From positions 2,591-66,590 of the forward strand of contig MU058039.1 in assembly GCA_013265495.1 (NCBI GenBank): a DNA stretch of 64,000 nucleotides, given 5' to 3'. A model generated the notes under the pieces. It was not told the origin of the DNA. It saw nothing but the letters and a program-made list of their open reading frames with translations, and did not search any database. This stretch comes from Vicugna vicugna. Lineage: Eukaryota. This document shows positions 1 through 64,000 of this stretch, piece after piece (positions within the stretch are counted from its first letter, which is position 1; each line of letters starts with the position of its first letter). The translations under genes were made by a program, and so were the position numbers.

Positions 1-665
1 TTTTTTTTTTTTTTCAGATTCCACATACATGATATCGTATGGTATTTTTCTTTCTCTTTCTGGCTTATTTCACTTACCATGACACTCTTAGGTTCATCCA
101 TGTTGTTGCAAATGGCATTATTTTATTATTTTTTATGACTGAATTGTGTTCCATTGTATAAATATACCACAACTTCTTTATCCAGTCATCTGACAATGGA
201 CATTTAGGTTGTTTCCATCTTGGCTATTGTAAATAGTGCTGCTATGAATATTGGGGTGCAGGTATCTTTTCGAATTAAAGTTCCTTCTGGATATATGCCT
301 AGGAGTGGGATTGCTGGATCATATGGAAAGTCTGTTTTCAGTTTTTTTAAGGAATCTCCATACTGTTTTCCATAACAACTGCACCAAACTACATTCCTAT
401 CAATAGTGTAGGAGGGTTCCCTTTTCTCCACACCTCCTCTAGCATTTATCATTAGTGGACTTTTTAATGATGGCCTTTCTGACTGATGTGAAGTGATACC
501 TCATTGTAGTTCTGATTTGCATTTCTCTGATAATTAGCGATATTGAACATTTTTTCATGTGCCTACTAGCCATTTGTATGTCTTCTTTGGAGAACTGCTT
601 GCTTAGGTCTTCTGCCCATTTTTGGATTGGATGGTTAGTCTTTTTATTAAGTTGTATGAGCTGTT
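1..665 (-). mobile_element. LINE-1 fragment (ORF2 C-terminus into 3' UTR)
   Basis: Minus ORF 204-452 reads LKKLKTDFPYDPAIPLLGIYP...TCTPIFIAALFTIAK, the L1 ORF2 C-terminal motif. Confidence 0.9.
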
Positions 666-1854
666 TATACAGCTGCTGATTTTTTAAAAAATATTATATT
701 GTTTACTTCAGACATTTAAGAAAAAATATTTCAATGTGTCTTTTCTGTCTCTTCAAACTCAAAAGGGAAAGGTTTTTTATATTGTTGATGTTTTATCATC
801 TAAGATGTGTATTCTAAAATTTTATAATGTAAGTGAATAGTATATGACAGGTATGGTAACAGGGTAAACCACAAATGAATTTTTGGGAAGCCATGGGAGC
901 TCTTAGTCATGATTTTAAATACATTTTGAATCTACAGAATGTTATTTGCAAAAATAAGGCTTTTAAAAATCAGTATCAAAAAATCTATTGGTAATGATTT
1001 CCTCATGGAAGAAGAGAAGAAACTTTGTAGTTAAGATTTTCATTTAATTTCAGTTAATATTTCAGCTACAGTTTCCTCAGGTCTAGCATACAAGATTCAA
1101 GCATTTAAATTACATTTTATTTTTAGAGAGTATAAATCCGATACATGAAATTCAAAAGTAATGTGGAGAACATGCTCAATTATCGTCTTATATTAATGCT
1201 TATCACTGTAAAACACCTCTCAGAATAAATTTTATTCCCCTGTTTCAGAATGATACAAGTTTCTTAAATTCTAAGGCCTGGCATAAAACTCCCATGGGAA
1301 GAGAAATTTACTGCTCATTTCTTTTTCTTCCCCCCTAGAAGTGGCGTCAGTTGCTTTACCTAAATGGCTCATGAGTCTTTTGTTATAGACTTAACAGTGT
1401 AACTATTTTAGGCCTCATCTTCCATTCCAGCAAATAAAAAAGTGAGAGTAATAATTTAAGGTATACCCTAAATTACTTTTATTTATCACATTAGGTTTGT
1501 GATGTCTTCGTAGAGTTTTCTTTAAAGTTAAGTCCTTTAGTTTTGCATATTAATTTTTCTGTGTGGAACTTTAAGTACTATGGAATTGAGTCTCATTTTG
1601 CTAAACCATAGTTACCTTCCTGGTGGTGGCTGGAAATGTTCAGTGCCTAGGATGAATACAAGTATTTGTTGAATTTAAATTAAGGTAAAGGAAACTTTGA
1701 GACTTAATTCTTACTTGATGAGCAGTAAGGGATTTTGGAATTCATTTGATGTCTTTCCTCTTCCCATTGCACAGTGGAGAAACAGCCCCAAAGGGCTAAA
1801 GGAATTTGCTAGGGTGACGTAGCTCTTTGGGGTATGTTAGAATTAAGACGTTTA

Positions 1855-2390
1855 TAGAACATCCATCCAGAACACATTCTCCTCAAGCACACATGGAACA
1901 TAATGCAGGATAGATCACATGTTAAACCACAAAACAAGCCTTAATAAATTTAAGACTGAAATCATATCAAGCAAGCCAGAATGGTATGAAACTAGAAATC
2001 AATTACCAGAAGAAATTAATTTCTAGAAGAAAACAGGAAAATTTACGAATATGTGGAGGTTAAATAACATGCTCCTGAACAACCAATCGGTCAACGAAGA
2101 AACTGAAAGAGACATTTTCAAGCATCTAGAGATAGGTGAAAATGGAGGTATAACATACCCACGCTTACGGGACACAACAAATGAAGTTCTGACAGGGAAG
2201 TGAATAGTGACAAAGTCTTACATTAAGAAACAATAAAAATCTTAAACAATCTAAGGTTATAGTTCAAGGAACTAGAAAAAGAACAAATTAAGCCTAAAGT
2301 CAGTAAAGGAAGGAAATAATGAGATTGGAGCAGAAATACACAAAATAGACACTAAAAAGGCAATGGAAGAGATGAAACTAAGGGTTGGTT
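1855..2390 (+). mobile_element. LINE-1 ORF2 fragment (endonuclease-adjacent region), degraded
   Basis: A-rich sequence with L1 hallmarks 'acacattctcctcaagcacacatggaaca', 'aaactagaaatcaat', 'aaggaactagaaaaagaacaa'. Confidence 0.8.
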
Positions 2391-2916
2391 ATTTCTCCAA
2401 AGTTTAAAGGAGAGTACTGCAGGAGCAGTTGGGCAATACTTACTAGTCTTTGTATAACCTAAGCTCACTGATTAATGCTTACTGCAGCACTGTTTATACT
2501 ACCAAAATATTAGAAATAACTTAAGTGTTCATTAATAGAAGAATAGATGAAATGTGGTATATTCATACAGTGGAATACTATGTAGTTGTTAAAAGGAATG
2601 AACTAAAGCTGCATGTACTAACATAGATAAATCACAGTTTTGTACAAAAAACCCCCTAAGCCAAGTTACAGAAAGATTACACACACAGAAACACACACAG
2701 GATACCACCATATACAGTTGTTTTATCAACATGGAATATTATATTCTATAGAACTGATAGGTATATAAAAAAAGTAATGAAAGTATAAAATTACACACAG
2801 GAGTAATGATCACCACCTTTAGGATGGGAGAATTCTTTTAGAATTCTCTGAAGACAAGGGAAGGAAATCAGACTGGAGAGGTCTAAGATTTAGTATCTTA
2901 TGTTGACTGGTGGGTA

Positions 2917-3032
2917 CATGAATGTATTTTATTATCTAAGTCCTTTGTATTTAAGAACTATTTCAAAAAATGATCATGAATGTATTTTATTATCCAAGTC
3001 CTTTGTATTTAAGAACTATTTCAAAAAATGAT
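2917..3032. repeat. Tandem duplication of a 58-bp unit (2 copies, 1 mismatch)
   Basis: catgaatgtattttattatc(t/c)aagtcctttgtatttaagaactatttcaaaaaatgat at 2917-2974 and 2975-3032. Confidence 0.95.
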
Positions 3033-6000
3033 CCCAAATTTTCACTAAAGAATTTTCAGCTTTAATAAGGAAGAAAATTGAAGGGGATGTGAGGTGCTCT
3101 GCAAAACTACTCTAAGTGCTAGAAGTACTTTCTGTGATGGCATCATCATCACTATAAAACAGTCTACTGCGTTTTTCATCATCAGGAGTTTACATTATAC
3201 TGAATCACATCAAGCAGCAAAATCCAAATGTTAATAAGAAAAATAACTCATAATTCAACAAATAAAAACCATGCCCAAGTTTATTTTCAAATGGTGATGC
3301 TTGAATGTATAATATACCCTAATATGTACTAAGATTTATTTTAAAATGCAGGTAATAAAAAGTAGTTTTTAAAAAGAAGTCACAGTAATTTAAGTAACTT
3401 TGACTAAAACTTAAAAGTACTCTGTACTCATTCAAGCAATCGATAATTATGTTTAAGACAGTCTCCTGCCTATTAGAAAGAGGCTAGTTTCAAAGAAAAA
3501 AAAAGAAACACGTTTAAAAAAACTAATAAGACATTTTTACATGACAATATCAACAATAAAAGGGCAAGAAAAATGTGCTAAGTAGAAATATACTTGGGTG
3601 TTAATAACATACTAAAGATGCAGATGAAATTAAAGAGTGCAAAGAGAACAGGAGAAAGCTATTGGTAATGGTGTGCATGAAAAAAGGTGAAGGTAATACA
3701 TTAAAAATAATGTATCTTTGATAAGAAAAATAAGAAGATAAAGTGAGAAAGGGCCCCTAAATGGAACACATTATGCGGAAGAAAAAGCTAAGAAGTGAGA
3801 TTAAGTGGTTTCAAGAGTTATAGAAGAGCAGTGATGTAAAAGAAATCGAGACAGGAAGGGTAGAATCAGATTATTCAGATGGCTTTAAAATTAGGGAAAG
3901 AGACAACTATAGGAACCTGAATATAAACTGAGAAAGGGCTGAGAATGATAAAAGAAAAGAAAATAGAAAGGATAAATATAAGAAACACGGCAAACTTTCT
4001 TATGGGGAGGTAACTATAAATTAATGAGAGGAAGGTGCAAGGAATTAATCAACAACTTTGACTCGCTGTATTAAAATGGAGACATTTCAGCTTTTGAATG
4101 ATCCCTCCATGTAAAGAATTGAAGAAGCAAGACAAGGGTGAACAAGGCGATGGAAGAAACACCACACAGACGAGAGCCCTACAAGAGTCTAACTGCAAGT
4201 GCCATGTGCTATGCTGGTGGGCTTACATCAGAGGCCAAAGGTTCTTTGCAGTAATTTTGATATTCTTGTAGAAATGGTTTATTTAAAGAACATTTCCTGC
4301 AAATGGCATCAGTAATAATGTACCTCTTTCTGGATCCACACAGAGTCTTCTAAAGTTCCAGCAATTTCAAAAACTACCACTTAGTAATGCTGTAAATATA
4401 CGTGGATCAGCCAGAACCAACTTTTACCTATTCACCAAAGATAAATGTCCTTTTCACACTTGGAGCTAATTGTCAGCTTTGAAAACATTCCAACAGCTAT
4501 GCTGCAATGTTGTTCTTTCCTTCTCTCTAACAAATTTTAGTTTTGGAATGTTATTTTACTGCAGAAAGATATATGAAACTAACCTATAACCATAAATATT
4601 AGCTTCCCAACTTATCTTCCCCCTGCAAATTAAAAAAAAAAATTTAGTGCTCCCACATCTGCTGAACATCTATGACGTGCCATCTTGGTGTGACCACTCG
4701 TACACTGCCCTGGACTATATATGCACATACACGTATGCTATTACAATATAAACCTAGAGGAATACATGGTTCTTTTTTTAAAGGCAATTTATTCACTCAG
4801 AATTCCTTGCATCAGTACTCCACCTCCTCCGCACTCCCACCCCTCAAAAAACACTCAAAGTTTTAAGAGGCTTCCATTTAGAAAAAATAATTAATTTTGT
4901 GTACCTCTTTGCAAAGAAAAATTATAGACCCAAATAGGCATTAGTAGTCCCAAGGACAAACCTCTCTCAATCACACTGCACAGTTTAAGACAAACGAAAA
5001 AAACAAAAAAACCTGCCTGTAAGAAATAAAAACAAAAATAGAAGATATTCCAGATTTGTTGTCCAGGTTGACTGTGAACCAGGAAAATAAAATAAATGAC
5101 AAGAGAACACTGGGGAGGGGCTGGCCTGCATATCCATTTGCTTTTCAATTAAAACATAATCCTCCCCAAATTGTGAATGCTCAATTTCATATTACTTAAA
5201 AATCCTGTATTAAATTACACTTATAATATTTTATTCCTCCCCTAACCAGGGTCTCTTATAAAGTTGGGAAAGGTTACAGGGTTTATTCCAGTGTCCGATT
5301 TCTCCAACAATGGAGCTCTAACAGTATCACCCTGGGGGGCCGCCGAGAGCGAGCCGGACTGCAGGAAGCACTCCACTGACCACAGCCCCCGTTGCTCCTC
5401 CCGCCTGCCCTTCTCTTCTACTTGAGGACCTCACATTCCTCACAAAAGAGAATCTTATGTCGCTATGCCTTATGTCCAGTCTGTTCTCTGGGTTTACCCC
5501 TTGGTTGTTTTCATTCAAATTCAGAAGTACCTGTAGCGTACCTCGGTGTTTGTGTAATACGTGTTCCACGATGACCGCAGGGACTCCTGACCGCCAATAT
5601 CCCACGTGAGAAAATGAGTGTTCTTCATGACTGTTTCTTCAACGTTGCTTCCTGTGGTTGGAGACGTATGAACCACTTCATTCATTAAGCTGTTAAAAGA
5701 CAGACACCATAAAAGCTCTTGTCAATCCCGAGAACCTGAAGCACATTTTCCCTGTACTTTTATATGAATCAACCTTCCTTACTTGCATCAGTGATGGTAA
5801 TCACTAGCAACAGAAATGGAACCCCGGAGAACATTTGTGCAAATACCTAGACAGAACAAATCCTGAAGGAAGGCTGGTTTTTTTGTACTTTTAATGGAGT
5901 AAACTACAGGCTTGATCTGGATAGAAGGCAACTGTGAGGTGAAGTTGCATTTCTGTGGCCAAAATTCCAGCTAGAGCAGAACCAATGCCCCATCCTGAAA

Positions 6001-6054
6001 GAGCAGGTTTCCAGGTGACTGTCATCAACTTGCAAAGTAGTCCCCATTGCACAG

Positions 6055-6652
6055 GTCGATTTCAGACGTGACCCTGACCTCATAGAGCCTAATTACAGCT
6101 TTGAGGATGCAGTTGACTCCCCTTTCTTATATTCTGCCTGGATGGAACCAGAGGTTCCCAAGACCAAAGTCAGGCAAAGGAGAAGCTTGAGGAAGAAGCC
6201 TTCCCAGGACTGGCAACCTCTGGATCTATATATAAACATCTCCTTGGACACCTGGTACAGGAACACATTAGTTTCCTGCATTTTGTGGAAAGTGCAGCAC
6301 AGCTGCCGGCCCCTGCGTCTGTTTTGTGGGAAGCTGCACATCAGGAACATGGTGTTAGCCAGACTGTGGAGATCCTGGACTTGGTGCAACTGGAATTTAT
6401 TCAAGAGCTGGACATGTCTGATTGCTTTGGGTTGTTCTCAGGTGAAAGCCAGTTTGCCAGACAAGTAGAACAAATGAAAAACCTGCGCAATCTCACGCTG
6501 CCTCAGCCCATCTTTGGGACTACAGCTGTTCACAGGCTGCCGTCCTCCGATGCTTTCAACTCTTTCCTCTCCCGCCTGAGCTCGCTGGGGCGCCTCCAGA
6601 TGCTCTGCCTGTCCTCTCCCCACCTCTCAGACCACCTGCACCGCCTTCTCAG
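6055..6652 (+). pseudogene. PRAME/LRRC14-like LRR gene, penultimate coding exon with a frameshift at ~6352
   Basis: One frame reads VDFRRDPD...PLDLYINISL...LRLFCGKLHIRNM. The -1 frame continues VSQTVEILDLVQLEFIQELDM...QMKNLRNLTL...LQMLCLSSPHLSDHLHRLLR. Together they follow the PRAME exon pattern (xDLR, CxKLxI, VxLxxIxEL, MxNLxxL). Donor AG|gtgag at 6652/6653. The 5' boundary is uncertain. Confidence 0.8.
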
Positions 6653-7312
6653 GTGAGCACAGGGGGCCCTTCTCCCTATTCCTTAATGATGGTCTCCACG
6701 TCAGGATAGGGCAGGGGACTGAGCCAGGACACACTGGATGCACGTCCCAGCCAGTTGAAGAGTCTAAGGCCCCTTAATGAGTGGTAACTCCCAGAGAGGG
6801 CAAGTTATAGCCGGGGGGATAAAAAAAACTCACACATACAACAGGAAACATCCACTAGGCCCTGTACTCCAGCAAGTCTATTCTATTACACCTATTTTAC
6901 AGATGGGGGCAACCAGGACCCAGAGAGGTTAAGGAACTTTTCTAAGGTCACACAGCCAGTAAGAGACACAGCCAAGATGTGAACCCAGGAAGTTGGTTCC
7001 TTTTACCACTTGCTAGACCACCTCTCAGGGAAAATTACCTTCATTCACTGATTCAGCAGATAATTCTTGGGAACCCACTGTGTGCCCAATGGAGCTTGTG
7101 AATTTATAAGGGAAGAGAAGCAGTAAAGGTAAAACGTAGTGGTCATAGTTGACACCCCTGTCCCCCTGCTCCCAGTGACAACTGCCCTGAAGAATATCTC
7201 CAGGGAACTCTTGGAAATCTAACGTCTTGAGTCTGATGACTGGTGGAAGGGAAGCTAGAGATGACAGCAGCCCCCAAACTTCTACGCATTGGTCATGGCT
7301 ACTATTTTAGTA

Positions 7313-7501
7313 GAGTTGACCCTGAACACCTGGGTGGGGTAGGGATGCAGTTGAAATTCCGAGGGTAATTTTCCAGTAGGCTCTCCACAAATAAGGAGTC
7401 AAGCAACTGTGGTTCATGTAGTCCTGCAGTAGTATTTACTGAAAAAAATCCACATATAAATGGACCATGCAGCTCAGAGCTGTGATATTCAAGGGCCAAC
7501 T
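7313..7501. mobile_element. Non-autonomous Tigger-type (MER7/Tigger3-like) DNA transposon remnant
   Basis: Terminal inverted-repeat-like ends 'agttgaccctgaac' and 'ttcaagggccaact'. Confidence 0.6.
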
Positions 7502-7841
7502 ATATTTACTGTTTATTTTATGTGCTTAGCCTTCTAAAAATGATTACCTCTACATCCCGAAAAGACTTAAATGTTAAGTAATAAGATATTCATCTTACAG
7601 ACTTGAATACTGAGGCCTGGAAAGGTTGAGTCAGCGACCAGTGTCACACATTCGGGGGTGGGGCTGGTCCCGGAACACAGTCACCTGATCACAGAGCAGG
7701 TCTTTACATACTGGACCTGGGCCCCGTCTAGGGCCTGGGCTAACCCGGGTCTGTGGGGCTAGGAGGTCTGGTGGCTCCTGAGAAGGTTCTTGCCCCAGCC
7801 CTGCTCTCTGGGAGTGACCCCATGCCGCCGTCTCTCCTCAG

Positions 7842-8370
7842 ATACCTGCCTGATGCCCTGGTGACCTTGGAGCTCCCCGCCTGTGCTCTTCTTATTCATG
7901 ATATCTGCTGGCTGTCCCAGAGCCCTCAGGCCTCACATCTGAAAAAATTAGATTTGAGCAAAAATGACCTTTCCCAGATGGTTCCAGGAGTGCTGAAGGC
8001 TCTTCTTAGGGAGGCCTCGGGCTCCCTGCAGGAACTGGTCCTGGACTACTGCAGCCTGAGGGATCCGCACCTCGTGGGCCTCCTGCCCGCCCTGAGATGC
8101 TGCTTCCTCCTCCACAGCCTCAGCCTCTCTGGCAACCGCATCGCCACGTCCAGCCTGGAGAACCTGCTACAGCTCGTGGCCGAGCTGTCAGGGCTGAAGC
8201 TTGTGGTCTGCCCCTACCCTGTCGAGTGCTACGACTACCCAAAGAGCAGGGAGCTGGGTCATATTCAAGAATGGCGGTCTAGCTCCTTCAAAGCCATGGT
8301 TCAGGACATGCTCAGGGCCTTGGGGCAGGACAGTCTGGAGTGGACCTTTACCTCAGAAACCTCTTTCTGA
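7842..8370 (+). pseudogene. PRAME/LRRC14-like LRR gene, last coding exon (open frame)
   Basis: Acceptor ctcctcag| at 7841; the phase-2 join gives LLR/YLPDALVTLEL. LRR repeats HLKKLDLSKNDL, SLQELVLDYCSL, LHSLSLSGNRI and the PRAME-type PYPVECY motif follow. Stop TGA at 8368-8370. Confidence 0.85.
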
Positions 8371-9529
8371 TGCCGGGGCTGCCAACCACTCTCAGTGATC
8401 TAGTGTCTTTCAGATCATCCTGCTCCCCCAGCTCGAATCTCGCAATCCATTAGCTCACTTCACTCAATAGTTGTTATATACAGGGTGAGTGCCAAGCACT
8501 GTTCTAGCAGCTGCAGATAAAAGGACAATAAGATCTATTTTTCTCAGGGAACTACTGGTCTACTTGGTCCTTCTGCTCTACAAACCCATTTCCCATCTTT
8601 GTCTGCAGAAACCACTACTCTCCCTGGCGGTATGAAACTGGACAAACTATTAGGCTCTTGATTTGTGAATTTATCCATATGTAAAATGGGGGTGAGTGTC
8701 TGTTGTCAGTGGGAAGATCAAGGGTGAGGATCTGTAAAGTGCTGAACGGCAGACACGTGTGTATCACTGAGCCACAGGTGTGTATGGGGCTCTGTTCCAC
8801 ACTGGAGGTCCAGCGATGGACAAGATACACATGGTCTCCCACAGGCCTTCCAGCCGTCTAGAGAAGTCTAATAATAATCAAGCTGAAAAATAAACAAGGT
8901 AGTTCAGGCAGCCTTAGGTGTTCTGTAAACCTCAGAACTGTTAGAGCCGGGTAGGGGCTTCAGGGTCTCTAGTAAGACAGTTGGGGAGGGTTCTTGATGG
9001 GAAGATAAGCAGGGGACACTCCTGGTGAAAGGCAGTGGAAAGGAGCAGCAGCAAAGGCAATGATCCAGAGGCAGGAAGTGGCTGGGGTGTTCAAGGAAAA
9101 GGAGGAAGTTCACCGTGGCTGTGGTGTGGTGAATGATGGAGTCTGGTACTTCAGGTCCAGCAGGACCATGAAGCCAGCCCTTTTAACAATAAATCAGCTG
9201 ATGTCTACTCACTCCCTGGACGCTGAATGCTCAGGGCATCTTAAACGGGGATTTCCCACCCAGAGTGCATGGCTTTTCCAGTAACTCAACATGGCCTTGT
9301 GCACCTCACTTAATTCAAGAAATACTGCCTGAGTTCCGACTGAGTGCTGGACACTCTCCTATGAGTGGGGCACCCAGCAGCGAACAGGACGGACAGGTCC
9401 CAACAGCTTATGTTCCAGTTGAGACATAGTCAACAATGTCAAACTCTCAAACACTAGTAAGTGCGCTAATGAAAAGACAGATATAAAGGGATGGAGGGAG
9501 GTAGGGTGAGGGGTGCAGGGGCAAGTTAT

Positions 9530-10430
9530 GTTCAAATCTGTTGCCCAGTTTTAAAATTGGGCTGCTGGGTTTTGAGAGTTTCTTATTGCTGGGTTTTGAG
9601 AGTTTCTTATATGTTCTGTGCACCAGTCCTTTATCAGATATATGCTTGGCAGAGATTTTCTACCATTCTTGGCTTTGTCTTTTCACTCTCTCAGCAATCT
9701 TACTTTGAAGAGCAGACGTTTTTAAATTTTGACAGAGTACAGTTTATCAGTCTGCTCTTTTAGGAATCATGTTTTTGCTGTTGTATCAAAAAAATCGTTG
9801 CTTAATCCAATGTCACAAAATTTTCCTCTTGTGTTTTCTTCTAGAAGTTTATATTTTTAAAATTTTAAAATTTACATTTAAGTGTACGATATATTTTAAG
9901 TTAAGTTTTGTATGTGATGCAAGGGATGGAACCAAGTTCCTTTTTAGAAAAAAAGAAATACATGGTTTTCTGGTTGTTCCAGCACCATCTGTTGAGTATC
10001 CTTTTCTCCACAGCATTGCTTTCACACCTTTTAAAATATTAGTTGTCCATATATAGTTGGATTTACTTCTCGACTCTCAATTCTGTTCCATTGATCTATT
10101 TATGTGATCTGAAGAACCACACGGTTTTGATTACTGTAGTTTGAAATGAATTATTTAGAAAGGTTAGCGTTAGCCCTCCAACTTTGTTTGGCTTTTTCAA
10201 GATTGTTTTGGCTATTGCAGGTCTTCTGCATTTCCTTCTGAATTTTAGAATCACCTTGTCAGTATCTACAAAAAATCTTGCTGGGACTGAATTTCACTGA
10301 GGTTGCATTGAATCTGTAGATCAATTTGGAGAGAATGAACATCTTAATATCAAGTCTTCTGATCTATGAACAAAGTATATATCTCCATTTATTGAGGTCT
10401 TTTAACTCTCTCCTGAGTATTTTGTCAGGC
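9530..10430 (-). mobile_element. Old LINE-1 ORF2 fragment
   Basis: T-rich antisense L1 motifs, e.g. 'ttctgttccattgatctat', 'ttttggctatt', 'gcattgaatctgtagatcaatttgg'. Confidence 0.8.
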
Positions 10431-10904
10431 TTAGTGTATTTTAAATGAAGTAAATAATTCACATGACCGTAGGTGGGGTTTTAGTCTGACAAGCTTTCGC
10501 ATGTACTGTTCTGAGTCTTTATGGCTGTAACAGTGATGATCAATGTCTTAACAGCAACAGTGAGCACAGATCCTGATTTTCCTAGGATAGTCAGATTTCA
10601 TTCTTACCATCCCAAAATAATTGCTTAAAAGAATATCTTTCACTCCCAAAAGCATCCTAGTTTGGAAGCTAAATTATGTGATACCCATAATTACAGCTAA
10701 AGCTTAGTGAGGTCTTTTTATCTGCTAAGCATTTTTCTAAGTGATTTATTATGTTAATCTACACAACAAACTTGGAGATGGTGTGAGAGGAGAAAATAAG
10801 TTGTATTTTTTAAAGTAGAAATCTTAATTCCTTTGATTTTACTTTTTTAATTTTAACTTTCTTTTTATTAGCCTAATATTTGTTTCAGTCCAAGCAGATG
10901 GACA

Positions 10905-11665
10905 GCTTGCTCAGTGAAATGCAAATCAAAACCAGGCAATACCACTTCATACCCATTAGGATGGCTACAATTAAAAAAAAACTTCTAAAAAATAACAAGA
11001 GTTGGTGGAGATGGGTAGAAATTGGAGCCCTGTGCATTGATGGTAGGAGTATAATAAGGCACAGTTTGTTCATTCGTCAATAAATCAATCATTGAATTAT
11101 CACATGATCCAGCAATTCCGCTTCTAGGTATATACCCAAAATAATTGAAAACAGGCGTTCCAAAATAAACGTGTGTAAGAATATTCATAGCACTATTCAC
11201 AACAGTGTAACAACACATTAAATGTGTAACAACCCAAAAACGGCCACCTAAATAGATATACCAAATATACTATATCCATACAATGGACTATTATTTGGCA
11301 GTAAAAAGGAATGAAAGTACTGATACATGATACAACATGGCTAAACCTAGAAAACATCACAGTGAAAGAAGCCATACACTCTATGATTTCCTTTATATGA
11401 AAATTCCAGAATAGATGAATCCATAGAGACAGAAAGCAGATTAGTGGGTTCCAGAGGCTAGGGGAGGGGGCAGTAGGGGAGATGGGAAGTGATTGCTTAA
11501 GGAGTATAGTGTTTCATTTTGGGGCGATGAAAATTTTGTGAAACTAGATAGTGATAATGATTGCACTGCATTGTGACTGTATTAAATGCCACTAAATAGT
11601 ATGCATTAAAATGGTTAAAATGGCGAATTTTGTTTATGGTATTTTACCACCATTAAAAAAAAAAG
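10905..11665 (+). mobile_element. LINE-1 3' end (L1MA/L1MB-like) with A tail
   Basis: 'gaaatgcaaatcaaaacc...cacccattaggatggct', 'ccagcaattccgcttctaggtatataccc', ending in an A run at ~11655-11664. Confidence 0.85.
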
Positions 11666-11959
11666 TCACCTTATCACCAGCCCTTTGGATCCCTTATCAG
11701 TGATTCCTCAGACTCATTACAATCCCTTCAGTACCCCGAAGCCCACCTACCAGAGAATCTCCCACCCACCCCCAAATTACAAGACCCCACATACCTGACC
11801 CATTGGGACACCCATATCAATCGTAGACTTTCCCTGGACTTCTCAATCAATGATAACCAGACATCTGCTTCTTGTCACTCCTCAGACCCCTTTATTACTA
11901 TGTCCCTCAGACCCACCCTCTTCCTCCCAATTCCTAAACCTCAGATTCCTGCCACCCGA

Positions 11960-12640
11960 CTCCTGTTTTCAGTCCCTCGCACCCAAACTCTGAGCCTCAT
12001 CCCTCTGCGAGCCCACTTGTTGCCATGGTTTCTTTAAACCGACCTTCTATTTGGGCAGGCCTGGTGCTCCCGCCTATGACGCTGCTGCCACCCACAGTTA
12101 CACATGTAGGGCTGTGTGGTGCCAACTACTGAGGAAGAACCTCTAAAGCACGGGACGCTGAGGCGGTGGGTCTCTAGTGGTGACGCAGGTAGCTTCGCCC
12201 ATTGAGCTGTTTTTTCCCTGGAGGCAGCCATTCTCGAAAATGTTTCCTACAATTCCTCAGTCTTTGTGGGACCAGAGTTTTGGGCTGTCCTTGTTGCAAT
12301 AGAAAATTGACACTGACTTGTTCCCATCCTTTTCGCGGGGACCCCAGCTCTGGCACTGCCACTTCTGCAGCAAAGCAGCCGCCAGCTTCTCCTGATAATC
12401 GACGTGGTATTGGTCATGAGGAAGATGGTGGCGCCCTGCAACCGGTTTCTCTAAGCGCTGACATTTTGGAGGAGGTGTCAAGCAGCTAGTCCGCTTCTGG
12501 TGGGGAAACCAGAGAGGCCGTAGCAAGGGGCTATCTTCCGGTAAGTGCAAAAGGCACTTGGGCTCTGGCTTGCTGGGGTGGGTAAAGAGGCCCTGGGTGG
12601 ACAAAGATTTGGGAAGGGGCAGGGCGGGGGGAAAGAAGCT
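11960..12640. promoter_or_regulatory. CpG-enriched promoter-like region
   Basis: Local CpG enrichment; RFX X-box-like gttgccatggtttc (~12018-12031); plus-strand donor ccg|gtaagt at 12541; C-rich strand-skewed flank at 11670-11990. Confidence 0.5.
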
Positions 12641-13211
12641 CCAGTGGCAATTCCTATCTGACCCATAGGCACTATGTGAAATAATGTTTATTGTTGGCTT
12701 AGGTAGGTAAATTTGGGGGTAATTTGTTATTTAGCAATAGATAATACAGTGTCTTGCTGGTCGCCAACATTCCAGGCACACTCCCTATTTTAGAGTCTTT
12801 GCATTTGCTGTTTCCTCAGCCTGGAAGTCTTTTGTGGACATAAGCATTATTAGGTCCCTGACTTTCTTCCGGTCCTTGTGCATAGCTTCCTTTTGAAGCC
12901 TTTCTGGCTTTCTATATCTAAAATTTTACTCCCCTTCTACTATTTTATGTACTCTTTCCCTGTTCATTTCTTGCTCATTGACAATGATCAGTTTCCCTTT
13001 CTGTCTGCTGTTGTACTCCAGTGCAAAGAGCAGTGTGTGGTTCATGGTAAGCACTTGTTATGCACTTGTGGCTCAATGGATATATTACTTCTAATTAGTG
13101 TTCAAGAACTCCCAGTGAGCACATCTAGAACCTGTGGCTCACTCAGATCTCTGTCGCAGCACATCACCTTCCTGAATTCTTCCTACTTTTCAATTCTATT
13201 TTCCTGGCAAA

Positions 13212-13790
13212 GTGGGTAGTCTCTAAGATGGCCCCCAATGATTTATACCTCCTAGAAGTCTGGAAAGGGGATTCCTCTTGTATAATTTCCTCTTCTTGAA
13301 TGTAGCTGGGACCTGTGACTTGCTTCTAACCAATAGAATACAGCAAAGGTGACAGGATGTCACTTGCACGATATTACATGAGTGTTACTTCTGTATTGGA
13401 AGCAGACTCTTTCCCTGATGTGAAGTTAGCTGCTACATTGTGAGCTGTACTTTGGAGAGGCCCATGTGGCAAGGAACTGAACGTAGCCTCTGGCCCATAG
13501 CCAGCATGAAATGGAGACCCTAAAATCCAAAATTTCACAAGGAACTGAGTTCTGCCAACAACCATGTGATCTTGGAAGCAGATCCTTCCCTAGTTGAGGA
13601 TCAGATGAAAGCACTGTTCTGACCAACACCTTGACTGTGGCCTTGTGAGACCCTGAACCAGAGGACCCAGCTAAACTGTGTCTGGACTCCTGACTCACAG
13701 AAACTGTGAGAGAACAAATGTATGTTGGTTTAAGCTACTCAATTTGTGATAATTTGTTAGGTAGCACTAGATAACTAACACACTTAGGTT
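13212..13790 (+). mobile_element. MaLR (MLT1-type) solo LTR
   Basis: 'aagatggcccccaatg', 'ggcccatgtggcaaggaactga', 'aaactgtgagagaacaaatgtatgttggtttaagctact' are typical MLT1 segments. Confidence 0.8.
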
Positions 13791-14029
13791 ACCAAAGCTA
13801 AAGATGAGTGTTAGCAAATGTCATAATTGTTTCTCATTAATATCTGTCCTGTGAGGAGGTTGCTTTGTTCAGAGCTAATGATTAGGGATGTGATTCATAT
13901 CAGAGGTCCACCCTTGTCTGACCATCAGAATTACTGAGGATGCTTAAACCCTCTGCCAGAGCTAATCATACAGAATCTATGGGGCTAATATGTATTGAAG
14001 GAAAAAAAAACCTCTCTGCAAAGTATCTT

Positions 14030-14790
14030 GCCAGAGATATTTAACTACAAAGGCAGAAATCTCAGCTTTAGAGTGGGGAGATCTGACACTGCGCACCTTA
14101 ACCAAATGATCGAGGTTAACATCACCAATAAGATTTATCACATGTGCCCTCTGATATGATGCACTGAAGCTGAATCACTTCTGTAATATTAATGCATAAC
14201 CCACTGAATCAAATCCAGACTGAGGGATATTCTACAAAATAACTGGCCAGTATTGTTCAAAAGTGGGTAAGTCATGAAAGACAAGAAAAGACTTAGGAAC
14301 TGTCATAGACTGGAGGATACTCAAGAGAAATAACAGGTAAATGCAATGTGGGAGCTGAACTGGATCTTGGACTTGATGAAGAGGATCAGTGGGAAGGGCT
14401 ATAGTTTAACTACTAGTGTATCAATGCTAATTTCCCCGTTTTGATAATTATACTATGGTTATATAAGATATTAATATTAGGGGAAGCTTTTGGAAGAGTT
14501 ATTTGGGAACTGTTTTGCAACTTTTTTTTTTTGTATCTAAAGAAAAATACAAATTTTATTTACAAACCAGAACTAGACTCATGGACACAGAAAACAAACT
14601 ACAGTTACCAAAGGGGAAAAGGGGGAGGGGAGGGATAAAATAGGAGTTTGGGATTAATAGATACACACCACCACATACAAAACAGACAAACAACAAGGAC
14701 CCACTGTATAGCAAAGGGAACCATATTCAATATCTTGTAATAAGCTATAATGGAAAATGCAACTTTCTCATAAATCAAAAATTATTTCAA
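14030..14790 (+). mobile_element. Old L1 3' fragment interrupted by a younger cetartiodactyl-type L1 3' UTR (~14535-14755)
   Basis: L1MC-like text plus 'ttatttacaaaccagaactagactcatggacacagaaaacaaactacagttaccaaagggg...aacaacaaggacccactgtatagc'. Confidence 0.65.
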
Positions 14791-15617
14791 AATAAAACCA
14801 GAACATCTCTCTACTTGAGGGGTTCTAAGTATTTCCTTTTGCTCTTTAGATCTACACATATTCTTTTACTCTGGTGATATTCCAAGTACCGAGCTAAGGG
14901 AAAGGCAATAGATCAGGCCAGCGTGCCATCTTGTCAGAAAATAAAAACATTTGCAAGGTTTCATGTATTTCAAAATGCTTTCCCCACTCCTTATTTTGTT
15001 TTTCAAATTACAAAAGTAATATGTTTGCAACAAGTAAAACAATACAAATATGTATAAAATAAACAACTACTTATATATTTCCCTTTCTTACCAGCATAAC
15101 CAGTGTTAACAAATTTTTTATTTCCTTCCACAATTTTCTTTGTTCATATAAACATACACATGCATATATACACATATAGGTTTTAATTTAAAAAAATAGA
15201 TTCATATACATTATTTGATTTGTTTTTCACTTAACAACATACCAGAAATATCTCCACAAATTAGTAGAGTTCTAGCTTCCCTGTCAAATTTCTTAATCAC
15301 ACACTTGACATATCATACTTGGTTCAGTTACTTACATATTTTTTCTTCTGGGTTTTCATTTTCCTTCTCTGACTCCCCAGTTACCCACCTGCATCACCCA
15401 TCTCCCCCCAGCCCAATGCATACTCTTCTATACTTTTCTCCATGCATGTAAAATCTTACACCAACATGTATGATACATGTTCACTCAAACACCTACAGTC
15501 ATTTTATAACTGATTTACAAAAAGTCATATTTTACACACTTCCACTTTTCTTTTTTCACTCAAGAAAACATTGCGGAATTCCATTCAAGTCCATTAGCGT
15601 AGTTTTAACTTGTCTAC

Positions 15618-15768
15618 CTTTTTTTCTTTTTTGGGGGGGAAGGTAATTAGGTGTGTTTGTTTGTTTGTTTGTTTATATATTTATTTATTTTTCTGTGTAA
15701 GTACTGGGGATTGAACCCAGGACCTCGTGCATGCTCGCACTCGACCACTGAGCTATGCCCTCCCCACC
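15618..15768 (-). mobile_element. tRNA-derived SINE (camelid Vic-1-like) with target-site duplication
   Basis: Reverse complement of ggggagggcatagctcagtggt...gaggtcctgggttcaatccccagtac...aaacctaattacc; flanked by tttaacttgtc(t/c)acc on both sides. Confidence 0.8.
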
Positions 15769-15789
15769 TTTAACTTGTCCACCTTAATG

Positions 15790-17900
15790 GCTATGTAAAC
15801 ATCCTATGGAATTGATACTAAAGTTCCTTCCCTCTTCCAATTTCCCTACCAATGTGCATTTATTTTGACTCTAGTGTTTTGGTTTTTTTTGCCACTAGGG
15901 ATAATTTCACAATAAATGGACATGTCTTTCATGTACCGGGGTTTTACTTCTAAGAGAAGATTCCCCAAAGTGGTGTAAGTATTTTAAGTTATAATAGATA
16001 TTGCCAGACTAATTCTCAAAAGCACTGTAACAATTCACAGTTTCTATGAGCAGTGTCTAAGAATATCCTTTGTTCTGACAACAAAAAGCATTCCTGCTCT
16101 TTTTTGTCAGCCTAATTGCATACTGTTCTCATTACAATTTTAATGTGCATCCCTCAACAACTACTGAAGTTAAACATTTTTTGATAGAGCCATCAGCCAC
16201 TTGAATTTGCTCTTCTCTCAACTGTCTATTCACATTCTTTGCCATGTTTTGCTGTTATCTTTTTCCTGTCAGTTTCAAGAAGACTTTTTCTCTGATTGGC
16301 TCTGCAAATATTTTCCCTAAATCATTGTTTATGTATTGGCTGCTGATGGCATCTTTTGCCATGCAAAGGAGAAATACAGTCAATTACTTTTTTTAACAGC
16401 TTTTCCATTGCCTGTGTGGATAAAGTTAATCCCCAGTTCCTAGATTGTGTACATGTAGTCTCCTTTCATTTTCTTTCAAGAATTTTATTGTTATTGAAAA
16501 ATTTAAACCCTGAGTCCACCTGGAATTTTTTTTTTTCATATGATTTGTGCTGTTGGTTCAACTTTACTTTCTGCCTGGTTAAAAAAGCCAGTTTTGCCAG
16601 AAGCCTTTTTAAATTAACAATTTCTTTCATCTATGGTTTGAAATTGCACTTTTTCCATACATGAAAAAGCTCATATACACTGAGTTCTATTCAGTATTTT
16701 CTGTTTTGTTCCTCTGATGCATTTATCTGCTCTTTTGCCAATACTATATTAATTTGATTAGAATGACTTCATGTTATAGTCTGACATTTGGTATGAAATT
16801 TTCTTTTTCATATTTTTCTTATCTAGATACTTAGGCATTTATTTTTCCATATGGAGTTTAAAGTCATTTCGCATAAATTAAAAAACAATCATTGAGATTT
16901 CATGTAATTCCAAAAGAACTGCATACAAATTATTAGATGTTTACAGAGAAAAATTCTTGATTTCTATGCCTTCTTAGAAAATTACCTTTTTAACTCAAAA
17001 AAAATCATTATTCTCTTCATTTATTGGTATACAGTCACATCATCAGCAAAAAGAAGTTTTACCTTTTCTTTCCCTTTGTTTAAACCAATTATTAAACTTT
17101 CTTTTTTTTAAATCAACTTCACTGGAAACTCCAAGATAATATTTATTAAAAATAGATGACAGTGGGCATCTATTAAACTGTTAAATTCTTGATTTTTATA
17201 AAATGGCTTCAGCACAATATATGCTGTGGGGTTTTGGTAAAGAAACTCTAAGCGATTATCATCTGTTATAATTTAATTTATATTTTATTACATTAGAAAT
17301 GTTTACAAATTCTATTAAATGCTTTGTCAGTGTCTACTGATAGCATCTCTTTTAAGCTGTTAATTTTACTGATATATTTTCTATTACTGCATTGGCTCTG
17401 CATTCTTGAAATAACTCGGTCATCATAAATATATATCATTCTTTAGGTATATTGCTAAATTCTATTTTCTATTATTTTAATTATAACTTTTGTTTCTACA
17501 TTCATGAGTAAGTCTGGTCTGGAATTTTGGTTTTTTCCAACTACTTTTATTTGGGCTTGTTGTTAAACTTATTCTGACATCATAAAATAAATTGGGGGGT
17601 CATAGTCTATGGGGTAAAATATTTTAAGTAACACTGGTATTACCCTCTTTAAAAGTTAAATAGAACAAATCATGAAATCATCTAGGCCTAGAGCATTTTC
17701 AATCATAAATCTTTAATTACTTTTCCAAATTCTCCAATGGTAATTGTTTCATCAAGTTTTCCACTACTTATTGCAATTTTCATAGCTTATGTTTTGCTGA
17801 AAAAGCATCTATTTCTTGTTTTAAAAATATGTTGATCTAGAGTTACATGAAATACCTTTTACCATTCTTTCAGTCACATCTTTATCTGTGATTATGTTTT
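15790..17900 (-). mobile_element. Highly degraded old LINE-1 (L1ME-like)
   Basis: Long T-rich tract with residual antisense L1 ORF2 motifs, e.g. 'gtatacagtcacatcatcagcaaa', 'gtgggcatct', 'catctaggcctagag'. Confidence 0.55.
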
Positions 17901-18832
17901 CTTGTTCATTCTGGATCAGGCATTCTTATAGGGAGGCAAGTCTTGAACAATGTAGCCATTTGTTTTCTTATATAGATTACATACATACCTCATTCAGGGA
18001 AGTGGGCTTTGAATTGGAATGATGTAAAAACTTGGGATTTAGTGTCCAGGACATTCAAAGAGAAATTGATAGGGAAGAAAAGTGGATGTGGCCAACTTAA
18101 ATTGCAGGAAAAAAAAAAACAAAGGACTTCTCCTTCATTGATCTGTGCATGAAACATTACTGAATTATAAGACTCATAAAAAGTGTCTCTCCTACTAATT
18201 TGCGGCAGGCATTTTAAGCAAGACTAAGAAAACAGGAGTAGTGCACAATATACTAGGGCTATGCTCCTTTTTTGTTGTTAAATAATGAGTGTGCTGAGTC
18301 ATCAAGTTGACAGCATTTTGTTCACTGTCAGGTTGTGAAACTATTCCTTAGCTTTGCCTTTTCAAGATGAATAAAGGCAAAACAAATAACTTATTTGAAT
18401 TATTTATTATTTTAGTTAATAATATATTTATATATTAAAATAATAAAGACAAAGTAAGTGCCTTTTTAACATTAAAAACATTTAATCAAGTTTTTGGCTA
18501 ACTTAACAAAAGCCATTAAAAACATTACTTTATTATTCAGAAAAGGGCCAAACAACAAACCTCTACTTTTCTTCATATATATTTTGTATTTTATCATTCC
18601 ATTAATATATTTTTAAACTTTAATAAGCCAGAGTGACCAGGTTTATGTATTATAAAGTATTTTCTGTAATCTTTTATATAAAATTTTCTATCACAATTGG
18701 AGAATGACTTGCCTTATGGTAAAACACTTGGTTCAAATTCACCAAATCAGTAAGATTTCTCCTAAGGAAGAATTCCTCCACACATAATGAAACAGGATAT
18801 CTTACTCAAGGCTTTCCGACAATTCTTAGGTT

Positions 18833-19788
18833 TTAATTCCTATAAGCATTCTTCCTAGCATGAATTTTCTGATGTCTGCTGAGGTTTGGCTTCTGGTAGA
18901 AAGCTTTGCCACATTCACTGCATCCATAGGGTTTTTCTCCTGTGTGAGTTCTCCAGTGTTTATTGAGGCATGACTTCTGACTGAAGGATTTTCCACATTC
19001 TCTGCAACGATAGGGCCTTTCTCCTGTGTGTATTTTTCGATGTACATTGAGGTATGACTTCTCGCCAAATGACTTCCCACATTCATTGCACACAAAGGGT
19101 CTCTCGCCTGTATGTGTTCTCTGATGTTCTCTGCGGTGTGACTTCTGGGTGAAGGCCTTCCCACAAAAAAAACACTCAAAGGGTCTTATCCCAGTGTGTA
19201 TTCTCTGGTGTTTAATGAGGGTTGACTTATGTGAGAAGGCTTTCCCACAGTCAGTGCATCCATATGGCTTCTCCCCAGTGTGACTTCTCTGATGCCTAAT
19301 GAATTCAGACTTGTAGCAGAAGGCTTTCCCGCACTCAGTACAGACGTGGGGTTTCTCTGTAGGTGGAACTCTCTTACGTTTGTACACAAGAGAACTGGTG
19401 ACTGCTGGTTTATACATAAGTGCTGGGTTATGGCTGAAAGCTTTCTCACAATGACTGCATTCCCAGAGCTTTTCTCCATTAGGTTGTCTGTCATGCTTTG
19501 TATGTTGTAACAGTTTCCCATATCCATAGCATTCATCTTGCTTTTTTGAATAGTTTCTCTTAAAACCATTCAAGTCTAAATTATGGTTCAAACTTTTCCC
19601 GCAAGGGTCCCTGTTATTGGGATTTTGAATTGAAGGGAAAAGATCAGTGCTCAGATGTGATACTTTCCCAAACTTACCATGTTCATGGTTTCTTTCCTTG
19701 GGCAGTGTTTTCTTGCTGATGAATGTACTTTGCCTCAAAAATGCATCTTGCCGTCTTTTCCTCTGGACGTTAACTTGCCAAATGTTTT
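18833..19788 (-). CDS. ZNF793: ZNF793 final coding exon (spacer plus 6 C2H2 zinc fingers)
   Basis: Acceptor tttctctag| at 19789; phase 1 gives ENIWQVNVQRKRRQD. Contains [41 protein letters not shown] and HARKNAYRN, as I recall them for human ZNF793. Stop TAA at 18833-18835. Confidence 0.93.
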
Positions 19789-20039
19789 CTAGAGAAAGTA
19801 CAGCAAATCTTTATGAATCTGTTATTATGATCTGGAATTAAACTGCTAGAGAAATGCCATCAAAATTTAAGGGGTGCACAGTACATGAATAGAGAGCATG
19901 AATCATAACTAAAATCACCCATGCAGGGAAGAGCGTCATATGAATAGAGAATAGAGATTCAGGAACTGGCATGGATGCAATGGAATGTGTCATAGAGTAT
20001 AGAGAGAAATAATCTTAAAGAAGAGGGGATATTATAGCA

Positions 20040-20235
20040 AAAATGTTCTTAAAAGATCAGAGAGTAAGTATGTCAGGTATTAGGGGCCATATTGCCTTGG
20101 TCACAATTACTTAACCTTCCCATTGTATGGTGGGAACACAGACAGTAAGAAAATGTAAGGGTGCAGCTGTGTTCCAATAAAACTTTATTCACAAAACCAG
20201 GTGGCTAACCTACAGGCCATAGTTTGCTGGTCTCT
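20040..20235. mobile_element. MER58-like hAT DNA transposon
   Basis: 'gctgtgttccaataaaactttattcacaaaa...ggccatagtttgc'. Confidence 0.65.
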
Positions 20236-21769
20236 GTTATGGAGGAAAGGGGGCTAAAGGTCACATAACACCTTGTTACTGAACATGTGGTTCTCAATGG
20301 TCAACTTCAGCCTCATCTGGGAACTTGATGTTGATAGATATGAAGAATCTTGGGCTGTATTCCCAGACCTACAGAGTCAAAATCTGCATTTTAACAAATT
20401 GCCCAGATGCTTCTTATCATATTAAGAGTTTGACGAGCACTGTTACAGCAGTCGGAAAGTTTACCATGTTGAGCTGGTTAGTAATAATATAAATGGCAAG
20501 GGCTCTAAGATGATCTAGATAAAAGCAGGAATCAACAAAGCTAACTAGAATTTAAAGCAAAAGCTCTTAACTTGGTAGACAGAAATCTGGGAGCTATGAA
20601 TTTGTATAGGGGGAAAAAATTACACCTTTATTTTCACTAAGGTCTAACCACAATTGAGCATTTCTTTTGATTATGAATTGAGCAACCAAACACAGTAGTA
20701 TTAAGTCTTGTAACTTTGTACTAGTTTGGGAATATGGTATGTTCATGTTACATTATAGTTGTGGAAGATTTCCCAAAATATTTTCACAATCATCTCTACC
20801 TGAGATCATGACAGTTATTAGACATGATGCCAGATCTCATTTAATGTGTAAAAAAGGAGGTACACCTGCTAGTATCACTAATATCATTAATATTTTTAAA
20901 ATACTTTGATATTGCATTTTCTAACTTTATTTCAATAACTATTGTATTTAAGTAATTTCTTCTATAATCTTATGGATTTTATTTTATTTTTATATGTAAA
21001 AAAGGGGTCTATTAGGCTTCCCCAGAATGCTTAAAAGTTCCATGGCTAAGAACCCCTGACTTACAGATATTCAAGAATGAGATAATCTGGGTTCAATTTT
21101 AGGAGACGTCAGTGGAAAATGCAAAGTAGTGAGGAAGATTTAAAGTCATTTCTCAAAGGAAAAACAACAAAACTAGCACATATGCATAGAACAATCAGAG
21201 ACGGTGACAGAGACAGAAGATTCAGAATAAGCACATGGTAGCAAAGCTCTGGAATGAAAAGGTGAGGTATGTGTGTGCGTGCACTTTGTGTGTGTGTGGT
21301 GGAGGGGTGGTAGCAAGGAGTGAGGATGACTTCAGTTTCTGTCCTTCAAAATACAGGGATAAGTGGACACAAGTGTGGAGATGACCCACTGGTTGGTAAG
21401 ATGAGGGGAAGGGGCCCTAGGTGGTACAAGGGGGACAAAAGGAGGCAAAATGGCAAAGAGGCCAAGTTGTGAGCATCGTATGGTCTCCAAATGGATGACT
21501 TCTTTGTGGGACTTACACCACGAAGAGAATCAGGGTTGGAAAACAGAAAATGGAGCCGTCTCTGGGAAGGAAAAGGCTGGGCTGCAACCAGGGAGAGAGG
21601 ATACAGAGCACTGAGACAGGAGGACTGACTACATCCCCCCCCCCCCAGTTATTATATAAAATTCTTGAAAGAGGGCAAAGAAAAGCAGCTGACAGCCAGG
21701 TTACAATGGTTTCAGGAAAGCTGATGAACATACAGCAAAATACACCTCAGAAGGCACCAGAGTGTGACG

Positions 21770-22000
21770 GTGAAGAATACTGGTTCAAGAGCCTGACAAC
21801 CTGAGTTCAAATCCCCATTTGGTTCCTTACTTTCTTATATTCTTAGACAAGTTTTGTAACCTTTCTGTGATTGTTTCCTCATTTGTCAATGAGGTAATAA
21901 GGCTGGATACCTCCCCTAGGTGTTGGAAGGGTTGAATGAGTTGACAGCCGTAAAGGACGGAGAACAGAGCTGGCACACAGTGAGCACGCTGAGTGCTGGC
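21770..22000 (+). mobile_element. MIR SINE
   Basis: 'cctgagttcaaatccc...gtttcctcatttgtcaatgagg...agaacagagctggcacacagtgag'. Confidence 0.7.
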
Positions 22001-22902
22001 CAGTCCTTCTGATGCCATTGCTGCTACTACTACTAATCAGTGAAAGCTGGATGGTGGTAATCTCAAAGACGTTATTTTGGGGAGAAGCATGAAAATGACT
22101 TAAATGTTTCTGGGGTTTACATAATATTTAATTCAATGATGTGATTACAACACTAACTATAAGTGGCATAAAGAGATCTGGGAACAGATGGCACTGACTC
22201 TTCTTGCTAAGCCCACAACTCTCGTGGAGAAGTGGAAGTCCAGAGGCAACCTAAAGAGTGGACTACTAACACTCCGGGTACCAGGGTACTGTTGAGACAT
22301 TTTATAGGGCTGATGGGAGAGGCGCAGTTATTCTGAATATTCAGTAGAAGTAGTTGGGAGAGGGGCAGTTATTCTGAATATTCAATAGAAGTAGTTAAGA
22401 AAGGCCAAGCGCAGCCATCTCCTTCCCTACCCAATGATCCCTGGTCACCTCCTGGAATCCACTGCTTCCTCCTCTGTGACTTAAGGAAATTAAGGGGCTG
22501 AGGGATAATATAAGGGATTAAGGAAAGGATGGGGAGTGAGACTGTGGGCATAGCAGGCGGGTCTGAGGCATTTTACCTAGAAACTGTTAGAAAAGAAAAC
22601 AGTAAGAGACCAGCAAGAATGGGCTAATCATAGAAACTTATTTGTAAGAATGCCTGACTATGAAAGAGAAGGTGAACCTTTAACTTTAAGAGAGACCAAG
22701 GATTCTGGACAGAGATGGAGCAAGCACACAGGGAGGTGGGACACATGGAGACTGAAGGGTTACCAAGAAGGCTGAAGCTCTCAAAGAAACGTCTCCAGCT
22801 GCTTTTTTAAAGCTCTAAGGCTTTTAAGAGCTGGACCCTGAACCAAATTCCAATGGTACCAGCCTCCCACAGTACCTCTTTAGCTGGATTTATCATACTT
22901 AC

Positions 22903-22998
22903 CACGACAGTGGCAGCCTGGGCATGCCGCCTCACAGATCCATGGTGCTTCTTCCTGCTCCAGCCTGAGGATCACATATGGTTTGGTGCCTTCATAAC
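22903..22998 (-). CDS. ZNF793: ZNF793 KRAB-B exon (96 nt)
   Basis: ggaacag|GT TAT GAA...CGT G|gtaagt; translates GYEGTKPYVILRLEQEEAPWICEAACPGCHCR; 96 nt is a typical KRAB-B exon size. Confidence 0.93.
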
Positions 22999-23481
22999 CT
23001 GTTCCAAGGAAATGATCCAGGCCTTAGGCTGAGCTCCTTGGTCTTCAGGGCCATTCAGGCAGCATGAAAGGCTGAGCAACAGACAGTATACTTGGGAGGA
23101 GACTGTACACACCTTGTCCAGAACTCAAAAGGAATTAGTCATCCGAGATCACTGCAACTCAAGTCAAGCTCACTGAGGCAGCACATGTAAGGGTTAAGAA
23201 GGCAAAGTGTGCAGCTAGATTGCTGGAGTTCAAATCCTGCTCTGGCCTTGCTGCATACTGAATGGGTGACACTGGGCAGTTAATCCACCTCTCTGCCTCG
23301 GTCCCCAAATGTGTAAAACAGTGGTACCAATGGTACTTACCTCATAAGGCTCCTATGATGATTACATGAGTTAACATTTTGGAAGTATCTGGCACATAGG
23401 AAGTATTTGATACTTGAGAGGTTCTGGGCACTTCAGTTACCTTTAGCAACTAAAAAGGGAAAGGTGGTCATTCAAGCATCA

Positions 23482-23706
<225 letters not shown>

Positions 23707-24729
23707 TTATAATGTTGACAGGTCAGACCTTATTACGATCATTTATCTACGATGCCTTTTATATTCCTGGCTCTGGGCAACATATGGTGGGACTGGAAGC
23801 TATTGTCATTTACACTTTGGGTCAACACATATTGACTGAAGACTCACAGTGTGTCTGACCCAGTGCTGGTTGCTGGGGACACAGTCACGGATGGCTCCTG
23901 ACCTCAAGGAGCTCACAGCCTGGGAGAGAAAGCAATATGTAAAGCCATCAGGGTGAAAGGGTAAGAGCTAGGATGGCAGGACATCTGGGCTACGGCACGC
24001 AGAGAGGTGAATCGTCCATTACATTTTTCAGGCTTCAGAGCCCAGGGTATGTGCAGCTGAGCCTTGTCTGCAGGAAGATGGAGAAACTGCCTTCCCTGCA
24101 GAGGGAGCAGCATGAACCAAGGCCTGGGGCCAAATAGTGATCTTAAGGACGGCCAATCACTCAGCTACAGGGGAGCATACAGAGGCTGGTGAGACGATGT
24201 ACTTAAGACAATAAGACATCAATAAAGGGAGAAGTATGTGTAGAAAGCCCATTCTAGAAGGCATGTGGTGAGTTTCTTGCATTCTGTGTCAAGCGGTACA
24301 ATGGTAACTGTAAGCAGACTGTACACCGTATCCCTAGAGTAACCACTGTAATAGCGAAGAGGTGTCCTGAAGTAAATAAACGGAATTCTAAAAAATGTCC
24401 AATTAATCCACACAAACACACACACACACATAAGAGAAAAGAAACAGTGAAACAAAAGTAGATGGGAGACATACAGAGCTAAATACAAAAAAGATAGATA
24501 TAAATCCAACCATAGGTTACATCATTATATTTATATTAAATATAATTAATTATATTTATAGTAAACTATTATACAGTTTATCTATATTTATATAATTTAT
24601 ATTTATATAATTTAATTATATTTATATTAAACTATATTAAATTATAAGGTTATTTAACACATGACTAACACTCCACTTTATAAGCCTAAACTGTAAAGCA
24701 AATCAGCCTCTTTTTTTTTTAATTATAGT

Positions 24730-24866
24730 TTTTTTGGGGGAGGAGGGAAGGGAGAAGTAATTAGGTTTATTTATTTATATATTTTATTGGAGGTACTGGG
24801 ATTAAACCCAGGACCTTGTGAATGCTAGGCATGCACTCTATCACTGAGCTATACCCTCCCTCCCCC
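24730..24866 (-). mobile_element. tRNA-derived SINE (Vic-1-like)
   Basis: 'gtaattaggtttatttattt...ggtactgggattaaacccaggacc...actgagctataccctcc'. Confidence 0.8.
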
Positions 24867-25544
24867 AACGAACACTCCAAAAGGGCAGAGATTAGGTAAA
24901 GTCTAATTACACTGGATTTTAAAAAAAGCAATGCTGCCTGCAAGAGATACAAAACTCACAGAGTCTGAAAGTGAATGGATGGGAAGAGAAATGTGACAGG
25001 TGACCTGGAGGGAAAGGAAAGGAAAGACTCACTCATATCCCAGGTGGAAAGTGAGGTTCACAAGTGGGATGTTAACAGTAAGACAGAGAAAAACCACTGT
25101 AAAGAAGAGCAGAACCTGTACCTTAACTGGTTGTGGGGTGAAGAGAGCATAAGGGTAACACCCTTAAGGCAACTGGGTGACCGTGCTGATGAAGTGGAGT
25201 CAAGAAAAACAGCAGAAGCAAAGAGGGCGTCGTACTCAAGCTGTGTGAGCCATCAGCCCAGAAGTGGTAGCTAAAGTTGTCACACGGTGCGGGATCCGCC
25301 TGCGAGGAGACAAGAGGAGCCAAGTGCTCAGGCCAGAGCCACGAGGGACACTCATATGTAAGAGGCCAACAGCAGAAGAGTTCAGCGGGAGACCCAGAGG
25401 CGCAATTGTGGAAAGGAGGCTTCCCAGCCCAGCAATCCTCTGGTTTGGGGCACAGAGAACAAATTCTCCAAAGAGCCCAGTGCCCTGGGACCCTGCTGCT
25501 GAGGGAGACCCACCGCTACTAACCTAAGAAGGCACCTGGGATAT

Positions 25545-27010
25545 TGTGATGTATGAAGAAATGCATCTGTGCCCTGATTCCTGGCACAGAGCTCCTTAAA
25601 CCCCCGAAACTTCCGGAGTGCTAGGAGCAATAGGAGTGTCTTTTGTTACTTGTAACAAGTACCTGTCAACCGTACAGAGTTTATGCTAATGACATAACTC
25701 TTGGAAGATGGGGGCTGGTTGCCAGAGGAACCAGTTATGTGATTAGAGAATCAGAACCTGTAGCCACAGATCCCCCCGTCTCTGGCGAGGGGAGAGGGAT
25801 TTGAGATTGCGCTAATCACCAAAGGCCAATAATTTAACCAACTAGGCCTACATGATGGAACCTCCATAAAATCCCTGGAGAGCTTCCAGGTTGATGAACA
25901 CATCCAGGGCTGGAGAGGGGCACCTCAAACTCCACGGGGACGTAAGCTCCTGTGCTCAGGACCCTACTTTGCCCCAAGTACCTCTTCATCTGGCTGTTCA
26001 TTTTGGGGGGGGATGTGGGAGGGGTAGGTAATTAGGTTTATTTACTTATTTAAATGGAAGCACTGGGGATTGAACCCAGGACCTCGTGCTTGCTAGGCAT
26101 GGACTCCACCTCTGATCTACACCCTCCCCCCTTGGTTGTTCATTTGTATCCTTTATAATAAACCTGTGATGGTAAATAAAGTGATTCCCTGAGTTCTGTG
26201 AGTTACAGCAAGTTAAGACTGAAGAGGGAGTCATGGGAACCACCGATTTATAGCTGGTTGACCAGAAGTTCAGGTGACAATCTGAGACTTGTGACTGGCA
26301 TCTGAAGTGGTGGGCAGTCTTGGGAGACTGAGTCCCTAACTTGTCTGCACAGAATTGGGAGAATTGTTGGAATGGCGGAAAAAAACTTCCTCTATTCCTG
26401 TAAGTAGAAGAAACAGTTTTGCAACTGTAGAGAATTTAATCTTGCCCAAGGAGAGGTCTGATCTTTGCCCTCAGCTCTTGGGAGTTAATCTCTAAGCGCC
26501 TGGAATGTCCTCCAGGGTAAGAGTGTCTTCTTTTTTTCACCGGGGGTCCTTGGGCTGCACCAGGAAGTCTAGCAATGTGATTTATGGGTCACAGGCATCA
26601 GGTCAACCTCCAGAGCGGCTGGAGACTGAGGTCAGCAGTCAACCATGCCTAGTGACCAATCCCCCAAAAAAACTCTGGACGCCATGATTTAGGTGGGCTT
26701 CCCTGATTGGCAATACTCTACATGGTCACACGTGGTGGCTGGGAAAATTCAGCACTGTCCACAACTCTGCTGGGAGAGGACAGATGGACATGCTGTGTGA
26801 GGGGCTCTCCTGGACTCTGCTCCAAGTATCTTTTTTCTTGGCTGATTTTAATCTGTGTACTTTTGCTGTAATAAACCCTGACTGTGAGTGTAACATTCTG
26901 TGAGTCCTTCTAGAGAATTATCAAACCTGAGGGTGGTCTTGGGACCCTCCAAACTTACCACTGCTGTCAGAAGGGAGGGTGGCTCTGTGGGCTGCTTGCT
27001 AACTTCACAC
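25545..27010 (+). mobile_element. Two adjacent MER21-like ERV LTRs, the first interrupted by a SINE
   Basis: 'ttcctggcacagagctcc', 'gggggctggttgccagaggaacc', 'ttccctgagttctgtgag', then a second unit 'aatcttgcccaaggagaggtctg...ttctgtgagtccttctag'. Confidence 0.7.
26005..26132 (-). mobile_element. tRNA-derived SINE (Vic-1-like) nested in the LTR
   Basis: Same SINE body; flanking duplication tgttcattt. Confidence 0.8.
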
Positions 27011-30000
27011 TGGCTGACAGACACGAGGGGCAAAGGAGCAGATCAGCAAAAAGGATGGACTTCAGGGCAGGACTGCTTGAGTTCAACTACAGGCTCCGCC
27101 ACTAAATGAGTGACCCTGGGGAAGCTATTTAACCTCTCTGTGCCTCAGTATTCTCATCTGTTAAATGGAGATAATAATAGTGTATGTCTCTTAGTTATGT
27201 GGTTTACATGCATTAACATGTGTAAACTATGCCTGGCATATAACAGCACTATATAAAGGTAACTATTTTATTTAAGGAGAAAAAGACTGTAAATCAATAC
27301 TTTAAAATCTATTAAGAAAGGGAAAACAATTTAAAGGACAAAAAAAAGAGGGGGTGGCCAGGGTCTGTGACTGGGTGTCGGTGGGGTGGCGAGCCCTAGG
27401 GCACTGCACAGTGCCAGTGACACCGGCCCTTCCCCTCCGGGATTGGCCAGAGGAAGGAAGCGCTGACAGGGCCCCGCAGAGGCTGAAGGGGCTGAGAGCA
27501 GCCACTCTCCACTCTCAAGAGGCTCAGGTCTCCTTGAAGAATGTCAGGTCTCACAGCGGTACCTGAGCAGTGGCCCAGGCAGGTGGACCCGAAGGCAGGA
27601 CCAGAACCGGGGTGGAGGCCATGTAGGCTGGCCCAGGAGACCCTAAGACCCACACAAAGGCCATGGCACAGAGAAGGTGCCAACCAGACAGCCTCTTTGA
27701 TGCCAGAACGTACCACAGGAGCAGGTGAGCAGCAGTCAGGCTTCGCCACAGAGCACAGGGCCTGGCTCAGTGATAGGCTCTGGGTCAGCATTTCCCCAAC
27801 AGAGCTAACTGGGATGGGGCGGGTGGGGTAGGGTGGGACAGAATGGAAGGGAATAGCCCAGAACAGAGCAAAACAGAAAAGATATAATTCTGCACCCTAG
27901 AGGCCATGCCATTTTCACCAAACACAGGGAAGAAGAGGAGAGAGACGGAAGAAACACTAAGGCCGTAAAATTAGCAAAACTTGGTGACTGAGTGTGACAA
28001 GCGGAAGGCAGGGAGAAATCAAGGACAAACCTCAGGGTCCTGGCTTGCCTGGTGGGATGGTCCCATCTCCTGAGATGGGAAACAGGGAAGAAGGGACAGA
28101 AACCAGGAGTTCAACTTTGTACACATTAAACGTGAAGTGCTACGAGGCAGCCAGGGATGATGCCGATCACGTCGTGGGCAAAGGGCGCGGCAGCTCTGGG
28201 AGGAGGCCTGGGCTTGGGTGCAGAGGCGGGCGTCACCTGTACACTCACCAGTATCCACCTGAGAGTGGATGAAACCAGCCCCAGAGGCCCCACAGAAACA
28301 TCAGCACCTAAGAGGTAAGAAGACGGAAAGAGAAACCACAGAAGATGTTGAGAAGCTGTAGGGAAGCACTGTCCCCGGCATGAAGGAGGGAGGACTAACC
28401 TCAGGGAGTGTCATAACAAAGTCTATTCCAAGCACTTTACCTACATTATTTAATGCTACGTCCATACTACAAAGGAGAAAACAGGCAGAGAGGTTCAAGG
28501 ACTTGCCAAAAACTGGGATTCAGATTCAGCAGTCTGGTCTGAGCGCTCTCACCCAGAACATGGGGCTGCCTTTCAGACAGAAGAAGGAGACAAAAAGTAC
28601 AGCTGAATTCAGCACAACCATCAAAAAGCATCCCTGACTTCAGACTCAGCAAAGTCACCTGGGACCTCGGCCAGAAAAGTTTTATTTAAGTGGGAAGAGA
28701 GGATTCTGCACTCAAGAAAAAATGAGAAACAGGAGGTAGAAACATCAAGAGCGAGGAAATCACTTCAGGAGATGAAGGAGACCAGAAGAGAAAGGAAAGG
28801 ACGTTTTGGTTTACAAATGGTAATGGTTTCTAGGGTTGGAGACACTGACAGTGGTTGTAGGGACGAGAGAAAAGAACTCAGAGAGGGGAGAGATGGGTCT
28901 CCGGAATGAGACGTAGGAAAGCAGGGGCTCTGGGGCTGCGGGGATTCCGCCCAGGGCACAGGGTCCTTCACCATCCAAAATCAGTGAGGAAGGTACAGGG
29001 GCCGGGAAGACCTCACACCGAGTCATGCTAGGGAATAAGATGTTCAACTGTTTGCTGCCAAACTAGCAGAGACACCTAAAGGGAAAGACAGAAACTTAAA
29101 CAATGGGCAGTTCATCTGTTCCCCAATCTTGATACCTTAGATCAAAATCAGGACTTCTGTAAACTTGGAGGAATCTTCCTGCCCCCTCACAGAAGAAGTA
29201 ATATTTATATTTTCACTTTCTTTTAACTGGAATTTAGCATTTTCTGCCGTTACCCATGGGCCACAAAGCACAGAGGAGTTAAAACTTCCCGCAACTTTGA
29301 CATTGATAGAAAACAGTCACGTCACTGGGAAGCTGAGACCGTGGTGGTTTTGGTCACCTGGGGAACTGAGAGCTTTGCCTTGGGGCTAACACTCAACTCC
29401 GAGGGATGAGTTGAAGCCCTGCAGAAAACAGGCTTCTGTATTGTTAGTGATCGTTAAGAATTTTGTCCACTCTTTCAGTGCTGCTCACACTTTCATGTGC
29501 ATAAGGATGTCCAGAGCTTGTTAGGCAAAGATTCTCAGGCCCCACCCACAGTTAACTGGTCCAGCAGGTGTGGCTGGGATTTGCCATTCGGTATGTCTAA
29601 CAAGCTTCCAGGAGATGCCCTCGTCCTGGGACCACGCTGTCAGCAACAGTACTGCCCGACCTCAGCCATAAGAAGGCCCCTCAGGGAAATGTCTTTAGAA
29701 AAAAGTGCCTTAAAAAGCTAAGTTTTCTCTTGGAAATAACAATATGTTTCTTCCTTATGGCCAGCACAAACCATGGGCTGTCTCTGCCTTTTTGCTGGGC
29801 TACCAGGAAGCGCACAGTTAGTGACTCTTGCTGGAATCTCTCCCTTGTACATCACACGTTACAACAAAGAATGTGCCTTGCATCATTGCTTGTAATATCA
29901 AATTTGGAAACTACCAGAATGTCCATAAAACGGAGGGGGGAGTATATTGTATGTTCCATGCATATTATGGAGCATTATGTATGTTGTTTAAAAAAAACAT

Positions 30001-30582
30001 ACCAATATGGTACCATCTCTTGGACATTTTAATCAGGGGGGAAAAGGGTAGAGTAGTATGTATAATAAGTGTCTGGCCACTGTATCTCTGTGTAGCGAGA
30101 GGCTGTGGCGTTCCCAAATCCCCCTGGAGTACCAAGGTACTTCTCCCAGCTGCTAGGAGACGGCTGGCTGTTGCAGGCTTGAGGCCTTTTGAGAATTTCC
30201 CCTGGTCAAAGGGAGCCACTCCACCCATGGTTACACGCCCTCCCTGGGGCAGCCTACAGCCAAGGACTGATGGATTTCAGAATGCAGTGGCCTCTGTGCC
30301 TCCGTTCAGGACAACACGGAGGACCATCCCAACTCCAGAGCATCTTGTAAGATCAGCTGATGCTTCTGTTCAACAACTCCCTCTGTCCACTCTGCTTCCT
30401 TCACTGACTTACAGGTGTTCCAAGAGCCTCCCTAGTAAACCTCCTGCTTGCAGATCTCCACCCCCAAGTCCGCTTTCCTGAGAACCCAGCACATGACAGA
30501 GCATATGTGGTTGAAGTGCATGTATTTTTTCTAGAACAGTTTCCCCAAGAAGGGAAAGTAGGCTTGTTAATGTCATACTTAC

Positions 30583-30597
30583 CTGGTACTCAATCAT
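30583..30597 (-). CDS. ZNF793: ZNF793 first coding exon portion (MIEYQ); whole exon 30628-30583
   Basis: cttcacag|gccacag...aaa ATG ATT GAG TAC CAG|gtaagt. MIEYQ is the N-terminus I recall for human ZNF793. The phase-0 join to KRAB-A is in frame; total CDS 1194 nt = 397 aa. Confidence 0.9.
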
Positions 30598-31094
30598 TTT
30601 CTGTTGTTCTTGGAAAAAGATCTGTGGCCTGTGAAGATAGATTGGAGGGAGGAGGATGGAGAAGGAGAGAAGAGAGCTGTGAGAGACCAGGCTTGTTTTA
30701 GGACTTGCAAATTCCCTACGTAACTCCTGCACAAAAACCCATGCTTTAAGTCATTGTGGTAGAAGGAAAACATGGTGCCATTCAACCCAGAATGTGGATG
30801 CACAGAACAGACTTCCTGGGAAGCAAAAGCCACTACCATGTGAGAACTGGAAATTATTAAAAGCCAAAAATCCTTCAAACTTATGCCACTGGTCCCAAGT
30901 ATAAACCAGAAAAGGGGCTTCCATATCTGTTATGATAATATCACAAAGAACGCAAAGCAGAGCAAAGTAACTGTCTAACTTCAACAAAACTAATGGTTAC
31001 TTAAACTGTGGTACAAATAATTACTGGAAGTCTAAACCTTGTTATTCACCCAGCAGATTATTATTTTTTTTGCCTCTTCAATAAATGGTTTTAT

Positions 31095-31345
31095 TTTTAA
31101 TTTTTTTTACATTTTTCTATTGAGTTATAGTCATTTTACAATGTTGTGTCAAATTCCAGTGTAGAGCACAATTTTTCAGTTATACATGAACATACATATA
31201 TTCATTGTCACATTGTTTTTTTTGCTGTGAGCTACCACAAGATCTTGTATATATTTCCCTGTGCTATACAGTATAATCTTGTTTATCTATTCTACATATG
31301 CCTGTCAGTATCTACAAATTTTGAAATCCCATTCTGTCCCTTCAC
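31095..31345 (-). mobile_element. Young L1 3' UTR fragment (cetartiodactyl type)
   Basis: T-rich head followed by 'cattttacaatgttgtgtcaaattccagtgta...atttccctgtgctatacag'. Confidence 0.65.
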
Positions 31346-32694
31346 CCAGCAGATTATTCAGTGTTGTCATTAAAAAATAATGTTCAACCGCTGACAACAA
31401 ACAACTCAAGATGTTTAATTAAAGAAATAACTGTAATGGCTTAAATTATTTTTAAAAGGGCAAATCATAGGTTAAGAGTATAAATAAATACTTTGATGTA
31501 CTTGAACATTTAATGTTAGAACTATATTAAAATTACCAGTGGAATAACTCTTGGTTTTTAAAAATTATATCTTTCGTGGCGATTCTCACTGAAGTAACCG
31601 GGCACAGTGTCATCCTGACCAGAAAAGCCTGCCAGCACCCAGATTCTGATCGCTACCACTCATTCTCACCAGAAAGAACTAGAGCTCCTTGGAAAATGTC
31701 TGAGTCCATCATCTGGAACAAAGAATACAAGGTGCACCTTTACAATCTTGAGTGTCAGAAAGCAAGGACCCTTCCTCAGTGGATAGGTCCAGGCAAGGGG
31801 GTGAGTAGAGGCCAGCCTCAAGGGGCTCCAACCTTGCAAGCAGTAGCGCTGGAGAAAACTGGCCATATCTACCCAAGTTAAACATATGAATATGGCCTCG
31901 TAGTTCCGTATGAATGCATATGTTCACAAAGCTTTAGTCTATAAAAACTATAAATATGTAGTGATAATCAAAAATCACAATATTAAAATTTTCCTTTTAA
32001 AATAACTGGCACTATAATTAGATAAGACTACTATAACTTGGAGGTTCCCTATTTCCAAAAAATACACATATTGGGAAATACGGAACTAAATTCATATAAA
32101 ACATTAATAAAGAACATTCAAGCTTTTCACTCACAGTAGTGAGAAACCTTATAAATAGGTCTGAATATACTGTGCTAGTAAGCTACAGCCTGGCATTGAA
32201 AATCCACATCCAGGAGCAACAAGAGGTCTGACTTGTGGCTGGTGGGACTGCAATTTGGTTCAATCATTTTGGAGAACTGTTTGGCCATATCTGCCAAAGC
32301 TGAATGTAGAATCCCCGTGACCCAGCAGTCCCACCCCTGGGTATATACTAGAGAAATAAATGCATAGTGTTCAATGAAGACTTGAATAAGAATGTTCATG
32401 GCAGCTTTGATCATAGTAAGTCAAAACCAGAAACTGCCCAGGAGAACGAGATAATTGTGGTGTGTCCATATAATGGAATACTATTCAGCAATAAAAAGGA
32501 ATGAACTGCTGACATCCATGCAATCCATGTGGATCTCACAGATATTATGTCCAATGAAAGAAGTCAAACTTAGGAAGAATATACTGGATAATTCCATTTC
32601 TAGGGAGTTCCAGAACAGGTAAAATTATGGTGAGAGAGTCAGAATGTGGGAAGGGGATGGATATTACTGAGATGGGGTAGGAAGGAGCCTTCTA

Positions 32695-32925
32695 GCATAG
32701 GGGGTCAGCCAACTTTTTATTTGAAAGACCAGACAGTAAATATTTTTGGCTTTGTGGGTCCTATGGAGTTTGCCACAACTATTCAATTCTGCTGTTCTAG
32801 CATGAAAGCAGCCACTGATATTGATACAGAAGTGAATGAGTACAGCTGTGTTCCAATAAAACTTTAATTACAAACAGAGATGGCAGGCCAGATTTGGCTC
32901 ATGGGCAATCGTATGCCAACCCCAG
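32695..32925. mobile_element. MER58A-like DNA transposon inside an old L1 3' fragment
   Basis: 'ggggtcagccaac...cagtaaatatttttggctttg...gctgtgttccaataaaacttt...tgccaacccc'. Confidence 0.7.
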
Positions 32926-33842
32926 CTCTAAGGTGGTGGAAACGTTGCTCTAAGTGATAGTTACATGAATGTGTGTATGTATTTAAAAATCCATCAAGTT
33001 GTATATTTACTATTTGTATGTTTTGCTCTATGTCTTTTATACCTCAGTAAAAGAGACAAGGAAAAGAAAGGCAAAAAGCAAATGGCAAGACGTAGACAAA
33101 ATAACTCCTACATCCACCAGAACTGACTCACACCTTTGAGGGCAGGAAAACCATCCCACCACTGCGCGGGCGACAAGAGCTTCTTTCCTGACTGGCATTC
33201 TTGAGCTGTGGCCCTGATGACTGACAACTCAAACAGTGACAGCCTCACAGCTGATTCCCACCAGATCCAGGCTTTGCCCACTGAGAAATAGTCTAGGAGG
33301 ACAACTTTCAAAACGGAGCAACTCATATCTCTCCTCTGCAAAAAGAGGAGATTGTAATCTTCCCATGGGACAGAGAAGAGCTTTTCTTGAATACAGTGAC
33401 ATTCATAATGTTTGACTATCCTGGTGTCCTCTCCTGTAAAAACAGGTCTAGCCAATTACTCTCCTAAGGTTTCTTTACATAATGATGATTAATCCCTCCA
33501 ACCTTAGTGACTGCCGAAGTCTTACAGCTGATCACAGATCAAAGAAAATTAACTAGAAGAGATTGAGAAAAACTGGCCACAACTGGAATAACAGACTTTC
33601 ATTATATACTTTCATGTGTCACGTAAGCGTGGGAACTTCAAAATGACTTATTCTAACTGTCACATAAATATAAAAGGACGTCAGTGTCCCTAAATACTAA
33701 AAGCCTGCTACTTAGAGTCTTTGCTCTGACAAGAGATTTGGACCCTGGTGACTCCTTCAGAAGAAGATCCCCTCTCTGGGACCTCAGGGTCTTTTACCTG
33801 GCCCGTTAGGCCCTCAAGCTCCATCTCTCAAAGGTTACTCAC

Positions 33843-34102
33843 CCTCAGCTGCAGCCACTGACAGAGGCTTCTGCAGATGTGACTGAGGTCCTGTGGCCCC
33901 AAGGAGAGCCCTGCTGTCCAACAAGGTGCTGGGACCCAAAGGTGTACACTCAGGAGACCTGAAGATAAGCAGACCCAATGGTGAGAAGTCATCCAGCAGC
34001 CCCCAATACTCTGGGGCCAGGGAGGAAGAAGCCTGCAAGAGGGCTGAGCCGCAGACATATCTGAGTGACGGCTGTGCTCCGGGTTTGGGGCAGGGGCAAC
34101 TT
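33843..34102 (-). other. ZNF793: Probable ZNF793 5' UTR exon (alternative acceptors at 34102 or 33958)
   Basis: Strong donor gagg|gtgagt at 33843/33842; acceptors tcttaccag| and ttatcttcag|; lies between the promoter and the ATG exon. Inferred, no transcript evidence. Confidence 0.45.
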
Positions 34103-34267
34103 CTGGTAAGACCCTGAGCCTACAAGTCACTCGGACAGATGTCTGAAAGCCAAGCGATTCCTTTAACTGACTGAAGGAGTCTAGGCCAGACAGTTTACCT
34201 CCCTGGGCCTCATTTTCCTCACCTGTGAAAACAGGAATGATAAACAATAATTTTAAAAAGCCCATCC

Positions 34268-34420
34268 TGGTGGGGAGGGCATAGCTCAGCAGTAGAGTGC
34301 ATGCTTGGCATGCAGGAGGCCCTAGGTTCAATCCCCAGTACCTCCATTAAAAATAATAAATAAACCTAATTACCTCCTCCCCGCCCCCACAAAAAAGGTA
34401 GAAATTTAAAAAAAAAAAAA
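34268..34420 (+). mobile_element. tRNA-derived SINE (Vic-1-like) with TSD
   Basis: ggggagggcatagctcagcagtagagtgcatgctt...ggttcaatccccagtacctcc, A tail; TSD aaaaagccc(a/t)tcct. Confidence 0.85.
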
Positions 34421-36189
34421 AGCCCTTCCTTAGAGGCTTTCCAAAAGTTACCTCATTTAACACAAACTCAGGAGTGGTTGAAAGGGGCTGAGTTATGAAT
34501 AACAAAAGACACCTTTATCCCTCTTATCACTTAGGAAATTCCAAGGGTTTTAGGAGCTCTGTGCCAAAAATAGGACTGAAGACCACATACATATTTCTTA
34601 TCATAAATCACAGTATCACACAGACTAAAATAAAAAGGACAAGAAACAGTAATTGGGTGCATTATGGTGAAACCATGGAGAATTTTTTTTCAATTTTCCT
34701 CAACAACAAGGTAAAATTATTGTAGTGAGTTTTCTTTTGTCATTAAAAAGCAGATGATTCTGGTGGATAATCTGGATAATTCCACCAGATAATCTGATGG
34801 AAGATGAAGCCAGTCATCTTTCCTGCTAGTCAATCTTGATAAGCGGTACCACCATGCAGTCAGTCCCCCAGCAGCAGCATGGCAGTCCTCTGAAGGGATA
34901 CCATCTCCTTCCCTGCATGATAGTGACTCATACATCCTCATCACCATACGCTGACATTTGAACTCAAAAGCCGTATGTTACTATATAGATACCATCATCT
35001 GGATGCTCTCAGGCACAAAGCACAGGGTCCAGTTCAATGTGCATTTGTTTTTTTTTTGTTTTTTTTTTTAACTTAAGTATAGTCAGTCACAATGTGTCAA
35101 TTTCTGGTGTACAGCACAATGTTCAATGTGCATGTTTTTGACTTCCAGAAGGAATATCCAAAAACAAACAAACAAACAAAAAAGGCAATCTCAAATGGCC
35201 AAGCCAGAGCTACAGATTAGAATTTTGTCCTGGTGTGTGTCTGGTTTCAGAATTTCAGACAAAACTTTCCCATTGTATGAATGTTTTGGCTTCAGATTAT
35301 TTCTATGATTCCATTTAATTCGAGTTCAAAAACAGGCAAAACTAATCCATTGTATTAGAACTGGGATGGCAGTGGGTTTTGACTGGTAAGGCTTCAGGGT
35401 GCTAGAGGTATCTTAATCTAGGTTGTGTACACAGTTCTCTTCAATGTAAAAATTCATTGAGCTATGCCGTTAACATAAGCATACTTAACCGTATGTGTGT
35501 TATGCCTGGAAATGATCTGGAAAAATGTTTATTGCATAAGTAAATGAAATAATCTGGATTCAAACTTAAACATTTTTTCAAATGAGGCCACATACTGCCC
35601 CTTGACCAGGTATGAATATTCCATTTAATTCAAATTCAAAAACAGACAACATTAATCAGTGATGTTAGAATTGGGAGACTGGTCCCATGGCAAGCTAGTG
35701 GCTGGGAGCGGGTATCATGGGGCTTTCTGGATGTTACAATCTTCTGTTTTCTGATCTAAGCACATTACCCTGGGGTGTTCCCTTTGTGACAATTCACTGA
35801 GTTGTATGTATATTTATGCATACTTTTGTATGCATCTTATACTTCAATAAAAGGTTTATGTTAAAAGCTTTAAAAAGAAATATTACTTGCTCCCAAACCT
35901 GGCACTAAGCATAGTGTAGGTGATGAAGGAAACTATAAGAAAAAGAAAATGCCTGACTCCTTACCCATGCGTGTGGGTCCTGCATCGAAGAAATTACCTG
36001 TCTTTGATTCTGTGCAGTGGAAAAATAGGAAATGTCTGCTCTAAAATTGAAAGCCTGACATGTATGTTTTCTGAAAGATGTTACCTGCCTCACCTCTCCA
36101 CTTCCTTTGTTTCTTCAGATGCTATTCTCACTGCGCTTTGTCTGAAGATTGCCTAAGGATTGAATGTAATACTTAAAACAATCAGGGGT

Positions 36190-36325
36190 GGAGGGGTGGG
36201 AGGGTGCAGCTCAGTGGTGGAGCACCTGCCTAACATGCACGAGGTCCTGGTTCAATCCCCAGTACCTCCATTAAAAATAATAAATAAACCTAATTAAATC
36301 CCCCCAAAGGGAAAAAAAAAACAAA
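36190..36325 (+). mobile_element. tRNA-derived SINE (Vic-1-like)
   Basis: 'gcagctcagtggtggagcacctgcctaacatgcacgaggtcctggttcaatccccagtacctcc'. Confidence 0.8.
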
Positions 36326-38263
36326 AGACTGTTTCAGCTTTTCACCCTTTTATTAAGCTAATGATCAAATCTTATTTTCCTTTCATTTGTGATTTCGTCC
36401 TGGTCCATCTTAATCACCAGTACTTTGACTTTAATTTCAGTGAAGAGCAGTTGCTAAAAGTAGCTTTTTGGTTTTGTCATTGTTATTGTGGTATTAGGTT
36501 TATTGAATGGTTCTACCAGGATTTTATAAGGCACAGGTTCGCGAAGTCAAACATGCCATGCCTAAAAAATACAGAACAAAGTAAAAAGATTCTTAGAACA
36601 CGATAACTTCCAGAACCAGTTTCTTTTCCTTCTGTGATTCATCTTTTTTTTCCCTAGCCTTACTGAGATATAATTGTGTAAGTTTAAGGTGTTCAATCCC
36701 CTGATTTGATACATGTACATATTGCAAAATGATTACCACATTAGGGTTAGTTAACATCTCCATCACTTCATGTAATTATCTTGTGTGTGGGGGGGGGGAG
36801 AACATTATTTTTAAGGATTTTCAAACACTCTCAAGGTTTACCCCTTCAGCAAAATCTTTTACAGTATCAGTTCAGATACTTACTCAGTAAGCTCTTTGTT
36901 TCCTGACCACAGGCCAAGGAACATCCATCCTAGCTGCCATGAGGTCAGAACAGATTTCCAGAAACCAGGCTCACACTTGGGATGCTGTTACAGATGGATA
37001 CGTCATTACATTTTCCAGAAAGAGCCTTAAAGGAAGCATTAGGAGAAATATGCATTAAATCCTTGGCAAAAGCAAGAGAAGCCACATCTTTAATAACATT
37101 TTATTTTACAGAAGTTTAACGCTTAATCCTTTCAAAGCACTTTCATTAATGTGAGGAACAATACAAAAAGGGGGAGGGAGGTTTCCAAAAGAGTTCTGAG
37201 GTAGGCTTTGGCCCTGAGGAACAGGAGGGAACTGGCTGCTCATCAGATGGGGTATGTCCTATGGGTGAAGTGTGTTCCCACTGTGCAGGATTGCAGCCTC
37301 AAATCCTTAACTCTCCCACTGCCTTCCTCTGCACTTTACAAGCCTCAGCACCAACTCCGTTTAAGCCTCCTAATCGTAGATACACCTGGTGTCTCCAATC
37401 TACAGCTCCCGGGCGTCCTTATAGCTATGATATCCCCATATGTCCAAATATGACCATCAAAGACCACTAGTCAGTGACTACAAAGGTCACTGATTCGTTC
37501 TGATTGCAGAATAGTGAATAACACAGATCCCAGATGGGGAACCCACACTGATCTCCAATGATATCCCAATGACTGGAGATCAATCAGTGATTCCCATTGT
37601 CCCACCTCCCCTGAAAATTATGACAGTCTCAGTCACTGATACCACCCTCCTTGATCCGTCTGTTCCACATTCCCTATCTACAAAAGTCCAGTCACTGATA
37701 ACCTCAGATCCCCCATCGATGAGCCAAAGGAAGTCTCAATCACTATTAGCCTAAAAGCATTTCTCCAAACATTGATCCTCATTGACCACCCTCATCACTG
37801 AACCTCAGAGTTTCCACAATCACCAGTTCTAGGTACCCAAACGTAATTTAGAACTTCCGATCACTGACTCCCTCAGTATTCTGATCACCGAGCCGCAACG
37901 CCATTCAAATCAGTGTCTTCGAAGAAACCCACCTGGCCTCAGACCCCGTAAGACCATTAAAAACTGACCCCCACGCACTCTTGTCAATCAAGAACTCTCA
38001 TTTATTGATTCCTGCATAACTCCCAACCCATTTTCTTCAGACACTGCCACTGACTCCCACAAATCCGCCACCACAGACTCCCCCACGGGGCTCAGACGCC
38101 CATTCACTTAACCGTCCAGTCCCCTCAGTCTCTGACCCTTACAGGCAACCATGACTGACCCAGTCGGGCCACCATAGTCGTCTGCTCACTATTACCCGGG
38201 TCCCGATTTTTGACTGTTTCTCACAGGGACCTTTCTCATTTTCCCTGCACAAGCGCCCATTAC

Positions 38264-38900
38264 CTGAAATGGGCTGTCGTACCCCGCCGCCTCACCACAG
38301 TACAAGCTCTTCTCTCTTCCCATCCCGAGTGACCGTGCGCAGACTCAGTCGCGACTTGGAGGCTGGCTGCCGCCCCCTGGCAACCTCCCAGAGAACGGGA
38401 TTCTGGGTTCCGGAACGTTAATGGCAGGTACGATGGCCGCGCCCGCTTGTCAGCCACTTGCTGGGGGCGGCCATGATTACGCCTGTGCCGTGCAGCCGAT
38501 GATTCGGCCCTTTGTTAGGCGATTGGGCCATTTTAGAACGGGGAGAAGCAAGTGTTCCTGAGTCCCTAAACACAGACGTCACTGCTGCTTTTCGCATCTC
38601 AGAAGCCCATACCTCCTGTGACCAGCAGAGCGGCTCCCTGACCCGGCAGCTGAGCTTTCTGTGTCTCCAGCAGCGCAAGCAGTGAGGTAAGATGGCCGCG
38701 TACGTTCGTACCGCTTCTTACGGGCAACCAGCGCGGCCATCTCCCCCGAGGAACTCCCCTCCCGTAAAGCAAGGTAAAACTTTTTCCTGGTGTGGGAGAA
38801 CGGCGAAGAAGAAAAGCTCTTCTCTCGGGGAGCCTGAGGCCCGGGAGGAAGAGGCAGGACTTCACCCAGTGGGCGGAGCTGCAAGAGTGGGCCAGTAGGA
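38264..38900. promoter_or_regulatory. ZNF793: CpG-island promoter and first exon of ZNF793, possibly bidirectional
   Basis: Densest CpG patch 5' of the gene; minus-strand donor cag|gtaatg at 38264/38263; five GGCCAT/ATGGCC YY1-like cores; plus-strand donor gag|gtaaga at 38687. Confidence 0.7.
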
Positions 38901-39944
38901 GGATCTTGAAAAGAGTATGTTGAAAGTGGGAACTTTGTCTCAGGTGGCTTGACCCTGTTGACTTTACAAATAAAACAGCCAACTTATGGGACCAAAAAAT
39001 GAATTTATTCCTAAATAGCAGAGACTCACAATTCGGGACAAGAAGTCACAGCAAAAACCATGGACAAGTCCAACAAACAAAGAGGAACTGTTATTTTACA
39101 GAGAAAAAGGAGGTAGTTGGGAGGGGTTGTTTTGAAGCAAAGTATGTTGCAGAAAAGTGAAAGATCAGAGTGAAGACGGCTTCTCATTGGCTGAGTTGCT
39201 GGGGTAGTGGATTTCCCGTGGGAGATGCAATGTACATCTCTTCTTGTTGGGGTCTGTGATTGATGATTTTTTCCTGTTGATTCTTCTGTCGGGGTCTCTA
39301 ATTGACAGTTCTTCCTGAAACACCTGGAGTGGTACTGCCTGAGATCTCCCTTTTCTGGCCTCCCTACTCCATTTGAGTGAGATTTTCCTTTATTACTTTT
39401 CGTGCTCCAGAAGCCCACCTGAAATAAGGGTGTGAGTGCAAGCAGTTTATTTGGGAGGTAGGGGATGGGTCAGTGAGACGGGAGGGATGGAAACCAACAG
39501 AGAGTGCTTCCATAAGCAGATTACCCCTGTGAGTAATGGGGGTTCAGTCCTGTGGGGAACTCTGATAGACTGTGTGAAAACCACCTCCAAGTTTTCCCAG
39601 TCAAGGGCTGATGAAGCTGAGATATTTATGTTATCTCTGGTTCCTCACTGTTGTGGGCTACTGCAGGGGCCTTAAAGCTCTAGCACTTTCAGCCTGCCTC
39701 ATGGGCAGGTCTCAGGCAGAGGCTGCAGGCGCTCAGAAAGAAGCCAGCCATCAGCATATGGGCATGGTGAGTGCCTAGGCAAAGTGGGGTACCAACAGCA
39801 TTCACCACAGTCCTGTTTTTAATAACCATCCACGCAGTGCTCTGCACATCACAGGCATCATTTTGGAACACCTCTAGAAATGATTGCCTTTTCCTATGAA
39901 AATAGCTCTCTAAAACAATTCTATTTGGTGATCATACCAACTGG

Positions 39945-40485
39945 TAAACAGCTCACCTCCAAAATGACTCCCAACGATTCCTGACGCCTGGCATTCACAC
40001 CCTTGTGTCATCTCCTTCCACATTGCAGGTCTGAGGTTAATAGTTTACAGTAGAAGTGATGGCCTGACGCTACTGAGATTAAGTTGTAAATGACACCTGA
40101 GCTTCTATTTTGGAGGTGTTCAAGCCCTTTCTCTCAACTTAACTTTGGGAGAAGTTGGTTGCCATATCATTGAGGACAGAGACCACCTATGAAGAGGCCC
40201 AGGTAGCAAAGAACTCCTGCCAACAGCCAGGGAGGAACTGATGCCTTATTATATCCAAGTGCCTTCTGATATCCATCTTGGAAGCAGGTCCTGCACCCTA
40301 GTTAAACCTTGGAATGCCTGCAGCCTCCACCAATGGACTGACTGCTACCACATGAGGGACTAAGTCAGAACCACCCAGCTGGCAGCTCCCAGATTCTCGA
40401 CCTTCAGAAACTGTGTGAGCTGTTAAATGTTTGTTTTAAGCCACTGGGTTTGGGAGTAATTTGCTATGCAGCAATAGGTAACTTG
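39945..40485 (+). mobile_element. MaLR (MLT1-type) solo LTR
   Basis: 'tccaaaatgactcccaacgattcc', 'gaggcccaggtagcaaagaact', 'aaactgtgtgag...gttttaagccact...gcagcaatag'. Confidence 0.75.
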
Positions 40486-42499
40486 GATGCTGGGGTAAAA
40501 ATGCTGTAATTGATGTCTCTGGATTCCTTAAACAAGTTCCTAAACTTGTGAGATTGTTCTGTCAAGTCAGAGGGGATTATTGGCAATTTCCTCTTATCTT
40601 GCATAATGGAGAAATTAAAGGCCTGTGGCTCTGTTAGATTTTTAAAATGTAACAGAGTTTAACAGTCTTGCCTGATTTGAATTAATACAAGTGGTTTATA
40701 TGACAGTATTTTGAAGTGATTATAGTAATTAATAAAAATGACTATTTGGAAAGTGCCTGTTACATGTCTGGCCTGTTGCTGGCTTGCTCACTTCAAGGAC
40801 TACTCACTCTCGCACCAGTCAGCTAGGCAAAAGGAAAGAGAGCCTTAGAGTGTCTTATGCTGGGAATTAAATACACTGCCTCAGAAATGACACATGTCAT
40901 TTGCTCCCACTACTCATTGAACAGTCAGCCAACCACGATATAAATACAGTCTTACCATAAGGTTGAGATGGGGAGAGCTAGAAATATTTAAGGAACAACC
41001 TTAAAGACAAACACAATGAAAACAGTGTTATCATCACGATTTCACAGAACGTGCACACAGAGTTAAGATGTCCAATCCATAATCACTCAGCTAGTAAGCA
41101 AAGAAGGAAGCAGAGCCAGGTATGTCTGTTTTATATAGAGGTAAAGGTTCATTACCATTATTATTAAATTTTTACTTCAGTGTATCTAAGGCACTGAAGT
41201 AGGGAACAAAGAGAAGACTGAGGTCTCCAGTAAAAATAAAGGGACTCAAGATGCTGAGGTCTTGGGTGGGGGGCGGGGGAGGAGGAGTACAGGTGGAGAG
41301 AGAAAACAGATAAAAGAAGAGTTTTTACAAAAGAGTACATACACACTGTATGTGAAGCTCAGGAACAGGCAAAACAAATCTATTGAGTTATAAATCAGAA
41401 AGCAATTGACTCTAGCAGTTGTTGGCTCTGAAGAGAATTTCTTGGAGTGATGAAAATGTTCTATATATTGTTTTGGGTGGTGGTTTTGTGCATCTATATA
41501 ATTGTCAAGACTCATCAAAGTTAACTTATGATTTGTGCATTTATTTTATGTACATTAAAACTTAATTTTTTGAAGAAAAAGAGTGTCAAGATTATTGAGT
41601 GATCATGTAGGCTAGGGAAAACGGAGACATGTGAAAGAAGTCACACAACTTTACCATCATCTGTGGAAAGATGGGACCCAGGCAAGGCCATCATAAACAC
41701 TATGGCTTGTGACAGTGCCCGCTCTGGGCAGAGGGGTGAGAGAAAGGAGCCCCAGGGATTCATGGTTTAGCGAATTAAAGGCTCTGGGCTAACCCAGCCA
41801 TAGTGACCATCAGCTCTTATTTACTCCCTGGGTTGGTAAGTCTCAGCCTATTGAACCAGTTGTGGTGGCCCTCCACACTGTCATCATTTAAAGGGATACT
41901 GGGCCCCAAATTTGGCCTAAAAGGAGGCACAACCGTTTCCTACTCTGGAGCAGAAAGGACTGTGCCCTGGCCTGAGTAGAAATAGGCCTTTGCCCTTGTA
42001 TGAGTGAAGACTGTTCTGGATCTCAGTGGGATGAGACTGTCCCCCCGGATCAAGGTAGATCTAGAGAGTAGTCTGGCATGAGCAGAGGCCACACCCCATC
42101 CTGTCCTGTCTTGAACTAGGGGTGGAGGTGGTAATTGGTGACACAAGTCTTAAAGTATACTTTCCAAAAAGTTAAAAATTAGAACTCTTACAGATATTCA
42201 GAGGTTCATTTAACTTAATAATGAGGGAATTAGCAGGATTGGAATTTTGGTTAAGAGTAAACAGGTATATAGTCAGTGGAATAAAGAATCTTGAAATAAG
42301 ATTGCAAAGTTAGATACAAAACTAATGTCCTACAGAGCAATAAAACCATGACCTGTAAGGTTATCTTTTCTCCACAGAATCAGTTTGTGTCTATAAAAAA
42401 TATATGAAATGTACCAATTGTCTCCAAGTAAAATTTATCTATATAGTCTTCATCCTAATTAGTAGTAAAAAGCCAATCAAACAAGGCACATTTTACTAG

Positions 42500-42702
42500 A
42501 GCATTGGGTTCTCAAACTGGTGCAGTTTTAATCTCCAGGGGGCATTAGACGACCTGTGGAGACAGTTTGTGGGGAAGGGGGATGCTACTGACACGTGGTG
42601 GGTAGAGGCCAGGGATGCTTCCAACCATACAGAGGACAACCTGGCACAACAAAGAATTATCTGGCCCAAAATGTGAACAGTGCTGAGTTTAGGAAACCTT
42701 CC
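42500..42702. mobile_element. MER20 DNA transposon
   Basis: 'gggtagaggccagggatgct...caacaaagaattatctggcccaaaatgtgaacagtgctgag'. Confidence 0.8.
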
Positions 42703-43889
42703 TCTAAAATGATTTGTTAGTCTTTGGGTGGGGTTTTTAGAGTATGCTCCAGTATGACTTTGAAAATGCACACAAGATAACACAGTATTGTTTCCTTCTT
42801 TCCCAGTTTTTGATCATTTTTCTTAACACAAAATTGACAAAGTGTTGATAATTATTGAATCTGAGTAATGAATACATGGTGATTTTTGTGTATGTTTGCT
42901 TTCCCCCCTACATTAAAAGTTTTTTTAAAAAAACCCAGTAGATTCTGGTCTTTCGCTTATGGTCAGTGCCATGTACCAGTGGCCACAGCTTAAGAGCATG
43001 TTTAGACATAATATTTAAGTGTAAAGATGTTTCTCTTTTATGACTTGATTCCCAAACTCTGCCCATCTTTCAAGTCCAGGGACTCTCAATTCTAGCTACA
43101 TCTTAAATTCAGTCAGATTTTAAAAATCCAATGATTGGGATCCACTCTCAGCAGTTCTGGTGTGGTTTTCCTGGGGTAAGGTTCTTTTTTATCTTTTTTA
43201 TTTTTGAAGTTTACCAGATTTGGGACATTGTGGACATGCAACCTAAATCAATTAAGGAACTTCATATTATGAACTTGGTTTGAGGTGGGCTGGATGGGTA
43301 ATACCTTGCAGGGCAAATGAGAATACACCCTGAAGGAGGGCATACCTATCTTATGCCTAGGCCTCCACACATAAAACATCAAGAACAACAAAATACTATT
43401 AAGAATCCCTTGGGACAACAAAACCACAACTGAATGCTAAACAGCCATCAAAAAACAAGACTGGAACCTAGCAAAAAAGACCTTCTGCGACTGGAAACAT
43501 AAAGAGGGAGCCACAGCAGGATGGTAGGAGGGGTGTGCTCGCGATATAATTAGGCCACATACCCCTGGGGTGGGCAACTCACAATCGCTGATAACCTAAT
43601 GGGAGTTCCCTTATTTGCTATTTTTGCTTTTCTCTTTCAATTTCTAGAAGCCCTCAACTGTGAGATCCTCAGGCAATATGAATCCATACATTACAGTGAT
43701 AGCTAGCCCTGTTTGTCACTGGTAGGTAGATAACATTGTACCAGTTACTTCCCATAAACCCTACCCCACCTCAGGTCTTTATTGTAGTTGTTCCTGTTTG
43801 GATTATGGGGTTCATTTTCCACTCTACCCTCTATATGTAGATGTAGTGTTATATATTGTTTATTTCTAATCAGTATTAATTTCCACCTT

Positions 43890-43983
43890 TTTCTTTTTGT
43901 TGTTAATGGAGGTCCTGGGGATTGAACCCAGGACCTTGTGCATGCTAAACACACACTCTACTATTGAGCTATACCCCACCACT
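43890..43983 (-). mobile_element. tRNA-derived SINE (Vic-1-like, short)
   Basis: 'ggggattgaacccaggaccttgtgcatgcta...ttgagctataccc'. Confidence 0.75.
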
Positions 43984-44899
43984 CTAATTACCACTTATTT
44001 TTTTAATGCCCTCTCCTGTGTCTCAGGGGCTGGAAATTTCATTTTCTAGACTACTTGCCACTACAGCGCTGACTATAATCTAGTTACTGCCAATGAGATG
44101 CTTTCATATAAGATAAAGTAAGAAGGGAGGTAGAGGCCTTTCTACTTGATATACAGATTTCAGCAGATGCAGGCTTCTAACTCATCAAATACTAGCAAAT
44201 TACAGTTTCCTGTAATTTCTGACCTCCAAATGACAGGTTGATTAGTGTGATTTTAAAACCAGTGGCAATCTCCTGATGCTTGGCCCTCTAGCCCTTCCAA
44301 AGATTTGGAAGCATCTAATCCCCTATATTGAATCTCCTTCTGTTTGAAATACCTAGGATACCTAGAGATATTTCTATTTTCCTGCCCTGAATCCTCATAT
44401 ATGGGTTCTACTGCTTCCATGATAGCTGATTAGTTCACAGATCTACAGTTTAAGAGTGGGCCCATAACTTTATATAGGACCATTTATGTTCCTTCCACCT
44501 TGCCTATTACATCTCAAGGAATAAGTATCACTGAGTGATAGAACAGGTTATCTAATGTGTTCTGAGCAGCCCAGCCTATAACTTAACTGATAATGCTTTC
44601 ATGTTGAAGTAATTTGTGTCACTTTACTCCTTGTTACAGAGGAGTGGTAAAAAAGTGATGGGCTATGGGTAATTAATAGATTTGCCAAAAATGGGCCCAA
44701 GTCTCAGGTATACTTGTCATGCCAGTATATTATGTATTTGTCATGTCATGTCTACAGACAAGGACTTCTGAATCTTTTTTTTTAAATCACACACAGAGAC
44801 AAAAGAAAATATAAGCCTACCTTATTTTCTGGATTTGGGCAATAAGTATAAAGTAGGTTAAAAGGTGGTAATGTAGTTGAAGAAGTAGAAATTACTTGT

Positions 44900-45992
44900 A
44901 TGATTCTGAACTAGAACAAATAGTCCTAAAATTTATATGCAACCACAAAAGACCCAGAATTACCAAAGCAATCCTGAGGAAAAAGAACAAAGCTGGAGGC
45001 ATAACCCTCCCAGACTTCAGACAATACTATAGAGCTACAGTAGTCAAAACAGTATGGTATTGGCACAAAAAAACAGACATATGGATCAATGGAACAGAGT
45101 AGAGAGTCCAGAAATAAACCCAAGCACTTATGGTCAACTAATCTTCGACAAAGGAGGCAAGAATACAATGGAGAAAAGATAGTCTCTTCAGCAAGTGGTG
45201 TTGGGAAAGCTGGACAGCAGCATGTAAGTCAATGAAGCTAGAACACTCCCTCATACCATACACAAAAATAAACTCAAAATGGCTTAAAGACTTAAACATA
45301 AAACAGGACACCATAAATCTCCTGGAAGAGAACATAGGCAAAGCATTCTCTGATGTAAATTGTAGCAGTGTTTTCTTAGGTCAGTCTCCCAAGGCAAAAG
45401 AAATAAAAGCAAAAATAAACAAATGGGACCTAATCAAACTTAGAAGATTTTGCATAGCAAGGAAAACCGTAAACAAAACAAAAAGACAACCAACGGAATG
45501 GGAGAAAATATTTGCAAATGATGTGACTGACAGAGGCTTAATTTCCAAAATATGCAAACAGCTCAATATAATTAAAAAAAAAACACTCTATCAAAAAAAT
45601 AAGCAGGAGACCTAAATAGACATTTCTCCAAGGAAGACAGATGAATAACAGGCACATGGAAAGATGCTTATCGTTGCTAATTATTAGAGAAATGCCGTTC
45701 AAAACTACAGTGAGGTACTACCTCACACCAGTCAAATGGCCGTCATCAAAAAGTCTACAAATAATAAAGGCTGTAGAGAAAATAATAAAAGGAAGCCCTC
45801 CTACACTGTTGGTGGGAATGCAAATTGGCACAGCCACTACTGAGAACAGTATGGAGGTTCCTTAAAAAACTAAAAACAGAGTTACCATATGATGTGGCAA
45901 TCCCTTTCCTGGGCATATATCCAGAAAAGACAAAAACTCTAATTCGAAAAGATACACTCACCCCAAAATTTATAGAAGCACTATTTACAGTA
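44900..45992 (+). mobile_element. Relatively young LINE-1 ORF2 fragment, truncated at both ends
   Basis: ORFs read [20 protein letters not shown]..., [10 protein letters not shown]...[10 protein letters not shown] and [21 protein letters not shown]; similarity stops abruptly after 'gcactatttacagta'. Confidence 0.92.
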
Positions 45993-48900
45993 TCCTTCCA
46001 CCTGTCTGCTGGACCACGGGAAGACACAGGCCACTGGCCCTTAATAGAGCACAAGACACAGCCTTCACCTGCGTCTGCCAACCGCCAAATGACGCTCGGG
46101 CTCCCCTACAACCCAGGTTACCTTCCAGTGGCAACTGTGCTTGTGATTATCAAGCTAGCTGCCCTCTGCATCGCCCAGGAGCAGTGGGAGGGTGGGTTTC
46201 AACTCTGGCAAACTGGGTTGTTAGATGAGAAGAGGGAGAGAATACTAGGAAGATGATGGGAGGTAGGAAGGTGAGCCAGACTTTCTCTCCTCCGGTTACC
46301 AATAACCCATATCTCTGAATATGTACACCATCTTTGACACCGCCACAGCAGCAGTAGCAGCTGAAGTGGCGAGACACAAAGTAGACTCAAATCCAGATCT
46401 AGGTGGATGGTAATGGATTCAACTGGGGGTGGGGAGAGGGAGGATGAATTCTGGTGTGGTGGGCGGCGATGAAGATCCCCAAATCCCCATTCACAACAAG
46501 GGTCATGTCGCCTGAAAATCTGTTGACCTTGAGGGTGGGTCCTATGCTAGTGGGCAGAGGAAGCCCATGCCCTATGCCACACGGGGTGGGGGACGCTGCC
46601 CCTCCCAGTGCCTCCCTGGATTCTGTTGAAAGCCCCTTCTCTCTGTCATTCTTCCTCCCAGCCCCCCAACTTCTCTCCCTCACTCTAATTCCGCTTGGTA
46701 ATCCTGGCCTGGCTTTCTTACTCTTGGGAGCCCCAACAATCCATCCATCGATCCATCCACTTGTGCGTTTATCCATCCGTCCATCCTTCCATCTATGCGC
46801 TGGACCACAAGAAAACACAGGCCACAGACCCTTTATAGAGCACTGGACACAGTCTTGGCCTAAGCCAGTCAATTGCCGAGAGGCACTCCCTTTGCATCAG
46901 AACCTAGTCGACCTGTCGCATAGCAACCTGCTGTGTTGTGCTCAGGTCCCGCGCAGTCGCAGTTGGAAGGCACTCTTCAACTCTACCAGTCTGGGTAGTC
47001 TGAGGCGAGAGGGCCCAGGGAACAGAGGGGAGTTGATGAGAGGTAGGTAGGGTGCATCAGTCTTCCTCTTCCCATGTTACCGACATCCCAGATCTCTCTG
47101 GATGTCACCATCTTTAATGCCGCCTGCACTGACACCACCACTGTCACAATGGCAGCTGGACCTGGTGGCCAGACGCTCTGTAGGCTCAAATTCAGATCTG
47201 GGTTGGTGGGAATGCTGTCAAATGGGCAGAAGTGGGGACGTCGGGGGCGGGTCATGAAATCTGGTGCAGAGGACGGTGAAGAAAATCCCTAGTCCCAGCT
47301 TGAAGTGATGGTCCCTGTCGCCTGAAAATCCATTGACTCCTGAGAGTGGTACCTCCCCTAGACATGGGCAGAGGAGGCCCATGCCCTGGGGCCACAAGAG
47401 GTGGGGGGTGCCTGCTTCTCCCAGGAACTTCCAGGAATCTGTTGAAAGTCCCTACTCCCAGCCATTCTTCCTCCCCTGCCCTACAACATCTCTTCCCCAC
47501 CCCCCTTAATCTTGGCTTGGTAAGCCTGGCCTGGCAGGGAGCCTCAACAATACATCTATTCATCCATCCATCTTTCCATCCATCCATCCATCCATTTATC
47601 CCTCCATCTATCCGCTGGACAACTAGAAGACACAGGCCACAGGCCCTTAATAGTGCATTGGGCACAGCCTTCGCCTAACCCTGCCAACCACCAAACTGCA
47701 CCCGGTTCTGCCAAAGCCTAGCCGACAACGTATCGCACAGCAACTGGGCTTGTCACTGTGAAGCCAGTTGCCAGCTCACGCGCAGTTAGTGAGAGGTCTT
47801 CAACTCTGGGAAGCTGGGTTTGGGGGAAGGGGCAGCGGGGAGAAGACAGAGGGGAAGTGCTGGGAGGTAGGGTGGTGGCTGGACTTGGTGGTGAGATGCT
47901 CTGTGGACACAAACCCAGATTGGGGTGTGAGGTTATGGTGTCAAATGGGAGGCAGGGGAATAAAATCTGGTGCGATGAAGATCCCTAGTTCCTGCTCTAA
48001 GTTATGGTCTCTGTCACCCGAAAATTCATTGACCCTTGAGAGCTGCACCTCCCCTACACAAGGGCAGAAAAGGCCCAGGCCCTGGCGCCACACGGGCCAC
48101 ACAGGCGCGGTCTCTGCCTCTTCCAGTGCCCTCCGGGAGTCAGCTGAAAGCGCCTTCCCCCAGCGGTTCTTCCTCCCGCTCCCACCAGCCTCTCTCCCTA
48201 CCTCCTTTAATCCTGCTTGGCAAACCTGGCCTGGCCGGGCTTTCCTCTACTTTCGGGAGCCCAACAATCCAATTTTCCAGTCATCCATCCATTGACCCAT
48301 CCATTTATCCATCCGTCTTTCCGCTGGACCTCTGGAAGCCACGCCACAGGCCCTTTCAAAGAGTGTGGGACGCAGCTTTCACCCGCGCCTTCCAACCGCT
48401 AGCATCCTGGCTCCAGCAGTGCTTAGTCCTCCGCTTGCGCAGCTGGAGGGTGGGGTCAACTCCAGCGCAGTGGGTTTTCAGGGAGGAAGAGGGAGAGGAC
48501 AGAGGGAGATGGTGGGAGGTAGAGAGGGTGCGCCAGTCTTCCTCTCTTCAGGTTACCGATGTCCCAGATCTCTGCGGCAGTGGCTAGACCTAGTGGCGAG
48601 ATGCAGACACTGCCAGGTGCCTCTGTGGACATAAATCCGGATCGTGATGAGTGGGAATTGTGTCAAACGGGAGGAGAAAGGGGATGAAATCTGGTGAGGC
48701 AGGCAGTGATGAAGATCTCTCAATATCTACTGGAAGTGATAGTTGTATCGTTGGAAAATCCATTGACTCCTGAGAGCGGTACCTCCCCTGGATGTGGGCA
48801 GAGGAGGCCCATGCCCTATGCCACACGGGGACCCACATTGGGTATGGTCCCTGCCTCTCCCAGTGCCTTCCAGAAATCTGTTCAAAGTCCCTTCTCACCG

Positions 48901-51400
48901 TTTTCCTCAGCTCCCCAACCATTCTCCCCCCTCCCTTCACCTCCACCATCACTATCACCCAAAGGACATTCCCTGGAGTATCTGGCCAAGATGTTGAGGG
49001 TGCTGCCTCCTCTGTGTGGGAGAACCTTCCTCCTTGGACAGAGGTGATGATGCTTCCGCAAAGTGTCCCAGGACTCAGGGCTCTTTCCTCAGTAGTTGTC
49101 CCACTGACAGATTCCTGTCCCTCTTTGTCTTGTCCCCCCCATGGCTGGCCTCCCTTTGACAAAGCAGGGAAGCCATGTGGTGCTTCTCTCCTTCTGCCCT
49201 ACATCTGTGGCCTCAGAGAGAGGGCCAGGGGAGGGCTTGTTCTAAATTCCTGCTGTCCATGGTGGCTAGTCTCCTGATGCCTTTCTCCTGCCTTACTCAT
49301 GTATTTCTCCCCAGTCAAGTGCCCTAGGGAGCAGGAAATCCGGTCTTCATCCTACATGAAGGTCCTGAGACATGAGTTTGACTTGCTGATGGAAGAGCCT
49401 GCCCAGTGGGCTCCCCATTCCCTAGGTGGCCTGCCTGGTGTGGTCATATTCATTGGGCAAGTCTTTCTTGGCCTCCTATCCTGACAAGGATCTTCCTCCT
49501 CCTGGAGGGAAACATCCAAGCCATGATATAAGGCCATGTTTTGTTGAGGAAGAAATGAGGCCTGCATTGAACCAGCCAGCTAAGAGATGCCCTTGATTCT
49601 CTCCAGACAGGAGTTGGCAAGCAGGGCCCAGTCGGAGCCCCTTATTTCTGTCTAGAAGTACCCTGGGCATCATTTGGAGAGGTGGGCACATGAGGTAATC
49701 GGCTGTGTCTGAAGGCCTGGTGTTCAGGGCAAGAGGCAGCAGTATCTGGAGGAAAGACATATGTCCAATTCTGTAGTAAGAATTAAGCATGTCTGGGGGT
49801 TGGCCTGGCTGTGTTGATTTCCAGGCAAGGCATCTTAGTCTTTACTGTGCCTTAAGACAGACAGAAGAGCTTGGTAAATTGCCAGGATTCCAGACTTTGA
49901 AGCCAGCTGTTTCTGAATGTTGGCTCAGACATATACCACTGGTGGGCACTTGGGTCACTGACTAAAATTCTGTGTCAAGCCATTGTCACCTCTGCAGTGG
50001 TGATTATCAGGAAAGGGCTCTAATGGTTCTTGAAGGAACTAAAGTGAAGAAGAAGCAGTTTATTCCAGGCCCCGGTGATTCTCACTATCAGTTTTTTCAA
50101 AGGTTTTCCAGGCTCTGTCCCCTCCCATATCCCAGGTCCTGGTGGTGGCAGCACCCACCTCCTGGTACACCTGCTAAAACTCATCAGACCAAAAGGGAAA
50201 AGCAGTACCTTTCATTTGATGTGGATCATGCCACAAGGCAGTTCATTGATAGGTACAGGGGAGGTACAAACACACATTCATCATAGACACAGAGGGAAAT
50301 GCTTAGTCTGGACGGGAATGAAATCTCATCGATGAAGTTAAAAACGAAACAGAACTAACCAAGGAAATGTAAATGGGGTATGTCCAAATTCAGATCAGGG
50401 TGGGTGGGAAAGGTGTCAAATCGGGGCGGGGGGGGGGTGATGAAATCTAGCGAGGTGGGGGGAATGAAGGTCCCCAAGACCCCACTAAAGTAATGGTTGT
50501 GTGAACCGAAAATCCATGGACGGTGAGACCAGTACCTCTCCAAGACAGCCCCAGGGACACCCTTAACACCATCCGGAGGAGAGACACTGTTGCTAGGCTT
50601 CTGAACCTGTTTAGTCAACCTGACCCGGCTTTCCTCCACTTTCAGGAGCCCTAAATATCCATCTGTCCATCCTTCTATCCTTCTATCCATATATCTGTCC
50701 TCCCATTCATTCACTGGACTGGACCCCCCGGAGAAACTTTCACAGCTTTCGCCTGCCCCTGGCCTCCGCGGGAGGGCGATCCCGCACCCCCAGCGCCTGG
50801 AGGACTCCAGCTTAGTCACCCTGGTGATCACTGTGATGCGCACAGCGCTCTTTGCCTGCACATGCGCAGTTCAAGGCCAGGTGCGACCCTAGGACGCTGG
50901 GTGAAGTGGTGGTGCTGGGGAGAGAACAGGGCGGATGTGTGGGTAGGGAGGACCCTGTGCCCACCTTCTTCTACTCAGATTACCGAGATCTCACACATCT
51001 GAATCGCTGCTGCTCCTGCCACCAACACCAGCATGTCCGCCACCCTGGTGGAGGCTGGACTTGGTGACTAAACACAGACACACCGGGCACCTCTGTGGAC
51101 TCATTTTTGGGTCAGGGTGGATGCGAATGCTGTCACATGGAGCGGGGAGGGCTGGAATATGGTGAATTGACGGTGATTAATTTCCCCGAGTCCCCGCTGG
51201 AAGTGACGGTATCCACTGAAAATCTGTTTTCCCTGGTACCAGTACCTCCCCTAGTTGTGGACAGAGGAGGCCCCTGCCTCGGCGCCATATTCCAGGGGAC
51301 AGCTCTCTGCCTGTCTCAGCACCTTCCAGGAGATTGTTCAACGTTCCCCCTCCTGGCCTGTTCACCACCCCCACCACCTCCTGGGCATGGCCGGAGGGTC
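45993..51400. repeat. Diverged GC-rich tandem array of ~710-815 bp units (4 contiguous units, an interruption, then ~1.5 more)
   Basis: The anchor 'ctggac' followed by 'gaagacacaggccac'-like text recurs at ~46009, 46800, 47615, 48324, and in degenerate form at ~50719. 'aaatctgg'-like anchors recur at ~46447, 47257, 47963, 48688, 50443, 51158. Units also share 'gaaaatc..ttgac', 'gggcagaggaggcccatgcc' and (TCCA)n tracts. Confidence 0.9.
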
Positions 51401-52414
51401 AGGCTGTGGAGGGCACTACTTCCTGCCAGGTGGGGCACACCGTTTTCCTGGCACCTTCCTCCTGGGACCAGGACAATAGGAATATAATGAAGAGGAACAC
51501 ATGCAGGAGGTACAGAAATGTAAGTCTGACATATCCATCCTAGAGAGAATGGAAAATGGAGAGGAAAAACTGCTTCAGAGGCAGCTTTGAGGCTCCTTGG
51601 ACCAACAATGACCCCAAGCCATGCTTTGAACCCCAAAAAGAACCCCAACAATTGTCATGAATGAAAACCATAACCAGGTCCACAAGAGGAAATGCTCTGA
51701 AGGCCAACCCAAGATCCGAGAGGCGGGGTGGGGGGGCAGTGTGAGGAGAAAAAGCAGTAAAGGAATGATTTCAAAGGAGCAAACCTCATCCCAAGCAGCC
51801 CTGAAGTTTAACATCTCAGTGAGAACAGTTGAAGCCAGATTAAGTGTGCATGAACAAGAACATGCAGGTAAACTGGAATCGTAAATCTACCACTGAAAAG
51901 TGGAAAGGCAATTGCAGATGAAATACTCAGAATGATGAATTAGAAGGAGAAGTACAGTCTAGGTGTAGTACATATATCTCATGATGTAGATTGTCCTATG
52001 ATTTGGAATGAAAGTCAAGGTATGTTATATGTAGCAAGAATGTCAACACAGACACCTGCCTAGACGTTCAGAAATATATGCTGAGAAGGAAAACTGATGT
52101 AACTGATTCCACAGAAGCTTGGCATTGACATTCTTTCATTAGGAGACCTTCTTCTTAATTATGCCAAATCAACACCATTTGAGGTCATGAAAGACAAGAA
52201 GATACTGAAATTTTAGAGGCTGGAGGCAGCTGAGGAGAAATTCCTTCCTACTTCTATGCTAATCTAGGAGCAGAGAACAAGACATTAGTGGAAAAACAGT
52301 GGATTTGCCATAAGATCTGCAGTTGAGTTAAGAAGGTTGTCTCAAAGTTACTTTCCTGTACCTGATGTTTGCATTATGGTTAGGTAAGATTTGGGGTTTT
52401 TTTTCCCCCCTGAC

Positions 52415-53226
52415 AATAGATTGAAAGTAGAAACCAACAGCAAAAGGAAAATGGAAAATTCACTATGTGGAAATTTTAAAACACACTTTTGAAAAACCAG
52501 GGAGTCAAAGAAGAAATCAAAAGGGAAATCAAAAATTATCTCAAGACAAACAAAAAATACAAAATATCAAAATCATGAGATGCAGCAAAAACAGGCTGAG
52601 AGGTAAGTTTACAGCAATAAATGCCTATATTAGTAGAGAGGTAATATCTCCAGAATAAAACCTAGGTTTACACTTCAAGGAATTAGACAATGAAAAACAA
52701 AGCCCAGAGTTAGAAGAAGGATGGAAATAATAAAGATCAGAGCAGAAATATTTTAGAAATAGAGAATAGAAAAATCAAGGAAATTAAAAGTTGGACAAAC
52801 ATTTTGGCAGACCAGATAATAATAAATAAAATTAAATAAAATATAAAGGAAAGAGGAGACATTATAACTGATGCCACAGAAATAAAAAGGCTCATAAGAG
52901 ATTACTATACTTATACACCAGCAAACTGGGTAACCTAGAAGAAATGAATAAATTCCTAAAAACATACAAGTTACCAAGACAGAATCAAGAAGAAATAGGA
53001 AGTTTGAATAGATGTGTAAGTACTAAGGAGTTTGAATTAGTAATCCAAATCCTCCCAAGAAGGAAAATCCCAGTAACAGATGGCTCTACTGGTGAATTCT
53101 ATCAAACATTGACAGAAGAATTAATGCCAATCCTTCTCAAACTCTTTCAAAATTTGAAGAGGAGGGTAAACTTCCATCTTTACCCTGATACCAAAGTCAA
53201 AGACGTCACAGGAAAAGATAACTACT
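52415..53226 (+). mobile_element. LINE-1 ORF2 fragment
   Basis: ORF 52944-53228 reads MNKFLKTYKLPRQNQEEIGSLNR...PVTDGSTGEFYQTLTEELMPILLKLFQ. Confidence 0.9.
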
Positions 53227-53227
53227 A

Positions 53228-53620
53228 GGGTTCAAAATGGCCAATTAGAGGGCCATGAACCCACCTCCTCCCATGGATACAATAAATCTACAGCTACATA
53301 CAGAACAATTTCCTCTGTAAGAAACCCCAGAACTAGCTGAGTGACTTGTACACGTTGAGTGAATGAATAAAAATCCACATTGAAACAGGTAGGAGAGGCT
53401 GAGACGCAGTCTTGCCACAGAGACCACCTCTGGCACAGTGACCCACAGTCAGGAGGGAACTGACAAACCGGAGCTTCTCCCTGAGGAGTGAAGGGTTTGA
53501 ACTCCACATCTAGCATCCTAGTTTTTAAGACCTGTACCTGAAAGATGAGGTCCCCAAATCTCCAGCTTTGAAAGCCAGAGGGGCTTGCCTCTACAAGAAC
53601 CATAGGGGGCTTCCTGAACC
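53228..53620 (+). mobile_element. Probable LINE-1 5' UTR fragment
   Basis: Starts 'gggttcaaaatggcc' (YY1-like L1 start); 'aagggtttgaactccacatc...agctttgaaagccagaggggctt' resembles laurasiatherian L1 5' ends. Confidence 0.5.
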
Positions 53621-53729
53621 AAAGGCAACTCCAGACTCTGATGCTGAAGCTGTACAGTCAGAGACAAGGTCCACCCCCTGATGGCTGTGGTTAACACCAC
53701 AGATTTCAAAGGACAGTGTCCTTTGCAGG

Positions 53730-54085
53730 GTGCTATGAACTGAATTGTGCCACCCCCAAATTCACATGTTGAAGCCCTGGTGCTTCAGTGTGACTGTATC
53801 TGGACGTAAGGCTTTTGGGAGGTCATTATGATTAAATGACGTCATAAGGGTGGAGCCCTAATCCAATAGAGAAATAAGAAGAGAAATGGAAGATCGTCCT
53901 CTCACTCCATACACATGCACCAAGGAAAGGCCACGTGAGAACACGGCACGGAGATGGCCAGGCAAGAAGTCAGCCCTCATATGAACCCACCCAGGCTGAC
54001 ACCTTGATCTTGAACTTGCCAGGCTCCAGAACTGTAAGAAAATAAATTTCTGTTTAAGCCACCCAGTCTATGGTATTTTGATTAG
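53730..54085 (+). mobile_element. MaLR solo LTR (MLT1A/MST-like)
   Basis: 'tgctatgaactgaattgtgccacccccaaattcacatgttgaagccct...aataaatttctgtttaagccacccagtctatggtatttt'. Confidence 0.8.
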
Positions 54086-54534
54086 ATAGGATTCCATGGA
54101 GCTCTTCATTGACTCCATGGCCCCCAAGTGCTGACATAAAGCTTGGATAGGAAAAGACTCCTAGGTAAAAATAAACTAAAAAATGAGGCCACACCATATA
54201 AAGATGTTAATCACTCTTATACTAGGCATGATTATAATAAGATAATAATGATGATGTTAATAATATATGTTTCTATGGGGTGGGGGAAGGGTAGGGGTAT
54301 AGGAATAACCAGTCTTTTCAGAGAGAAGTTTTACAACCACACTGTAACTACTCTAACTGGAGCATAATTGTATACAACACTATAACTAAGACTATAAGTG
54401 ATCATACTAATAAAGACCTTTCAGAGACAGCATTGCATGAGGGTTAATATAATAGACATTGTAGTCAGCTAGCCTGGGTTTGAATTCCCTTGAGCTGTTT
54501 ACTGGCTTTGTGACTTTGAGCAAGTTCCTCGATT

Positions 54535-54628
54535 TTTTTTTCCCCTTAGTGGAGGCACTGGGGATTGAACCCAGGAACTTGTGCATGCCAAGTATATGCT
54601 CTACTACTGAGCTATACCCCCAGCCCCC
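54535..54628 (-). mobile_element. tRNA-derived SINE (Vic-1-like) inside a MIR
   Basis: 'ggggattgaacccaggaacttgtgcatgcc...actgagctataccc', flanked by MIR-like sequence. Confidence 0.75.
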
Positions 54629-54954
54629 AAGCTCTTTAATTCTTAATGACTCAGATGCTCATCTGTGAAATGGGAATAATAGTTGAGCCAATATTAAGCA
54701 TTACTGTGTGGATTGAAATGAGCTTATAGATTTAAAATCCCTGGAACAGGGACTGGTGCACTCAACAAAATTTGTTTATCATCATCATCATCATAATCAT
54801 CACTATTAGCACTGTGTACTGGGTTCTATGCCATTTAAACCTCACAGAGACCTTGTAATGTGTGGATCACTTCCCTCTGGTTTTACAAGATTGTCATCAT
54901 TCCTAATAGAGGTATCAATTATAATGACATTAACATCAATGCAAATAATCACAA

Positions 54955-55380
54955 TGTCAGCATGGCAGCCAGCCTCCAAGATTTCCCTTAATGAATCTTG
55001 CCTCCTAGTATTCAAACTTCTGTGTAGTCTTTTCTTATAATGAATAGGGTTGACCAGTGTAACCAATCCAACCACCATATTTGAATACACTCAAGAAGCC
55101 TTAAGGGGCCCACATGGTAAGGTATTTAAAAGTCTCCTGCCAATAGTCATATAAACTAACTTGGAATCAGAGCCCACAAGCCCCAGTCAGCCTTCAGAGG
55201 ACTGCATAGCTCTGGCCAGCATCTTGACTACAACCTCGTGAGAGTTCTTGAGCCAGAACCACCCAGCTAAGCTGTTCCCAGATTTCTGGCCCTCTGAAAC
55301 TGTAAGAAAATAACTGTTTCCTGTTGTTTTAAGCCATTAAGTTTTGGGTAATTTGTTACATAGCAATAGATAGCTAATGT
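54955..55380 (+). mobile_element. MaLR (MLT1-type) solo LTR
   Basis: 'gcagccagcctccaagat', 'gagccagaaccacccagctaagctg', 'tttaagccattaagttttgggtaatttgttac'. Confidence 0.75.
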
Positions 55381-56504
55381 ACTCAGCAATGTATTATAGA
55401 TATGCTGTTTTCCAGAGTGCAGGGGAACCCACCCTGTGTTCTCACAATTGGCATTAATGATAATTATAACTTTAATATAATTCAAATGATTATATCAATG
55501 TGGTGCTTACATTTTCCTGTTTCATAGATGTTTACAGAGAACACAAGCAAAGCCCATTATTATAATAAATATTAAAATAGCACAATAATAATATCAATAA
55601 AAGAGTAATCTAAATTGTGCTGATTTCACAGAGGTGAAAAAAAAAAACCAAAAAACTGCCCCTAGAAGCGAGGCTATTGTTGTGTTAATATAATGCAAAC
55701 AACAACCAGAAGGTGGCAGAAGCAGAAGAGACACAGGATTTCTTAGCATCAGAGTGGAAGTTATTCATGTTGTCTTCGTAATTAGAGGCGTACGACAAAT
55801 AATGGCAAGGATTATGTACTAGTTATAAATTATAATTGTGTTACTTATACTTCAAATCAATAAGAATAGATTAATTGTGGAATTAAGTAAAACAGTAAGT
55901 GGTATGGCATGGCGTATGGTATGGAAAGTGGGGTGAGGTGAAGTGGGGTACGCTAGATAAGTCTCTCCAGGCAAAGGCCCAAAGGGGAACAAGTTTCCTT
56001 GATGTTAAGAATAGCCAGAACCGGGCTTGTCTGACAAATAATAAAAATGTTGACCGGCTACAACTGCTGGTTCTCCAGACCCTACACCGCCTTTTATTTC
56101 AGTTATAACTTTTCACTACAAACATTAAATGTAGACACGTAAAAATACAAATAACTGAAATTTTATGTAAAAAGCTGGGATACAAAATATAAAAGATACA
56201 TAATCTAATATATAATCATATAGTATATATATCATATAAAATTGAAATCTTATTTTATTGTAATAAGGAAAATACAATAATGATACTATAATGTACTATA
56301 TATTATAAATACACAATATTACTATAGTATATAATGATATGCAATATAAAATTATAACTAATGTACAAACCTAATTATGTATAGATATTTATAACCTAAC
56401 ATCTAATAAATAATCTTTTAGCAAACATAATTTATCACATAGTAAAACATAATACTTTTGAGATTCATCCATGTTGTAGCTTGTGCCAATGAATATTTCC
56501 TTTT

Positions 56505-56620
56505 GGCGGGGGGAGTAATTAGGTTTATTTATTTATTTTTAGAGGAGTTACTGGGGACTGAACCCAGGACCTGGCGCATGCTAAGCATGCACACTACCAC
56601 TTGGGCTATATCCTTCCCCC
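56505..56620 (-). mobile_element. tRNA-derived SINE (Vic-1-like) with TSD, inside an old L1
   Basis: Flanked on both sides by gaatatttcctttt. Confidence 0.8.
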
Positions 56621-59600
56621 AGAATATTTCCTTTTTATGGTGTCATAAATCAGCATATTTATGGCTGAGTAGTATTCCATTGTAGAGATGTACTACAATT
56701 TGTTTAATTATTCACCCACTGATGGACATATGGATTGTTTCCAATCTTTTTGCGATCATGAGTGAAGGTTCTGTGAACACTTGAGTATATACATGATTTC
56801 TCATTTCTCTACGGTAAATACCTAAGTGTGGGATTGCTGTGTTGTAGGCAAGGATATAATTAACTTTATAAGAACTTGTGAAACTTTCATCTGGAGTGGA
56901 TATACTATGTTACCTTCCCACCAGCAATGCATGGAACTGTGCATTGCTCTGCATCCTTGCCAGGTTTTGGTACTACGTGATTGACTGCTGTTCTAATAGG
57001 TGTGTGGTGGTATGTCATTATGGTTTTAATTTGCATTTTCATGATGATTAATGATGTTGAGTGTCTTTTCATCAACTTATTTTCCATTTGTATCTCATAC
57101 AGTCATATGGATAAATCTCAAATACATCACATTAAATGAAAGAAGTCAGACTCAGAAAGAGATACATACTTACATATATATGGATACATACATTTATATG
57201 ACACATGAAAACAGCAAAATTATAGACACAGGAAACAGATCAGTGATTTCGAGGGGTTGAGAGTGGGTACAGAGAATGGCTAAAAAGGAATAGGAGGGAA
57301 TTTAGGGGAGTGAAGGAACTGTTCTCTTGATTGTGGTGTTGATTACATGATTGTATGCAGTTGTCAAAACTCTCGGAACTGTACACTCTAAGAGTGACTA
57401 TTACTGTATGTAAATTATACCTCAATAAATCTGACTTAAAATATCTCAGTACTATGATATTATGTTATAATAAATATAAAAGAGAAATAATGGGAAGCAA
57501 TTTACCGTTAAGATAACACGTTTCCCTCTGTGGGGTTTGGGCAAAGTCATACAGAGAGGGTCAGATGCTCACGTCCACCTATAACTGGTAATCTTATTAA
57601 CAACAGGACACTGTCATCGGTCTCCACTAGTCCACTCCCCTCAAGTGACTCATAGTAAATCACTTCATCCTCCTTAATTCTATTTTACAGGTGAAGCAAC
57701 TGAGGCTCAAGAGAGGTTGCTGGGCATCAGCGTTGACATCAGGATTTTAATCCATGTCAACAGCTCTCACTATTCTGCTTGCATCACTCCTCGTGGAGTA
57801 AACGGGAAGCTGTTTGTGATCTCCTGGGACCCCAGATCCTGCCCAGCCTACTCCAGACCAACAATTCTCTGGAGTGTGTCTCATCCCTTCTCCATCCAAG
57901 GTTCCTGACCATGCAACGGTGGGGACTTGGAGAAGCAATGCTGGAGGACTTGCAGTAGCCACACTGAGTGGCCTCATGAAGCAACGTGTGCCAAGGGTAA
58001 TCGGCAGACAGTGTTAGTGACAGCCAATAGGGAAATAGCAGATATTACCAGGATTTAATGTAAGAGCCACAGATACTGTATTAGTACTGGATTAGTGGGT
58101 AATGGGCATCAAAAGGCTTTGTGCTGGTTAATGGGGGTCTTACACAGATGGCTAATGTGGAGTTTATGGTGCCTTATCAGTCATTACCCTTACCTGGGGA
58201 GAGGGAAGCAGGTTAACGGCACACACCAGTGTTCAGAGAGAGGACTGGGGGCACCACCACATACTGTGTTGGGGATGGTTACAAACACAGCTAGGTGGGG
58301 TCATGGAAGATAACTGGAAACGATCATTGTGATGGACAGCTAATGGAGGGAGATGCAAGTCATCCTGCTAGAGGTTTAATGGAAGTATCAGGAGATATTA
58401 TTAAAAGCTGGATTAGGTGGGGTATATATACCATGGTTCCCTACTCCGAGGATTGTAATAAGTGGTCGTTAGTCACTAGTTAGGTGGAAGTGGGAATAAA
58501 TGGGGAGTAGGGAGGCGACAAGACTGTTTACAAGTTGGGTAAAGTAACATACACTATGCTGGAGGTAACTGGAGAAGCCGTATAATGAGAAGGTATCTAG
58601 ACACTACTTCTTGGAATTAATAAGGAATGATAAACATAGTGATGGAGTCAGGTAAAAGGGGGATAATGGAGGGTGTCCAGACCTTGTGCTGGAGTGGGTT
58701 AAGAAGGGGTAATGGAACAATCTCCAGACTCTCCTGAGGGGTCTGCTAACACTGTCCTAAGCTGGGGGACAGTGGTGGGTCACAAGACATTAACTGAAGC
58801 TGCAGTGCCAAATGAGGGAAAAGTGGGTAGTGGGTCACCATAGTGTTCTAAGATAGGGAAGGGCATACGGTGGTTCACCAGATACTGTGAAGGGGTGAGA
58901 TAAAGGGGAGCTGACGATGGATTAGACGTGGAGCTAAGGTGTGGTAACGGGATATGTCATTACACACTGCCCAATTTGGGTGAGCGGATTACAGGAGAAT
59001 CCTTAGTCCTGCCCCCTCAACCAGGTTGTCACCATCCTTGATTGGGATTGCTGTGTTGTAGGCAAGGATATAATTAACTTTGTAAGAACTTGTGCCAATG
59101 ACTGACCTGGAGGAACCACTTTGCTGGTGCCAGTTTGTCCACTCAGCAGCTGAACATTCAATCAGATCCTCTCACACATCTGTGAGGCCACTGCTGCCCA
59201 ACTCTTGGTTGTGCACCAAACTTCCAAGGAAGGCAAACCTCTCTCTACTCTTGACCTTTCCATATTATTGGCTTTGGGTGTACCTGTCAGAGCATGATAA
59301 GCAGGTCTGTAGGTCAGGTCATGGGGTGGGCAAGACCCTGTCAAGGTGCAAGTAGGGTAGGGCAGGACTTGTGTGCTGGGGCAGAGTGAGGGGGCTCTCT
59401 TGTGGTCACTTTGAAGCTGACTGTGGTATTTCGGAATCACTGAAGGGAATCCTGGAACATCAAACATGTATGTGGGATTTCCTGTGCCACAGTTCTCCTT
59501 TCTTTAAATGAGTTGGCACCAGGCCAAAAGGTTTACAATTATGTTACAACTTTCAGGCCAGGAAGGAGGCACAGGCCAGGTAAAGACTGGGGGTGGAAAA

Positions 59601-60535
59601 ACCTGGTGTGTTTTAGGCAATTTGGTTTTCCTCTTGGAGCATTTTATGCTGCAATGTAGAAAGGATCAAAGGGAAGTCAAGGGACGAGTAGGGTCAACAC
59701 TCCACAACGTGCATCATGGAATGACTGCTGTATGTCAGGCATAGGTCTAGGTCCACAGTGGGGACAAAAGAGGGAAAAACATTCTAGAGTGCAAATCACA
59801 GACAAATAAGTTAAATATACAGGGTGTCATGGTAGTAAGTGCTATGGAGAAGGATAAAGGAGGAAGAGGAAGGGGCTGGAATTTTAAGCCAGGTAGGCAG
59901 GGAAGGGCAGGGAAGGCCTCTGTGAAGAGATGCCACTGGAAGAAAAATACGAAGGAGGAAACCACAAAGATATAATGAAGAACTGTGCTCTTTGAAGAGG
60001 GCATGGCAATTGCAAAGGCCCCAAGGCAGGACCTAATCTGATGTGATTGAGGCACATGGGGGAGAAGGTCCTTGAGTGCATGGCATGAAGTTGGAGAGAA
60101 AACAGTGAAGGCATGTTGGAATTTGTTTTCGATGAGTTTTGCTTTCAATTTGTTACTATCATCATGAAGGTCAGGTCATTAAGGAAGAACCACGACAGTA
60201 AAAGGGAGACTGACGTGAGGAGTTGATGGAGGTGACCTGAACAGTCTCTCTTTAGAAGCTTTCCTGAAGGTAGTGGGAGTTCAGTAAGACCCTAAGCTGG
60301 GGGCTAAATGAGGCTCAGCGAGTCTGGGAGATAAGGGTAGTGAGCAGATGTGGTGTTTAGCACTAACGGGCAGTCACAATGCAGTTACAGGGCTCAGAAG
60401 ACAATGTGCTGTATGAGAGCTGAAGACACTACACTCTACTGGTGGCTTAGAAGGTGGGTGCCACTCATGGTGCTAGAGGATAGCGGAGGAGGCAACATAC
60501 ACTCTTAGGTTTATGTCTGTATACATAAATAATTT

Positions 60536-60541
60536 TTTATT
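60536..60541 (-). terminator. Candidate polyadenylation signal (AATAAA) of the ZNF585 gene
   Basis: tttatt on the plus strand ~530 nt downstream of the stop, at the edge of the AT-rich 3' UTR-like stretch. Confidence 0.5.
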
Positions 60542-61072
60542 GTGGCATCTCTTTCTTGATAAAAATATTCCGTAGGGGATTGGATACGTAAAACCATGTT
60601 AGATTCAACAGAAGAATAACACCCAAAATTCAGTTAGACATTGTGTTCTGCAACAAACACCTCACAGAACTGAGGGTTTATCACTCTCATATATATTGTG
60701 TCATTCTACCATTCAATTGTTGGCACTTTACCCACTCCAGAGTAAACAGGATTATCATCAACATGACTTCACGTAATGCTTCGTATGCAGAATTTGGTAA
60801 CAGTGTTCCATTATATTTTTCATGAGAAGGCTTCTTCTAATGTACCAAATTGACCAAGTTCCTTCTCAATATGAAAGCCCAAGGTTTGCTGAGACTAGTG
60901 ACAATGTGGGAAGGGGCTCCTCTCACTCAGGGCCCTTCTAGAGGTCCTCTTCTGTAGTGTGACATTCTGATGCAGTATTTCTGCTTACGATAATATGCAT
61001 GTTTTCTGTTGCGTGAATTCAGTGATGTAAAGCCAGATCTGATCTCACTGAGGTTTTCTCATTCTGTTCCTC

Positions 61073-63519
61073 TCAAGTGTGACTACTCCGATGCACATTG
61101 AGCACTGATTTCTGAACAAAGCCTTTCCCACAGACTACACACTTATAGGGTTTGTCTCCAGTGTGCGTTGTCTGGTGTTTATTCAAATTCGACCTGTCAG
61201 TGAAGGCCTTCCCACACTCAGCACACACATAAGGCTTCTCCCCTGTGTGAATTCGCTGATGCACTTGGAGTTGTGATTTCTTAGTGAAAGATTTGCCACA
61301 GTCACTGCATTCATAAGGTTTCTCTCCAGTATGAATTCTATGATGTATAATCAGCTCTGACTTTTGTCTGAAGGTCTTCCCACATTCAGAGCAGATGTAG
61401 GGCTTTTCTCCAGTATGAGTTTTCTGGTGTTTACTGAGATTTGACCTGCCACTAAAGGCTTTCCCACACACAGCACACACATACGGTTTTTCTCCTGTGT
61501 GAATTGGTTGATGCACCAGGAGCTGAGATTTAGAGGTGAAGGATTTCCCACAATCACTGCATTCATAAGGTTTCTCTCCAGTGTGGATCCTCTGGTGAGT
61601 AATGAAGTTTGACTTCCGGATGAAGGCTCTTCCACACTCAGTGCACACGTAGGGTTTCTCTCCTGTATGAATTTTCTGATGCACAATAAGTATTGATTTC
61701 TGGTTGAAGGCTTTTCCACATTCATGACATTCATACTGTCTCTCTCCAGTGTGAATTTTCTGGTGTATATTGAGGTGTGATTTCTGGGTGAAGGCTTTTC
61801 CACAGGTACTACATTCATAAGGTTTCTCCCCAGTATGAATTCTCTGATGTGTAATCAGGTCTGACCTCTGTGTGAAGGCCTTGCCACATTTAGAACATAC
61901 ATAGGACTTCTCTCCTGTATGAGTTTTCTGATGTGTAATGAGATTTGACCTGTTGGTGAATGCCTTCCCACACTTAGTGCACATATAGGGTTTCTCTCCT
62001 GTGTGAATACGTTTGTGCACGTGGAGTTGTGACTTGGAAGTAAAGGATTTCCCACAGTGACCACATTTATAAGGTTTCTCTCCGGTATGAATTATTTGAT
62101 GGGCGATCAAGTGTGCCTTCTGGATGAAGGCTAGCCCACATTTCATGCATACATATGACTTTTCTCCTGTATGAATTCTTTGATGTACTGTGAGTGCTGA
62201 CTTCTGAGTAAAGGCTTTTCCACAATCACCACATTCATAAGGTTTTTCTCCGGTGTGAATTCTCTGATGTATAATCAACTCTGACCTGTAGGTAAAGGCT
62301 TTACCACATTCATTACATATTGAAGATTTCTCCCTAATTTGAACTTTCTTATGTGTATTGAGGTTGGAACTACTGTTGAAAAGCTTCCCATATTCGTTGC
62401 ATATAAAGGGTCTCATTCTTGTGTGAGTTCGTTGATGTACCTGAAGTTGTGACTTAGAAATGAAGGACTTCCCACAGTTACTGCACTCATATGGTTTTTC
62501 TCCAGTATGAATTCTTCGGTGTGCAATCAAGTGTGTCTTCTGGATGAAGGCCTGTCCACATATGATACATATATAGGATCTCTCACCTGTATGAATTTTC
62601 TGATGCATCTTGAGTGTGGACTTTTGTGTGAATGCTTTGCCACAATCACTGCATTCATGGTGTCTCTCTCCGGTATGAATTTTCTGATGTATACTAAGAT
62701 CTGAGTTATAAGAGAAGCCTTTCCCACATTCACTGCATTCATAGAGTTTTTCTCCAGTATGAATTCTCTGATGCCTGAAAAGAGAAGATACCTGGAAAAA
62801 TGCTTTCCCACAGTCACCACACTTATAGGGCTTCTCTCTAGTATGGGTCCTCTGATGTGTAATGAATTCTGGTTTCTGTAGAAAAGCCTTCCCACAGTCA
62901 ATACATACATAGAGTTTCTCTCCTGTATGAACTTTCAGATGTACCTTGAGTTGTGACTTCTGGGTAAAGATGTTTCCAAATTCAGCACATTCGTAAGACT
63001 TTTCCCCAATGTGAATTTTCTGGTGTTGAGAGGATGCCTGCTTATAGCTGAGGGTTTTTCCACATTGATTATGGTCCCACAATTTCTCCCCTGCTGGAGT
63101 ACAGTGACGGCCAGTAGAGGAAGAAATTTTACCATGTTCAGTAATCTTATTAATGTTCCTTGACCCACTGTTTCTATTATGACTGTGTAAATCTAAATTA
63201 TGCTTCAAAGCATTTCCAAATAAGTCACACTGATGGGGTCTTCTTGGGGAAGGAATGTTTTGGCTCCCATGGATTATTTTTCTAATGTCCTTATATTCAT
63301 AATCTCTCTTTATAGTCAGTGTTTTCTTGATGAAAGCAACATCTCTTAAAGATTTCTTTTCTCTTTGTTGATAGCTCTCTATCTGGTCAGCAATCTGCCA
63401 AAATTCTTCTAGAATAAAATACAACAAAATGTCACGTGTAGCATCACTTTCCCTCTCAATGTAGAAAGAAGCTTTTTCAGAAATTCTCTGCTGTGAAGTT
63501 TGAAACTCAAACTCTCCTT
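61073..63519 (-). CDS. ZNF585A: ZNF585A/B-orthologue terminal exon: spacer plus 21 intact and 3 degenerate C2H2 fingers; acceptor at 63519/63516 or internally at 63090
   Basis: [50 protein letters not shown] and FVQKSV match my recollection of ZNF585A/B; A versus B cannot be firmly separated. The frame is open from 63520 to TGA at 61073-61075. KRAB exons lie outside the window. Confidence 0.88.
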
Positions 63520-64000
63520 CTCAAAGGAGAATGAGGAGATGATTTTAGCTCAAAGAGCAGCTAGCAGACGCAAGAGGGGAGGGTCATATGGCTCATCCAG
63601 GTTGAACACAGTGAAAAGGGTGAGATGACTCATTGGCTAAGGCTTGGTGACAGTGGTGACAGGAAACATTCTGGGATACAATTCAGTTTATTTAGGAAAC
63701 TTTATGAAGACAATGCACCATGCACTTAAGTGAAAAAAGTAAGGCAAAGAATAAGATATACATCAGAATAACATTTATATAAACTAATAATACATACCCC
63801 AAGTTACTTTAAATTTTAAAAGAACATATATGAATTTAAAAGTATGTTTCCATCATATAAAACAATTGCCTGTGATGGGAAGTGAGATGAGTCTGGGGAA
63901 AAGAAGGAAAAAGGAATAAATCAAAAAATAAATAGAGAATCCTTACCCATACTGATGATGATAGTCCTGAATGAAGACATGATTAAATTCAAACCCCATG

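Follow-up and report, generated by a model that had tools for sequence, protein, structure and literature searches.

An old, decayed tandem array of GC-rich units upstream of ZNF793 in Vicugna vicugna, possibly derived from a promoter/first-exon cassette

The Vicugna vicugna DNA upstream of ZNF793 contains a tandem array of ~5.5 copies of a 0.7-0.8 kb GC-rich unit, which spans 5.4 kb and lies ~7 kb from that gene's promoter within the window that we analysed (the whole 64 kb stretch). The existence of the array is confirmed and it is apparently undescribed; our literature search, which covered few subscription papers, found no description of it or of a non-primate SST1. We interpret the array, with about even confidence, as a promoter/first-exon cassette that carried CpG, was duplicated in tandem and has since decayed. 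The promoter origin, the age in years, the strand and any function are the parts of this interpretation that we infer.

A self-BLAST comparison returned 10 unit-to-unit off-diagonal matches in 45991-51353 (best match 68.8% along 933 nt at an offset of 791, with E=8e-91), which bears out the periodicity that an initial annotation of this DNA expected from self-comparison. The four contiguous units that it proposed, spaced at 791, 815 and 709 bp, are marked by CTGGAC anchors at 46009, 46800, 47615 and 48324, and a further anchor is found at 50714. Its ~1.5 additional units past an interruption are likewise present, as a near-full unit preceded by a half unit, though the interruption is longer than the ~1.3 kb first estimated (Table 1). 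All 15 unit pairs outscore the best of 30 shuffles each, including the weakest pair, U1-U6 (29 vs 23). A profile made from U1-U4 only and searched across the 64 kb window recovers U6 with E=2e-63 and U5, the half unit, with E=7e-26 and 4e-7; there is no match in the spacer and no further unit copy below E=5.8. TRF, with a period limit of 500, detects nothing in the array but a short simple repeat of 4 bp. The annotated motif order is kept, but not every motif occurs in every unit: U3, U4 and U6 have gaps (the latter two without a TCCA tail) and U5 is a half unit. A profile based on 8 MIR-like copies in the window did not confirm a MIR seen by eye in the spacer.

Table 1. Positions of the array units and of neighbouring features in the window
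Feature	Positions	Strand	Description
Unit 1	45993..46783	+	791 bp; left edge abuts cut L1
Unit 2	46784..47598	+	815 bp; most complete unit
Unit 3	47599..48307	+	709 bp; without ~100 nt around the pyrimidine-tract/ttacc block
Unit 4	48308..48945	+	638 bp; 3' end cut
Spacer	48946..50374	.	1.43 kb, unrelated to unit; CpG-depleted
Unit 5	50375..50701	+	3' half only
Unit 6	50702..51400	+	near-full; most diverged, most GC-rich (60%)
ZNF793 CpG-island promoter	38050..38900	. (gene on minus strand)	CpG o/e 0.71
L1 ORF2/3' region (presumed)	44900..45992	+	cut off at array edge

The neighbouring gene had been correctly named, as its product is 91-96% identical to named placental ZNF793 proteins. The ZNF793 promoter gives no match to the unit profile and is thus not homologous to the unit. 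We take the other neighbour to be ZNF585; a protein search gave no close named match. SINEs resembling Vic-1 fit a camelid source for the DNA. A likeness between 57900-59000 and the first intron of ZNF793 was considered and is unconfirmed. At its left edge the array adjoins a segment that we take to be L1 from a reading of its translation. A different L1 copy, at 222-666, keeps its L1 sequence past the equivalent cut point, so further units may have been lost at this edge.

Units 1-4 are mutually 68-71% identical (K2P 0.37-0.43), U6 lies at K2P 0.56-0.65 from them, and a star tree assigns U1-U4 end branches of 0.19-0.23 substitutions/site, with U6 outside. The identity values and the star tree indicate one old duplication burst without later homogenisation, in agreement with the annotation of the array as old and no longer homogenised. 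A rough K2P among seven SINE copies in the window is 0.28, below the U1-U4 values. At an assumed substitution rate, the array appears to be of sufficient age to precede the primate split.

Conservation within the unit barely exceeds that in neutral simulations. There are 7 invariant runs of at least 6 nt, against a neutral expectation of 4.1 +/- 2.1 (a count reached in 4 of 40 simulations), and the longest run, 7 nt, was equalled or exceeded in 35 of the 40. Such near-neutral conservation, together with the large unit-specific deletions, favours an alternative that we consider somewhat unlikely: that the array is a dead satellite-like relic with no function, in which an arbitrary GC-rich segment, situated in a ZNF cluster prone to recombination, was multiplied by unequal crossing-over and decayed neutrally, any RNA being read-through from the divergent ZNF793 promoter or DNA in the libraries. 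This alternative is opposed by the conservation variance of the array, which was reached in only 2 of 40 neutral simulations, and by a donor-like 7-mer that is one of the longest invariant runs. One of the best-preserved blocks (0.78) is that containing the AT-rich box.

Base composition also argues against a neutral relic. The CpG observed/expected ratio is 0.33 in U1-U4 and 0.40 in U5-U6, a 3-4-fold excess over the spacer (0.09) and the right flank (0.11). GC content of the array is 55.5-57.3%, and the CpG of the GCGCAG motif is retained in four of five units. The array holds no 400-bp CpG island.

The lack of a family, ORF or fold, by contrast, is a point in favour of the relic. No ORF family was found in the units, and the original view that the array has no consistent ORF holds: it is non-coding, without a Pfam or Rfam match. 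Six read-through frames of 45993-52400 yielded one chance Pfam match only (E=0.084), the plus frames of the flanks (38700-45990 and 51400-61000) yielded none, and an Rfam search gave 7 matches (E up to 5), all of them far under the gathering score. RNA folding of conserved pieces gave no stable structure (8 of 8 with z between -1.2 and +0.4). With no Rfam match and no recurring stable hairpin, the units do not resemble an array of small-RNA genes (miRNA, snoRNA or snRNA). A protein search with one U6 frame gave a single match among 22 candidates, an unnamed Logan product; this match is colinear and 96% identical and is therefore not evidence of a gene. Exact-pattern scans of metagenome and viral contigs gave 0 matches, which is expected for mammalian DNA and uninformative.

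Splice-like sites recur among the units when scored with a splice-site matrix. GAGGTAG is invariant in U1-U4, where the plus-strand donors score 7.8, 9.3, 8.0 and 4.9, and the homologous donor in U6 is weak (5.1). A homologous plus-strand acceptor is present in all five of five units (6.0-9.5), and the top acceptor-like site of the region lies at 48551, in Unit 4. Predicted ZNF793 splice sites score 7.5-10.5 with the same matrix. Plus-strand donors scoring at least 7 number 11 in U1-U4 vs a shuffle mean of 4.5 and maximum of 9 (30 shuffles; the copies are not independent), and acceptors are not enriched (9 vs a shuffle mean of 6.8 and maximum of 12). A minus-strand intron of 85-90 nt per unit was rejected, its donors scoring under 7 and its acceptors only 0.9-4.5.

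The AT-rich box has the sequence TATAAA/TATTAA when read on the minus strand (TATAAA in Unit 2, at 46832), opposite to the splice sites, and this disagreement of strands again suits a relic. We found no canonical plus-strand TATA box and no full NRF1 site in the array, and the sole full RFX X-box match is at 46915, in Unit 2. A strong plus-strand donor at 38687 (score 10.3), in the ZNF793 promoter region, could mark a start for divergent RNA running toward the array and would provide the relic with an outside source of transcripts.

Four RNA runs, all belonging to a single study with the label reproductive system, contain 0.33-0.34 of the region's sampled words, in reads not placed by position or strand; the signal could alternatively reflect DNA carry-over or read-through, or have its source in the spacer or in the right flank. 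In five runs from two studies the share of words is 0.96, which shows presence only. Six more runs hold small shares (0.05-0.12) and are counted as no evidence.

We count the star tree, the CpG excess, the recurring splice-like sites, the well-kept AT-rich-box block and the reproductive RNA runs for the promoter/first-exon cassette. Counted against it are the near-neutral conservation, the strand-discordant box, the unenriched acceptors, the lack of a CpG island, a Pfam search without a downstream gene body and a unit unrelated to the ZNF793 promoter. The ancestral cassette would have been a ~0.75 kb, GC-rich and formerly CpG-rich promoter/5'-exon. An older duplication would have founded the U5/U6 lineage, and one burst of unequal crossing-over would then have produced U1-U4; after homogenisation ceased, the copies may have drifted, lost blocks and been cut at the left by the L1 junction. 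Each unit would read, from its 5' end, upstream elements with the TCCA tract, the AT-rich box and the CpG-bearing GCGCAG core, followed by a putative first exon with a GAG/GTAG donor, an intron of ~400 nt and, past its acceptor, a second exon of short length; first-exon junctions would be expected at 46263, 47043 and 47867. The present role, if any, would most likely be to supply a plus-strand non-coding RNA of reproductive tissue, directed away from ZNF793, with alternative starts or exons of weak use. The earlier suggestion of an independent regulatory array thus comes near our preferred reading, but a present-day function is thinly supported. If the cassette reading is true, the array would represent a clean fossil of the way in which KRAB-ZNF clusters amplify promoter-sized cassettes in tandem before these become frozen, and non-coding RNA of reproductive tissue could be a candidate product of it beside a highly conserved placental gene; a neutral relic would amount to an annotation footnote only.

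An origin of the units from an old interspersed element (LTR-like or MER-type) copied in tandem seems very improbable. Unit length would fit a solo LTR, the comparison covered the window, Rfam and Pfam, which leaves some room for a poorly known dispersed family, and SST1 itself is described as retroelement-derived (PMC8382927). Set against these points, no dispersed copy occurs within the 64 kb, the array has a single plus-strand AATAAA, neither terminal repeats nor a target-site duplication were seen by eye, and there is no coding relic.

The initial annotation further called the array macrosatellite-like, which its dimensions do not support: macrosatellites have several-kb units in arrays of up to hundreds of kb (PMC5687341). 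It also raised a counterpart of human SST1. Human 19q13.12 contains SST1 arrays and scattered partial monomers, the arrays comprising 14-154 copies, >97% identical, of 2.4-2.5 kb monomers with 64% GC and a 400-bp CpG island (PMC3018141). Location in a 19q13.12-type KRAB-ZNF cluster agrees with this suggestion; the array departs from SST1 in the length, number and homogeneity of its units, in GC and in CpG island, and the SST1 link is unproven. We view as improbable a pre-primate SST1/MER22 homologue in which the 0.75-kb unit is a building block of the primate monomer. About three units would make one monomer (U1+U2+U3 = 2315 bp), ZNF793 places the array in the same ZNF cluster, and its apparent age, at the assumed rate, would precede the primate split. 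Another study terms the chromosome 19 array the ancestral human SST1 site and describes active SST1 units with two opposed, promoter/enhancer-like Pol II peaks (10.1101/2021.07.12.451456). Against homology, NBL2/SST1 has been described as primate-specific (PMC6009586). Members of the SST1 Y subfamily are ~75% identical, and a low identity by itself is therefore compatible with kinship.

A gibbon SST1 consensus was compared by eye and by hand over ~390 of its 1591 characters. Three to four short G- or pyrimidine-rich likenesses were seen by eye in the same order in this part and in the units. Over the same characters, however, the hand-scored best local match (~20) falls short of what 100 random G-rich 382-mers give (median 23), the longest word in common has 10 nt, as expected by chance (mode 10-11), and the best-kept mid-unit words are absent by eye. 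The distal human SST1 array presumably lies between ZNF383 and ZNF875, away from ZNF793 and the 3' end of ZNF585, which also counts against the SST1 reading. There is, in our view, only a slim chance that the array is a non-primate relic of an SST1 ancestor, an early placental ~0.75 kb promoter cassette of the 19q13.12-type ZNF cluster that became a multimer and then the 2.4-2.5 kb primate SST1/MER22/NBL2/TTY2 macrosatellite. Were this so, SST1 would be host-promoter-derived rather than primate-born and retroelement-derived, and an origin testable through comparative genomics would be at hand for the repeat where common human Robertsonian chromosomes are reported to break (PMC12657243).

Comparison with known systems reveals partial parallels. 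Like SST1/MER22/NBL2, the array consists of head-to-tail GC-rich non-coding units in the same KRAB-ZNF cluster, with simple repeats within the unit, a promoter-like character and no known ORF (PMC3018141, PMC12657243, 10.1101/2021.07.12.451456). It differs in unit length (0.7-0.8 kb vs 1.4-2.5 kb), copies (~5.5 vs 14-154), identity (~70% vs >97%), GC (55-57% vs 62-64%) and the lack of a 400-bp CpG island. The ZAV macrosatellite beside the KRAB gene ZFP37 is likewise a GC-rich tandem array upstream of a gene transcribed away from it, and its testis expression and proposed regulatory role are further likenesses; unlike our array, ZAV has 3-31 copies of 5.3-kb CpG-island units, lies <2 kb from its gene and is absent from mouse (PMC3018141). 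The array, for its part, is 7 kb from the ZNF793 promoter, short in its units, old and decayed. Human MAGEA4 has tandemly duplicated alternative promoters and first exons, and the array resembles arrays of this type in its repeated sub-kilobase promoter-plus-exon cassettes and recurring donor. Although, unlike protocadherin, Dscam and MAGEA4 cassettes, it has no common downstream coding exon that we could find and its first-exon use is putative, the array is also similar to the 5' cassettes that are clustered in protocadherin and chelicerate Dscam genes (PMC4835542).

Self-BLAST of the window yielded 10 unit-to-unit matches (the best with 68.8% identity over 933 nt at an offset of 791), and all 15 unit pairs scored above the best of 30 shuffles. 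These off-diagonal matches substantiate the periodicity and the tandem array proposed in the initial annotation, and the CTGGAC anchors shared by the units reproduce its spacings of 791, 815 and 709 bp. The described motif order is kept from unit to unit, though single units lack some blocks. A profile made from the four contiguous units (U1-U4) alone recovers the near-full unit U6 (E=2e-63) and the 3' half unit (7e-26); it finds no further copy elsewhere in the window and no match in the spacer or right flank. That the units belong to an unrecognised transposon we consider very improbable.

Coordinates of the array and of neighbouring features
Feature	Position	Strand	Remark
U1	45993-46783		
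U2	46784-47598		
U3	47599-48307		
U4	48308-48945		
Spacer	after U4, up to 50374		
3' half unit	from end of spacer to 50701		
U6	50702-51400		
L1 fragments	222-666 and 45556-45995		opposite orientation, 75% identical
ZNF793 KRAB A/B exons, predicted	22900-23640	minus	
ZNF793 start exon, predicted	30565-30640	minus	
ZNF793 5' untranslated exon, predicted	33838-33960	minus	
ZNF793 CpG promoter	near 38050-38900		~7 kb from array
Right gene, 815-codon zinc-finger exon	61073-63520		

The array is old and no longer homogenised, as had been claimed. U1-U4 are 68-71% identical (K2P distances 0.37-0.43, transition/transversion ratio 1.3) and form an unresolved star tree, in which their branches measure 0.19-0.23 and U6 falls outside the group. 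Sliding identity between units never exceeds 0.86 and thus gives no sign of recent gene conversion. Distances among U1-U4 exceed that among seven SINE copies of the window (0.28, with rough SINE boundaries), which we take to be camelid from their appearance. At the mammalian substitution rate of ~2e-9 per site per year, the duplication burst would date very roughly to 60-100 million years ago, a figure inflated by CpG decay; orthologous units should therefore be expected outside camelids. Originally the array may have extended further: one L1 breaks off exactly where U1 starts, and another L1 copy in the window runs on as L1 past that point.

Consistent with the reported absence of a consistent ORF, Pfam searches of six read-through frames gave no family and a single chance match. 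No Rfam family came near its threshold on the array, eight conserved pieces folded no better than shuffles, and the sole protein match was an unnamed colinear translation from near-identical sequence.

Several traits of the units are promoter-like. Their GC content is 55-57%, and CpG observed/expected ratios are 0.33-0.40, higher than those of the spacer (0.09) and right flank (0.11); the units hold no 400-bp CpG island, and the CpG within GCGCAG is retained in four of five units. GAGGTAG, among the longest invariant runs, scores 7.8, 9.3, 8.0 and 4.9 as a plus-strand donor, with a homologous acceptor ~400 nt beyond it in all five units (6.0-9.5). The splice sites of predicted ZNF793 exons, used as controls on the same matrix, score 7.5-10.5. 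Plus-strand donors are enriched (11 versus a mean of 4.5 and maximum of 9 in 30 shuffles) and acceptors are not (9 versus 6.8 and 12), homologous copies being non-independent in both counts. Counting against a tidy promoter model, the AT-rich box is a TATA on the minus strand, no unit contains a full NRF1 site and a full RFX box occurs in U2 only.

The tandem history of the array is shown; a promoter origin, strand and function we infer. The following account is the likeliest, at roughly even odds. A promoter/first-exon cassette would have been multiplied in tandem through unequal crossing-over, after which homogenisation ceased and the copies decayed; they would now provide at most weak starts or exons for non-coding RNA. 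The alternative promoters of MAGEA4 offer a comparison. Neutral simulations at matched identity reached the observed count of invariant 6-nt runs in 4/40, the conservation variance in 2/40 and the longest invariant run in 35/40, so constraint on the units is marginal at best. A functionless relic, which we consider less likely, fits this near-neutral conservation almost as well as the cassette.

Right of U6, a short exon-like piece (51472-51530, plus strand) includes a strong donor (51520, score 9.2); no domain was found downstream of it. Sequence from 45993-52400 is partly present in 15 of the 21 listed runs. One study supplies four RNA runs, labelled reproductive system, that contain 0.33-0.34 of the words of this interval as a whole, shares that cover units, spacer and flank together and imply no position, strand or splicing. 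Two studies contribute five runs, their kind not stated, with a share of 0.96, and one of these may be the source of the assembly itself; six runs with small shares count as no evidence. A strong plus-strand donor at 38687 (score 10.3), within the ZNF793 CpG promoter and on the opposite strand to ZNF793, offers a possible outside origin for the reproductive-run RNA. Such a donor is what one would expect of a divergent RNA like human ZNF793-AS1.

The left neighbour is ZNF793, as annotated, on the minus strand (zinc-finger region 91-96% identical to named placental proteins). We take the right gene to be ZNF585; its zinc-finger protein had no close named match in the protein search. Across 38000-63500, the ZNF793 5' end faces the 3' end of this ZNF585-like gene. 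Human order around ZNF793/ZNF585A has ZNF585A 3' towards ZNF420 and ZNF793 5' towards ZNF570; the orientation here would therefore imply an inversion, one of whose breakpoints lies within the array-holding interval. Tail-to-tail with ZNF793 lie plus-strand leucine-rich-repeat exons (6019-8370; Pfam LRR matches in the second only), presumably of a PRAME/LRRC14-type gene. A G-rich degenerate stretch (57500-59000) looks by eye like either the first intron of a KRAB-ZNF gene or a promoter relic, with no nhmmer match to the ZNF793 intron.

The initial annotation had also raised a link to SST1 (MER22, NBL2). Human 19q13.12 SST1 has 2.4-2.5 kb monomers of 64% GC with a 400-bp CpG island, in 14-154 copies of >97% identity, and partial monomers lie dispersed around the arrays (PMC3018141). 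The chromosome 19 array has been termed ancestral, its units carrying paired Pol II peaks (10.1101/2021.07.12.451456); three subfamilies are distinguished, the Y subfamily only ~75% identical (PMC12657243); and NBL2 is described as primate-specific, with promoter activity (PMC6009586). Three units total 2315 bp, suggestively close to an SST1 monomer. Over the visible ~390 of 1591 characters of the gibbon SST1 consensus (PMC8382927), compared by eye, several short resemblances, mostly to U6, follow the order seen in the units. The best match in this portion scores ~20 by hand (match 2, mismatch -3, gap -7/-2), lower than the median (23) obtained with 100 random G-rich sequences, and the longest common word has 10 nt, the commonest length expected by chance. 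Homology to SST1, a matter apart from the classification that follows, seems improbable. The array differs from SST1 in unit length, copy number, homogeneity, GC and CpG island, and is therefore classed as neither SST1 nor macrosatellite (PMC5687341), contrary to the label "macrosatellite-like". Nowhere described among the papers listed, it is real and apparently undescribed, and belongs to a familiar class, that of local tandem duplications which have decayed and show promoter-like traits.
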